Shown in pieces: positions 1 through 64,000 of a stretch of 64,000 nt of DNA. The stretch lies in NCBI GenBank assembly GCA_965240325.2, contig OZ251235.1, forward strand, positions 1,798,001 to 1,862,000. Direction: 5' to 3'. A program made the translations under genes and the position numbers. Below the pieces are notes generated by a model that did not search any database, was not told the origin of the DNA, and worked only from the letters and a program-made list of their open reading frames with translations. Within the stretch, counting starts at the first letter, position 1, and every line of letters begins with the position of its first letter. The stretch is from Rebecca billardiae RCC1528 (taxonomy: Eukaryota; Protista; Haptophyta).

Positions 1-328
1 GCACACCCTGGCCTTGCCCGTAGCACGCGCCCAGATTGAACTGCGCTTGAGCACAGCCCTGTTCGGCCGCCAGCCGGCACCAGCGCGCGGCTGCCTCGAG
101 GTCCACGGGCTGACCAAGCGCGCCTGTCGCGCAAATGCCGCCCATCCTCAGCTGCGCATCGGCAAAGCCGCGCTCAGCGGCGAGGGTGTACAGGCGAAAG
201 GCTTCGCGCCCATCTTGCGCGATGCCGTCGCCATCCTCAGCCCGCCGCGCTAGAAGGAACGTCGCACGCGCGTCGCCGCGCCCCGACTTGCGCCAGAGGA
301 GACCGACCGCCGCGGAAGAGTTTGCCAT
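1..328 (-). CDS. Sel1-like repeat protein, 5' part only (tandem paralogue of 5299-6180)
   Basis: ATG at 328 reads MANSSAAVGLLWRKSGRGDARATFLLARRAEDGDGIAQDGREAFRLYTLAAERGFADAQ...AAEQGCAQAQFNLGACY, open to the window edge and nearly identical to the 5299-6180 protein. Confidence 0.85.
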   Translation of the reverse strand, partial: MANSSAAVGLLWRKSGRGDARATFLLARRAEDGDGIAQDGREAFRLYTLAAERGFADAQLRMGGICATGALGQPVDLEAAARWCRLAAEQGCAQAQFNLGACYGQGQGV

Positions 329-382
329 CGGAGCTCGATCGTCGTCAGATGACGAACTCGCAGCAGTTTACTCATACTGTAC

Positions 383-1440
383 GAGTGCACTCGAGCGAAA
401 ACGTGCCAGGCTAGGCATGCGCGGCCCAGTGCGGGCTAGGCATCGGGGGCGATGCCTAGCCCGGCCAGGCTAGGCATTCGCCCATACCCTCGCGTCTTCA
501 GAACTTTCGGAAACGAAAGTCGCGCAAAGGCGGCCCCGGTCTTCTTTCACGGCGGCGCAAGGGGCGCGGGGGCGCTGGCTCGCGATCCGAAGGGCAGTCG
601 CTCGCGACCTCGCTTGGGCGGCGGCAGCGGCGCTGCGGCATACTGTTTGCCACCCGCGCGGCTGTGTGCGATCGCGCGGTCCCGTTCGTCGCCACGCCGC
701 GCGCGACCGTTCACGGCACAGTCTTTCCGCACTGTGAGCACCCCTTGCCAGCGCACGGCGGCGGAGAGCCCAGACAGCCCGTCACGCGCGCGACGTCCTT
801 GTGGGATGCGATGTACCCAGGTTCTTTGGGTTCCCGGAGGCATGCGCTTGCCCACGGGGTGGGCAAGAGGATCATGGACGACTGCTGCGCTGTCCATGCC
901 TCGTTGACCGATTGGCAGACGATGACTCATCTTGCAGCAGTAGAGAGTGGTCTGGATGCTGAACAGGCTCACCAAAACGCAGGCGCATGCTAGCATTAGG
1001 GTGAGTACATCGCATCCCACAAGGACGTCGCGCGCGTGACGGGCTGTCTGGGCTCTCCGCCGCCGTGCGCTGGCAAGGGGTGCTCACAGTGCGGAAAGAC
1101 TGTGCCGTGAACGGTCGCGCGCGGCGTGGCGACGAACGGGACCGCGCGATCGCACACAGCCGCGCGGGTGGCAAACAGTATGCCGCAGCGCCGCTGCCGC
1201 CGCCCAAGCGAGGTCGCGAGCGACTGCCCTTCGGATCGCGAGCCAGCGCCCCCGCGCCCCTTGCGCCGCCGTGAAAGAAGACAGGGGCCGCCTTTGCGCG
1301 ACTTTCGTTTCCGAAAGTTCTGACGACGCGAGGGTATGGGCGAATGCCTAGCCTGGCCGGGCTAGGCATCGCCCCCGATGCCTAGCCCGCACTGGGCCGC
1401 GCATGCCTAGCCTGGCACGTTCGGTCGCTCGAGTGCACTC
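383..1440. mobile_element. Non-autonomous foldback DNA transposon (1058 bp) with a 5-bp TSD
   Basis: Inverted arms 383-816 and 1005-1440 with a 188-bp spacer. Termini GAGTGCACTC. TGTAC duplicated at 378-382 and 1441-1445. Subterminal GGCTAGGCAT motif occurs 4 times per arm. Confidence 0.9.
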
Positions 1441-1449
1441 TGTACGTTA

Positions 1450-3182
1450 CAGGTGGATACGGGTGATCTGGACAGTTTTTTTTTTTCCCCCTTTATAACG
1501 GTGGCCGCAACTCACGCGGAGGCCTCCCTGGGAGCATTGGGGTCGAAGGGGCGCCAGGGACGGACTTCAGGGGGTCCCTGGAGTTCCGCCGCAGCGCGCT
1601 TTCTGCGCTGCGGGCCCGTCTCCGCGCGTGGCGGCCGCAATGGCACTGTCCAATTAGCCCCTGGCACTGGCTGAGGCATGGGAATCGAGCTCAGAGACGC
1701 GCGCGCGGAGGAAAAGCGTGTGCAGCGGCTCGGACGGTTGCTCTGGGACCTACCCACGCCAGCGCAACCGCGCCTTGCCTCGGAGTCCGCCCTTCCTGAG
1801 TCCGCGCACGCGCCTTGCGGCTTGAAACGCTGGCGTTCGCCCTTGTGCGCGGGACTCACGAAACAAGGCGAAGGCGGCGAGAAGCGCGACCTGGCGCGTG
1901 CGCAGACGACGTCTCACGACCAGGTGAGTTCAGCGAACATCGTGCGCCGTCGTGGCGACCCGCCAGTGGGCGCTCGTGCTCGTTCGCCCACGAGCCCTCG
2001 CCACGAGGCCCGCCGCCCGCTGAGTGTCCAGATAGCCCCTGTGTCCAGTTAGCCCGTATCAAGGGAGTCAAGGGTGCCCGCGCCCCAGTGGCGCGCTCGG
2101 CGGATGTTGGGATACACCTTTTTGCCCGCGGCCTGCGGCGGGCGGCGGCGAGGGCGTGCTCCGCTGGCGGGGCGAGCGCACGGGGCACGGCGCTGCGGGC
2201 GCGGATGTGCCCGCGAAGCCGGCGCGTGCAGACGGGCTGTTGCGGGAGAGTATTCGGCGCCCTCCTGCGCCGCGCGACTTGCGCCACGCCTCTTTCGCCT
2301 CGGCTCAGAGCAGCGCGCACGCACGCGCCGCCTCAAGGCCAGCCTTGCCGCGCCGCAGCCGGCCGCGCGCGCGCCGTGCGCGGCGCGGTCGGGAAGGAAC
2401 GGGCGCTGCTGCCGGGCGAGATGGCAAACGCATGTGCGCACGCCATGCCGCCCCGCGGCGCCTTGATGAGCGTGTCGTCGGTCTGTTTGCATGCCTCTTC
2501 GACTTGTCACAAATGGTGTGCACGGCTGCGCGGTCGTGACCCTTGTTGGGACGATCATTGAGACACAGAATAGTGCCAGACGGGCACGCGGGCTACTCTT
2601 ACATGCATGTTCATCACCGCGTGTTCATGTAGAAGTGCTGGGTGCGACGCTTTCCTCGCGCTGATGCTCTTTCATCATCTTCTGCGAGCTCAGGTCTGGC
2701 TTCGTGCACGACAAGTGATCAGCACTCGTCAACAGCTGTGCGGATCCGTTCTCGTGCTCTTTCGCGGCGCCGCGGGGCGGCATGGCGTGCGCACATGCGT
2801 TTGTCATCTCGCCCGGCAGCAGCGCCCGTTCCTTCCCGACCGCGCCGCGCACGGCGCGCGCGCGGCCGGCTGCGGCGCGGCAAGGCTGGCCTTGAGGCGG
2901 CGCGTGCGTGCGCGCTGCTCTGAGCCGAGGCGAAAGAGGCGTGGCGCAAGTCGCGCGGCGCAGGAGGGCGCCGAATACTCTCCCGCAACAGCCCGTCTGC
3001 ACGCGCCGGCTTCGCGGGCACATCCGCGCCCGCAGCGCCGTGCCCCGTGCGCTCGCCCCGCCAGCGGAGCACGCCCTCGCCGCCGCCCGCCGCAGGCCGC
3101 GGGCAAAAAGGTGTATCCTCACATCCGCCGAGCGCGCCACTGGGGCGCGGGCACCCTTGACTCCCTTGCCCGTATCCACCTG
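1450..3182. mobile_element. Tc1/mariner/pogo-type MITE (~617 bp when reconstructed), interrupted in its right TIR by a foldback element
   Basis: Left end TA|CAGGTGGATACGGGTGATCTGGACA. Removing 2060-3168 and one TSD copy restores TGTCCAGTTAGCCCGTATCCACCTG|TA. TA flanks at 1448-1449 and 3183-3184. Confidence 0.8.
2060..3168. mobile_element. P-superfamily/Galileo-like foldback element, family A, copy 1 (1109 bp)
   Basis: 403-bp inverted arms 2060-2462 and 2766-3168. Termini CAAGGGAGTCAAGGGT. 7-bp TSD CCCGTAT at 2053-2059 and 3169-3175. Second copy at 57440-58548. Confidence 0.93.
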
Positions 3183-3215
3183 TATCTCTTTGGTGGCGGG
3201 CTGGGTCAGCCCTGG

Positions 3216-4327
3216 CAAGGGTGTCCAGGGTCCGCAACAGCCAGTGCGCAGCGCGGCAGAGGCTGTGACATCGCGAGGTCGCCGCTCGCCAGTGGCACTC
3301 GCCCGCCCACCGCCGTGCACGCCGGCGGAGCCGCTCGCGCCGTGCGCTCCTGCGGCCGTCGGAACGGGCTGCGTAGGCGGCGCGCGGCTTGGGCCGTCGC
3401 TGAGCCACCCAGTGCCCCTCGCTGCGCCGCGCGCCTTCCTCGTCCTCGCCTCCTCCGCGCCTTGAAGCAGCACGCACACGCGCGGCGCCGCCACAAAAGC
3501 AGCGCAGGCGCTCGCGTGCAAGCGCGCGCGCGCAGCGCGCGACGGACTCGACTCGGTGTTCGAGCCTCTGCGGGGACATGCAGGGCTATCACATGCGCGC
3601 GCGACGCCACCTCGAGCCTGCGCGTTTGACCGTCAGTGCACGCTGATGCACGTTACAAAATGGTCTGACTTGGCATCATCACACGTGCGACGGAAGCTTC
3701 CACAACGGGCCTTGAGTACGTCGACGCGATCGATGCGGGGACGGTCATGCTTGCGTGCGCTTCTCTTGTGGTCTCCACGCTTGCTGAGAAGCGCCGCGTA
3801 CGTAGCTGTCATCGTGTCTTGCCTAAGAAGTCGTCCTGACGCATGGCAGGTTCTGGTCAGATTGGGCCTACTTCAACACGAGGACGTGTGAGCATTTGGC
3901 GCGTGACGGTCACAGCGATGCGCAAGTTCGAGGTGGCGTCGCGCGCGCATGTGATGGTGCTGCATGCCCCCGCAGCGGCGCGAGCCCTGAGTCGAGCCCG
4001 TCGCGCGCTGCGCGCGCGCGCTTGCACGCGAGCGCCTGCGCTGCTTTCGTGGCGGCGCCGCGCGTGTGCGTGCTGCTTCAAGGCGCGGAGGAGGCGAGGA
4101 CGAGGAAGGCGCGCGGCGCAGCGAGGGGCGCTGGGTGGCTCAGCGACGGCCCACGCCGCGCGCCGCCTACGCAGCCCGTTCCGACGGCCGCAGGAGCGCA
4201 CGGCGCGAGCGGCTCCGCCGCCGTGCACGGCGGCGGGCGGGCGAGTCCCACTGGCGAGCGGCGACCTCGCGATGTCACAGCCTCTGCCGCGCTGCGCACT
4301 GGCTGTTGCGGACCCTGGACACCCTTG
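3216..4327. mobile_element. P-superfamily/Galileo-like foldback element, family B (1112 bp)
   Basis: ~420-bp inverted arms (3216-~3635 and ~3904-4327). Termini CAAGGGTGTCCAGGGT. Flanks GCCCTGG and GTCCTGG (7-bp TSD with 1 mismatch). Confidence 0.88.
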
Positions 4328-5298
4328 GTCCTGGGGAACCCCGGACGCGGGCCGGGGCTTCGTGCATGGCGGCGCTCCGAGCCTCCGCCGCGAGGCGTAG
4401 AAGCTGGTGCGCCGGCGGGAATCACGCGGGGCATGGTGCGCAGGATGCCATGTACCCTCACCGCGGCCCTCGCGTCGTTGTCCACCCACTTGCGACCTGC
4501 ACGATGCACGCGATCGCGCGCGGCGCCTGGCAAACGTCTGCGTGAGCCAAGGCAGCATCCGCGTGCCGCTTTCGTCGGCTCTGCTGAGGTACTGTGTGGG
4601 TGCGTTGTGTGAGGGAGGCTGTGAGACATGTCTCTGGTCCCCTCCGGATAGCTGCTAAGGTGCGTCTCGACCAATGCAGGCGTGGATGCTGTGTTGCGTG
4701 TGCCGTGAATCTGCTGTCGTGCCGTGCTCTCACACGGGTAGTCCGTGGCGGCTGCACGGCACCATTGAAAGTGCACTACTAGAGTCAGGCGAGGGGCAGC
4801 TTGTAGCCTCATGTACGTCAGTCACCCCAGTCCACATCCGAGTCGCCCCATGCATCACTACGGCCTCTGTGCGGATGTGACGTGTCACGGTCGCGGTCGC
4901 ACGCCGACATGCAGCACGGCTGCCCCGCCGTTGTCAGCGGAGCACGTCTGAGTCGAACTACAGGCAGAGAAGAGTTGCCGCCGCATTGGGGCACCCACAG
5001 GCCGCGCTGGGGCCATCGGCGTCGAGTCACAGCACGCGCATGGGCCGGCATTAGCTCGCTTGAGGTGTACGTACTAAAATGAAGCCCCGGGGCCGGGGCT
5101 TCGGCCTGAGTGCCTGACGACGAATGACGATGCACAGAAGACAAAGTCACAAAGTCAAATGATCTTAAGTTATATCAGTACAGTCGTACGTACTCGTCGA
5201 TCTGTACTTCGTCATTGTTACCGTATAGTCGTCAGGAATGTCAGCGCACAAGCAGTCACCACTATATCAACACGGTGGCAGCAGTTCAATGTCTTCTG

Positions 5299-6180
5299 TC
5301 AATCAGCCGCCGCTGGCGCCAGCCCTGGGTCAGCTGCGGCAGATAACGGCGGGGCTTCCCCTACTGCATGTGCCGCGCACCATGCGATGCAGTGGGGCTT
5401 GTGCACCTTCCACGAGCTGCGCAGGTGCTCACGCGAGCAGAAGACCGCCACGTGGCACCGCTCGCACTTCTTCAGACCACGGCCTGTGCGTCCGCAGTCG
5501 ATGCAGCACTGGGAGACCACCTCGCGCTCTCCAGCGAACCCAGCCACTATCACGCGCACTGTATCTCTGACGTCGGGATCGAGCTCTTGGCCACGGCGCA
5601 GCAGCCGTGCTCCCTCCTCCACGTCACGCGCCACTCCCTCACCCGACAGCGTCATCGACCCCAGCGAGACATTCGCGGGTGCGCTCTCGCCAGCCGCAGC
5701 CAGGCGGTACCAGCGCACCACCTCGCCCCAATCCTGCTGCACACCGTCGCCTTTCGCGTAGCACGTGCCCAGATTGTACTGCGCTGCAGCAAAGCCCTGC
5801 TCGGCCGCCAGCCGGTACCAGCGCACTGCCTCGCCCTGATCCTGCTGCACACCCTCGCCACGCTCGTAGCACACGCCCAGATGGAACTGCGCTTGAGCAC
5901 AGCCCTGCTCGGCCGCCAGCCGGTACCATCGCGCGGCTGCCTCGAGGTCCACGGGCTGACCAAGCGCGCCTGTCGCGCAGATGTGGCCCATCATCAGCTG
6001 CGCATCGGCAAAGCCGCGCTCAGCGGCGAGGGTGTACAGGCGAAAGGCTTCGCGCCCATCTTGCGCGGTGCCGTCGCCCTCCTCAGCCCGCTGCGCCAGA
6101 AGGAACGTCGCACGCGCGTCGCCGCGCCCCGACTTGCGCCATCGGAGGAGACCGACCGCCGCCGCGGAAGCGTTCGCCAT
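5299..6180 (-). CDS. Sel1-like repeat protein with a C-terminal MYND zinc finger
   Basis: Repeats of A.RWYRLAAEQG.A.AQ..LG.CY..GEGV.QD, followed by CIDC...LKKCERCHVAVFCSREH...WKVHKPHC. Confidence 0.93.
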   Translation of the reverse strand: MANASAAAVGLLRWRKSGRGDARATFLLAQRAEEGDGTAQDGREAFRLYTLAAERGFADAQLMMGHICATGALGQPVDLEAAARWYRLAAEQGCAQAQFHLGVCYERGEGVQQDQGEAVRWYRLAAEQGFAAAQYNLGTCYAKGDGVQQDWGEVVRWYRLAAAGESAPANVSLGSMTLSGEGVARDVEEGARLLRRGQELDPDVRDTVRVIVAGFAGEREVVSQCCIDCGRTGRGLKKCERCHVAVFCSREHLRSSWKVHKPHCIAWCAAHAVGEAPPLSAAADPGLAPAAAD

Positions 6181-6474
6181 TTGAGCGTCAGGCAGTGATT
6201 ACTGCTTCTTAGTAAACTCGTCTGCCTGACAATGTACGTGCATGCGTCATCTTGAGACTCAGCTGCCATCAGTAGTCGTCCGGTCGTATATTGTACGACC
6301 GTAAAATACAGCAGTAGCTACTATAACTAGCTATATATTAAGTCTCTCAGGCGACGTACATGGGGCCGCGCGCCAACGACATCTAAGTAGTGGAGTCACC
6401 CATCGCGTCGCATCTTCCGTCTTCGCGCGCCGTTATTGTCTGTTCGTGGCGTGTGGCGCGACGGCCGCCGCGCA

Positions 6475-7080
6475 TCACGTCTCATCCTTGGGCGGCGGCG
6501 TCTGCTCGAGCAGCTCGACGTCGTACTGCAGGTTGGAGTAGGGCGGCCGCCGGAAGCCCTCCGTCTCGCCGAACGCCATCGTGTGCGGGATCTTGATGCG
6601 TCGTCGCTCGCCGGTGCACATATCGAGCAGGCCCCTGGTGAGCCCCTCGATCATCCCCTTGTCACCGATCAGCACTTTCTTGCCCTCGGCGCCGGTGTGG
6701 AAGGTGTCATCAAACACCTTGTTCGTCTCGATCACGCGGCCGACGTACATGATGCGCGCCTTCGAGCCGTGCTGGGTCTTCACGGGGCACTTCTCGGGCA
6801 GGTGGGTAGTGTTCACGAAGAACTCGATCGGATCGTTCACCACAGTCGCCTTGTCCTCCTTAGTGCTGGCGGCTGCGGCCGCCTTGGCGCTCTCCACCGA
6901 CTGCCTCCAATTCTGGAGGTCGGCGATCACCTCGTCGATCTTGGCGAGAGCCTCGTCGTACTGTCCACCACGCGCACTTAGCTGGGCCGCGCCGAGGGAG
7001 TGCTGCCACTGCCAGAGCCGCCGATCGTCGCCCGGCGCCGCGGCGAATATGACGAGTGCAGTCCAGACGGCGGCCGCCAT
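6475..7080 (-). CDS. FKBP-type peptidyl-prolyl isomerase, secretory/ER type
   Basis: Hydrophobic N-terminus; YVGRV...VFD...MIEGLTRGLLDMCTGERRRIKIPHTMAFG...LQYDVELL; ends in KDET. Confidence 0.9.
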   Translation of the reverse strand: MAAAVWTALVIFAAAPGDDRRLWQWQHSLGAAQLSARGGQYDEALAKIDEVIADLQNWRQSVESAKAAAAASTKEDKATVVNDPIEFFVNTTHLPEKCPVKTQHGSKARIMYVGRVIETNKVFDDTFHTGAEGKKVLIGDKGMIEGLTRGLLDMCTGERRRIKIPHTMAFGETEGFRRPPYSNLQYDVELLEQTPPPKDET

Positions 7081-7283
7081 CGCGGCTCCAGATCCAAGCC
7101 TGCTGAATTTCGTCGTCGGATTCCGATTAGTTAATCACTTAATTCGGATCCGCCGACAATGATGGAGCTCGGGCATCTCATTCGATCGGGCCTCCGGTGC
7201 CACTGCTAGCATGACTCTTGGACTTTCGAGTCACGGTCGCCCGCCCAGCTCAGATGCTTCCGGCCACATGCGGAGAGCAATGC

Positions 7284-8939
7284 TCAGTCGAGATTCGCAT
7301 AATCAGCCACCAGGTCCTCCATCGCCGCGCGCGCGGATGCCACGCCGCGCGACTGGGAGGCCACGCTGCCACGCTGAGGCGCGGGCTTGGCAGCCCTCGC
7401 GCCAGCGCGCGGCGCACCGACGGCCTGCCGCGCCGAGCCACCAGTTGTGGCACTTGTGCTCTGGCTGGGCTGCCGCGGCTGCGCGCCTGGTGCGGCGCCC
7501 GGCGTGGCTGCGCTCGAGCCCGCGCGCCGAGTCGCGCCGGTCGCGCCCCCGAAGGCGCGACCGGCTGGCTGACGCCCCGCCGCAGCCGGTTTGGCGCCCG
7601 CGCGCGCCCGCGGCGCGCCCGCGGCGCGCGGCCCTGACGCGGCGCCGGGCTGCGACGCGCACGCCTGGCAGCGCACGCCGGCGGCCTTGTCGTTGGCAAA
7701 GGGCTTGCCCGCCAGCGCGGCGCCGCAGCTCGAGCAGACAAAGCAGTCCGGATGCCAGGCGGCGCCGGCCGCGCGGAGCGTGCGCCCGCCAATCGGCTCC
7801 GCGCACGCCGCGCACACCTCCAGGCTTGCAACTGCGCACTCCTCGCAGACCAGCTCGGGCGCCGCGCGGCCGGCCGGGCCGGCGGTGGCGCCTGTCGCGG
7901 CGCGAGCGCGCGAGCGCGCGCCGCCAGCCGCTTCGGCGCGGCCGGCGGCGTCGCGGCCGCGCGCCGCGCCGCGCGTGCGGTACTTGCGCCCCGAGAGCTC
8001 GCGGCCGCACTGCGCGCACGCGAAGCACGCCGCGTGCCACCGGTGCCCCCCCCTGCCGAGGGCCCCAGGGAGCTCGACCACCCGGCCGCCTCGGATGGGC
8101 TCGGCACAGGCCGCGCACGCGCCGAGCTGCCACTGCGTGCTCGAGGGGCCCGCGGCGCGCGCGGCCTCGAGCGCGGGACCGTCGCCCGAGACCGCGCGCG
8201 CGCCCACCGCCGCCTCGTCGTCCGCGTACTCCGCCGCGAGCTCGACCACCAGGACGCAGCCAAAGACCGGGTGCGAGCGCGCCGCAGCGCCGAGCCGGCC
8301 GTAGCGCGGTTCGAACAGCGCGGCGCGGTGCCCGCGCGACGCGACGCCGTCGTCGACGAGTAGGTCGAGGAGCGCGGCGCCGACGTCGGCGGGTGAGGCG
8401 GGCGAGCGCGTGCCGAACCAGATCACCTCGCCCGCCGCGCGCTTCCACGTGCCGAAGCGCCGCATGCGCTCGGCGGCCGCCGAGCCGTCTCCGCCAGTGT
8501 GGCCAGTCGCGCCACGCGCGCCCAAGTCAGCCGCGTGGTCCGCTGCGGCGCAGGTCAGGCCTGGCGCGGGCGTGAGCGCGGGCAGCGGCGCTTGGGCGCG
8601 CACAAAGGCCAGCGCCTCGCGCACCGCCGCCGCGCCCTCCTTGGTCACGACCACGCGCTTGCCACTGCCGCCATCGCTGCCGCCGTCGCTGCCGGCGGCG
8701 CGCGCGCCCGCGTCCGCGCCGCCGGCTGCTGCCACCTCAGTGTATGCGAGTGGGTCAGCGGGCGCGCCGCCGCCCGGGTGTGCCCCAAACGAGGCGAGGC
8801 GGCGCTCGAGGGCCGCGCTGGCGACGGCCACTGGCGCCGCGCGCAGCGTGCTCAGCGCCTCCGCCACGATCGCCGTGAGACGCTCGTCGCTCAGAGCGGG
8901 AGCCGGCGAGAGGGCTTGAGGGCCAGGCGCGGGCGCCAT
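7284..8939 (-). CDS. CAP (SCP/PR-1) domain protein with two LIM domains
   Basis: CAP motifs AAADHAADL...GHTGGDGS..ERM..FGTW...GEVI...LLVDDGVASRGHR. Two LIM domains of form CAACAEPI...WH..CF.C..C...C..C. Confidence 0.88.
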   Translation of the reverse strand: MAPAPGPQALSPAPALSDERLTAIVAEALSTLRAAPVAVASAALERRLASFGAHPGGGAPADPLAYTEVAAAGGADAGARAAGSDGGSDGGSGKRVVVTKEGAAAVREALAFVRAQAPLPALTPAPGLTCAAADHAADLGARGATGHTGGDGSAAAERMRRFGTWKRAAGEVIWFGTRSPASPADVGAALLDLLVDDGVASRGHRAALFEPRYGRLGAAARSHPVFGCVLVVELAAEYADDEAAVGARAVSGDGPALEAARAAGPSSTQWQLGACAACAEPIRGGRVVELPGALGRGGHRWHAACFACAQCGRELSGRKYRTRGAARGRDAAGRAEAAGGARSRARAATGATAGPAGRAAPELVCEECAVASLEVCAACAEPIGGRTLRAAGAAWHPDCFVCSSCGAALAGKPFANDKAAGVRCQACASQPGAASGPRAAGAPRARAGAKPAAAGRQPAGRAFGGATGATRRAGSSAATPGAAPGAQPRQPSQSTSATTGGSARQAVGAPRAGARAAKPAPQRGSVASQSRGVASARAAMEDLVADYANLD

Positions 8940-9159
8940 CGGTGCATGGGCATGCGCGCGGGCTCAGCGCATGGTGGCTGCTGCGGCGGCCGATGCGTGC
9001 GTCTCGGACGGCCTGCGCGCGGCGCGCCGTCGCGGTGCGACGGCGCGGCGCCGGAGTGCGCACGCGCCGAGGGTGGGTGCGCGCGGCGACGCGAGGAGGG
9101 AATCAGTGTGGAGGCCGCGCGCGCGCCCCCGCGCTCACGCCGGTGCTCGAGGCGCCCCG

Positions 9160-9247
9160 CGGAACTCAGACTGGTGCCAGCGTGAAAATCGCCACTGGGG
9201 CGAGCCCCTCGGACGGTAATTCCAATGAGCGCTAATCATCCCCGTCC
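9160..9247 (-). ncRNA. snR77: Box C/D snoRNA with two 18S rRNA guides (snR77/SNORD65-like plus a Gm562-equivalent guide)
   Basis: Minus strand: box C ATGATTA (9239-9233); guide TGGAATTACCG then D' CCGA; C'-like GTGGCGA; guide GCTGGCACCAG then D CTGA (9169-9166); terminal stem CGGGAC/GTTCCG. Both guides complement the universal 18S segment CTGGTGCCAGCAGCCGCGGTAATTCCA. Confidence 0.85.
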
Positions 9248-9297
9248 CGGGCGCCGGTGCTCCGTGCCGCGTGTGTCGCGCTTGCCGCGCCGCGCGA

Positions 9298-9379
9298 GAG
9301 GATCAGGTTGAAGACTGAGTATCAACACGGGAATTCTGCCCCGAAAGATGGTTGAGAACAGTGCATTTCATCATCCCCT
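9298..9379 (-). ncRNA. snR39B: Box C/D snoRNA, snR39B/SNORD2-like (LSU Gm805 in yeast numbering)
   Basis: Minus strand: 13-bp flanking stem GCCGCGCGAGAGG/CCTCTCGCGCGGC; box C ATGATGA (9374-9368); guide ACCATCTTTCGGG before D' CAGA, complementary to LSU CCCGAAAGATGGT; box D CTGA (9306-9303). Confidence 0.88.
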
Positions 9380-10624
9380 CTCGCGCGGCTCCCACGCGAT
9401 CGCGCGCGGCCGCGCGCGCAGCGCGCGGCGGCGGGGCGCGCGGCGGCGCGCACCACGTGGCGACACTTGCGGTGGCCGTGAGGGCCGTGGGCACGTGCGG
9501 TCCGGGAACCTGTGCAGTGCTTGCGGTTTTCCGGCGAGCACCGTTTTTTAATTGTTTTCCTCCTGGAAGTATAACCGTAAAGAAGAAATGGTCCGCGGCC
9601 GTCCGGCCGTGCTGCGCAAACGATGTCCTCGCCAGCAGCCCTCCGTCCACCGCAGTGCCGTGCGAGTGCCGTGACCATCCGCAAGGTTCCGGCAACTTCT
9701 AGATCTCTGGTACCGGCATACTGTAGGATTAGGAGAAAGTCGAGGTCGGGTGTGTGGCCCATATGCAAGTGACCAGCCGGCGTCCTCGTGTGGCGCCACC
9801 TGTGCAGCACGACCGTGTTGGGTGCGCATTCGATAGCTTCCCCTTGGCTGTGCCCGTGCTGGCTAAACCTAACTGACGCGCATGCATCAATGGGCTCTGA
9901 CATCTGCTGATAGGATACGCGGTAAACTATACTATAGTACGAAGATTACGAACTTGCCCTGGTGCCGGCCAGGCGCCGCACTGCGAGCGAGCCAACCGCG
10001 CCGTGCACTGGCCGGTTGGCCCACAGTGGCCATACGGCGAGACGTCACCAGGCACCTGACGCACGAGTCGCACGTTATCGTGGTGCGCTTCCTCCGCCTC
10101 CCTGCCGATTCAGACTTGATGCCCGGCGTCACACCTGACACCAGCTCACTGCCCCAACGCCCAGATGTGAGAGGTACTGGAGCCCGGGCTGCCGGCCGAA
10201 GCCCATCAAGCAGACACGCCTGCGGCTGCTGCAGCCGCAACGTGCTGGCGCTGAGACAGGGCCACGGGGGACCAAGACCACACCGTCCGCACCAAGCCAT
10301 CCACGATTGTGGTCATCCAGCCGCCCGAGGAGCCAGCCTCGCGCGAGCACGGGCGGACAGCTTCTGCCGCCCGACCACCAGAGCGCGGCACTTGGCAGCA
10401 CATGCCACACAACTGTGGAGCAGCTGCCAAGAGCAAAGCAAAGCGGAACGACGCAATCATGACGCCAGCGTCACAGCGGGCATCCACCCAACCCACACGG
10501 GAGGCCCGCAGCCGCCTGGCAGCCCAGACCGGCCTCACAGACAGAAGGTCAAACCTGAAACCACTGGCCGTCTCGTGCAGCATCCGCACCCTGCGAGCAC
10601 GGAGAATTCAGGGCGCAACGCAGG

Positions 10625-11376
10625 GCGGCGCGCGCGCGGCAAGCGAGCCGGGCCGTCACCGCCCGCCTCCACAAGCCGCCCCCGCGCGCGCGGCGCGCTC
10701 CATCCGCCCCAGTGGTAGCGCGCAGTCGCGCGCGCGGCACCCATTGGTCGAACGGACGCACTGCTCACGCCGTGGCGCGGCGCGACGGGCGCGGCGCGGC
10801 GAGGTCGCATTTGCTTTCTCCGGGGGCCTGAGCGTGCTGGCTGAGCCCCCCCACGCGCGGCGGACTCCGCGCGCGCCCCGCCTGGTGTGCGCGCGGCGCG
10901 CGGCCGCAGCGCGCTGCGGGCCTCCATGCCCATTTGCCCGTGGGCCGTTGACGGTGCGCATTTCGGTCTCGTCAGACAGAACCGTGCTCGGTCTCGTCAA
11001 TCGTCACCCGCGTCGTCGGCAGCCACCCCCCTTTTAGCGGTCCTCGAGGTTGATGGTCCTTTGCTCGAGGCCAACCATCGACGCTTGGACGCCTACGGCC
11101 GCGCCAAGCGACGGCGCCGAGCGGGCGCGCGCGCGCGGCACGAGAGGTAGACTCCCGCAGCGTGCCTCCACACCCCGCCCGCGCCAGCGCACCCGCCCCC
11201 TGCTCTCTTCCCGCTCCGCGGCGGCGTGCGGCACCTGAGCCGAACGGAACGCGTGCACTGCGCACACCGCAGCGCGGCGCGACGGGCGCGGCGCGGCGCG
11301 CTCGGAATTTTCCGGAAAATGGCTCCGAGCGTACGGGCCGACGCGCCCGCGCGCGGCGCGCTCCGCCCGCGCCCCG
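10625..11376. repeat. Diverged direct repeat, ~250 bp x 2 (about 10625-10882 and 11125-11376)
   Basis: Shared blocks GCCTCCACA, GCGGCACC, CGAACGGA, CACTGC, GCGCGGCGCGACGGGCGCGGCG, GAGCGT and CTCCGC.CGCGCCCCGCC occur in the same order, ~495 bp apart. Confidence 0.6.
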
Positions 11377-11574
11377 CCAAATGCGCGTGTTATCACGAGG
11401 CGCGGTCGCCACCCTTACGCGCGGCGGCGCGGCCGTCGCGAGGGGTCCCCGCACTTGGCGGCGACGAGAAGCGTCCGGACTCTCCTTGATGTTGCACAAA
11501 GCCGCGGGGGCGGCACGGTTAAATCCGGGCGTGCCCCCCCCGCGGAAAAAAACCCGACGACGGTTACTGCCATC

Positions 11575-14500
11575 ATGGCGTCGCCCGAGCCCGGCCCGGG
11601 CGGTGGCGCCTCCACCGGCGATGTGTACACGTGGGCGACCAAGGGCGTGGGCGAGCCCGTCCCGCAGCTGATCGAGGCGTGCCGTGGCAAGCAGGTCGCC
11701 GCGCTCGCCGGCGGCTACGGCCACGCCGCCGTCATCTTCCGCGGCGAGCCGCCCTACTGCGAGAGCCTGCCGCTCGACGCGCTCTCCGAGCTGGGCGAGC
11801 TGCGCCAGCTGGCGTTTGGCAAGGACCACGTCGTCGCGCTCACGCTGCAGGGCGACGTGTTCACGCTGGGCAAGGGCGGCTGGGGCCAGCTCGGCCACGG
11901 CAGCATGCGCGACTCGCTCGTGCCGCTGCACGTGCAAAAGCTCGACGGCCGGAACGTCGCGCAGGTGGCGTGCGGCGCGATGCACTCGGTCGCGCGCACG
12001 GCGGACGGCGGCGTGTACACGTGGGGCCGCGGCTTCGAGGGGCAGCTGGGCCACGGCGACGGCCTCCACGAGGCGCAGCTCGCGCCGCGCTACGTCGCCG
12101 CCCTGCACGGCGTGCGCATCCTGAGCGTGAGCGCGGGCGCGATGCACACGGCCGCGCTCACGGTCGACGGCGCCGTGTACTGCTGGGGCGAGGGGACGAG
12201 CGGGCAGCTGGGCGTGGGCAAGCTCACGACGAAGGCGTCGCGCCCCGTCCGCGTCAGCTCGCTCCCGCCCGTCGCCTCGCTCAGCTGCGGCCACATGCAC
12301 ACGGCCGCGGTCGACAGCGCGGGCGCGCTCCACTGCTGGGGGCTCGGCACACACGGCCAGCTGGGCTTCCGCCCGGACGTGCCGAACGCACGCTTCGCCA
12401 CGCAGCCCTTCCTCGTGGGCGGCGTGCTCGAAGGGACGCGCCTCGTCTCCGTCGAGTGCGCGGGCAACGCGACCAGCGCGCTCGACGACGACGGCCTCGT
12501 CTGGGTGCTCGGCAACGGGCGGAGCGAGCCGACGCCGCTGCCGGCGCTGCGGCGCGGCGGCCGCACGTCTGCGCTGCTGTCCAACGGTCTCTCGACGCTC
12601 GGCTTCGTCGAGACGTCGGTGTCGCACACGGTGCCGGCGTGCGCGGCGCTCGACGGCGGCACCGACCTCGCCGTCTACGGCCCCGGCTTCTTCGAGTCCG
12701 AAGTCGTCACCGTCCGCTTCGCGCTGCGCGGCGACGACGGCTCTGCGCCGCCTGCACCCGTCGACGTGGATGGCTACTATGACGTGACCTACTCGGAGCG
12801 TGCGGGCGCGGCGCAGTCAGGCGAGGAGGAGGAGGAGTCGGACGTGATCCGCGTGATCCGCGCGACGGTGCCGCCGCTGCCGCGCGAGGGCGAGACCGCC
12901 GTCTCCGTCTCCTTCGACGGCGGCGCCACCTTCGTCGAGTCGGCCGCCGCCTTCCATTCCGTGCGACAGCCTCGCTTCGGGCGCTGCGAACCGTCGCTGG
13001 TGCCGCTCGGCGGCGGCAAGAGCGGTGGCGTGCTGATGATCCCGGAGGAGGGCGAGCCGGCCGTGTACAGATCGGCCGAGGTCACCGCGAAGCTCGTCAC
13101 GCCGCTGCCCGCCCCCGCGCCCGCAGCGGACGCCGCCGCCGCGCCCGTCGCGGGCGGTGCTGACGTGCTATCCCTCGAGGAACCGACTCCGCCGGCGCAG
13201 CCGCCGACGGTGGAGACGCCGCTCAGCGTGAGCTTCGACGAGGAGGCCGGCACGTACTTCGTCGACCTGCGCACGCTCAGCGCGCCGACGCACGGCAAGC
13301 TCGCCATCGCCGTCGACGGGCAGATCTTCACCCCGCCCAGCGCGGAGATCGTCGTCTACTCGCCGCCGAGCGTGCTCGGCATGAAACCGGTTGCAGGTCC
13401 GCTCACCGGAGCGACCACCGTCACCCTTGAGCTGGACAGCTACGTCGACACCGACGGCGCGAGCGTGCAGCTCGTGCAGCTGCCCGGCGTGCAGGTGGGC
13501 TTCGGCGTGCGCCCGCCGGCGACGGCGCCCGCCGCGGCGCCCGCCGCGCCCGCCGCCGCGGAGGAGGGCGCGCCGGGCGCCGCCGCCGCGCCGGCGTCAG
13601 CGCCCGCGCCCGCGCCCGCGCCCGCAGCCGCGCCGGCACGGCCCGCGTCCGCCGCGCCGGGCGGCGCTGCCGACGGCTCGAGCGGCGAGCCGCCGCTCGC
13701 CGCGGCCCCCGCGCCCGCGGCCGAGCCGCTCACCGTCACGATCGGCGCGCGCGTCGTGCGCGGCGCCGAGGGCCGGCCCGGACTCGCCCTCTTCGACGTC
13801 CCTCCGGACTCTCTGGGCGAAACGCCCGCGGTGTTTGCTGTGCACCTCGCTCTGAACGGGGAGGACTACAACGACACGGGGCGCGTGTACTCGGCGCACG
13901 ACGAGCTGCGCGTGCGCGGCCTCTCGCCCGGCTTCGGCGAGCCCGCCGGCGGGACGGTGGTCAAGGTGCTGGGCGGCCCGTTCTGGGAGACATCGGGCAT
14001 CGCCGCCAAAGTGCACCACGGCGCGACGCAGCTGGTCGTGCCCGGCGCCTTCAACGCGGACGACGGCTCGATTGAGTTCGTCGCGCCGGCATGGGACGTG
14101 GACGCGGACGGTGCGCGCGCGGCGCGCGCCGTCGCGGTGTGTGTGCTGTGCGATGCATCGTGGGGACGGAGGCTCGCGCGCTGGCACACACGCCCTCGGC
14201 GCCGCGCTCCGCGCTCCGCTCCGCTCGACGGCGGCGCGCGCGCGGGCGGAGCGCTCGCCCTCCTGCCGTTGCGCCTAGGTTAGGGTTAGGGTTAGGGTTA
14301 GGGCGCGCGCGCGGGCGGAGCGCTCGCCCTCCTGCCGTTGCGCCTAGGTTAGGGTTAGGGTTAGGGTTAGGGCGCGCGCGCGGGCAGAGCGCTCGCCCTC
14401 CTGCCGTTGCGCTCACCACTGCCGCGCCCGTCCCGTCCGCACCCGCACCACCCACCGCCGGCGGCGGCGCCGCCCGCTTGGCGCGAACGCGCAGGCGACA

Positions 14501-15056
14501 GCCCGATCGTCGAGGTCTCTCTCAACGGGTACAACTGGACCAACTGGTGCATGCACTTTGAGTACGGCTCGTTCGTCTTTTCGGGGTTCGAGCCCGAGAA
14601 GGGACCGATAGGCGCGACCCTCAAGCTGCGCGGCGAGGGCCTGCGCGCGTCGGAGCACGTGGCCGTGCGCTTCAGCGTCTCGCGCGCCGAGACGGAGGAG
14701 GAGCTGGCACGCGCACGCGCGCGCGCCCGGCGTACTGCGCGCACGCGCCGCCGTGGTCCGAGGCCGTGGCGGGCGAGGCGGGGAGCGGCGATGTGCTCAC
14801 CAGCGTGTCCGCGCGCCCATGCGCGCGCGCGCCCACCCGCGGCACCCGCCCTCCCCTGGAGCAGACCGCGGTCGTGCCCGGCCGCTTCGACGAGGCCGAG
14901 GGCTGCGTGCTGTGCGAGGCGCCCCCGTTCGAGGGCGCGCAGGGGCCGCTGATGGCCAAGGTCGAGCTCGCGCTCAACGGCCAGCAGTTCGCCGCGCTGC
15001 CCGCCGGCGGCGCGGAGTTCAAGTACGAGCTCCCCAAGGGGAGCAAGAAGAAGTAG
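11575..15056 (+). CDS. RCC1-repeat plus IPT/TIG-domain protein; exons 11575-14110, 14495-14706, 14865-15056
   Basis: RCC1 repeats (VACGAMHS...GGVYTWGRGFEGQLGHG) and IPT motifs (P..GPLTGATTVTL, VSLNG, LALNGQQF). GT-AG intron 14111-14494 and GC-AG intron 14707-14864 keep the frame. Confidence 0.85.
14233..14412 (+). repeat. Intronic telomere-type repeats: two (TTAGGG)4 tracts between three copies of a ~42-bp host unit
   Basis: (TTAGGG)4 at 14280-14303 and 14349-14372, each preceded by CTAGG. The unit GGCGCGCGCGCGGGCRGAGCGCTCGCCCTCCTGCCGTTGCGC occurs 3 times with a 69-bp period. Confidence 0.95.
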
Positions 15057-16129
15057 ACGACAGGCTTCGTATAGTAGTGTCTAGCACATGACGATGGCGA
15101 CTACGTCACGACGCCGTGCGCGCGTACATTAACATACAGTTAGACGAGATCTGAGATGCCGCCGAGGCGTCGGTTGCTACTCGCAGGCTGCTCACGGCCT
15201 CGGGCCACGGGCAACCGTCCCGGGGGCAAGCGCCAGCACTCTAATGACAAATATGGCACTGACGAAATTATTATTGAATAATCGATGACGACGATGATGT
15301 ACGACTACAGCTTCGACCAGTACCACTACAGACGAATCAGGAGAGCTGCGCCCTCGTGCCTGTGTCTTTAAATATCATAGAATTAGTACACACTGCATGC
15401 GCGCTGAAGTTTAGTCGACGCGGCGCCCGCTCACAGTAGTCACAGTCACAGCGCAGGCAGGTGTTTGGCGCGGCTGCACTCCCGAGGTGGCTGGGATACA
15501 ACATCCAGGTGCAGCACCCTCCCCGTGTGGTGTCAGAGCGCGCTCTCGAGCGCGTGCCGCTCCGAGTCGCGGGCTCCGAGCGCGGGGCGGCCGCTTGACA
15601 CTGCCTGCTGGCTGCAATGGCCGCCTCGATGAGGTGCGGCAACGCGCCCCTCACCTGCCTGCGCCGGTCTGTTTTGTGGCGGTGTCTTTGTGCAGTGCTG
15701 TTGGATGGCGTCAATCACGCCTTAACCAAGTGTGCACGTTAAAACATATATAGTAAACTGATGCTGTTACAAGTCTGATTCTGAAGAGTGACGAAGACAT
15801 CAGCAGCGCGCAGATGACGACACATGCTACATCAGCATGCATCGCGGCAAGCGCGCGCTTCTCGGACTGGAGAGGAGGGCACTGGACGGCCGTCGACAGT
15901 TGCAGGGCTTACAGGCAACACGGCGTGAGCATCCTGCTCACACCTCACCCTGGCAGTCGACACCCTCGGTCGGAGCTTTGTGGTGTCCCCCGCCCGGGTG
16001 GCGCAGTGGTGCCCGCGCGGTGGGAAGGATGGATGGATCGGGTGGGAAGGGTCACATGGGACAGACAGAGAGTGAGAGACTCAGGTACGGTCGGGGCGGA
16101 AAGTGCAACGCTGCACATGCGCTGCTTGC

Positions 16130-17407
16130 TCAGAGGCATTTGTACAGCATGCTGAGGATCTCATCTGCCGTCATCTCCTCGAGCATGGCCGGATCCGCCT
16201 CCGACGCCTCTGCGGAAGCGCCCGCTGCGGCTGCTGGCGCGGGCACCACTTTCGACGAGGGCGCCGACATGCCGGCTGGCGACCGCAGCGGGCTCGGGTT
16301 GACGGCGCCGGTGTCCGCGCTGCCGCCCGACTCGTCGTCGGCATTGACACGCGTACCGGGGATGCACTTGGATGCCGGGCTTGCGAGCGGCGACTCCGGG
16401 TGCGGCTCGCGGTAGCGGTTGCACGCGCGCACGAGTGGCGACGAGCGCGTCGTCGTCGCGCGCGACGCAGCCGGCGAGTCCACGCCCGAGAGGTCCGCGT
16501 CGACGGAGGTGGTAGAGGTGTTGCCCTCGCGCTCCTCGTCGAGCAGGCTGGTGTCGTTGGGCGTGATCGGGACCCCGTCCCAAGACGTCGGCTCGTGCGA
16601 GGTGTGCTTGCAGTGCCGCTTGAGCGTCGCCTGCGAGCGCAGGTGCAGTCCGCACGAGCAGACAAACATCCGGCCGCACGCCTTGAGGTGCATTGTGAGG
16701 TCCTCGCGCACGGTGAAGGACTTCTTGTTGCACCGCGGGCACATGAACTGCTTCTCGCCCTGGTAGTGCCGCCGCAGGAAGTGCTTCTTCGCCTGGTACT
16801 TGGTCGCGAAGACGCGGGGGCACACGTGGCACTTGACAGGCTCGTCCCAGCGCGGCCGCGCCGACGGGTCGAGCGATGGCGACGCGGGCGAGCAGATGCC
16901 TCCGGTGGGCGCGCCGGACGCGTCGACGGTGAGGGGGCGCGCGGTCACACGGATCAGCGGGGACGACCCCGCCGGGTCCGCCCCCGATCCCCCCGCGACC
17001 ATCCTCGCCGCCGCCGACGGCGCGCCGAGCTGCGCCGCGCCCTCGAACGAGGCGGCTCCCGCGGGCTTGTGGCTGAGGAAGGCGGCGGGGAGGGGCTGGA
17101 AGAGCCCCTGCTGCTTGTTCGGCAGCGGTGATTGCGACTGCGCGAGCGCGGAGGCGAAGGGCAACGCCGCCGAGAGGTGCTGCAGGTGCGCCGCCGTGAG
17201 CGCGGCGGCCGCGGCCGACGCCAAGCCCATCTCGCCCTGCTGCTGCTTCTGCTGCAGCTCCTGGAGCTGCTGCTGCAGCAGCTGCTGCGCCTGCTCTTGT
17301 TGCTGCTGCTGGTGGAGTGCCAGCTGGATCCGATCCATCGCGAGTGCGTGCGCGAGCTGGTCGGCTGCACCCGTCGACGAGAGCGCCGGCTGCGTCGCGG
17401 GCCACAT
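16130..17407 (-). CDS. C2H2/C2HC zinc-finger transcription factor (STOP1/WIP/ATMIN-like array) with a Q-rich N-terminus
   Basis: CHVC...HFLRRH-YQGEKQF-CPRC...DL.MHLKACG..FVCSCG...LKRHCKH. Probable start MWPATQ at 17407. Confidence 0.85.
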   Translation of the reverse strand: MWPATQPALSSTGAADQLAHALAMDRIQLALHQQQQQEQAQQLLQQQLQELQQKQQQGEMGLASAAAAALTAAHLQHLSAALPFASALAQSQSPLPNKQQGLFQPLPAAFLSHKPAGAASFEGAAQLGAPSAAARMVAGGSGADPAGSSPLIRVTARPLTVDASGAPTGGICSPASPSLDPSARPRWDEPVKCHVCPRVFATKYQAKKHFLRRHYQGEKQFMCPRCNKKSFTVREDLTMHLKACGRMFVCSCGLHLRSQATLKRHCKHTSHEPTSWDGVPITPNDTSLLDEEREGNTSTTSVDADLSGVDSPAASRATTTRSSPLVRACNRYREPHPESPLASPASKCIPGTRVNADDESGGSADTGAVNPSPLRSPAGMSAPSSKVVPAPAAAAGASAEASEADPAMLEEMTADEILSMLYKCL

Positions 17408-18110
17408 GATCGTGCGCGGCTGATTGCGGACACCAGTTCGGGCAGGGTCTCTGGGACAGGCGGTTCGGCGGCGGCAGGTTGCGAAAAGGAAGGTTTGCAC
17501 CCCCGACCGAGCCCGATTCCTTCCGATTCCTTCGGCCAAACCAAACGTATCTCTTCGTGGAATTGTAAGTAGTGTATGAGTTTGCGCTTGTGTGTTTGAT
17601 GAAGAACTGTACGGTAATAAGTCACCTCCGCCTGTACTACCACATTTTAGCGGCATTTTATTTCGCCTTGTGGTTCTGCTCCATATTCTCATCGGGCGAC
17701 GAATACGGTCGTCTGTTTATACCTTGCCGATTTTATTGTTTGCCTGAGCGGACGGAGTCTTTGGACCGCTGCGCTCCGCCCTGGCTCCGCCTAACACCCG
17801 TCATCGAACCGACACATTTTCAAAGTGAATCTGAAAGTAGATTTTTTTACATGTACGACGACGAACCCCCATACAGATCACGGGCGCGAAAAAAATTAGC
17901 ACGAATCGCGATGAATCAGATCATCATCAGGCAATCACCGTGCGTCATTCCGCTCCTGCCGGTTTCTCTAGTCCGGCTCCGGGGAGCGGATTTCGTCATT
18001 CCCTTTGGGTTCCGGGGGCCGCCGGCGCCGGCATCGAATGAAACGACGGAGCGCCGCGCCCTCCAGGAGGCCCGTCCTTTTTCAGGACCAACGGCACCAA
18101 CGGCAGCGGC

Positions 18111-19205
18111 ATGCGCGCGGGAACGCTGGTGACCCTGCTCGTATGCGCGGCGGCGCGCTCGAAGGCGCATGCGCCCTCGTTCCGAACGGGTCATGGCGCT
18201 CCTCAGCTTCGGCTCGGCCGCGCCTCTGCTCCTCGCTTGACGGCGTGGACGGCAGAGATGACGTTGACCCCGCCCGCGCAGCGCCTGGGCGCGGGCGTGG
18301 CGTCGGCGCACGCTGACGACGGCACGCCGAGCGCCGCGCGAGCGCTGTTCCGCATGACGCGCCCACGCACCATGCCTCTCTCGGCCGCGCTGATCGCCAT
18401 CGGCGCGTACGGCGCGGAGCACTCCTTCGGCTTCCTGACCAACCCGGCGCTGCAGGGCCAGCTCGCGCTCGTCACTGTGCTCGTGATGGCGACGACCGCA
18501 ACGTCGATGATCGTGAACGACTACTACGACTACCACAGCGGCGCGGACACGCTAAAGGGCGACAAGCGCCCGCTGGTCCTGCAGCAGGTGACGCCGCCCA
18601 CCGTGAAGGCCGCCTGCAAGTGGCTGTACGCCGCGCACCTCGGCCTGCTGCTCTTCGTGCGCCACTCCTCGCTGCGCGCGTGCATCTACCTGAACACGCT
18701 GGCGACGTACCTGTACACGCGCCACTTCAAGCCGATCACGGGCGTGAAAAACCTGCTGTGCGCCGGCGTGATCGCGACGACGGTCGCACTCGGCGCGGCG
18801 GTGGTGAAGGGCACGATGGCGGGTGGGCTCATGGCTGTGTGGCCGCTGGTCGTGACGGTCGGCTGTGGAATCCTGCACCGCGAGATCGTGATGGACGTGG
18901 TCGACGTCGATGGCGACCGCGCCGCCGGGCTGCGCACGCTGCCCACCGTCTTCGGCCGGCGCGGAGCCGTTGGCATCGCCGTGCTGCCGCTGCTGCTAGC
19001 CATTGGCATACTCAACACAGCCGGTGCAGGCGCTGTGCGCTCGCCGCTCGTCAGCTCCGTCCCCATCGCAGCCATGTGCGCTCTCGCCGCCCGCGCGGCC
19101 AGCCACCTGGCCAATGCGCCCGAGCAGGCAGGCCGAAGCCTCGACCTGATTGTCGAGGCCTCGCCTGCTTTGCTCTTTGTCTCGCTGCTGCTCTCGCTGC
19201 AGTAG
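18111..19205 (+). CDS. UbiA-family prenyltransferase, probably plastid-targeted
   Basis: MTRP, NDYYD...AD...RPL and REIVMDVVDVDGDRAAGLRTLP motifs; several TM segments; signal peptide followed by an Arg/Ala/Pro-rich transit-like segment. Confidence 0.9.
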   Translation: MRAGTLVTLLVCAAARSKAHAPSFRTGHGAPQLRLGRASAPRLTAWTAEMTLTPPAQRLGAGVASAHADDGTPSAARALFRMTRPRTMPLSAALIAIGAYGAEHSFGFLTNPALQGQLALVTVLVMATTATSMIVNDYYDYHSGADTLKGDKRPLVLQQVTPPTVKAACKWLYAAHLGLLLFVRHSSLRACIYLNTLATYLYTRHFKPITGVKNLLCAGVIATTVALGAAVVKGTMAGGLMAVWPLVVTVGCGILHREIVMDVVDVDGDRAAGLRTLPTVFGRRGAVGIAVLPLLLAIGILNTAGAGAVRSPLVSSVPIAAMCALAARAASHLANAPEQAGRSLDLIVEASPALLFVSLLLSLQ

Positions 19206-20090
19206 ACTGGCGTACTGCAGCGCTCGCGGCAGGTGACGCCATTACTCCACTGGCTACCTTAGTACAGTACCTATAGTAAGTAAGCGGCTGCCAACCAACC
19301 AAGCCTTAGCCATCCTGACGATACGTGACCACGTCGTCCGGCATATTGAATATTACGCTACTGGCTGGAGAATTCTTCCGGGTCGGGCGCCCGGCCCCGA
19401 CGGGCCCGACCCGCGAATGCAGCTAGCGACCGAGCGACGCCAAGTCCCGGACGCAGTTTGCCAGCGCAGTTAGCTTAGGCTACGTTGTCAAGTACGACGA
19501 CCTGCTCACTACTCTCCGCCGGTCGTCGTCAACTCGTCATCAATGCCTCGGTGATGATAGAATAAACGCGCCCGAACGAAACTGGCGACGACGCCGCGGC
19601 CTCGGGCCTGGCCGCAGCGTCAGCGTGAGCAGTCGCGCGCCGACGATCGCGTCACTTGCCGCGCCATCATCATCCGAATAATACTATCATGGCCGCTAGA
19701 TTATATATGTAGCGCCTCAGCAGTAGGCCGGGGTCGGCACTCCGTACGTGCATCGAGTCGGACCTGGACCATCGGCATCACTGATGCCACTTACTTGAAG
19801 CTGCGCTAGTCGCGCGTAGCACCGCGAGAGGCCGCGCAGCGCCCGCAGCCTCAGCCTGCCTCCGCGGGCCGTGACCGTTATCATCATCGTCCGTCGTATA
19901 ATCAGCATGCTGGCCCGGATGACGATGATGATTCGTTATGATGCATGTACATACTGATCCGCGAGCTAACTCGCATCCGATCAGCGCATGACGATATGCT
20001 GATGATAGTGATGATGACGCGATCTGACGATATATGTCGCGGCGCGCTGCTGCGCGCTGGTGGTGTCAGTAATTTTCTTGCGGCGGGTCG

Positions 20091-21295
20091 TTACTTGCTG
20101 ACGACAATGTCCGGATACTCACCTGTAGAGAGCCACGTCGCGCACTCGGGCGTGAGCTGGTCTCGGACGACCCGGTCATATTTCTCCAGCTGCTCCTTGC
20201 TGAGAACATCCTTCCACCTGTTGTTGGTGCCCTTGTTCACGAAAATCTGGCCACCGCCGTCTGCCTTGCCATCGGCCGCCCACGGCCTCCCACCGAGCGG
20301 CGCGACCTTGTCGCCCATGCCCTGCATGTACTCGAACGTGCACTTGCGCACCTGCTCGTCGAACTTGGCGTCGTCCACCGGCGTGCCGAGGAACTCGGCG
20401 ATGCGCCGCATCTCGCCGGGAAGGTCCGCCTTCAGGTTGTTGAAGTGCACGAAGAGGATGTTCTCGAGGTTGCGGTACTGCCACCACGTGCTCACGTTGT
20501 AAAAGAGCGACCACCACGGCCACCCGTCCGACTCCCACGGGTGCGTCTCCCAGCCCTGCGAGATCCACCGGTCAAAGAGCGTTGCCGGCGTGAACTTCTC
20601 CTCGTGCCACTTCGGCAGCGGCGGCCCGATCAGAGTCGGGCGATCGTTCATGCTGGCGTACCAAGAGTCGTTCCCTTTGTCGTAGTGATGGCACAGCGAC
20701 ATGTACGCGTCGCGGCCGTCGCGGCCGATGTAGATGTACTTGGCCTTGGGATAGTAGGGCATGGCTGTCGCGGGGAGGTGCGTCTTGAGGAAGCGGCGGT
20801 GCTGGAGCTGGTCGATCATCTCCATCTTTGCATCGAGGTCTCCCGCCGCCAGATCCACCCACGGGGAGATGTCGGGCACGGGCTTGGGCGGGTCCTCGCC
20901 GTTGAAGATGAGCATTGCCACGATCTGCTGCATCCAGGTGGTCCCCTGCGGCCGGAAGTGCGAGCGCGCGAAAGGGAGGGGGCGCAGGTCGAGACGGGGT
21001 GCTACGAACACACGCATGCACACGGCTCGGGCCGAACGGGCGGGATGTCCCGCGCTGCCACGCGCGCACGCACCGACTTGTAGGCCGTCACGATGAAGAC
21101 ATCATCGTCGCGCGGGTTGAACTTGTCCCAGACCGTGCTGTCGAAGTGGTGCGACTTGTACACCCGTGTGCGCTTGGGGACGCGGTTGCGATTGGCCAGC
21201 TCGATGTAGAGTTTGGCGGCGCGAGCCAGGAAGTACCCCACCGCCGCGGTGGCGACAAAAAGCGCCGCTTCCTCCAAGCGGATGACGGCATCCAT
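20091..21295 (-). CDS. PAPS-dependent sulfotransferase; exons 21295-21074 and 20945-20091
   Basis: Splicing the GT-AG intron 21073-20946 restores the 5'-PSB loop AYKSGTTW. Also RFLKTHLP, IYIGRDGRD..MS and FVNKG...RWK. Confidence 0.92.
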
Positions 21296-21551
21296 CGTGA
21301 TGCGGGATGGCGGCGGTGATGATGAATCGCGCGCTCCGAATTAATTTCTGTGCCGCCTGATGATAATGAGCCCGATGCAAAACCCGACAGCTGCACGAGC
21401 GCTGCATCTGCTACATGCGCAGGCGCCGCAGTGGCGGCAGCGGCTTGATCGGCACCAGCGAGACCACATTGTCACGTGACACGTCCGCGCTGCTCATCTG
21501 CATCGCTCACGCCGAGGCCGAGCGTGGCGCTCCGCCTCACTGCGCACGTAC

Positions 21552-24500
21552 TCAGTGCAGCTGGCGATGGTCGGCGCGCGCCGCGTTGGCGCCCGCTCTG
21601 GCCGGCTTGCCGTTCTTCGGCGAGTGCGGCCCCCGGAGCGTCAGCGCGCGCATCAGCGTGCGCGGCGGCTTCCGCTGCGCGCTCTCCGCCATCCTTCGCC
21701 GCAGCCGGAAGCCCTGAAAGTTCGCCTGCACGACCGCGGCGGCCGCCCACGCGAGCGCTCGCGCGCGGTGTGCCTCCCATTGTACAAACTCCTCTGGCAG
21801 TAGCGCGTGGTTGTGCGCGTGGCGCTTGCACAGCAGGTAGAGCAGGTGCTGCGCGCGCAGCGGCGCGCGGTTCGTCGCGTCGTGCACGCTGCCCAGCAGC
21901 GTCGACGACGCCGCGGCCGGCGAGCCGCCGGCGCGCGGCGACGGCGCGCGCGCTGAGAGCGCTTGCGCCTCGCCCTCACGCCGGCTGCGGCCCGAGAGCT
22001 CGGACGCGTCGCTCAGGTCGCCGATGTGCATCTTCTTGAGCGCGACGCGCGCCGCCTGACGCCCCGCCGGCGACTCGACCGCGTTGAGCGCGAGCAGCAT
22101 GTACCTCAGCTCGAGCAGCTCGATCCGGTCCCAGACGACGCCGTGAGAGAGCGCGCGGCGCGCGCCGACTGGTGTCAGGTCGGCCGGCCCAAAGTCCAAA
22201 TCCTCTGGCCCGCGCGCCGGCCCGCCCGTGTACGCGCGCTCGCGCTCGGCGAGCGCGCGCAGCACGTGCGGCAGCTCGTACATCGGCATCTCGTCCGTCG
22301 CCGGCCGCCGCGCGCGCGGCGCCGCGCGCACGACCGCCGCCGAGTGCGAGTGCGTCGCTACCCACGCTTCCAAGAAGAGCCCGAATCTCGCGAGCGAGAT
22401 CGGCCAGCGGCGGCGCTCAAGCACGACCGTGAAGGCGTCGAGGATGGTGGCGACGTAGAGGTTGAGCAGCACGTTGATCACGAGGACCCAGTGCGAGGTG
22501 AAGAAGAGGAACGCCGCGATCGGCGAGCCGCAGTCCGAGTGTCGGCCCGGCGGCGCGTCCGCGGCCGGCGTGCAGAGCGGCGGCGCGACCGAAGCGTCGA
22601 CCATCATCGCTATCCAGTCTTCGCCCGCCGCGACCTCAAAGAGGAGGAGGAGCCCCTTGAAGATGGAGCGGAAGTTGGCGTGGCCGTCGAGGTGCTCGCC
22701 GAGCCGCACGTCGCCGAAGAGCTGCAGCCCGAGCGCCGCGTACATGTACGTGAGCAGCAGCTGCAGCGAGAGGATGTTCACGATCAGCGGCAGGCTGAGC
22801 CGCATTGCGCCCAGGAGCATGTGCACACCGCGCAGCTGCAGCGCGCGCGCGCCCATCTGCACGCGCATGACGAGGCGGAGCGTGGCGAGCGGCAGCGACA
22901 TGCCGTCCACCGAGAAGGGCAGCGCCGCGCGCGCCGGCCGCGGCGTCGCGCACAGCGCGAGCAGCGCCGCCACCACCAGCGCGTCCACCAGCCCCCACAG
23001 AGTGGCCACATACACACGCACTCCGTACGCCGAGAAATCGATCGCGAGCTCGAGCGCAAACGCGACGGCAAAGAGGAGCTTGAGCGCGGCGAAGAGGCGC
23101 TCGTCGAGGGTGAAGTCGCGCACGTGCTCGGCCGTGAGCGCGACCACCGCCAGCCCGCTCAGCGCCGCGCTCGCGCGGTGCACCGCGCCGGACTTGGACA
23201 CCCGCATCGCGACGCGCCGCCAGAGCGCCGCGGGCTCTCGTGCTGCAAACGATCGGTAATGGCCGCGCACGTCGAGCGCGCGCGCGTTGCGCAGGAGGTC
23301 GGCCCAGCGCCGCTGCATCGGCGTGAGGTGCCCCTTGCTCGCCACCTTGTTGAACTCCGCCGCCACCGAGCCGATGAAGATCTTCACGATGAAGAAGCCC
23401 ACGAAGAAATTAAACGCCACGAAAAAGAGGGCGTTGTAGGGAGACGCGTCGGCGCGCGGCTGCTGGCCTGGCGCGACAATGTCGGTGGCGGCGCGCATGA
23501 CGGGGAGCCAGCCCTTCATCGAGGCGCACTCGAAGACGGTGAGGAACGCGCGGCCGAAGTTGTCGAACGTCAGCCGCGGGCTGCTCCACACGCGCGGGCC
23601 GAACACGCCCGTGCCGCCGCTCCGGAACACACCGACGCACTCGGCGCGGCCGCTCACCGTCGGGTCATTGCACCGACCAAACGCGCCGACAAACAGGCTG
23701 AGGCCGATCACGGCGAAGAGGACGAGGAGCACGGTGAAGAGGAAGAGCACGCGCGTCGACGCCTCGAACGACTTGAGCAGCGCCGTCGCCACCAGCCGCA
23801 TCGCCGGGTACCGCGAGACCGCGCGCAGCGGGCGCAGGATGCGCAGCGCGCGCAGCGCGCGCGCAATCCCTCCAGAGTGGCCAAGGAGGTCACTGGCATA
23901 GGAGGCGGCGAGGACGACGACGTCGAGCTGGTTCCAGCCGTCGCGCAGGTACGCGGTCTTGCCGAGCAGCAGCCCGCGCGGCAGCGCCGCCACCAGCCGC
24001 AGCACCAGCTCCACCGAGAAGAACGCGATGAAGATCGTGTCCAGAATCTCGGTCGCGAGATAGACGCGGTTGTTTGCGTTGAGCGGGTGCGCAAGGACGT
24101 CCGGGGCGTCGATGGCGAGGGTGAGCGAGGAGAGGGCGATGACGAAGAGCACGGTCGCCTCGAAGCGCGAGTCGGTGACGATGTGCTGCGCCACCGACGA
24201 CGCGCGCGCGCACGCGCCCGTCTCCACGCCCATGAACGACGACGAGCGCGCGCCCACCGACTGCGCCGGCCGCGGCACGACATCAATCCGAGCGCGCGCG
24301 CGCATTCGCCCGGACACGTCAACGTGGCCGGCGGCGGCGTGCGCGTGCGCGGAGGCGCTGGCGGCGGCGTGCGCGCCGTTGGCGTGCGCGTTGCTGGCCG
24401 ACGACGGCGGCGCCTTCGCGCCGTGGCTCGCGCACACGCTCAGCCGGCGCGCGCCGTTGCTCTGACCGCCGCCGCCGGCCGCGCCGCCGGCCGCGCCGGG

Positions 24501-26693
24501 CCCGCTCGGCGGATGCGCCGCCGTCGGCTCGCGCACCGCGCGCGGCTTGAGGACGACGGAGGACTCGGCCTGGAGGAGGTGCTCCATCATCACCTCGCGC
24601 GCGTCGACGCTCGCGCCGCCGCCGCGCAGCAGCTCGCGCAGCGCCGTCGGGTCCTGCTCCTCGCTCGACGTCTGGCTGCGCTCGTGCACGGCCGCAGCTT
24701 TCCGCGCGGCCTGGTCCTCCTTGCTCTGCGAAGTCGCGGCGAAATTAATCATCAGGATGACGACGAGGAAGTTGAGCGCGACGTACTTGGTGAAGACGAA
24801 GTAGAGGAGGAAGTACGAGGCGCCGATGTACCGCGACACCGCCATCACGTGCCCCATGATCGTCGACGTCCCGCCGCCCGAGAAGACCAGGTCGAGGGTG
24901 AGTAACGATGCGAAGAAATGGTCAAAGTGCGAGCGGGCGCGCGCGCCGCCCTCCAGGTGGTCGAACTCGCCGGCGAAGAGCTGCGTGCCGATGATGGCGA
25001 AGACGAGCATCACGACGAGCAGCAGGACCACCACCGACACCACGCCCGACGCCGAGCGCAGCACCGTCGCCAGCACGATGTCGTGCCGCAGCAGCTTGGA
25101 GAGCAGCCGCAGCGCGCGCATCGAGCGCAGAGCGGTGAATGACGCCGGCAGTGAGAAGCAGAGCGTCGCGAGCGCGGCGACGGTGATGGCGCCGTCGAAG
25201 AGGTTCCACGGCGAGCGCGCGTAGTCGAGCACGCCGAGGATGAGCAGCTTGATCCCCATCTCCACCACGAAGATCAGCGTGAACGCGTCGAGCAGCCGGC
25301 TGATGACCGCGGCCTCGGAGGCGCTCGCGTCCGCCCGCACAAGTGCCATGACCACGACGTTGAGGACGACGATGCCCGTGACGAGGTTCTCGAAGGGCGC
25401 GCTCTCCGGGCCGTCGCCGACGAGGCGGCGGCCGCGCTGGCGCAGCCGCGTGAGCAGCCCCGGCCGGCGCGGCTCGAGCCCGATCGGGTGCGCCACCGCC
25501 GCCCCGCCGCCGTGCGTCGCGCCGAGCCCGCGCGCCGCCGCGAACGTAGCGTACTGCTCGCGCAGCGACTGCCGCGTGGTCGACTGCTGCACCTTGCCGG
25601 TCGTCTGCTTGAAGGAGGCGCGGACGATGGCGATGAAGAGGGAGAAGAAGATGAAGGTGACCGAGACGACCAGCAGCACAAAGTACATCACCGACAGCGC
25701 GCCGTTCGCCTCGAGGATGCCGTGCAGCGTGGGCGCGACGACGACACCCGACGCCGCGTTGAACACCGTGAGCCACGCTGCGAGCGCCGAGTCGAAAGTT
25801 GTGAACGCGCGGTTGTCGACGGCGAGCGGCGTGCACGCGGCGGGCTCGGCGCAGACGGCGGGCCGCGCGGCGAACCACCCGACCGCCGACTCGGGGGGGC
25901 GGCAGAACCGCCTCGGCCGCTGCTCGACCCACTCCGGATCGGCGGCGGCGCCGCCGCCGCCGCCGTCGGCGGCGGTGGCGCCGCCGCCGCCCACGCGCAC
26001 CTGGCATGTCGCGTCGAGCGCGTCCTGGAAGGAGTGGAGGCCGAAGGCGGTGTACACGAGGAGCAGGAGCATCACGAGCACGGCGCAGTCGCGCAGCAGC
26101 GGCAGCGACGCGACCAGCGCCTCGAGCATCCGCCGGATGTTCGTCAGGAACTTGACCGCGCGCAGCGCGCGGATCGCGCGGAACGCGCGCACGGCGCGCA
26201 GCGCCTGCAGCGCGCCGCCGTCGAACTGGGCGTGCGGCATGCTGACCATCAGCACGGCGAACCACGAGATGACGACGATGAACGCGTCCACGCGCGTCCA
26301 GCCGTCGCGCAGCGCCTTGCGCGGGCCGTACGCCACGAAGCGCAGCAGCAGCTCGAGCGTGAAGATGATGGTGAACCACAGGTCGAGCTTGCCGAGCAGC
26401 GGCTTGCTGACGAGCTGGTACGCGCGCACGCGCGTGTCCAGCGCGAGGCCGACGATGCTCAGCAGGATCGTGAGGATGATCACCGGGTCGAAGAGCGGGT
26501 GTGCCAGCACGCCGTGCGCCCACGCCGCGACGCGCTCGGCAAGCGCCGAGACGCGGTCCCAGCAGCGCGGCCGCTGCAGCAGCCGCGCGCGATCCTGCCT
26601 GTAGCGCTCGACGTACGCGTCGGACGGCCTCTCGATGGTCGGGCGCGCCCCGCCACTCGGCAGCGCCGCCAGCTTCGGCGGCGAGGGCGCCAT
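21552..26693 (-). CDS. NALCN: NALCN-like four-domain cation channel (1713 aa, intronless)
   Basis: Four 6-TM repeats with S4 arginine series. NALCN-like signatures PRVWSSPRLTFDN, SMKGW, LTPMQRRWADL, GEDW and PPLCTP...SDCG. IQ-like tail AAVVQANFQGFRLRR. Confidence 0.88.
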   Translation of the reverse strand: MAPSPPKLAALPSGGARPTIERPSDAYVERYRQDRARLLQRPRCWDRVSALAERVAAWAHGVLAHPLFDPVIILTILLSIVGLALDTRVRAYQLVSKPLLGKLDLWFTIIFTLELLLRFVAYGPRKALRDGWTRVDAFIVVISWFAVLMVSMPHAQFDGGALQALRAVRAFRAIRALRAVKFLTNIRRMLEALVASLPLLRDCAVLVMLLLLVYTAFGLHSFQDALDATCQVRVGGGGATAADGGGGGAAADPEWVEQRPRRFCRPPESAVGWFAARPAVCAEPAACTPLAVDNRAFTTFDSALAAWLTVFNAASGVVVAPTLHGILEANGALSVMYFVLLVVSVTFIFFSLFIAIVRASFKQTTGKVQQSTTRQSLREQYATFAAARGLGATHGGGAAVAHPIGLEPRRPGLLTRLRQRGRRLVGDGPESAPFENLVTGIVVLNVVVMALVRADASASEAAVISRLLDAFTLIFVVEMGIKLLILGVLDYARSPWNLFDGAITVAALATLCFSLPASFTALRSMRALRLLSKLLRHDIVLATVLRSASGVVSVVVLLLVVMLVFAIIGTQLFAGEFDHLEGGARARSHFDHFFASLLTLDLVFSGGGTSTIMGHVMAVSRYIGASYFLLYFVFTKYVALNFLVVILMINFAATSQSKEDQAARKAAAVHERSQTSSEEQDPTALRELLRGGGASVDAREVMMEHLLQAESSVVLKPRAVREPTAAHPPSGPGAAGGAAGGGGQSNGARRLSVCASHGAKAPPSSASNAHANGAHAAASASAHAHAAAGHVDVSGRMRARARIDVVPRPAQSVGARSSSFMGVETGACARASSVAQHIVTDSRFEATVLFVIALSSLTLAIDAPDVLAHPLNANNRVYLATEILDTIFIAFFSVELVLRLVAALPRGLLLGKTAYLRDGWNQLDVVVLAASYASDLLGHSGGIARALRALRILRPLRAVSRYPAMRLVATALLKSFEASTRVLFLFTVLLVLFAVIGLSLFVGAFGRCNDPTVSGRAECVGVFRSGGTGVFGPRVWSSPRLTFDNFGRAFLTVFECASMKGWLPVMRAATDIVAPGQQPRADASPYNALFFVAFNFFVGFFIVKIFIGSVAAEFNKVASKGHLTPMQRRWADLLRNARALDVRGHYRSFAAREPAALWRRVAMRVSKSGAVHRASAALSGLAVVALTAEHVRDFTLDERLFAALKLLFAVAFALELAIDFSAYGVRVYVATLWGLVDALVVAALLALCATPRPARAALPFSVDGMSLPLATLRLVMRVQMGARALQLRGVHMLLGAMRLSLPLIVNILSLQLLLTYMYAALGLQLFGDVRLGEHLDGHANFRSIFKGLLLLFEVAAGEDWIAMMVDASVAPPLCTPAADAPPGRHSDCGSPIAAFLFFTSHWVLVINVLLNLYVATILDAFTVVLERRRWPISLARFGLFLEAWVATHSHSAAVVRAAPRARRPATDEMPMYELPHVLRALAERERAYTGGPARGPEDLDFGPADLTPVGARRALSHGVVWDRIELLELRYMLLALNAVESPAGRQAARVALKKMHIGDLSDASELSGRSRREGEAQALSARAPSPRAGGSPAAASSTLLGSVHDATNRAPLRAQHLLYLLCKRHAHNHALLPEEFVQWEAHRARALAWAAAAVVQANFQGFRLRRRMAESAQRKPPRTLMRALTLRGPHSPKNGKPARAGANAARADHRQLH

Positions 26694-27189
26694 CGCTCGG
26701 GCTGTGCTCGGCGAGGGCTTGGCGCTTCAAATCGAGCTCGGCCCCGCCGCGAGCATGGCGCTGAAATCTTGCGCGCAGTGGCGCGCTGTGTGCCTGCCGC
26801 TTGAGCAAGCTGAAAGCGACCACCTTGCGGTGTCGCGCCGCCGCCTCGCGCCTCGCTGTCGAGCTCGCGACGTGGCAGTTGAAACAGTGTTCCAACCGAT
26901 TTACTTGCCACCAACGTCGCTCGTATTCATCTGGCGGGGGGAGTAGATATCATCAGGTTCGGGACTGTTGAGTGTCATATTACGATTGACACTATGGATC
27001 AGAGCAAGCGTACTGTTTTATGGCGGATCAGAGCAAGCGAGCTTGAACGCGAATACAAGTTCATCGCTCTTTCATCGGTTGGGCCACAATTAACCGCCTT
27101 GATGAGGGAACACTCACCACCCTCACTGCCTCAGCAGCACAGGTGGTGCGGGGCCCCTTGGGGAGGGGGGGGGGGGCGGCGCTGTCACC

Positions 27190-28248
27190 ATGCGTGCGCG
27201 ATTCGCTTGGCTGTGCGCGGCTTTGGCGCTGCAGCGCCTTTCCGAAGCCGCTGAGCGTCCTGGCCCTCGCCGGCGGCAGCTCACTTTCCTCGAGGGCGGC
27301 GCCGATGACGACGTTCTCGATGGCGAGGATGGCGCTCAGGATATTATTCGTGCGGGCGAGGGGAACAACGTGATCAGAATGCACGACGGCGGCGGCTTTG
27401 CGAGCGCTGGCGACGGCGACGATACCATCATCGCGTACGCCGGCTACGAAATTGTGCAGGCTGGAAACGGAGACAACTACGTCCACCTCGGGGATGGCGG
27501 CGGATTTGTCGCTGCGGGCGATGGCGACGATTCGATCACCCTGCAGGATGGGTACGCAAAGGTGCAGGCGGGCGGTGGCAACGACCTGGTGGACATCGGG
27601 AATGGTGGCGGCTTCGTCGGCGCCGGCGCCGGCCACGACACTGTCATCACCGGCGACGGCGGCGACGCGTACACTGCGGTCGACGCGGGCGCAGGCGACG
27701 ACACTGTCATCATCGGCGATGGAGGCGCCTTTGTCAGCGGCGGCGACGGGGCGGACACCATCATCTCGCACGGCAGCGGGCGCTTGGTCGTCGACGGAGG
27801 CCCCGGCAACGACGTCATCCGCACCGGCAGCGGCTACGACGTCGTCAACGCCGGCAGCGGCAACGATGTCGTGGACGTCGGCAGTGGCGGCGCGTTTGTC
27901 GGCGGCGGCGCCGGTGACGATTACATCGTGGCTGGCGCTGGGTATGACGTGGTGGACGCGGGGCCCGGGGACGACTGGGTCTTCATCGGCGACGGCGGCG
28001 GCTTCGCCTACGGCGGCACCGGGAACGACGTCCTCATCGGTGGCTCCGGCGACGACATCCTCGACGGCGGCAAGGGCGACGACTACATCGCGTGCGGAGA
28101 TGGGTACGACGTCGCGAACGGCGGCGGCGGGCGTGACACGTTCGTCAACTGTGAGGTGATCGTGCCGTCGTCGCCGCCCTCGGCGCCGCCGCCGCCGTCC
28201 CCGCCGGCGCCGCCCCCGACCCGCCGCCGCAGGCGCCTTCAACAATAA
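27190..28248 (+). CDS. Secreted RTX (hemolysin-type Ca2+-binding) repeat protein
   Basis: Signal peptide, continuous [AG]GxGxDx[IVL] nonapeptide repeats, SP-rich tail ending RRRRLQQ. Confidence 0.9.
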
Positions 28249-29419
28249 CTCATCACATCTCAGCATCCGCTCGTATCGAATCAGGTTCAGGCCCAAGTGC
28301 TGAGCTAAGCTTATAATGATATATAAAGCTAGCTTGCGGACTACTACGACGGGTGACTCGCATTGGCCGCGATCAGCCAACTGTAGGTGCACTTCTTAGT
28401 AGAGAGAGAGCCGAGAGCCCCGACGGAGAGAGAGAGACTAGATTGTCTGATCAGAGAGACGGACGCGGACGAGTACGGACGGATCATATCCGGCCCGTCC
28501 GCCCGAACCAAAGTAGACTATTAGGCTGGCCGGCTCCGGTCCATCGCCCCCCCACCCCCACGGTAGCTTACGTAGCTCCGTTATATCACTATATACGTCT
28601 TGGCCGCCCCGTCGGAGCCGAAGTCAATAACCAAGCGCGGACCCGGCATGCAGCAGAGAGTCCCTTCCCACGGTCCGCGCCCATTTGAATACTTTGATTG
28701 ACGATGATCAGACTTCATTCGGTCAACGATAGTAGTCTAGACGAATCATGGTGCAACGTCCGAAATGTAAGCTAGTGAGTAGTGAAATGTCCGCATCCGA
28801 CCACCTCCGCCAGTCCCAATAGGTTCAGACTCTATTTTTGTCAAAGGAATCGCCAATCTACAGTGATTTCCAATTTCCAATCCAACGTCATTTTTGATTT
28901 TACTCGCAGTCACACAGTGGCGGCGCGACCGCTGCGGCGGCGCTCGCACAAAATCACCTCCAAAATCAACCCGAACCTGATCCTAATATCCAGCAGGACA
29001 GCATGGCTGGCGGTGGCATCTCGAGGCCTGCGTCTCGACTACTAGAAGCCTTCAGAATTATTCTCAGAATACAAGCCTTCAGATGATTCTGAAATGAACG
29101 AAACATGAGCCAAGCACTTCTGAACACGCTGTGCGGAACATCACCACAACATCGAGCCGAAGCCCGTCACGCCCGACCTCGACCGTCGTCATGCCTCAAG
29201 ATGCGTTCGCCGAGCGCTCCCAATCAATGTCAATATATGACAATTTTATACTGCGCTAAGTGGCTATATGCTGTAATTACTACCCGCGTCCGCCCTTACT
29301 CAGATTTCAGCCTGCGTGGTTAGTCATGATGCGATACCATCATAATCTAGTCCACACCGAGTGGACGACAGTGATCGTTGGCAGGGCGGAGCTCTGGCCA
29401 GGCTGACGGATGAGTCATG

Positions 29420-32060
29420 TCACATGGATGCGAGCTTCTTGATCATCGCGTGCGTGAAGTGGCGGTCGACCACCTGCGCCCGTCCGGCGTGAATCTCCTT
29501 GTGCAGCTCGCAGATGCGCTCCTCGACAGTGCCGCTGAAGGCGAAGCGCTTGATGAGCACCTGCTTGGTCTGCCCAAGCCGGTGGATCCGGCCGGCCGCC
29601 TGCAGCTCGACGGCCGGGTCGAGGCACGGCTCCATCAGGTACACGCGCGACGCGGCGGTGAGCGTGATGCCTACCGCGCCCGTCCTGAGCGTGATCACGA
29701 AGACCTTGGCGGCGGTGCGCTGCTCCGCCGAGAGCTGGAACTCGCGGATCGTCCGCGCGCGCACGCCCGCGTCCACGCTGCCGTCGAAGGTGCACACGTC
29801 GAAGCGCTGCGCGCGCAGGCTGCTGATCACCGCCTCGCACACTGTGCGGTTCTGCGAGAAGACGACTGCATGAACGCCCGGCTCCTTGGCGCGCAGCCTC
29901 GTGAGGTCGTCGAGGAGCGCGCGCACCTTGGTGCAGCGGTCGGGCTTGAGCGCGCGGTCGGCGCCGCACAGGTTGGCCAGGCAGCGCGGGCGCGAGTTTG
30001 GGTCGCCGTGCATCAGCGGCGTGTACACGTACTGCGTCGCGAAGTACCGGTTGGACACGCCGCGCAGCCCCATGCCACTGAAGCGCGCGCCACCCGTCGG
30101 CAGCTCCCTCGGGTCCTGCTGTTTCATCAGCCGGTACAGCTCGGACTCGTCGGCGGACATGGTGAGCCACACGGTCTCCACGCTCGCCGGCGGCAGCGAG
30201 AGCGCCTCCGACCCGCCGATCCGCTGCGCCTTCGTGTGCCGGATCATCACCTGGCGCAACAGCCGGACCAGCTCGGCCTCGCTGAGCGTCTTGATGGCGT
30301 CGCCGTCCGTCAGGCAGCCCACCGTGCGCGTGCCCGGGCTCCAGCCGGCGGGGCAGAGCGAGAGGCGCTCCGCCTGCGGCACGAGCTGCGAGACCGCGCT
30401 CGTGCACGGCGTGCCCGTCACGCCCCAGTAGTACCGCGCCTCCGCGCGCAGGTGGCCGCGGTTCACCTCGTGGATTTCGTCAAAGATGAGCCGGTGCACG
30501 CTCACCAGCTTGCCGAAGCGCAGCAGGATGTGCACGAACGGCGACATGACGATCACGTCCGCGTCGCGCAGGTCGCCCGCCGCGAGCGAGTGCGTCTTGA
30601 AGCCCGGGTGCCACGTGCGCACGGCCAGGCCGGGCGCGAACTTGGCGATCTCATCGACCCACTGCGCGCGCGGCGCGGCGGGCGGCGCGGGCGGCGCGGA
30701 CGGTGCGCGGGGCGTGGATCAACCCACTGGCCACCGCGCTGGCGCGGGGAGCGGCGCGTGCTTGCACGCATGCCCGCCGCGCACGCGCGCACCTGCCCGA
30801 CGATGGAGGGCGGGCACAGCACGACCGTCGCCTTGAGCTGGAACGGACGCCTGTTCCCAGCCGGCGCGGCGACGCGATCCCCAGCCGTGCTCGCGGAGCG
30901 CACCGCCCTCGTCAGTTGCGCATAGTCAGCGTCGCTCGCGCGGCGGATGGAGCTCGGGTTGGCGAGCATCAGCGCGATGCACGTCGCGGTCTTGCCCATG
31001 CCGACTGCGCGCGCGCACGAGCGGCACGCGCGTGCGCGCGGGCGGGCGTCAGCGCGCGCACGCGTCGGCGCGCGCGGCGGCGCGGCGGGCGCGCGGCGTA
31101 CCCTCGTCGCATAGCCAGCCGCCGCGCGGGGCACGGCTGTCCGCGGCCGACGCCTTCTCGAGGTTGAGCATGAACGCGAGCGACTGCTTCTGGTACGGGC
31201 GGAGCAAGCAGTTGGCGAGGCCGCGCGGCGCGGGCGCCTCCTCGGGGTACACCTGCTGCACGTGCTCGAGCAGCGCCGAGCAGCTCGTGGGCGCTGACGT
31301 GCGCGGGCCCGCGGGCGCGACAGAGGCGGAAGGACCGGGCCGCGGCGCCGACGGCGCACGCGCCACGGGCACTGGCGCGCGCACCGGCGCAGGCGCAGCC
31401 GGCGCCGGCGGAACTCGCTTGCGCCAGGCCGAGCGAGCGGCCTTCCATCGCGGCTCGCGGTGCTTCGCGGCGCAGTGCTCGTGCCACTCAGGGCAGCTCG
31501 AGGCCCGCGCGTCGCACACGTAGCAGTGGCACAGCGGGCTGAAGCGCGGAGCATGCGCGCGGCGCGCAGGTGCGCGGGCCGCGCGACGAGGGCGCGGCGC
31601 AGGGTGAGACGCGCGCGTGAGAGAGACGCGGGCATGGGTCGCGCGTCTCGCCGCGCGGCGCCAGTGCGCATGGCCGCGCAGCTGCGCCGCGTGCGCACCA
31701 GTGGGAGGACTCGGATCCGGGGGTCATCGGGTGAATGGCGCAGTTCTCACGCGCGTGCGGGAAGTCCGCGTTGGCGAACGCGCCACTCGCAGCGGTGATC
31801 TCGATGTCGCCATCGTCGCCGCTGGGGCCGGCGTTCATCTGGCACACAGCCGAAGCGCTGCGCCGCGCGTTCTCGGCGTGCACCTCGACGACGCCATCGT
31901 CGTCGTCGGCGTCAGACGCAGAGGCGCAGAGGTCGATGACGTTGTCCTTCGGGTCGCAGGCAGACGCGCCGTCCAGCGTTCGCCGCTTCTTCGCCGTCGG
32001 CTCGATGGACAGCCGATGCTCGCGCTCCGGAGTGTCGCACAGGTCCACGACCTCGGCCAT
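29420..32060 (-). CDS. SNF2 (Rad5/Rad16-like) helicase with an N-terminal Cys/His domain; exons 32060-31699, 31538-31102, 31004-30793, 30661-29420
   Basis: Three GT-AG introns restore HCPLCHCYVCD, GGWLCDEVGMGKT (motif I) and PPSIVGQWVDEI. Also LIFDEIH, WGVTGTP, VVFSQ, GAVGITLTAA and QAAGRIHRLGQ. Confidence 0.9.
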
Positions 32061-32323
32061 GTCGATCGGTGCGATGAGCGCTTCAAGCAGCGCTCCCAGC
32101 AATAATGCAAACGGTCTTTGTCCAGTCGGAGTTGTCCGGCGCAGGTCTGGAGAGGATGCAGAGCTACCTCCGTGTCCAATCTGAAATCTCCAGATCTGTG
32201 TGTCCGTGGCTTTGTGATTCTTCGCTGCCTTGGTGTGCGAGTCGACGACGCAAGCGAAATTGCCGGAGCAACGGAGAGAGGCCAGGCCGTCCGCATCGCG
32301 CCATCGCCTCGGCCGCGGAGGCG

Positions 32324-33781
32324 ATGTCGGACCACCAGAGCTGGTTCTCGAGGCGGCCGCCGCGCTGCCGCGCGTTCATGCTGTGGCTGGTGACGGAGAT
32401 GCCGACGCGGGCGATCCTACCCGCGTCAATCATCCGCCTGCTTGCCTACCCGAGCCGGCAGGGACCCCTCGCGCTCTGGGCCGCGATGGAGGTTCTCTTC
32501 TTTGGCTTCTACCTGGCGCTCAAGTACAAGCACTCGAGCAAGCCGGCGCGGATCCCGCAGCAGGACCACCTCGACCGGCAGCCGGTGGAGCCGCCGGCGC
32601 GAGCTCTGGAAGGGATGCTCACCGAGCTCACCACCGCCATCGGCCCCGACGGCGACCGCGCGGCCGAGGTGACGAGCTGGTTCCTCGGCGAGACCCACGC
32701 GCACCCGGAGTGGTCTGAGCTGCAGTGGGAGAACGTGGAGGAGTGGCTGGCGTGGGCCCTGTGGAACCGCGGGCGGGATGGCACGCACGCGACCGAGCTC
32801 GAGGCGCTCGTCGGCCGCGTGGAGGAGTGGGTCCTCGCGGGCGGGGGCGGCCTGCCGCGGCTGCGGCGCGGGTACAACGGGCGGCTGGTTGCGTGCCGGC
32901 TCACGCTGGACGCGCTCCGCTGCACGCACCGCCCGCTCATGGCCTACGTGATCACGCACCTGGCGGTGCGCGCGTACACGGGGTACGCGCTGCGCGCGCG
33001 CGGCTTCGTGCCGCGCCACGCGGGCGGCCTCCAGTACTGGCACTTGAGCCCGCCGCCGAGCGCGGCGGCGCGCGGCTCGCCCCGGCCGCCGCCGCTCCTC
33101 TTCCTCGCGGGGATGGGCGTCGGCCTCGTGAGCTACCTGCGCTTCATCGACACGCTTCGCGAGCTGATGCCGGGCCGCGAGGTCGTGCTCCTCGAGATCG
33201 ACTACATGTGCATGCGGCTGCCGCTCTCTTTGCACAAGGTGCCGTCGCCAGAGGAGGCGGTGCTCAGCCTGCGCGCCGTGCTCGCGGCGTGCGGCGCGCC
33301 GGCCGCGCACTGGATCGGGCACTCGTTCGGCACCGTCGTCATGTCGTGGGTCCTCCGCCTCGCGCCGCGCGCGTGCGTGGCGGCGTGCACCTTCATCGAC
33401 CCGATCCCCTTCCTCCTCTTCAAGTCGAACGTCGCCGTGCGCTTCGTGTACCGCCCGCCCGCCACGGCGCTCGACCGGCTGGTGCGCTACTTTGTGACCG
33501 AGGAGATTGGAATCTCGCACGCGCTGCACCGCCACTTCTCGTGGCCGCACAACCTGCTCGACCCGTCAGCGCTCGACGGGATCCCCACGGCGGTCGTGCT
33601 GAGCGAGTACGACAGCTACGTGCCGTCGCACGCCGTCAGCCGCCACCTCGCGCACGCCGCGCCGCACGTGCTCCTAGTGATGCTGGAGGCGCACTCGCAC
33701 TCCCAGTTCTGCGTGAGCCCGGACGGGCCGCTCGCCGTCGCGCGCGCCGTGCTCGACGCGGACGGGCGGCGCCCGGCGTAG
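32324..33781 (+). CDS. Alpha/beta-hydrolase fold protein
   Basis: PLLFLAGMGVG, nucleophile elbow IGHSFGT, FIDPIPFLL, LSEYDSYVP and a C-terminal His. Start codon uncertain (32324 chosen). Confidence 0.85.
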   Translation: MSDHQSWFSRRPPRCRAFMLWLVTEMPTRAILPASIIRLLAYPSRQGPLALWAAMEVLFFGFYLALKYKHSSKPARIPQQDHLDRQPVEPPARALEGMLTELTTAIGPDGDRAAEVTSWFLGETHAHPEWSELQWENVEEWLAWALWNRGRDGTHATELEALVGRVEEWVLAGGGGLPRLRRGYNGRLVACRLTLDALRCTHRPLMAYVITHLAVRAYTGYALRARGFVPRHAGGLQYWHLSPPPSAAARGSPRPPPLLFLAGMGVGLVSYLRFIDTLRELMPGREVVLLEIDYMCMRLPLSLHKVPSPEEAVLSLRAVLAACGAPAAHWIGHSFGTVVMSWVLRLAPRACVAACTFIDPIPFLLFKSNVAVRFVYRPPATALDRLVRYFVTEEIGISHALHRHFSWPHNLLDPSALDGIPTAVVLSEYDSYVPSHAVSRHLAHAAPHVLLVMLEAHSHSQFCVSPDGPLAVARAVLDADGRRPA

Positions 33782-34580
33782 CGCGACGACGCGTGTCGCA
33801 TGCACCGCGACGTGACTGACGGGGAAGCGCATGGACCCTGGACTCGCGCAGAAGTCCGTGGCCACTATACCGATCTACAACGGTATGACGCTTCACGACT
33901 TTGGCTGGTCGCACGACACTCGACAGGCTGCCACTACTGCGGTGCTAAGCCGCTTATTGCGGTCACGCGCATAATATGCGCGGATACAGCATCATCATCA
34001 GTCGTCACGCTGCCTGTCGGACGAGCACCGGCCCACCCGCGCTGCCCTGGCGCTGATGTTCGGGCATGAATAATGCCAGTGCATGCAGTCGTTGGAGTGA
34101 TGCGGCCACAGGCACAGTGGGGCATGCGGGGCTGCGGGCGCCGCACGGCCGAGCATGCGCGCGGCCGCCCGCCATTAGTTTATTGCGCGCCGCCTGTAGT
34201 AGCACCTGATGCTGCGCCTGATGCGCTGCTACTGATGATGACTAGCAGCGCTGTATATATATACTACATGGGCATCAGGGCGGGGGTGCCAGTGGCGCTG
34301 CCTACGGCGGCGCGGCTCGGGCGCCTGCCTAGGCTGCGTCGCGATCGATCTGAGGCACTCGGGGCCGGCGCAGTCCGGAAGAGCGCGGCTCCATGCCCTG
34401 TGGCCGCTCTGCGCCTGCTTGCCGCCGGTTTGGACACCCGCCGAACCCGGCCTGGCCCAGCCCAAATGGCAGTCCGACGTGAATCAGCCGACGACAGACG
34501 AGCCGTGTGGAAGCACTTTGGCGCGTGTCACTGTCGTCAGTAAGGCGGCCGCCAGAAGTGTCGCCTTGCGCGGCCCCGCG

Positions 34581-35108
34581 TTACAAAAGCTCGGCGGCAT
34601 CCGCCTTGGGCTCTGCGCGTGACGCGCCGTCCTGCCGAATCCCACCGCCACCGCCATCCGATTCCGCCACGCCACGCGGGCTGCCGGCGGCGCCGACGAG
34701 CGCGCAGCACAGCGCGCCGAGCAGCGCGAGCGAGCCGCCGCACAGCCGCTCGAGCCAGGTGGCGGCGAGCAGGTTGGCGGCGAAGCTGAGCGCCATGAGC
34801 AGCGCGCCGGCCCACGTCGCGGCGGTGAGCGCCGGGCTCCGCACCCCGTCGCGCACCGCCACGCCCTTGCTGTACACGCCGAGCGCGAGCGTGAGCATCA
34901 CGGGCACGAAGAGGGCGGCGAGCACGCGCAGCGCCCACGGCGAGCGGCCCGTGCGCGGGTCGTAGTGGCGGCCGCCGTAGGTGACGCGTCCGAGGGGCAC
35001 GCCGGACGCGATGGCCACCTGCAGGAGGGCCATCAGCCCGAAGATCGCCGCCGCCGCGCGCGCGCAGGCGAGCACCACCGACGGCGGCAGCGGGCACGGC
35101 GACGACAT
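34581..35108 (-). CDS. Small 4-TM membrane protein of unknown function
   Basis: LQVAIASGVPLGRVTYGG...LR...W...ANL...WLER pattern with four hydrophobic segments and GC3-rich codons. Confidence 0.7.
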   Translation of the reverse strand: MSSPCPLPPSVVLACARAAAAIFGLMALLQVAIASGVPLGRVTYGGRHYDPRTGRSPWALRVLAALFVPVMLTLALGVYSKGVAVRDGVRSPALTAATWAGALLMALSFAANLLAATWLERLCGGSLALLGALCCALVGAAGSPRGVAESDGGGGGIRQDGASRAEPKADAAELL

Positions 35109-35244
35109 GCCGGCGTCCGTCGGGGTCGAGCTTTGCCGCCACTGCTGCGGCGCTGCCCACGGAGGGCGGCGGTCCGGCCGCAGCCCTCGGCCGCCGCGAT
35201 CACGCGAGTTACCTGAGTGGCCGGCCCGGGCGGCGGGCCGCACG

Positions 35245-36507
35245 ATGGGGGTTGCGCACCGCGCCGCCCTGTCGCTGTGCGCCCTCGCGCTGCCCGTGCT
35301 GACCGCCGAGCCGCCGCGCGCGCGCGGCGACGTCGCGGGCGTCCCGGACGTCGGCGTCAAGCCCTCGCCGTGCGCGATGCTGTGGCGCGCCAAGCAGGCG
35401 CGCGGCGCGCGCGCGCGCCGCGCGCGCCGCTCGGCTCTGTCGCTGCTGCACGGCGAGCACGAGCTGCACGCGGGGGCGAAGCAGTCGGTGTTCGACTTCT
35501 TCGAGCCCGAGTGGGCGTGCGAGTCGGAGGAGCGCCTCGGCGGCCCCGTCTTCCCCCAGCTCGACCCGCCGTACCTCGCGTACGGCGACGGCCCCAAGTT
35601 TGTGTGCGGCGTGGACACGCTGCGCGCGCCCTGCCTGGTGTACAGCGTGGGCAGCAACGACGACTGGACGTTCGAGGCGGCGGTGCGCAGCCGCACGCCG
35701 TGCGAGGTGCACACGTTCGACCACACGCTCGCGCGCCGCGGGCTCAACTTCAGCGGCGCCGCCGTCGCCGCCTTCCACCCGCTCGGGCTGAGCGACCGCG
35801 ACGGCGCAGACGCGGAGGAGGCGGCGGAGGCGCGCCGGGCAGAGGCGCGCGCGGCCGCGGCGGCGGCGCGGGCGGGTGGTGGCGCGGCGGCGGCGGCGGC
35901 GCGGGCGGGTGGCGGCGCGGGTGGCGGCGGCGGGGGGCTGCTGGGGGCGGGTGGTGGCGGCGGTGGTGGTGGCAGCGGCAGCAGTGCTGCGCGGCCCGCC
36001 TCCGCCGGCGCCGCGCCCGGCGCGCCCGCGGGCGCGCGGCGCGGCCTAGAGCCCGGAGTGGCCGAGGCGAAGGGCGGGCCGATGCGCACGCTGCAGTCGA
36101 TGATGCGCGCGCTCGGGCACAGTGGCCGCGTGCTTGACGTGCTCAAGGTGGACTGCGAGGGGTGCGAGTGGCGCGCGCTGCCGCCCGTGCTGCGCGCCAT
36201 CCGCGACGGCCGGCTGCGCGTCGGCCAGCTGCTCGTTGAGCTGCACATGCATTGGGAGGCGGGCAACTATGACCACCCCAAGTACGCGCGCGCGCTGCGC
36301 AATGCGAGCGCGCTCTGGCGCGGGCTGGACGGCGCGCGGCTGCGCGCGTTCCACAAGGAGCGCAACGGCTGGGGCTGCGGCGGCTGGCGCTGCGCCGAGT
36401 ACGCCTTTGTGCACGACGCGCACGCGTGTAGGGCGTTCGTCTCCACGCACTGCCCGGGCGCCGAGGCGGAGGTGTGCGGCGGCGGCGCCGCCGCCGCCGC
36501 GCGCTGA
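35245..36507 (+). CDS. METTL24-like (Methyltransf_22/FkbM-like) secreted methyltransferase
   Basis: Signal peptide; ERLGG, GDGPKFVC, CLVYSVGSNDDWTFE, CEVHTFD, LKVDCEGCEW and QLLVELH. Confidence 0.88.
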   Translation: MGVAHRAALSLCALALPVLTAEPPRARGDVAGVPDVGVKPSPCAMLWRAKQARGARARRARRSALSLLHGEHELHAGAKQSVFDFFEPEWACESEERLGGPVFPQLDPPYLAYGDGPKFVCGVDTLRAPCLVYSVGSNDDWTFEAAVRSRTPCEVHTFDHTLARRGLNFSGAAVAAFHPLGLSDRDGADAEEAAEARRAEARAAAAAARAGGGAAAAAARAGGGAGGGGGGLLGAGGGGGGGGSGSSAARPASAGAAPGAPAGARRGLEPGVAEAKGGPMRTLQSMMRALGHSGRVLDVLKVDCEGCEWRALPPVLRAIRDGRLRVGQLLVELHMHWEAGNYDHPKYARALRNASALWRGLDGARLRAFHKERNGWGCGGWRCAEYAFVHDAHACRAFVSTHCPGAEAEVCGGGAAAAAR

Positions 36508-36968
36508 TCTGCTCGACGACGTTCGTCCGCCGCTACTCCTGCAATATTGCTCTGATGGGCGGCCTAGTAGTGGTGCCCCGGGCAGTGCACCACTACTAGG
36601 CGTCGAAGCGCAACGCTTGACCGCCAGGCTTGACGTACTACGTAGCACGGTCGACGTACGACGATGTCTGTCGTCGATCGTCGAAGACGCGACACCAGAG
36701 AAGGCAGAAGCGCGCGCGACCTGGCCGGCGTGCGCGGACGACTCGTCCTGCGGCCGCCGAGGCGCCTCGGAGTTAGTATCATAGCGCAATAAACCACACT
36801 ATATGAGAATGCTGGCTGCTGCCCGCGCTGCGGCCGGCTGGGCCTGGCGCTGCATGTGGCACATCATGATCAACTGTCAGACACTGTAGTGACTGTGACA
36901 AGCAGCTCGCGCGGACGCACGTCGGCGGACGAAGGGCGGCGCCAGTCCGCCTCGGCCGCACTGGAGAA

Positions 36969-38072
36969 TCAAGGCGGCGGGCACTTGACCGGATGGAACA
37001 CGACGCTGAACTTGCGGTCGGCGGCGCGGCTCGCGGACGCGGACAAATCAGCAGTCGTCACACTGTCACTCACAGTCACAGACGGGAAGAGCTCGGCTGG
37101 CAGATGCCTGAAGTCGCTCGCGTTGGCCGTCGATCTGCTGCCGTTGCGCACGAGTAGCTCGTACTGCCGCGCCTCCGCCACCGACTCGCGCGCGGCGCGC
37201 ATCGACGCCCTGCGCAGCGCGACCGGCTCGGTGACAAGACCCTTGAGGCCGAACGCCGCGTCGAGCCGCTTGTGCGAGCACCGCCGCTTCAGCTGTGTGG
37301 CGCACACATACGGCACCAGGGCCTCGTGGTGGCCGCGGAGCCCGCGGCGGATCGCGGCGTCGATGGCGCGCACGAGGCCGGCCGAGGCGCCGTGCAGCGG
37401 GACGAGGCAGTGCTTCGTCTCGTGCTGGCAGAAGCTGCAGCCCGCGCCCGCCCAGAACCACGCGCCATCCGTAATGCACTTAGAGGTGAGTAAGTACTCA
37501 GTATTCGGCTTGCGGTGCATGGGCGTGCGCAGCAGCAGCCGGCGCCAGGGCGTGAGCATGAGCACGTCGGACTCGGCGAACCAGAACTCGGTGTACTCCT
37601 GCCGCGCGGCCCACGCGAACCACATCACCTTGGACAGCCGCGAGTGGTACGGGCTGAACGCATGCACGGCCTCGAGACCGTACCCGCGCGCGCGGAGTCC
37701 ATACAGCGAGAGCGACTGCTCGAAGGGGACGACGCGCGCGTGCGCGCGGCCACGCAGGGAGCGCCTGGCGGCGGCGGTGACGAGCTCGGGGTCTGCCGAG
37801 GCCGTCGTGTCCAGCAGCACCACCACATCGCAGCGGCCCGGCACCGTGTCCGCCACGTGCTTTGCTCGGCCCGCGACGCAGTCCGTCCAGTTGCCGTGCG
37901 CGCCAAAGACGACCGCGCACGGGCGGCTCGTCTTGACGCGCTGGAAGGCCGGCTGGGGGGGCATGGCCTTCTTGCCCGCGCACGCGACGCCGAGCAGCGC
38001 GAGCCATGCCGACGCGAGGCGTCCTGCTGGCCGCAGGGCTCCACGCCACGGCCGCGAGCGGTCGGCCGCCAT
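36969..38072 (-). CDS. Secreted or membrane-anchored protein, possibly glycosyltransferase-like
   Basis: Signal/TM segment, YTEFWFAESDV...W, GHHEALVP and a terminal FHPVK, resembling GT-A-like families. Start MAADR at 38072. Confidence 0.6.
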   Translation of the reverse strand: MAADRSRPWRGALRPAGRLASAWLALLGVACAGKKAMPPQPAFQRVKTSRPCAVVFGAHGNWTDCVAGRAKHVADTVPGRCDVVVLLDTTASADPELVTAAARRSLRGRAHARVVPFEQSLSLYGLRARGYGLEAVHAFSPYHSRLSKVMWFAWAARQEYTEFWFAESDVLMLTPWRRLLLRTPMHRKPNTEYLLTSKCITDGAWFWAGAGCSFCQHETKHCLVPLHGASAGLVRAIDAAIRRGLRGHHEALVPYVCATQLKRRCSHKRLDAAFGLKGLVTEPVALRRASMRAARESVAEARQYELLVRNGSRSTANASDFRHLPAELFPSVTVSDSVTTADLSASASRAADRKFSVVFHPVKCPPP

Positions 38073-38226
38073 CCTGCTTGCTTGGTTCGCCAGCCGGAGC
38101 AGGCTGTGCGGCCGGCCGGCCATGCGTCGTCGAGGAGGCCTTTCCGGCAAGTGGGTGTGGCGCCCCTCGCCCAGCCGTTTCTGCTGGCCGGGGCGTGCGG
38201 ACGCCCTCGGCGCCGCGAGCATCGCC

Positions 38227-39068
38227 ATGGCGATCGACCCGTACATCGGGCAGCGGCACATACCCTCCGACCCGGCCCCGATCTGGGGCCGCGAGAGCTA
38301 CGACCAGCAGCAGGCCGCCAAGAACCGCAATGCCGAGTACCTTGCCGATTTGCGGCGACAGATGAGCGAGCAGCGCGTGCGCCGGCGCAACGAGCGCTTC
38401 GGCCCCGCGGTCAACCCAAGCGGCGCCGAGGCCGGCGCGGTCGGCGCACACTACGTCGCGCCGCCGCCACCTGAGGCGGCCGAGTCCGCCGCCGCCGCCG
38501 CACGCAACCAGCGCCGCGCGCGCGGAGGACAGGTCGGGGCACAGCTGTTTGGAGCGGAGGATCGCTCGCACGCCGCGGGCGACGACGGGTTGGGCGACGC
38601 GCCCCTGCGGGCGCCTGCGGGCGTGCCGACGCAGCCATACGCGCGCTCTCCGCCGCCGCCGGCCGCGGAGGCCGCCGCCGCCGCAGCCAGGCCGGCCGCG
38701 GGCGCCCGCGTTCCGGTGGGCGCCGGCGGGAGTCCTGTGTTTGCCGGTGGGAGTCCGGTGTTTGCCTCGCCGCCCTACGCCGAATATCGCGAGGCGCTGG
38801 CCGCCGAGGCGGGCGCGGGCGCGGGCGGGTATGGCGGGGAGAGTGAGCCGCCGCCTGCTGGGCGGCTTCCCGCTCGGCTGCGCGCGCTGCAGCGCGATGC
38901 GCAGTCGGAGGCGGCAACGGCGCAGCCGCAACCGCAGCAGCAGCAGCAGCAGCAGCAGTGGCAGCAGCAGCAGCAGTGGCAGCAGCAGCAGTGGCAGCAG
39001 CAGCGGCTGCAGGAGGAGCAGGCGCGTGCCGAGGCGGAGGAACGCGAGGCTCAGCGTGCGCGCGAGGC

Positions 39069-39145
<77 letters not shown>

Positions 39146-39154
39146 GGCAGCAGC

Positions 39155-39190
<36 letters not shown>

Positions 39191-42100
39191 GGCAGCAGGA
39201 GGAGGGCCAGCTGCGCGCACGCCTCGATGCGCAGCGCTTCGACGGCGGCGGCGGGAGCGGCGGCGGTGGCGGGGGCGCCGACGGCGGCGGGCGCGGCGGC
39301 GGCGGCACGCGCCTCCCGGCCGCAGCCGGCGGTCCGGCCGGCGGCGCCTCGCCCGGCGCCGCGCCCCTGGCAGGGCAGTCGCCCGCTCAGCAGTCACGAG
39401 GGCACCACGACGGCGGCGTCGAGCTTGAGGCCCTGCTCGCTCGGCTGAGCGCGTCCGAGGCGGCGCAGGCCGCGCTGCACGAGCAGACGGCGCAGCTGCG
39501 CGCGCAGCTCGACGCTCAGACCCGGCTGGGCGAGGCTCGGCTGGCCGCGGAGGTGCGTCAGCGCTCGGAGCTCGAGCTGAAGGTGCGGCTGCTGGAGGCG
39601 TCGGCGGAGCAGCGCGCGGCGGGCGCGGACGCGGGCGCGCGCGAGCTCGCAGCCGCGATCGACGAGCTGCGCGCGCGCGTGGCCGACGCGCGCGAGACTG
39701 CGGCCGCGGCGGCAAACGGGGCCGACGGTGCCGGCGCGCGCGTCGCGGACGCTCTTGCGGAGCTCAGCGAGGTGCAGCGTGCGGCGCGCGCGCGCGACGC
39801 GGACGTGGACGCGGCGGTGGGCGCGCTACGGGCTGGGCTCGACGAGGCGCGCGCGGCACTGGGGGGCGAGCTCGCCGAGCGCGCGCACTCGGCGCGCGAG
39901 CGCGCGCACTCCCTCGAGGACGAGGCGGCGGCTGCGGGCGCGGCGCTCGGCGCGGCGGGCGCGCGGCTCGATGCGCTTGAGGCGACGACGGCCGCGCTCG
40001 CCGACGCGGTCCGCGACGCGTCGGAGCGCGCGGAGGGCCACGCCGCCGCGGCGCACGAGCAGCTCGGCGCGCTCGGCGCGCGGCTCGACGCGCACGCGAG
40101 CGACGCGGGCGCGCGCGCGGACGCGGCCGAGGCGGCGATCGTCGCCGCGCGCGCCGACGCGGAGGCTGAGGCGCGCGCCGCGCGCGACGAGAGCGCTGCG
40201 CTCGCGCAGCGGCTCGAGGCGGCGGAGGCGGCGGCGGAGGAGGCGGAGTCGGCACTCGGCGCGCGCGCGGACGCGCTCGTGCGCGAAGGCGCGCGGCTCG
40301 AGGCCGCGCTCGGCCGCGAGGCCGAGGCACGCGAGCATGGGCTTGCCGAGCTGCGACAACAGCTGAGCGCGGACAAGGAGGCGGCCGCGCGCGCGCTCGG
40401 CGCGGCCGCGGCCGCCGCCGCCGAGCAGAGCCGCGCGATCGAGGCGGTGCTGCGCGCGGAGGTGCGCGCGCGGCTGCACGGCGAGGCGCAGGCGCGGATG
40501 CGGCTCGACGCCGCCGACGCCGCGCTCGCCGCGACGCGCGCCGAGACGGCCGCAGCGGTGGACGACACGGCCGCGACGCTGGGCGCAGCGCTCCAATCTC
40601 TCACAGCCGACACGGCGGAGGGGCGCGCCGAGCTCGGCGCCGAGCTGAGCGTGCTCAAGGAGCGGCACGCGTCGGTGGAGCGCGCGCGCGACGCGGCGCT
40701 CGCGCGCGTGTCCGACTCGCTCGACGCGGCGCTCGCGTCGATGCGCGCCGAGCTCGGCGCCACCACCTCCGCCGCTGAAGGCTCATTGGGCGCGGCCGAG
40801 GCGCGCGTGCTCGCGCTCGCCGAGCGCGCGCTCGACGGCGTGCGCGCGGACGTTCGCGCGGCGGAGGCGCGGCTGAGCGCGACGGACAGCGCGCTCGCGG
40901 GGCGGATCGCGGACGTGGACGCGCAGGCGGAGGTCCGCGCCGCGCTCGCCGATATGGTCGCCGCTGTCGAGGGCGAGGCGGTGGGCGCGCGCCTCGCCGC
41001 GTCCGAGGTGGCCGCGGCGGGCGCGGTGCGCGCCGCAGTCGTTGCCCTCCGCTCTGAGGGCGAGCAACTTGCCAAGTGGCTGCAGCGCACGGACGCGGCG
41101 GTGGCGGACGCGACGGCGGCGGTAGAGGCGGAGGCGGCGGCGCGGGAGGCCGCGGACGATGAGCTCCGCGCCTCCGCCGACTCCGCCTCCGCCGTCGCGG
41201 ACGCCGGGCTCGCTGCTGTGCGCCGGGCGCTCAGCACGCACGTCGAAGCCCTGGCGGCCATGCTGACCGAGACGCGCGGCGCAGCCGAGCGCGCCGACCT
41301 CGCGCTCGCCGGCGCACTGACCGAGCTCGAGAGCCGACTGGGCGGCGGCGCGGCCGGCGGCGCGCTCGGCGGGCCAGCGCACGCCGGCGGTGCGGGCGCG
41401 CTCGGCCTGAGGCTCGAGCTCGAGCGCCAGCTCAGCGCGCTCGAGGCGACCGCGGCCGCCGAGCGCTCGGGCTTGGCCGCGTCGCACGCGGATGGGGTGG
41501 AGGCGGCCGAGGTGGCGTCGGTGCTGCGCGGCGTCGTCGACCGCGTCGCCGACGCCGAGTCGGCGGGCGCGCTCGGCGACGCGCGCGCGCTCGCCGGCCG
41601 CGCAGCCTCCACCGCGCGCGACGCGGAGTCGCACGCGAGCGCCGCCGAGCGGCGCGCGCGCTCGCTCGAAGCCGCCATGGCTGGGCTCGCTGCCGGCAGC
41701 TCAGACCTGAGGGCTCACATCGACTCCGCCATCGAGGAGCTGGCCAGGCGCGTGGATGCGCTCGCTGCGGGCGGCGGCGGCGCGGCGGGGCCAGCGCAGC
41801 CCGCGCCCGCCGCCGCCGCCGGCGGCGAGAGTGCCGACGCGGACGGCTCGGCCGACGACGACCGCAGCGATGACGACGACGGCGAGGGTGGCAAGGGCGG
41901 TGCCGGCGGAACGGGCGGCGGCGCGCTGGCGAAGCTCAAGGAGCGTGTGGAGGTGGAGAAGCGCCGAGCCACCGCCGCGCTCGAGGCGCTCTCGTCCAGC
42001 GTCGACGGCGCGAGGCAGCTCGCGTCCACCGCCGCCGTCAGCGCCGCGCGCGCCGAGCAGGCCGTACGCGAGGAGGCGGAGGCGCGCGCGGCCGCGATCG

Positions 42101-42815
42101 CAGCGCTCGCGACGGGCGGCGGCGCCGCCGCGCCCGCCGCCGCCGCGCCGCCGCCCGTCGAGAGCGCCGACGGCGCGCAGGTGGACGAGCTGCGGGCGCA
42201 GCTGCTTGTGCTCCGCGCCGAGGCCGAGGCGACGCGCGCGGCCACCGCCACCGAGCTCACGGCCCTCGAGGCGAGGCTGATGGCCGTGACGGACGAGCAG
42301 GCAGCCGTCCTCGAGCGACTGCACGGCGCGACCGACGAGCTGCTGCAGGCGCGCGGCGCGGCGGGGTCGGGCGGCGGAGGGACGGAGTCCGGGGCGGAGT
42401 CCGGGGCGGGGGGCGGGCAGCTCGAGCAGAAGATCGCGGAGGGCGAGGCGGCGATCAAGGCGCTCGGCGAGAGGCTGCAGGCCGTTGTCGACGGCGGCGG
42501 CGCGGGCGGGCGCGAGGCTGCGGAGCTCAAGGTGCGGCGCGCTCGTCGAGCGCGCGCCGCCGCGCGACTGTCACCGCAACTCGTGTGCCAGCGCGGAGGC
42601 CTGCCCAGCGCGCCCGGACGGGGGGCTGTGCGCGCGGAGCGTGGCGCCGTGCGCGCGCGCGCGTGCGCCGCTGCTCGCTGACACGGTGCGCCCCGCGTGC
42701 TTGCGTGCTGCCCGCTCGTGCCGCGCGCGCCGCGCGCCGACCACGCCCGCAGGCGCGCGTCGAGGCTGTCGAGGCACAGCTCGCGCAGACTCTGCAGCAG
42801 CAGCCTGCGGCGTGA
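38227..42815 (+). CDS. Large coiled-coil protein with polyQ tracts; exons 38227-42531 and 42753-42815
   Basis: Start MAIDPYIG, ~1000 aa of Ala/Glu/Arg/Leu heptads, GT-AG intron 42532-42752. Confidence 0.8.
38935..39198 (+). repeat. Coding (CAG)n tracts interrupted by TGG and CGG
   Basis: Two CAG tracts at 38935-39003 and 39070-39198. Confidence 0.95.
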
Positions 42816-43052
42816 GCCGTACCTCTGACTCGACTCGGCTGCTGACTCTGACTGACTCGGCTGCTGACTGTAGTAGTCGTAGTCGATCTCGCGCCTGCCG
42901 GTGACCTCAGACGGCTAGCAGTAGCTCGGTCCCCGGCCCCGGGGCTGCCGTCATGCATCGGATGGATCATCGTCCGCGAACAGTAGTTTGTCATTTGATA
43001 TATATATATATATAGTTATATATATATAGTCGTTCGTAAACTGCTATATATA

Positions 43053-43915
43053 TGTGGCGGGGTTATTGGCACAATTGAACTGATTGTCTAAGAGGACGGT
43101 GGGAGCGCAATGCGCCGTATCAACACCTGCCTGCCATTCAGCCTGAGCCAGGCGGCCGAGCTTAAGTCCGGCTGCCATCTTGGCCACCCTCTTCTCGTGC
43201 CACGAGGGACTTTCGAGCCCGTGCTCTGTGCGCACGCACGACGGCCTAGAACGACCTACTCTCTGCGCTGCTCCTGGGCCATAGGCTCACTAGGCAAAAT
43301 TGGCATGGCGGTCAGGACGGCCAATTCGTGAACTGGGTTTTTCATCAGGCGCCGAGCCAACCGTTACCGTCGCTGCTGCATGCCTCCCGCTCACTCGCAG
43401 CGAGCGCCCTTCGGAAGCGCGGCCCACTGTCCTGATGGCTGCAGCTGTTTCCGGCGGCCCGCAGCTTCGAGGCGCCCTGTGCACGATGTCCTTCGTGCCT
43501 CGCTGTCGTCCGGCTTGGCGGCTCTCGAGCTGCGTCGTCCAAGCTGCCCCGCCCGCCCACCCCTGCTGTTGGCAGCTTGATGTTGCCTGGCGATTTTGCC
43601 GCTGCGTCGGCGCGGTGCGCCCTCCGCCATCGATCTGTTCCTCGGTTTGGCATGCTGCTCGCTCTCTCACTCTGCGGGCCGGCGCGCTGGAGGGATCCAT
43701 CTCACACCGCGCGTCTGTCGGCGTCGAGCGGCCAGTCCTGCCGCGCGCTCGGCCCGAGCGCTGGCTGCCGCTCGCACTTGGTTTCGAGGAACAAAAATCC
43801 CATACAATATGTATAAAGTCTGGTCTTGCCGCGTGGCTTCGCCCTGCCCGGCGTGTGCCTCAGCCTCGCCTCGCATCCTCACTGCATCTGGATGGCGCAG
43901 GCGCTTCGAGGACGG

Positions 43916-43920
<5 letters not shown>
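43053..43920. mobile_element. Possible solo LTR or other microsatellite-targeted insertion
   Basis: Begins TGTGGCGG after (TA)n and ends GACGGCTACA before (CA)n, an imperfect TG...CA inverted end. TATAAAG near 43812. No clean TSD. Confidence 0.3.

Positions 43921-44002
<82 letters not shown>
43918..44002. repeat. (CA)n microsatellite, ~42 units
   Basis: Seen directly; (TA)n tracts nearby at ~42998-43028, ~44030-44046 and ~44339-44365. Confidence 0.98.
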
Positions 44003-44006
<4 letters not shown>

Positions 44007-44568
44007 GTTATAATATATATATTACTGTATAATTATATATATATATTTAACGACGTGGCAGCATCGGACAAGCGTCAGGCTCAGAGTGCAACAGACACAT
44101 AGAATGCGTCCGCGCCTTCCGTCCAGGTCAGACAGTGCGCCACCCGCAGCCCTGCCCCCCTACGGGAGCGGGGCCGGGATGGAGCACCGCCTCGGCCTGG
44201 GGCACGCGGCGGCGACGGCAGATGCCGCCGCGGCCGAGCGCCTTCCGGAGCACTTGGATGAGGGTGAGGTCGTAGTCGATGTCGCCGCCCGCCGACCTAG
44301 CGGCGAGCAGCTCCGGCAAGCGGCAGCCGCGGCTGTCGATATATATATATTATATATATATATATACGAATAATTAATAATTTAATCGGAGGTTATCTGG
44401 TAGCCTGCTGTGGGAGTGTGGGTGCCAGTGTGAAGCCAGCAGTCACCGTCTCACGTCGGAGTCAATAAGTCCGAGTCGGGCGCCGCCGCCCGGCCACCGC
44501 CTCCGCCGCCGCCGGCTGCACGGGCGGCTGGCGAGCGCCGCAGCCGATGCGACTCGTGACCGTGCTCG

Positions 44569-45495
44569 CTACTTGATGAAGAGGAAGAGGGGTCTCGAGG
44601 CGAAGCCTCGCGCGACGGACGCGCCATACTCCACGGCCACCTGCTCACAGCACCGGAAGCCGACGTAGTCGAGGAGGAACTGCGGGAAGGCCTCGGGCCG
44701 GAGCTCGATCGACGAGTAGTGGCGGAGCGTGGTCTCGCTCATGTGCTTCTTCCTCTGGTACGAGGTCCACGGCTGCGGCTCGAAGATGAACGCGCCGCCG
44801 GGCGTGAGCATGCGGTGCACGTGCTCGAAGAGAGCGATGATGGCCTCGTCGCCGCCATTCAGGTGCACCCACTTGCTCGTGCTCAGGAAGAGGACCGTGT
44901 CGAACGCGCCGTCGCCAAACTGCGCGGCCGAGTCGCGGATGTCGAGCACCTCGAAGCGCACGTTGTCCGGAAACTCGAAGCGCCGGGCCGATGCTGTCCG
45001 GGATCGCGCGACGAGGCCCATCGAGAGGGCAAGCGAGATGGGGAACTCAATCGCGCCCTCGTCTGCGACTGCATCTGCGGCGGCCGCGCTCGATGCAGCC
45101 GGTGCCGCCGCCGGTGCGGCGTGCGGCGGCGCCTTTGCGTCGGCCGGCGCTGGGTGCGTGCGCGCCTTCTCCACGGCGGTGCGCGCGTATGCGATGAGCT
45201 TCTCGTCGAGATCGACGCCAACCATCGACTCACAGCGCCATCGGCGCGCGATCGCGATCGCGACCGTGCCCTGGTGGCAGCCAATGTCCAGGCAGCGCCG
45301 GCCGTTGAACCAATCCGGGCGCATGGCGAGGACGCGCGGGTCGATGTTCGCGTGGCCTACGCCGCCGCGATCGGCGTAGTAGTGTGGGAAGCTGCCGTGC
45401 GACTGGAGGCTGCGCATCGGCGCCTTGGCGTTCTCGCGACGCGGTGCCTTCTGCGGCGGCCCCTCTGACGGGGCGTGCGCAGGCGACGACGCCAT
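44569..45495 (-). CDS. MEPCE: RNA 5'-methylphosphate capping enzyme (MePCE/Bin3/Bmc1)
   Basis: HGSFPHYY, DPR, CLDIGCHQG, GVDLD..LI, FPDNV.F, LSTSKWVHLNGGD and FIFEPQPWTSY. Confidence 0.93.
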   Translation of the reverse strand: MASSPAHAPSEGPPQKAPRRENAKAPMRSLQSHGSFPHYYADRGGVGHANIDPRVLAMRPDWFNGRRCLDIGCHQGTVAIAIARRWRCESMVGVDLDEKLIAYARTAVEKARTHPAPADAKAPPHAAPAAAPAASSAAAADAVADEGAIEFPISLALSMGLVARSRTASARRFEFPDNVRFEVLDIRDSAAQFGDGAFDTVLFLSTSKWVHLNGGDEAIIALFEHVHRMLTPGGAFIFEPQPWTSYQRKKHMSETTLRHYSSIELRPEAFPQFLLDYVGFRCCEQVAVEYGASVARGFASRPLFLFIK

Positions 45496-46189
45496 CGTGA
45501 CGTGATGTCCAGCTTCGAAAGACAACACGGGATGATTGTGACGAAACACAGCAAAGTTGGTGTCGACCGGCTGCGGCGCGCCGTTGTGTTGCGCCGGTGC
45601 GGCGCGCGCCGACCAATCAGCGGCCCGAAAATCGTCTGTGACAGGGATTCGCACAGAGCGAGCTTACCCCGTTGGGCGTCAATCTCGCCTGCCTTGAGCT
45701 GTGTGCGTCTCTTATTCTTAGTCAAACTGTATCTACCCCGCGCGCCCGGCCCGGCGGGTTTTCAGGGATGGCTATGTACATAATAACCGTATTTCCGAAG
45801 GCAGGTGCGAGATTAATACGACCGTTGCAAGGCCGTTTTGACGATGATATGGGGGTAATTAAAATAAATTACGACGCGACTTTCCGAGTACTTCCGACCC
45901 CCTGCAGACGCCGCTTGGTTAATAGTAAGTAAGTTTGTGAACCTACTACCCGCCCGCCTCATTGATATATTCAGCGCCCAGTGTCGTCGGCTCTCCCGCT
46001 CGGTCGCTCGGCTGATTACTACGGCTATCTCCCTCCCGGTCCGGGTCAGCCACTCAGCCCTTCCTCGTCATCATATATTACTCGCCCAGCCGGAAGGCGC
46101 AAGCCCCCCCCCCCCTGCACACCATACTACAGCTCGGCACCCCCTCCTCGGCCTATCCGCCCGACGTGGTTGCCTGCGTTAAGTTCTCG

Positions 46190-46948
46190 ATGCTGTGGCT
46201 GGCGCTCGCTACGCTGAGCGTCGCGATTGGCGCCTCTGGCGCTCACGTCCCCGAGTGGCCTGATGGTTCCCCGGGGCACCGCCGGGCGTCGTCAGCCGAC
46301 TCCTCGTCCCCACGCCGCGTGGACGTTGGGTACGCGCGCGATCGCGACCGGCCGACCGGATTGCCCGCGCCGGTCTCGCGCGGCGTTCGTGTGAGTGGAA
46401 CTGAGGGTGCCTGCCAGGCGCGGGCTGGGTGGCATCCGCGTGGCGGCATGTGGGCGATGCGATTCCGTGGAGAAGAAGCCGAGCGCCCGCGCCGGCACGC
46501 CCGCAGCATGTGCTTTGCGCTCGGCGCTCGTTGAACCGAGTCGTTGCGCTTCTTTGCGCCTTCTTCTGACCACTCGGCACGCCGGCACGCGGCGCGCGCG
46601 GCGGGCGCCTGCTTCCGTGCGCTCGCTGCAGGGCTGAGGATGGTCACGCCAGGCGCGGCCTCGTCTCAACGGACTTGCCGAGCCACGCACAGGTCCAGAC
46701 GGCGGCGTCTCGCCGCAACAAGGTCGACTCGCTCGGCACGCCCTCGCCGCTCGCGCTGGTCGAGTTCGACGACACGCCCGCGGCGATTCCGCTCGGCGAG
46801 GATGCGCGCGGAGAGCGCATGCTGACCGAGGCCCTCGCGTGGGACGCCCTTCGCACGGCCACGCAGCTCAAGTACTCCCCGCTCTCCGCGCTCTCCGCGC
46901 TCTCCACTCCGGTCTTCTCCTTCGTTCCGAGCACGCCTGACCCCTCGC

Positions 46949-46979
<31 letters not shown>

Positions 46980-49900
46980 CTCGCCCTCGCCCTCGCCCTC
47001 GCCCTCGCCCTCGCCCTCGCCCTCGCCCTCGCCCTCGCCCTCGCCAACCCCGCCGCCGAGCCCTCCACCACCGCCGCCACCAACCCCGCCGCCAAACCCG
47101 CCACCGAGCCCTCCGCCGCCGCCGCCACCAACCCCGCCGCCGAGCCCTCCACCACCGCCGCCGCCGATGCCGCCGCCGAGCCCTCCTCCGCCACCCCCGC
47201 CGATACCGCCGCCCAGCCCGCCGCCACCACCCCCGCCGGCGCCGCCACCGAGCCCGCCACCGCCGCCGCCGCCGACGCCGCCACCGAGCCCTCCGCCGCC
47301 GCCCCCGCCGGTGCCGCCGCCGAGCCCGCCGCCGCCGCCCCCGCCGGTGCCACCGCCGAGCCCGCCGCCACCGCCTCCGCCGGTGCCGCCGCCGAGCCCT
47401 CCGCCGCCGCCTCCGCCGACGCCGCCGCCGAGCCCTCCGCCGCCGCCGCCGCCGATGCCGCCGCCGAGCCCTCCGCCGCCGCCTCCGCCGACGCCGCCGC
47501 CGAGCCCTCCGCCCCCGCCACCGCCAAACCCGCCGCCGAGCCCTCCGCCCCCGCCGCCGCCGACGCCGCCGCCGAGCCCTCCGCCCCCGCCGCCGCCAAA
47601 CCCGCCGCCGAGCCCTCCGCCCCCGCCGCCGCCAAACCCGCCGCCGAGCCCGCCGCCGCCGCCCCCGCCGGCGCCGCCGCCGAGCCCGCCGCCGCCGCCC
47701 CCGCCGGCGCCGCCGCCAAGCCCGCCGCCGCCGCCCCCGCCGGCGCCGCCGCCGAGCCCGCCGCCGCCGCCCCCGCCGGCGCCGCCGCCAAGCCCGCCGC
47801 CGCCGCCCCCGCCGGCGCCGCCGCCGAGCCCGCCGCCGCCGCCCCCGCCGGCGCCGCCGCCGAGCCCGCCGCCGCCGCCCCCGCCGACGCCGCCGCCGAG
47901 CCCGCCGCCGCCGCCGCCCCCGACGCCGCCGCCGAGCCCGCCGCCGCCGCCCCCGCCGACGCCGCCGCCGAGCCCGCCGCCGCCGCCGCCCCCGACGCCG
48001 CCGCCGAGCCCGCCGCCGCCGCCCCCGCCGACGCCGCCGCCGAGCCCGCCGCCGCCGCCGCCGCCGACGCCGCCGCCGAGCCCGCCCCCGCCGCCCCCGC
48101 CGGCGCCTCCGCCGAGCCCGCCGCCGCCACCGCCCCCGACGCCGCCGCCGAGCCCGCCGCCGCCGCCGCCCCCGACGCCGCCGCCGAGCCCGCCGCCGCC
48201 GCCGCCCCCGACGCCGCCGCCGAGCCCGCCGCCGCCGCCGCCACCAACGCCGCCGCCGAGCCCGCCGCCCCCCAGCCCGCCGCCGCCACCACCACCGAGC
48301 CCGCCGCCGAGCCCGCCACCCAGGCCGCCACCAGGCCCACCGCCGTCGCCTCCGCCATCGCCACCGCCGAGCCCGCCCCCGCCAAGCCCGCCGCCACCGC
48401 CGCCACCGAGCCCGCCACCCAGCCCGCCACCCAGCCCGCCGCCATCGCCTCCGCCGAGCCCGCCGCCCAGCCCGCCGCCCCCGCCGCCGCCGAGCCCGCC
48501 ACCGAGCCCGCCGCCGAGCCCGCCGCCGGGCCCGCCGCCGAGCCCGCCGCCGTCTCCGCCCCCATCCCCTCCGCCGAGCCCGCCGCCGCCCAGCCCGCCG
48601 CCGCCACCACCACCGAGCCCGCCACCCAGCCCGCCGCCCAGCCCGCCGCCCAGCCCGCCGCCATCGACGCCGCCATCGCCACCGCCGAGCCCGCCGCCCA
48701 GCCCGCCGCCACCGCCGCCATCCCCGCCGCCCAGCCCGCCACTGCCATCCGACCGTCCTCGCGAGCCACCGCCATCGCCGCCAGCCACGCCGCCTTCGCC
48801 ACCCCCATCTCCGCCGCCGAGCCCGCCGAGCCCCCCGCCATCACCCCCACCGCCGCCGCCTCCCAACCCGCCGCCGCCCTCCTCGCCGCCGCCGCGCGTC
48901 GGCTGCATCGACCCCCTCGCCCTCAACTACGACTCGCTCGCCGGCGGCTGCCCCAACCTGTGCTGCGTGTACGCCGTGCCTGGCTGCCTCGACTCGCTCG
49001 CCACCAACTTCCGCTCGGACGCCAACATCCAGCCCGACGACATCGTCTGCCTGTACTCGCACCTGGGCTGCACGGACTCGTGGGCGGCCGACTACGACTC
49101 GACCGCCACCGACTACGCCGGCTGCCTGCCGTACAAGCTGGGCTGCACCGACTCGACCGCCGTCAACTACGACTCGGCGGCGGACACGGACGAGGGCTCG
49201 TGCGTGTACCAGGTGGTGGGCTGCACGATCTCGACGGCGTGCAACTACAACTCGGAGGCGACGGTGATGAACTCTGCGGCCGACTGCGACCTGAGCAGCT
49301 GCAGGGGCTGCACCGACAACACCGCCGCCAACTACGCCTCGGACAAGTCGCAGGACGACGGCAGCTGCCTCTACCCCGGCTGCACGTCCACGGGCGCGAC
49401 CAATTACGACTCGACGGCCAACCGCTTCCTCGCGGGCTCATGCTCGTTCCCGCGCGCGGGCTGCACGGACTCGCGCGCGATCAACTTTGACCCGCTCGCG
49501 ACCGTCGACGACGGCCAGTGCGTCATCTTCGGCTGCAACGTGCCGAGCGCCATCAACTACGTCTCCTACTCGACCGCCAACGACGGCAACTGCACGTTTG
49601 TGAAGCGCGGCTGCCAGGACTCGCTCGCGCTCGACTACGTCTCGGACGCCGTCGAGGGCTCTGAGTGCGCGTACCAGATCCTCGGCTGCACCTCGACGGG
49701 CGCGACCAACTACAACTCGCTCGCGACCGTGTACGACGGCTCGTGCCAGTTCGTGACCGACCGCGGCTGCAACAACCCGGACGCGCTCAACTACAACTCG
49801 GAGGGCTCGAACAACGCGCTCGACTGCATCCTGCGCATTGAGGGCTGCCGCAACTCGCTCGCGCTCAACTTCAACCCGAACGCGACCATCCAGACGGCGG

Positions 49901-52900
49901 CCACGCCGTGCGTCCTGCCGCGCGTCGGCTGCACCAACCCGCAGGCGACCAACTACGACTCGCGCGCCAACACGGAGGCGGTGCCGAGCACGTGCATCCT
50001 GCTCGTCGAGGGCTGCACCAACCCGAACGCGCTGAACTACAACTCCCTCGCGACGACGCTGCGCCCCGGCTCGTGCACGCTGCCCGTCCCGGGCTGCATC
50101 GACTCGACCGCGATCAACTACCGCTCGGACGCCAACATCGAGGCCACGTGCGTGTACTCGGTGCTCGGCTGCATGGCCACGCTCGCCATCAACTACGACT
50201 GCTCCGCGACGGTCGACGACAACAGCTGCATCTTCCCCGTCGACGGCTGCACCGACTCGACCGCGCTCAACTACATCGCGGCCGCGAACACGGAGGACAA
50301 TTCGTGCATCTACCGCCACCTGGGCTGCCTCGCCACGCGCGCGCTCAACTACGACTCGACGGCGACCGTGGACGACGGCAGCTGCATCTTCCCCGTGACC
50401 GGCTGCACCGACTCGACCGCGCTCAACTACCGCTCGGCGGCGACGGTGGACAACGGCGGGTGTCTCGCGGCGTACCCCGGCTGCACGGGGAGGAACTCGC
50501 TCAACTACGACCCGACCGCGAACGTGGACGACGGCAGCTGCGTGGCAAAGGTGTTTGGCTGCACCAACCCGGCGGCGACCAACTACAACTCGCGCGCCAA
50601 CACGGAGTTCGGGCTGTCCACCTGCCTCATCGCCGGCTGCACGGACGTGAACGCGGTCAACTTCGCCCCGCTGGCCACCATCGACGACGGCACGTGCGTC
50701 GCGCCGGTGTACGGTTGCCAGGACTCGAGCGCGGCCAACTACGTCTCGGGCGCGACGCGCTACCTCAAGTGCCTGTACACGGGGTGCATGAACACAAACG
50801 CGATCAACTACGACGCGAAGGCGACCATCCAGAGCCCGTCCGACTGCCAGTTTGAGTATGCGCGCGGCGTCGTGCAGGTGGTCGCGCAGCGTCGCGGCTG
50901 CCTGGTCGAGGCGATGCGCCCTGACGGCACGCGCGTCGGCCAGGCGGTCAGCGCCTTCAACGGCGCGTACGACCTGCTGTACACCGACCGCAACGCGATG
51001 CTGGTCGTGGACGCGTCCTCGCAGTGCCGCGACTCTATCAGCGGCAGTTCGCTCTCCTTCAAGCTCACCGGGCCTATCACGGGCAAGGTGGTCTCGCCGC
51101 TGACGACGCTGTACATGCGGATGCTCGACGCCCCGTACGACCTCACGGAGGACGCGACGCAGCTCCTGCTGTGGCCATGCTTCGACTACTCGCAGCTCGT
51201 GGACGTCTCGACGTACAAGCCGCTCACCCAGTACATCAGCGGCGACCAACTGTCGATCCAGGTCGTGCGCGCGTCCATCGTGATCGGCGAGTGGCTCGGG
51301 CGGATGGTGCAGCTGCTGGGGCCGTACTCCAGCCGCAGCACCGTCGAGGACGCCGTGCTGCGCACCATCGCGGACGTGTGCGTGGACAACCCGGCGCAGC
51401 AGGAGAAGGTGGTCTCGGTGCTCTCGAACACGACGCACGTGTACGACCTCATCGTCGAGGTGCGCGACCGCGCGGGCCTCACCGCCGCCAACGGGCCCAA
51501 CGTGATCGACATGCTGCGTGTCACGAACGAGCTAGTCGTCGCGAACGAGTTCGCCATCGACACGTGGCAGGGCCCCGGCGCCTTCGACCTCCGGCGCGGC
51601 CGCCGTGCGCTCGACGCGCCGCGCGGCCGAGCGCTGCAGGATGTGACCTGCACCAACAACGAGCTCCAGATCACCTACGGCGCGACGGCGTGCCCCTTGC
51701 CTGGCTGCACCGACTTCGAGGCGGACAACTTTGACGCGACGGCGACCGTCGATGACGGCAGCTGCCAATTCCTCGGCTGCACCGCGACCAACGCCATAAA
51801 CACCGACCCGCGCGCCACCGTGGACGACGGCAGCTGCGAGTACGACATCATCGGCTGCCTCGACTCGCTCGCGCTCAACTACAACTCGAACGCGACTTCG
51901 CAGGGCAGCACCGTCTGCGCCTACAGCATCCTGGGCTGCACGGACACGGCGGCGATCAACTTCAACCCGGTGGCCAACACGCTCCAGGCGAGCAGCTGCC
52001 GCTACCGCCACTTTGGCTGCGTCGACTCGACCGCGACCAACTTCGACTCGACGGCAAACACGGACGACGGCTCGTGCATCTCGCCGCTCGGCGGCTGCAC
52101 CGACCCGCTCGCGACCAACTACAACTCGGACGCGGCGGTGGACGACGGCTCGTGCTTCCTCTCCGGCTGCAAGAACTCGAACGCGGACAACTACGACTCG
52201 CTGGCCACGGTGAACGACGGCAGCTGCTTCTTCCTCATCCGCGGCTGCTTCGACACGCGCGCGGACAACTACGAGTCGGCAGCGACCGTGGACGACGGCT
52301 CGTGCGTCATCAGCGGCTGCAGCATCCCGGAGGCGGACAACTACCTGTCCGCCGCGACCGTGAATGACGGCTCGTGCACGGGCGCCATCCCTGGGTGCCC
52401 GAACCCCGCCGCGAGCAACTACGAGTCCTTCGCGACCGTCGACGACGGCAGCTGCGTCCTCAACGGCTGCACGCTCACCTTTGCGCGCAACTACGACTCG
52501 ACCGCCAACACGAACGACGGCAGCTGCATCTACCCCAAGTTCGGCTGCACCGACTCGACCTCGATCAGCTACCGCTCGACGGCGGACACGAACGACGGCT
52601 CGTGTCAGTACGCCGGCTGCCGCACCTCGCTCGCTGACAACTACGACTCGACGGCGACGGTGGGCGACGCAGCTGCATGCTCGTTCGTGAACGTGCTCGG
52701 CTGCACGGACTCGGCCGCGGACAACTACGACTCGATCGCCGGGACGGACGACGGCTCGTGCGTGTTCACCGGATGCCTCAACCCGCTCGCGGGGAACTAC
52801 AACCCAAGCGCGACCGTCGACTCGAACGACTGCGTCAACATCGCGGTCGTCGGCTGCCTCGATCCGGCGGCTGACAACTACGACTCGCTCGCCGACGTGG

Positions 52901-54784
52901 ACGGCAACTGCGCCTACTTTGGCTGCCAGAACCCGGTCGCATTCAACTACGACTCGACGGCGAACGCGCCGGATGGCGCGTGCGTGCTGCCCGCCCTCGG
53001 CTGCACGGACGTGGCCGCGCAGAATTACGACTCGGGCGCCAACCAGGACGACGGCAGCTGCGTGTACCAGGGCTGCACCATCTCGCGCTGCACAAACTTC
53101 AACCCGAGCGCCACGACCAACGACGGCAGCTGCGTGTGCCCCGTGCTGGGCTGCACCGACTCGAGCGCGGACAACTTTGACTCCAGCGCCACCACCGACG
53201 ATGGCAACTGCATCATTCCCGGCTGCACCGACCCCGTCGCGCAGAACTACTTCTCCGGCGCGACGAACGACGACGGCTCGTGCATCCCAGAGGTGGTCGG
53301 GTGCAACGTGATCGGCGCGTCCAACTACGACGCGTCGGTCACGCAGCTCGACTTCTCGAGCTGCATCTTCCTCGGCTGCCTCGAGCCGACCGCGACCAAC
53401 TACGACTCGACCGCCAACACGCCGTCGGTGTGCGTCTTCCTCATCGTCGGCTGCATGGACACGGCGGCGGTCAACTACCGCTCGGACGCGGCGATCGAGT
53501 CGACCAACTGCCAGTACGTCGGCTGCAACAACCCTGCGGCTTCCAACTTCAACCCGACGGCGACCGTCCTCTCCGGGTGCGAGTTCAACTTCTTCGGCTG
53601 CACCGACTCGATCGCGGAGAACTTCGACTCGTTCGCGACCGTCGATAACGGCCAGTGCGCGTACGGCGGCTGCACGGCACTGGCCGCGCGCAACTTCAAC
53701 CCGACCGCCACGTACAACGACGGCACGTGCGACTTCTACTCGCCGCCGCCCGTCCCGCCGAGCCCGCCAAGCCGTCCGCCGCCGAGCCCGCCGTCGCCTC
53801 CACCCTCGCCACCGCCTTTGTCGCCACCCGCGCCACCGCCTTCCCCTCCACCGCCGCCCAGCCCATCGCCGCCATCGCCGCCACCGTCGCCGCCACCGCC
53901 GCCATCGCCACCTCTGCCACCAGCGCCGCCTCCAAACCCGCCCTCACCGCCAAGCCCGCCGCCAAGCCCACCGCCTCCGCCACCGCCGCCCTCGCCATCC
54001 AGCCCGCCGCCGCCCTCGCCGCCGCCAAGCCCACCCTCGTCACCGGTGGTTGACGATAGCCTGCTCGGGCCCTCAGCGGCCGACATCTCGTTCGCTGGCC
54101 AGGTGCGAGCGAGCGCTCGTGCACTGCTCCGTCCAGCGGGCGCGTGCGCTCGAGTGCACCGCGCACCAGCCGCACCCCTCTCTCCCTCACGGCTCGTTCG
54201 CTCGCGCGCGCGCCGCTGTGTGCGCAGGTTTCCATCCTCGCCGCAAGCTCTTTTTTCGCCTGCTGCCTCCTGCTCTGCATCGTGTTGGCCATTGCGGGAT
54301 ACTACCGCAAGATCAAGGTGCGCTCGCGGCCGCCCTGCCGCATGGCCCCGTCTGCCGAGGGCGCTCGCCCGCCGAGGGTGCCCGCCTCCAAGCGCACTGC
54401 GCCCACTGACGCCGCCCCGCCCCTTTGCGCGCGCGCTCGCGCCCGTCTGCCTCGTAGAAAGACGACGAGAAGTTCTACGCCGACCTGGCGGAGAAGGAGC
54501 GGCGTGCCGCGATGCGCCGCCAGTCCCGCCTCGGCTCGTTCGCCGGCTCGATCTCGAAGTCGTTTGCCAATCTCACGCGGCGCGACACGCGCACCGCGCA
54601 GCCGCCTCCGGCTGCGGAGCCGGCCGCACCGGTCGCCGGATCGAACGTCGCAGCCGACGAGATAAAGCCAAAGTTCCAGTTCCGGATGGGACCGAAGCAT
54701 CGGCCGCCGCCGCCGCCCGAGTCCGATCGCCAGTACAGCCGCCCGGTGCCGGTGCCGAACGGCGCCGACGATTCTCGTGTGTGA
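46190..54784 (+). CDS. Giant type-I membrane glycoprotein with extensin-like rods and 52 GCTD-x-A-x-NY...DDGSC repeats; exons 46190-46329, 46632-54102, 54228-54317, 54458-54784
   Basis: Signal peptide in exon 1. Three frame-preserving GT-AG introns. 25 + 27 two-Cys repeats around a ~280-aa unique domain. TM helix in exon 3 followed by basic residues. Confidence 0.88.
46944..48894 (+). repeat. Coding (TCGCCC)n tract plus a 36-bp minisatellite (SPPPPPPPxPPP) and SPPP repeats
   Basis: About 17 SP units, then about 33 dodecapeptide units with x = T/A/N/V/M/I. Confidence 0.95.
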
Positions 54785-55601
54785 TGAGACTGCGTCTCCC
54801 GCACATGGCGGCACCAAGATACCAACGACGCGCGCGGCCGTCTTTGACACTCCCGCCAGTACAGCCGCCCAGTGCCCGTGCCGATCGGCGGCGACGCGCG
54901 AGGCCTACTGGCGTCCGGCCGTCGCAGCGTCTTGAAGTGTTGGGCTTGGACGGCGGTGTCGGCTCGATAGCCCTCGGTCCTCCCCCGCCCTGGCGTGGAA
55001 CTCAGGGACACTGCGATACGCGGACACGGCCACGGTGACTGCCCATTGTCACTCCACACTGGGTGCCAGTCAGCTCGAATCGTTCAAAGTTCAATCAAGT
55101 GCAATGCTAGCGTTGTGGGCACCAAAACCGCCCGCGAATTCACGGGCCGCTACTGACCCGCCCACTCTGCGCACCCTCACTCGCCGCGCCGGTCACGCGA
55201 TGACGTGGACGTGGACGTGAGAGTGGTCGAAAAGTCGGAAGGGAAGCCGCTACTCAGCCCCACATGCTCGTACGGCGACGCCGACTGGCGTGTGGCACGC
55301 CCCCCGGTCCCGGATGTGCCACACGCGCCATAGGAGTTACGGGTCGACTGGTGAGTACCGCGCGCGCCACAGATCCCTTCCGAAGTCCCCAACTTCATCT
55401 GGACCCCCTATTTACCCTAGGCGAGGGAATGACTGCAGCCACATGGCCCCCGGTGAGCGCTAGATGCCCCACGCATAGGCGCTTCAGGAAGCCCCGCAGC
55501 GCCACCGCCAACTTTGTCGCCATCGGCCGCCATCATTGTGTGCGCACAAGATCTGACCTCCCAAGTCCCAACTGCCCAGTCCTCTGTTCTGAGGCTGTGA
55601 G

Positions 55602-56078
55602 CAGGGCTCCAAGACGGTACACCGGACACCGGTAAATACCGTACCGGTACGTACCGGTACGCACCGGTGAGAGTCCGGGAGGGGTCGTGTGCGCCCGGAC
55701 CACAGTGGCCGCACTGGCCTGTGCAGGTCAGGCCGGGGCCCGTCGGAGACGGAGGCAGGACCACGCCCACTGCCCAGTTGGCAGGACACAAGACAGACAA
55801 GTGACAGGCCACCTCAACGGGTCAGCCGGTCCGACGGAAAATCCGGGAAATATGTCCCAATTTCGTCCAATATTTGGGCGCAGTTTCTATCGTCAGTAAA
55901 TAGGCCCAAAAAATTCTTCGCCTCGGGCCGGCGGGGCCCCGGGGAGGACACCCCCCCGGACCCCCCCGCGGTGCGCGCACCGGTGAACCGGTGCACCGGC
56001 GCCGCATGCACCGGCGCCTGCGGCGCCGGTGCACCGGTACGCGTACCGGTACCGAGCACCGGATCTTTGCCAGCCCTG
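55602..56078. mobile_element. hAT-type MITE (477 bp)
   Basis: 8-bp TSD GCTGTGAG at 55594-55601 and 56079-56086. Termini CAGGGCT...AGCCCTG. Dense subterminal ACCGG(T) motifs at both ends. Confidence 0.9.
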
Positions 56079-56155
56079 GCTGTGAGCCTGTGACGGTGCG
56101 GGACCTCGGTCTCGCACCACCCGTTCCAGAAAGGCGATTATGATAGTTCGGACAC

Positions 56156-56204
56156 GGTCCGGGAGGGGTTTAGGTACCACTGGTACCTAAACCCCTCCCG
56201 GACC
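56156..56204. repeat. Perfect palindrome with 24-bp arms and a 1-nt spacer
   Basis: GGTCCGGGAGGGGTTTAGGTACCA-C-TGGTACCTAAACCCCTCCCGGACC. Confidence 0.95.
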
Positions 56205-56311
56205 ACAGTGGGCGCACGCGGGGCCGCGGCCGTTGAGGAGGGGCGGCTGGGGCGGGGGCGGGCGGGCGACGGTCGCGGCGGTCCACGCGCTCTGCTGTCG
56301 AGGAGTTGCTG

Positions 56312-57309
56312 TTTGCGCCGCGCGCCGCGCTGGCGGGGTGGCCTGGACCCATGCGCGCCTTCGAACCCCAGGCGACCGCGCGCGCATCGGCTTCCTCCGC
56401 CTGCGAGTCGCCCGCGACCGCGCCCGCCGCCCGCTTGGAGTGGGCTGACCGCGCCCGAGCCTGCTCCCCGCCGAGCGCAGGGATGAGTTGAGCACGGCGC
56501 GAGGCGGCGATCGTGGTCGGGCGATCGCATGAGCCCATATGGGCCCCATCTGCCACGGCGCGACCGCTTCAGCATGCGTATGTGACCCCACTTGTCATGG
56601 TTGTCTCATGTCGGGTAGCAGGTGAGCACTGTCGGCCAGCGTGTCCGCGCGCGCGCGCGCCTGAGCAGGGCCAGACGGGTCGGAAACACGTCACAGTTGG
56701 CATCAGGGCATGCCAATTGCTGTGTATTGCCCAGCGTGGGCCACCAAGGGCATGCCCTTGACTGCACTGCCAGCTCGCAACGTGCGTCAATGCTGACGGC
56801 AACTCTGGTCGAGCAGAACTTGCTTGAGTTCTCGTCGCGAACACGGCATCAGCACACGCCACATGACTACAGATGCGGACCACTCGTGCCACCCAGTTTG
56901 CGCAGTGCAGACATCACGAGACGCCACGGAGCGGCATCCGACCCGCAGAGCCCTGCGCGCGCGCGCGCGCGCGGACACGCTGGCCGACAGTGCTCACCTG
57001 CTACCCGACATGAGACAACCATGACAAGTGGGGTCACATACGCATGCTGAAGCGGTCGCGCCGTGGCAGATGGGGCCCATATGGGCTCATGCGATCGCCC
57101 GATCACGATCGCCGCCTCGCGCCGCGCTCAACTCATCCCTGCGCTCGGCGGCGAGCAGGCTCGGGCGCGGTCAGCCCACTCTCCAAGCGGGCGGCGGGCG
57201 CGGTCGCGGGCGACTCGCAGACGGAGGAAGCCGATGCGCGCGCGGTCGCCCGGGCTTCGAAGGCGCGCATGGGTCCAGGCCACCCCGCCAGCGCGGCGCG
57301 CGGCGCCCA
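56312..57309. mobile_element. Foldback element remnant (~370-bp arms, ~250-bp spacer), termini not defined
   Basis: About 56312-56684 is the near-identical reverse complement of about 56937-57309. No TSD recognised. Confidence 0.75.
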
Positions 57310-57439
57310 AGTCACGTTTCTCTCGGGCCGCACGTCGGCCACGCGCACTTGATCGCCATCCTGCCGCCCACGAGCCGGGTGCGGGGCGGGGCGCCTGGAG
57401 AGGCGGAACAACACCTCGTGGAACGCTGGACTGCTGGAG

Positions 57440-58548
57440 CAAGGGAGTCAAGGGTGCCCGCGCCCCAGTGGCGCGCTCGCCGGGTGTGAGGATACACCTT
57501 TTTGCCCGCGGCCTGCGGCGGGCGGCGGCGAGGGCGTGCTCCGCTGGCGGGGCGAGCGCACGGGGCACGGCGCTGCGGGCGCGGATGTGCCCGCGAAGCC
57601 GGCGCGTGCAGACGGGCTGTTGCGGGAGAGTATTCGGCGCCCTCCTGCGCCGCGCGACTTGCGCCACGCCTCTTTCGCCTCGGCTCAGAGCAGCGCGCAC
57701 GCTCGCGCCGCCTCAAGGCCAGCCTTGCCGCGCCGCAGCCGGCCGCGCGCGCGCCGTGCGCGGCGCGGTCGGGAAGGAACGGGCGCTGCTGCCGGGCGAG
57801 ATGGCAAAGGCATATGCGCACGCCATGCCGCCCCGCGGCGCCTTGATGAGCGTGTCGTCGGTCTGTTTGCATGCCTCTTCGACTTGTCACAAATGGTGTG
57901 CACGGCTGCGCGGTCGTGACCCTTGTTGGGACGATCATTGAGACACAGAATAGTGCCAGACGGGCACGCGGGCTACTCTTACATGCATGTTCATCACCGC
58001 GTGTTCATGTAGAAGTGCTGGGTGCGACGCTTTCCTCGCGCTGATGCTCTTTCATCATCTTCTGCGAGCTCAGGTCTGGCTTCGTGCACGACAAGTGATC
58101 AGCACTCGTCAACAGCTGTGCGGATCCGTTCTCGTGCTCTTTCGCGGCGCCGCGGGGCGGCATGGCGTGCGCACATGCGTTTGCCATCTCGCCCGGCAGC
58201 AGCGCCCGTTCCTTCCCGACCGCGCCGCGCACGGCGCGCGCGCGGCCGGCTGCGGCGCGGCAAGGCTGGCCTTGAGGCGGCGCGAGCGTGCGCGCTGCTC
58301 TGAGCCGAGGCGAAAGAGGCGTGGCGCAAGTCGCGCGGCGCAGGAGGGCGCCGAATACTCTCCCGCAACAGCCCGTCTGCACGCGCCGGCTTCGCGGGCA
58401 CATCCGCGCCCGCAGCGCCGTGCCCCGTGCGCTCGCCCCGCCAGCGGAGCACGCCCTCGCCGCCGCCCGCCGCAGGCCGCGGGCAAAAAGGTGTATCCTC
58501 ACATCCGGCGAGCGCGCCACTGGGGCGCGGGCACCCTTGACTCCCTTG
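57440..58548. mobile_element. P-superfamily/Galileo-like foldback element, family A, copy 2 (1109 bp)
   Basis: Same length and orientation as 2060-3168 with an identical spacer. 7-bp TSD GCTGGAG at 57433-57439 and 58549-58555. Confidence 0.95.
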
Positions 58549-58640
58549 GCTGGAGGTCCCGCAGCGCTGCGAGGCTTCCCAAACACGCGTTGACAGTAGT
58601 GAGCAAGCGGAATCTCCGAGCCAGCCACGCTTGTGGAGAA

Positions 58641-59527
58641 TATGGATTCAATCTTTCATGAAAGATTGAAATGGCCATTGAAAGTTTCAGTATTTTTCAT
58701 GAAAATTTCATGAAAAGTGAAAGATTGTGAAGTTTTCACGTCCTGCGCTGCGGGAATTAATTTATTCCCAGCAGTGACTAAAATGATTTTCCGCCCACCA
58801 TGTCGGCGGCATCGAGCCGCCTCGGCGGAGCAAGGCCGGGCGCTACGGCGCGTGCGGCGCGTGAGGCGCGCGCACGCACGCGCGTGGCGCGCTCCACCTT
58901 GCTTAGCCCCGGCTTTTGTCCTGCTCCCTGGCTCCCTGCTGCGCGTCTCCGCGCCGCAGACTGACGGCGCCGACTACGACGAGCCGTGATCACACGGCGG
59001 CTCGGCGCGTGTGAGCCTGCTGTATGAGCGAGCTCAGACGACCGAGGTCGAGGCTGACTTCGACCGGCTGCTGCAGGAGAAGCCTCAGCAGGAGCTCGAG
59101 TCTGAGAAGGCTGCTGAGCGCTTGCGGACGCTGACTCTGGACAACCGGGTGATGGATTCTACGGAGCCACTGTCGCCTTGGGGGTGCTCGGTGCTCTCGA
59201 GGCCCGAGATGTTGTTGAATGTTTCGCTGCAGGGTGTATGAAGGGCTGACGGAAGGCATGCCGAGGATAGTAGCATGTTGCGCCAAGGCCGCATGCCGTG
59301 ACAGTGACGATCCACGCGCTGTCGGCCAGCACCGCTGGCTTGCCGTGCGCAGCCGCGCCACGCGCGGCCATGCTGGCAAGGAATATATTTTCGGAGAAAA
59401 TCACGTCATTTTTTATTCCCGCTGAGCAATCTTTCATGAAAGATTGGAATGGCCTTTGAAACTTTCAGTATTTTTCATGAAAATTTCATGAAATGAAAGA
59501 TTGTGAAATATTTCATCCAGATCCATA
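58641..59527. mobile_element. hAT-like non-autonomous element (887 bp) with AT-rich subterminal repeats
   Basis: Termini TATGGAT...ATCCATA. Flanks GTGGAGAA and GTGGAGAT (8 bp, 1 mismatch). A ~90-bp TTTCATGAAA-rich block is directly repeated at 58649-58738 and 59427-59515. Confidence 0.75.
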
Positions 59528-59554
59528 GTGGAGATCGAAGCGTGCGTTCCACTC

Positions 59555-60185
59555 ATGGCGGAGGCCGGGGGAGAGCGCGCTGGTACGCGCGAGCGTGAGG
59601 GACCCCACCGGCCTCGCGACGCGGCGCGTGACCGCGACCGCTACTGCGACCGCTCGCGTGACCGCTATGACAGGCCTCGGTATGACCGCGACCGCTCGCG
59701 AGATCGCGAGCGCGACCGCTACCACCGGCCCGGCCGCGCTCCTTCCGACGACCGCGGCCGCCGCCGGCGCTCCCGCTCGAGGTCGCGCTCGCGCTCGCGC
59801 TCGCCGGGCTCTCGCGACTGGCGTCGCGAGCGCGACCGGCGCTCGCGCGAGCCGGCCGCCGAGAAGGAGGACAGCCGCCCGGCCGAGCCGCCGCCCGCGT
59901 ACGACAAAGACGCCGTGAAGGCTGCACTCGCGCGCGCCAACGCCGCGCTCGAGGCGCCCTCCGGGAGCAACCTCGCGGCGTCGACGTTCGCCGGGCTGAA
60001 CCATGCGCAGCTCATTGCGGCGCAGCTGGCCAGATCCGCGGGTGGCGCGTACCTCGGCGTGCCGCCGCATCCCGCCCTCCTGAACGGCGCGCTCGGCGCC
60101 GGCGCTGCCGCGTGCGCCGCGCCGCAGGTCCACCCGATGCTCTCGCAGCAGCACGCGCAGCAGCACCAGCTCGGGGCCGTACCGT

Positions 60186-60224
<39 letters not shown>

Positions 60225-62618
60225 CCGCCGCGCCCGGAGCCCCTTGCACCGCGCTCGTGCCCGCGGCCGGTCCCGGCGCGTGTGCGAGCGCGGCGGCCGC
60301 CGCCTCCGCCGCCGCTGCGCAGTGCTCGCGCCCCGCCCGGCCCATCCTGACCGCGGAGCAGATGGCCGCCCTCGCGCCGAGCTCGGCGGCGGGCGGCGGG
60401 CTCGACGCCTCCGGCAAGCCGCGCAAGAGCGCGCGCGACTTCTCCTTCCTCATGCAGCAGGAGCAGGCCGTCGACGAGAACCGGCCGATTCTTGACGAGG
60501 AGTGCCTTGCTGCGCTTGAAGGTGCGGGCGTGGCGCGCGGGCGCGGTGCGCGGCCGTGGCGCGACGGCCGCGGCGCGTGCGCGTGCGTGCGCGTGGTGCG
60601 CGCGACGGCCCGTGCGTGTGCGGCGCGCGGCGCGCGCGACGGCCGGCGCGTTGCGGGGCTCATCCCATGCTGCCGCGGCCGTGCGCCCGCCACGACACGA
60701 CCCGCGCCGCGCCGCGCCGCGCGACCGCCCGCCGCAGGCCGGACCACAGCCGCGCACGGCGGCGGCGAGGGCGGCGAAGGGGCCGTGGACGAGGAGGACG
60801 AGGCGCTCGAGGAGATCGGCGGCTCGGCGCTCGACCAGCTGCTCTGGCGGCAGAAAGCTGTCAAGGCGATGGAGCCCCGAAAGGCCAACGAATCTCTCGA
60901 GTCGTACATGGCGCGGCGGCAGGCCGCGACCAAGATGATTAAGACGGAGCACGGCACGGCGTCGGCGAAGGAGCTCGAGGAGGCGGTGGACGTGCACATC
61001 AAGAACGCCAACCAGGACTGGGCGTGGGGCGTGGGCGACCCGGACGAGCTCGAGTCCGACGACGAGGGCGACGGCACTCCGCTGATGCTCGCCGGGCCGA
61101 CGGTTGCAGGACTGCTCGAGGACAAGAGCGCCGATGCCAAGCCGCCGGGCTCGACGGCGCTCGTTGAGCTCGAGAGCGGTGCGCGCTGCGCCGCTGCGCG
61201 CGTGCGCGCGTGCGCGCGCCGCGTGGCCTCGCACGGGCGCCCTGCCAGACGCGCCGTGCTCACGCGTGCGCTCGCGCCACGCGCCGCACCGCGCCCGCCG
61301 CGCCGCACCGCACGACACACGGCGCCCGCCGCGCCGCCGCCGCGCAGCCGAGAAGCGCGAGCGCCGTCGGAAGCGCGAGATCATCGGCAACGAGATGGTG
61401 AAGCGCTCGGCCGCGCTCGCGCCCACGCCCTCCGCGGACTTCTTCGACCACCTCGCGCCGATCTCGGAGGGCCGCGGCCTCGCGATGCTCGAGAAGATGG
61501 GCTGGCGGCAGGGGCAGGGCCTCGGGCGCGAGGAGAAGGGGACGACTGAGCCCATCGCCGTGCGGGTCAAGGGCGACATGGGCGGGCTGATGAGCGAGGA
61601 CGAGCGGCAGCGCAAGCTCACGGGCGGCGTCGCCTTCGCGCCCATCGGCCCCGAGGGCCCCGCGCTCGTCGCCGCCTCGCTCGAGGACGAGTCTCTCAAC
61701 CTCACCACCAAGACAAAGACGGTTCAACAGATCAATGAGGAAAACCGAAGGCGCGCGGCGGCGGGCGGCGGCGCGGGCGGGCTGCCGGCACAGCCGCATG
61801 GGGCGGCTCCGCCGTCGCAGCTGCCGCCGCCGCCGCCCGGCCCGCTGCCTGCGCACCCGCCGCCGCCGCCGAGCGGGCCGCCGCCCTCATTCCCGCCACC
61901 GCCCGCCGGGCCGCCGCCGGCGTTGCCGCCGCCTCCGGCTGGGCCGCCGCCTGCGCAGCCGCCGCCGCCCGCGGGCCCGCCGCCCGGCCAGCCGCCGCCC
62001 CCTGCGGGCCCGCCGCCGCCCTTCCCGCCGCCGATGTCAGCCGTCCCGCCGCCGGGCTGGCCAACCGGCGCGCCGCCGGCGCCGGCAACTCTGCCGCCGG
62101 CGCCACCCATGCCGCCATCCATGCCGCCGTCGGCGCCTCAGCACGTGGCCGAACCGCCGCCGCCGCCGCCACCCGACGCCGATGAGCCGCCGCCGCCGCC
62201 GCCCGACGAGGAGGAGCCGCCGCCGCCGCCGCCGGATGACGAGCCGCCGCCGCCGCCGCCGGAGCCGCCGGGTGGCCTGCGCGCGGCGCCGCCGCCTGGG
62301 TACGGCTACGGCTACCAGCCGCCGCAGCAGTACGCTCCTGCGCACCAGTACGCGCCGCCGCAGTATGGGTACACCGCGCCGCAGCAGTACGGTGGCTACC
62401 CAGGCTACACGCCCGCACAGCCGGCGCAGCCGTACGGATGGCGGCCGGGCATGCCCGCGGCGCCGCCCCAGCCCTACGCGTCGGCGCCGCCGCCGCAGCA
62501 GCACGGCGGCGTGTACTCGGCGCCACACGCGGGGCAATACAACGCCATGCCCCCGCCGCAGCCGTCGCAGCCGCCGCCAGCCGCGTGGGGCGCCCAGCCT
62601 GCCGCGCCTGCCCGCTGA
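59555..62618 (+). CDS. RS/RD-domain, G-patch, proline-rich protein (probable splicing factor); exons 59555-60521, 60738-61178, 61348-62618
   Basis: RDRSRDRERD/RSRSRSRS N-terminus. G-patch GRGLAMLEKMGWRQGQGLGREEKGTTEPI. Two GT-AG introns. Confidence 0.87.
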
Positions 62619-62917
62619 GTCAGTCAGAGCATTGAGCCTGAGGCCCTGAGGCCAGGCGCGGAGTGAGGCGCGTGCACCACAATCCATGAGTGCTGACTGA
62701 GTCATGATGCCAGACCGTTGAGTCCGCGCATCGTCAAGCCACGCCGTCGTCACAAATACACAATGTCGTCAATGTACGTCGACCAGCAGGTTAAAAAAAG
62801 GCGGCGCCGAAAACAATTAATCGGCTCAGGCGCAAGGACTCCCCCAGCCCGGCCGGTCGCTCGTCGTTGCAAAGCTGCGACTGAGTACCGCCCTTGACCC
62901 GCGCCCACCTCGTGGCC

Positions 62918-64000
62918 ATGCCCGGCGCCGACGCCGATGCGGTGGCGCGCCTGCGCGAGCGAGTGGACGCGGGCGATGTGGACGCCTGCTTCGAGCTGGG
63001 GGTACACCACGTCGATGCGGTCGCTGAGCCCGCGGACCTCGCCCAGGGCGCGGTCCTCCTGCGCGCGGCCGCGGAGAACGGGCATGTGGGCGCGCAGGTG
63101 CGGCTCGGCGAGTGCCTCGAGCTCGGCCGGGGCGTGAACCAGGATTGCGAGGAGGCGGCGCGCTGGTACCTGCGCGCCGCGAAGCACGGCCACGCGCCGG
63201 CGCAGCACGCCGTCGGACTCCTCTTCCAGGCGGGGAAAGGCGTCGAGCCGTCGGCGGCCAAGGCCGCGCGCTATTTCCGCGCGGCCGCGGACAAAGGGCA
63301 CTCCGACGCGTGCTGCCGGCTGGCGCGGCTGTACGAGCTGGGCCTCGGGGTCGAGCGGGATCTGAGCGAATCGCTCTACTGGGACCGCCGCGCGGCCGGC
63401 GAGCCTGGCCTCGGGCCGCCGCGCAAGCCAGCACCGCTCAGCCCGGCTTCGAGCGGTCTCTCGCGCCGCGGCTCGGCGCAATCGCCGAGCGGTCTGTCGC
63501 GCGGCGGCTCGGCGCACGATGGCGCGCCCAGACCCGCTGCCGCCGCGGCGGGCGGCGCCAAGCCCGTGCCGCGCCGCCCCTTGTCCGAGCCGCGCAGCCC
63601 AAACGCCCCGCCCGAGCCGCGCAGCCCCAACTCGCTGCGCGCCGCAGCAGAGGCGGGCGATGCTGACGCCATGTTCGCTCTGGGGACGATGCTGCAGGAG
63701 GGCGCGCCGCTGCCGGCGGACGAGCGCGCCGCCGCGGAGCTGTACACGCGCGCGGCGGCGCTCGGCCACGCGCGCGCCCTGTACAACCTCGGCGTGCTGC
63801 ACAACACGGGCGCGGGCGTCGAGGCGTCGCACGCCAAGGCCGTCCGGTGCTTCCGCGGCGCGGCGGAGGCCGGGCTGGCGGAGGCGCAGCACGCGCTCGC
63901 GCTGTGCTACGACGTGGGGCGCGGGGTGGAGCAGGACGACGCGGAGACGGTGCGCTGGCTCCTCGCGGCCGCGCAGCAGGGGCTGCCCCTCGCCGAGCTG
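62918..64000 (+). CDS. Sel1-like repeat protein, 5' part (runs off the window)
   Basis: ATG at 62918: MPGADADAVARL...AAENGHVGAQVRLGECLELGRGVNQDCEEAARWYLRAAKHGHAPAQ... No stop before the window end. Confidence 0.88.
   Translation, partial: MPGADADAVARLRERVDAGDVDACFELGVHHVDAVAEPADLAQGAVLLRAAAENGHVGAQVRLGECLELGRGVNQDCEEAARWYLRAAKHGHAPAQHAVGLLFQAGKGVEPSAAKAARYFRAAADKGHSDACCRLARLYELGLGVERDLSESLYWDRRAAGEPGLGPPRKPAPLSPASSGLSRRGSAQSPSGLSRGGSAHDGAPRPAAAAAGGAKPVPRRPLSEPRSPNAPPEPRSPNSLRAAAEAGDADAMFALGTMLQEGAPLPADERAAAELYTRAAALGHARALYNLGVLHNTGAGVEASHAKAVRCFRGAAEAGLAEAQHALALCYDVGRGVEQDDAETVRWLLAAAQQGLPLAEL

What the first reader, a model, noticed from the sequence alone, without database searches (positions are those of the whole stretch)
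21552..26693. NALCN-like channel with a rewritten selectivity filter (V-G-K-E)
Seen: pore loops are DI NAASGVVV (~25740-25760), DII LVFSGGGT (~24866-24890), DIII ECASMKGW (~23508-23532) and DIV EVAAGEDW (~22614-22638). Established: human NALCN has EAASQEGW / QILTQEGW / EVLSLKGW / RIVTGEDW (EEKE). Here DI and DII lose both the Glu and the conserved Trp, leaving a net-neutral ring. The 1713-aa ORF is intact and S4 of DI and DIII is strongly charged. Inference: altered selectivity, or a non-conducting voltage sensor or scaffold, in a non-opisthokont.
Basis: partly seen in the sequence, partly recalled or inferred. Interest (0 to 1): 0.72.

Follow-up and report, generated by a model that had tools for sequence, protein, structure and literature searches.

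The report
Algal four-domain channel, V/G/K/E pore
This alga has an intact gene for a voltage-sensor-bearing ion channel whose odd, almost uncharged pore lining is the hallmark of an old, untested channel family first noted in water moulds in 2018, not a recent rewrite of the animal leak channel NALCN.

Summary
Window 21552-26693 (-) is an intact, apparently intronless 1713-aa ORF with four Ion_trans repeats.

The filter was not rewritten from EEKE in this lineage. The protein is the earliest-branching member (UFboot 100 / SH-aLRT 99; SH-aLRT 99 with the pore loops removed) of a clade with A/G/K/E-type filters. That clade includes Saprolegnia, Pythium, the dinoflagellate Durusdinium and environmental eukaryotes. 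Pozdnyakov et al. 2018 described A/G/K/E filters in oomycetes ("WSC VII").

The clade sits on the same side of a well-supported split as fungal Cch1, away from Cav and Nav. It is not a NALCN/Cch1 orthologue, and NALCN itself could not be put in the tree.

This copy keeps three well-charged S4 sensors, conserved cysteines and clade-specific S6 motifs, and evolves at a normal rate. It lacks the PLC-type PH domain and EF-hand-like motif of its relatives, and has lost the clade's R-A-G (DI) and Trp (DII).

I read it as a functional voltage-gated channel with low-charge, probably monovalent-cation, permeation; this is untested. No RNA run was listed.

The scan also noted another four-domain channel (A-D-E-E) elsewhere in this genome.

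The parts
21552..26693 (-). Complete single-exon CDS of a four-domain (4 x 6TM) channel alpha subunit, 1713 aa including the stop codon
   Evidence: ORF list and translation. Four Ion_trans repeats. Frame closed 12 codons upstream of the ATG. GC3 0.94 against GC2 0.50.
25605..26501 (-). Domain I (res ~65-363): S1-S4 sensor, S5, cysteine-bearing turret, P-loop, S6
   Evidence: Pfam. AlphaFold2 model of res 60-365, pLDDT 73.6, with six TM helices plus a re-entrant loop. Clade-invariant C230, C264 and C287 are kept.
26145..26210 (-). DI S4, LQALRAVRAFRAIRALRAVKFL, 6 R/K at every third position
25713..25784 (-). DI P1 helix - turn - P2 helix (res 304-327). V317 is at the filter position; there is no Glu and no Trp.
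   Evidence: Alignments. The model gives helix 303-315, coil 316-318, helix 319-327. The clade consensus here is [RK]-A-G; this protein has G-V-V.
25611..25640 (-). DI S6 motif LFIAIVRASF, a clade signature that lacks the usual S6 Asn
24729..25403 (-). Domain II (res ~431-655)
25080..25139 (-). DII S4, FTALRSMRALRLLSKLLRHD, 5 R/K
24867..24890 (-). DII pore loop LVFSGGGT. G607 is at the filter position. The Gly-rich SGGGT matches the clade, but the clade's following Trp is Ser here.
   Evidence: W610S
24189..24713 (-). DII-DIII cytoplasmic linker (res 661-835), low-complexity and Ala/Gly/Ser-rich, not conserved
   Evidence: Translation. No conserved columns kept in this stretch.
23334..24188 (-). 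Domain III (res ~836-1120), the best-conserved domain
   Evidence: Best Pfam and PDB stretches. 35% identity to Pythium P0004 over 292 aa.
23808..23867 (-). DIII S4, IARALRALRILRPLRAVSRY, 6 R/K
23508..23531 (-). DIII pore loop ECASMKGW. K1060 is at the filter position and the Trp is kept.
   Evidence: K or R sits at this position in all clade members.
23367..23396 (-). DIII S6 FFIVKIFIGS, with Lys1104 where Cav/Nav have the conserved S6 Asn. Shared with most clade members.
23304..23336 (-). DIII-DIV linker motif KGHLTPMQRRW. The clade consensus is G-T-x-L-L-T-x-x-Q-x-x-W. There is no Nav-type IFM.
22410..23168 (-). Domain IV (res ~1176-1428)
22827..22889 (-). DIV S4, LATLRLVMRVQMGARALQLRG, 4 irregularly spaced R. 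Arginine-poor and irregular across the whole clade.
   Evidence: The same is seen for Saprolegnia 'Saprop6' in the supplement of PMC5824947.
22614..22637 (-). DIV pore loop EVAAGEDW. E1358 is at the filter position, D1359 at n+1, and the Trp is kept. 'AG[ED][DN]W' is a clade signature.
21693..21734 (-). C-terminal IQ-like motif VVQANFQGFRLRRR (res 1654-1667). It aligns with the clade's A-A-x-x-[IVL]-Q-x-x-[FY]-R motif, with Arg replaced by Gln at the FR position.
   Evidence: (R1660Q)

Best explanation
The gene encodes a functional pore-forming subunit of a four-domain voltage-gated channel. It is the deepest-branching known member of the protist 'A/G/K/E' clade (WSC VII of Pozdnyakov et al. 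2018), here in a V/G/K/E form.

Shown:
- Four 6-TM repeats.
- Regularly charged S4 helices in DI-DIII, with their acidic partners kept (E114/D136, E478/D500, E895).
- A degenerate DIV sensor, shared by the clade.
- Conserved turret cysteines.
- A DI re-entrant loop that still models as helix-turn-helix.
- Clade-specific S6 motifs.
- An ordinary evolutionary rate.

Inferred mechanism: depolarisation moves the DI-DIII sensors and opens an S6 gate. Ions then pass a narrow ring made of Val, Gly, Lys and Glu, plus Asp at DIV n+1. With only two acidic residues, one Lys and no outer acidic ring, this ring cannot bind Ca2+ tightly as EEEE does. It should therefore pass monovalent cations (Na+-permeable or poorly selective) at low conductance.

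Unlike its relatives, this copy has no N-terminal PLC-type PH domain and no EF-hand-like motif. It has probably lost their lipid/Ca2+-linked regulation, while keeping an IQ-like motif.

My odds: clade membership about 0.9; a working channel about 0.7; monovalent-cation permeation about 0.45.
For: - Domain content.
- Filter and S4 alignments.
- Phylogeny: Q is sister to the 13 other clade sequences, 100/99, in IQ-TREE LG+F+G4 with 92 rows x 1168 columns. SH-aLRT is 99 with all four pore-loop stretches removed under LG+C20 PMSF. FastTree on 175 rows gives 0.995.
- Shared derived features outside the filter: DI S6 LFIAIVRxSF, Lys in DIII S6, LNLYVATILD, AGEDW, arginine-poor DIV S4.
- Constraint: Q keeps 115/164 (70%) of columns conserved in at least 10 of 11 relatives, against 73% for P0177 and 77% for P0004. 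Root-to-tip distance is 1.30, against 1.00-1.54 in the clade. GC3 is 0.94.
- DI loop geometry.
- Prior description of A/G/K/E and S/S/K/E filters in oomycetes, and the role of Lys in Na+ permeability: PMC5824947. Saprolegnia XP_012194876.1 (= P0091) is in that paper's dataset.
Against: - No electrophysiology exists for any clade member, so permeation is inference only.
- This copy has lost three otherwise near-invariant pore residues: the DI [RK]-A-G triad, and the DII Trp (W610S).
- Conserved columns are lost somewhat more often in pore modules (21/70) than in voltage sensors (9/54), Fisher p = 0.095. This fits a pore under weaker or changed constraint.
- No expression evidence: no RNA run was listed.
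- No orthologue closer than 37% identity exists in 1.84 billion cluster representatives, so dN/dS cannot be measured.
- Deep placement is soft. AU does not reject exclusive grouping with Nav (p 0.058) or Cav1/2 (p 0.075); only Cav3 is rejected (p 0.024).
Confidence: 0.6

Rival explanations
1. The protein is a non-conducting voltage sensor or scaffold. The pore of this copy, or of the whole clade, no longer passes ions. The protein instead signals through its DI-DIII voltage sensors to partners, as Cav1.1 does in skeletal muscle.
For: - The filter ring is net neutral and there is no outer acidic ring.
- This copy lost the clade's DI R-A-G and the DII Trp, which normally buttress the filter.
- Pore modules lost more conserved columns than sensors did: 30% against 17%, p 0.095.
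- The sensors are very well kept.
Against: - S5, S6, the P-helices and the turret cysteines are conserved across a clade spanning oomycetes, dinoflagellates and this alga.
- K1060, E1358, D1359 and both remaining Trp are kept.
- The DI loop still models as a re-entrant loop.
- A pure sensor would not need a conserved Lys/Glu pair in the filter.
Confidence: 0.17
2. One reading: a NALCN/Cch1 orthologue of a non-opisthokont whose EEKE filter was rewritten to VGKE.
For: - Lys in DIII and GEDW in DIV resemble NALCN.
- The protein lies on the Cch1 side of a split supported at 100/99 and at 99.
- An exclusive clade with fungal Cch1 is not rejected, AU p 0.31.
- PMC12412391 places divergent SAR and algal channels in 'clade A' with NALCN/Cch1.
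Against: - In the best trees it groups with the A/G/K/E clade, not with Cch1. Several EEEE and D/D/K/D protist lineages lie between them.
- No relative has EEKE.
- NALCN scores 186 bits against 347 for Cav3.2, whereas a true Cch1 (P0021) scores NALCN at 307 bits, near its top hit.
- S4 of DI-DIII is fully charged, unlike NALCN/Cch1 (PMC5824947).
- PMC12412391 reports complete conservation of the four-subunit complex (NALCN/Cch1, FAM155/Mid1, UNC79, UNC80) in animals, fungi and apusomonads.
Confidence: 0.06
3. The channel has a selectivity outside the cation repertoire of known four-domain channels (anion, proton or other). The cause would be the Lys plus, in relatives, a conserved Arg next to the DI filter position, with very few acidic residues.
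For: - The clade has a conserved [RK] at DI n-1 and K/R in DIII, giving a net zero or positive inner ring.
- Three members have Arg instead of Lys in DIII.
Against: - This copy lacks the DI Arg (G316).
- E1358/D1359 are conserved as acidic residues in the whole clade.
- No four-domain channel with anion selectivity is known to me (own knowledge).
- The n-1 side chain usually points away from the pore in Cav/Nav structures (own knowledge, not tested here).
Confidence: 0.07
4. It is a decaying or relaxed paralogue: an unexpressed gene copy drifting towards a pseudogene.
For: - It lacks the PH domain and EF-hand-like motif of all relatives, and four hallmark pore residues.
- No RNA run was listed.
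Against: - 1713 codons without a stop where composition predicts 27.
- GC3 0.94 against GC2 0.50.
- The branch length is ordinary for the clade.
- 70% of clade-conserved columns are kept, including S4 arginines, countercharges and cysteines.
Confidence: 0.05

Closest known systems
Oomycete four-domain channels with A/G/K/E or S/S/K/E filters ('WSC VII', Pozdnyakov et al. 2018, PMC5824947), e.g. Saprolegnia parasitica XP_012194876.1
   Same: - Same clade in all trees.
- Neutral small residues in DI and DII, Lys in DIII, Glu plus acidic/Asn n+1 in DIV.
- Gly-rich DII loop and arginine-poor DIV S4.
- Same S6 signatures and same turret cysteines.
- Genes intronless where DNA was seen.
   Different: - Val instead of Ala/Ser in DI.
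- The clade's [RK]-A-G triad and DII Trp are lost.
- No N-terminal PLC-type PH domain and no EF-hand-like FDxxGxGxI motif.
- Only 25-29% identical to the other clade members and the earliest branch.
- The host is an alga, not an oomycete.
NALCN (animals) / Cch1 (fungi)
   Same: - Lys in the DIII filter position and a GE[DN]W loop in DIV.
- Same side of the deepest well-supported split.
- At least one degenerate S4.
   Different: - Not an orthologue.
- Filter V/G/K/E against EEKE/EKEE/EEEE.
- DI-DIII S4 fully charged, against arginine-poor in Cch1.
- Weak similarity to NALCN (186 bits).
- Partner subunits unknown.
Animal Nav1 (D/E/K/A)
   Same: - Lys in DIII, thought to confer Na+ permeability.
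- Asymmetric filter with an uncharged residue in one domain.
- Strong S4s.
   Different: - Acidic residues sit in DIV rather than in DI/DII.
- No outer acidic ring and no IFM gate (HLTP instead).
- DIV sensor degenerate.
- Nav lies on the other side of the split. Exclusive grouping is disfavoured (delta lnL 91, AU p 0.058).
D/D/K/D channels of oomycetes and cryptophytes (WSC VI/VIII). P0118 and P0095 here carry the same filter type (taxa not named).
   Same: - DIII Lys.
- Neighbours in the tree: sister at 77/87.
   Different: - They keep acidic residues and the Trp in DI/DII.
- Sisterhood disappears when the pore loops are removed.
Cav3 / Cav1 (best-scoring solved structures)
   Same: Highest pairwise scores (347 and 339 bits), the general 4 x 6TM architecture, and an IQ-like C-terminal motif.
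   Different: - No EEEE/EEDD filter.
- No GPHH/EF-hand hit in Pfam.
- An exclusive clade with Cav3 is rejected (AU p 0.024).

Membership tests
Four-domain voltage-gated cation channel superfamily (4 x 6TM, Pfam Ion_trans) | Four homologous Ion_trans repeats on one chain | tested here: met
   PF00520, 4 stretches, E 1.3e-145. Collinear with Cav, Nav and NALCN structures.
Four-domain voltage-gated cation channel superfamily (4 x 6TM, Pfam Ion_trans) | S4 helices with R/K at every third position | tested here: met
   DI 6, DII 5 and DIII 6 regular charges. DIV is irregular.
Four-domain voltage-gated cation channel superfamily (4 x 6TM, Pfam Ion_trans) | Re-entrant P-loop with an acidic residue and Trp in each domain | tested here: not met
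   Acidic residue only in DIV; Trp only in DIII and DIV. The loop architecture in DI is still predicted.
A/G/K/E clade (WSC VII, PMC5824947) | Monophyly with the Saprolegnia/Pythium members | tested here: met
   100/99; SH-aLRT 99 without pore-loop columns; 0.995.
A/G/K/E clade (WSC VII, PMC5824947) | Filter: small neutral residue in DI and Gly in DII | tested here: met
   V317 against Ala/Ser in relatives; G607 inside the shared SGGGT loop.
A/G/K/E clade (WSC VII, PMC5824947) | Filter: Lys/Arg in DIII and Glu/Asp in DIV within AG[ED][DN]W | tested here: met
   K1060; AAGEDW.
A/G/K/E clade (WSC VII, PMC5824947) | DI [RK]-A-G triad, and a Trp after the DII Gly run | tested here: not met
   G316-V317-V318, and S610 in place of Trp.
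A/G/K/E clade (WSC VII, PMC5824947) | Clade S6 signatures (DI AIVR, DIII Lys for Asn, DIV LNLYVA.ILD) and an arginine-poor DIV S4 | tested here: met
A/G/K/E clade (WSC VII, PMC5824947) | N-terminal PLC-type PH domain and post-S6 EF-hand-like motif (my own definition, from the 11 relatives) | tested here: not met
   No match in any stop-free fragment of the window; best E 7.8. Frame closed upstream of the ATG. D1448H and G1453A in the motif.
NALCN/Cch1 | Groups with NALCN/Cch1 to the exclusion of other protist channel clades | tested here: inconclusive
   Same superclade as fungal Cch1, but not sister in the best trees. The exclusive clade is not rejected (AU p 0.31). No NALCN sequence could be fetched for the tree.
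NALCN/Cch1 | EEKE / EKEE / EEEE filter | tested here: not met
   V/G/K/E. NALCN motifs as given in PMC5824947.
NALCN/Cch1 | Arginine/lysine-poor S4 segments (voltage-insensitive type) | tested here: not met
   DI-DIII are fully charged, whereas Cch1 P0021 and P0310 are poor in DI/DII.
NALCN/Cch1 | Partner subunits FAM155/Mid1, UNC79 and UNC80 in the genome | not testable with these tools
Only this 64-kb window is readable.
Nav1 (DEKA) | D/E/K/A filter, IFM inactivation particle, placement in the Nav clade | tested here: not met
   Only the DIII Lys is shared. The linker has HLTP. Nav is on the other side of the split. AU p 0.058.

The most novel reading that the evidence does not exclude
The A/G/K/E-type clade, including this PH-less V/G/K/E algal form, is a distinct functional class of voltage-gated channel. 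It is spread across oomycetes, dinoflagellates, haptophyte-type algae and uncultured marine eukaryotes. Its one-Lys/one-Glu filter would give a selectivity mechanism unlike EEEE, DEKA or EEKE, for example an independent route to Na+ selectivity or a new permeant species. Most members would be gated or tethered by phosphoinositides through a PLC-type PH domain. These channels could also be the missing partners of the Mid1 homologues that oomycetes have without any recognised Cch1.
Probability: 0.25. Interest if true: 0.75.

Novelty: new member of a known kind. Interest (0 to 1): 0.45.

Why it matters
Four-domain channels underlie fast electrical signalling, and their ion choice is read from four filter residues. 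This gene shows that the nearly uncharged A/G/K/E-type filter, known only as a sequence oddity of oomycetes, is old and conserved. It also reaches an alga and a dinoflagellate.

That makes the clade a good target for asking how a pore with one Lys and one Glu selects ions. It also bears on whether Na+-permeable four-domain channels arose outside animals.

The algal copy is short (1713 aa), intronless and lacks accessory domains. It is therefore a convenient construct for expression and structure work, and a natural comparison with its PH-domain-bearing relatives.

Tried and rejected
1. Word-index search with the whole protein and with the clade alignment A1. Both were swamped by generic Cav/Nav candidates. 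The second did not even return the clade, so it says nothing.
2. Exact look-up of the protein: not on record.
3. Metagenome DNA scan with the protein: 40 pattern matches, none confirmed.
4. RNA runs: none was listed, so read laying was not used and expression is open.
5. NALCN for the tree: no tool returned a NALCN sequence as a usable reference. I used seven or eight fungal Cch1 sequences as proxy, after checking P0021 against PDB and by its hits.
6. treekit's AU test under LG+C20 did not finish in 863 s. I replaced it with fast LG+F+G4 constrained searches plus an AU test.
7. First MAFFT --auto run timed out. My first whole-frame HMM search for the PH domain was invalid because the targets were too long. 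I redid it on 1054 stop-free fragments.
8. Taxon of the genome: I could not verify it. The Atlas search of the neighbouring sulfotransferase was uninformative. 'Haptophyte-type alga' comes from other agents' notes only.
9. Full four-domain structure model: not possible, because the limit is 1200 aa and the pore needs res 60-1430. Only DI was folded.
10. Considered and rejected: a prokaryotic origin (four fused repeats, eukaryote-type neighbours), and the long antisense ORFs over the gene (e.g. 21963-24905 +), which are by-products of 70% GC.

Full report
**Observation**

The minus-strand ORF 21552-26693 is intact: 1713 aa with an ATG start. The frame is closed by a stop 12 codons upstream of the ATG, and the upstream sequence is stop-rich. 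Pfam finds four Ion_trans repeats, E 1.3e-145.

- DI NAASGVVV, 25737-25760
- DII LVFSGGGT, 24867-24890
- DIII ECASMKGW, 23508-23531
- DIV EVAAGEDW, 22614-22637

Two independent alignments against about 180 four-domain channels (hmmalign; MAFFT L-INS-i per domain) put V317, G607, K1060 and E1358 at the filter position. DI and DII lack both the acidic residue and the Trp.

S4 carries 6, 5 and 6 regularly spaced R/K in DI-DIII, and 4 irregular ones in DIV.

The ORF is not a by-product of 70% GC. Composition predicts about 27 stops in 1713 codons, P about 1e-12. GC at codon positions 1/2/3 is 0.71/0.50/0.94.

**Nearest relatives**

By raw similarity the best solved structures are Cav3.2 (347 bits), Cav1.3 (339) and Nav1.5 (315). 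Human NALCN reaches only 186 bits.

An exhaustive HMMER search of 1.84 billion cluster representatives, using residues 255-1450, found 12,396 relatives. None was above 37% identity. The protein is not on record as an exact sequence, and a metagenome DNA scan found no close copy. So no orthologue close enough for dN/dS exists in the collections searched.

I aligned all hits to one profile and read off the pore loops. A dozen hits share the odd loops:
- DI x-[RK]-[AS]-G-[ILF], with no Glu and no Trp
- DII [ST]-G-G-G-T-W
- DIII [KR]-[GA]-W
- DIV A-G-[ED]-[DN]-W

Named members are Saprolegnia parasitica and S. diclina, [Pythium] brassicae and the dinoflagellate Durusdinium trenchii. The rest come from EukProt transcriptomes and from ENA, JGI and Logan assemblies. 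Two of these are single-exon genes on ENA metagenome scaffolds.

**This kind of filter is already in the literature**

Pozdnyakov et al. 2018 (PMC5824947) describe an oomycete clade, WSC VII. It has A/G/K/E in Aphanomyces and Saprolegnia and S/S/K/E in Phytophthora, and the authors flag its members as candidate Na+-permeable channels.

The Saprolegnia protein in my clade, XP_012194876.1, is 'Saprop6' in their dataset. It shows the same arginine-poor DIV S4 that I see.

**Phylogeny**

- IQ-TREE (LG+F+G4, 92 rows x 1168 columns) places the window's protein as sister to all other A/G/K/E-type sequences, with UFboot/SH-aLRT 100/99.
- FastTree on 175 rows gives 0.995.
- I removed all four pore-loop stretches to avoid circularity and used LG+C20 PMSF. 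The grouping still has SH-aLRT 99.

The grouping is backed by shared derived characters outside the filter:
- DI S6 LFIAIVRxSF, lacking the usual Asn
- Lys at the conserved Asn position of DIII S6
- DIV S6 LNLYVATILD
- a degenerate DIV S4

**Is it NALCN-like?**

In all three trees the A/G/K/E clade lies on one side of a well-supported split: 100/99, 99, and also present. That side also holds D/D/K/D channels, several EEEE protist lineages and the fungal Cch1 clade. Cav1/2, Cav3 and Nav lie on the other side.

I verified the Cch1 reference. P0021 scores NALCN at 307 bits, near its top hit, and its homologues are all fungal CCH1.

This split matches 'clade A' of PMC12412391, which unites NALCN/Cch1 with divergent channels of SAR, Cryptista and algae.

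But the clade is not sister to Cch1 in the best trees. AU tests on the pore-masked alignment show how soft the deep placement is:
- exclusive grouping with Cch1: not rejected, p 0.31
- with Cav3: rejected, p 0.024
- with Nav: marginal, p 0.058
- with Cav1/2: marginal, p 0.075

NALCN itself could not be included, because no tool returned it as a usable reference.

So 'NALCN-like' holds at superclade level only. The EEKE-rewritten story does not hold, because every near relative already has neutral DI/DII positions.

**State of this copy**

It keeps 115 of the 164 columns (70%) that are conserved in at least 10 of its 11 relatives. This is similar to the other deep branches (P0177 73%, Pythium 77%). 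Its root-to-tip distance, 1.30, is inside the clade's range of 1.00-1.54.

Kept residues include the S4 arginines, the S2/S3 acidic partners (E114, D136, E478, D500, E895) and the turret cysteines (C230, C264, C287, C1008, C1019, C1374, C1388).

Lost features are:
- the DI [RK]-A-G triad, here G-V-V
- the DII Trp (S610)
- the post-S6 EF-hand-like FDxxGxGxI motif
- one Arg of the IQ-like motif

Pore modules lost conserved columns somewhat more often than voltage sensors did: 21/70 against 9/54, Fisher p 0.095.

An AlphaFold2 model of domain I (pLDDT 73.6) still gives P1 helix 303-315, a three-residue turn 316-318 holding V317, P2 helix 319-327, and S6.

**A by-product: a PH domain in the relatives**

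All 11 relatives carry a conserved N-terminal domain of about 130 aa that Pfam does not recognise. Its AlphaFold2 model (pLDDT 81.7) matches the N-terminal PH domains of PLC-gamma, PLC-delta and PLC-beta, E 3e-6 to 1e-4, probability 1.00.

The window's protein lacks this domain. Neither tblastn nor a profile search of 1054 stop-free fragments finds it anywhere in the 64 kb; best E is 7.8. I found no paper linking a PH domain to four-domain channels in the searchable library.

**Mechanism (inference)**

Three intact sensors and conserved S5/S6 argue for a voltage-gated pore. The ring V/G/K/E, plus Asp at DIV n+1, has one positive and two negative charges and no outer acidic ring. It cannot form the high-affinity Ca2+ site of EEEE channels.

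With a DIII Lys, as in Nav1 and NALCN, the most economical prediction is Na+-permeable or poorly selective monovalent conduction of low conductance.

The main rival is a non-conducting sensor. Less likely are exotic selectivity, true NALCN orthology, or decay.

**Surroundings**

The neighbours are ordinary eukaryotic genes:
- sulfotransferase, 20091-21023 (-)
- UbiA prenyltransferase, 18111-19205 (+)
- RCC1-repeat protein
- Bin3 methyltransferase
- G-patch protein
- LIM/CAP protein

Nothing nearby looks like a channel partner.

Other agents' notes call the genome a very GC-rich haptophyte-type alga, and record another four-domain channel with an A-D-E-E filter elsewhere in it. I could not verify the taxon.

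**Verdict**

This is a real, intact and unusual channel gene. It is a new, divergent and domain-poor member of a sequence-defined family that was already reported. It is not a rewritten NALCN.

Noticed in passing
Related proteins P0058:1-165, P0091:1-168, P0004:1-175, P0036:1-198, P0056:1-150 and others (not in the window): Every other member of the A/G/K/E clade has an N-terminal domain of about 130 aa (motif GRxTTNFxRTxKY...LPxxDxxCFSL...DLE) that Pfam does not see. It models confidently and matches the PH domains of PLC-gamma, -delta and -beta. A PLC-type PH domain fused to a four-domain channel was not mentioned in any paper I could search.
   Followed up: yes
Literature and tree: PMC5395580: Oomycetes have Mid1 homologues but are reported to have 'no CCH1 homolog'. 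In my trees the oomycete A/G/K/E channels sit in the same superclade as fungal Cch1, as do the unnamed D/D/K/D-type channels P0118 and P0095. These channels are therefore candidate Mid1 partners.
   Followed up: no
window 14260-14400: Two blocks of (TTAGGG)4-like telomere repeats, each between near-identical ~45-bp GC-rich flanks.
   Followed up: partly
window 46675-55038 (+): A 2787-aa ORF with no Pfam hit, in a stretch with strong negative GC skew (-0.28) and up to 80% GC. Whether it is a real giant low-complexity gene or a compositional artefact is open.
   Followed up: partly
window 21963-24905 (+) and 24922-26895 (-): Long ORFs (980 and 657 aa) overlap the channel gene antisense or out of frame. 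They are expected by-products of 70% GC and GC3 0.94, not genes.
   Followed up: partly
window 36856-42681 (+): A 1941-aa ORF in a region of 78-80% GC with no Pfam family. Not examined further.
   Followed up: no
Hits P0001, P0313, P0323, P0033: Several environmental four-domain or Ion_trans proteins carry unusual extra domains in the precomputed Pfam lists: SAM (PF00536) in P0001, DEP (PF00610) in P0313, a neurotransmitter-gated channel TM region (PF02932) in P0323, and WD40 (PF00400) among several others in P0033.
   Followed up: no
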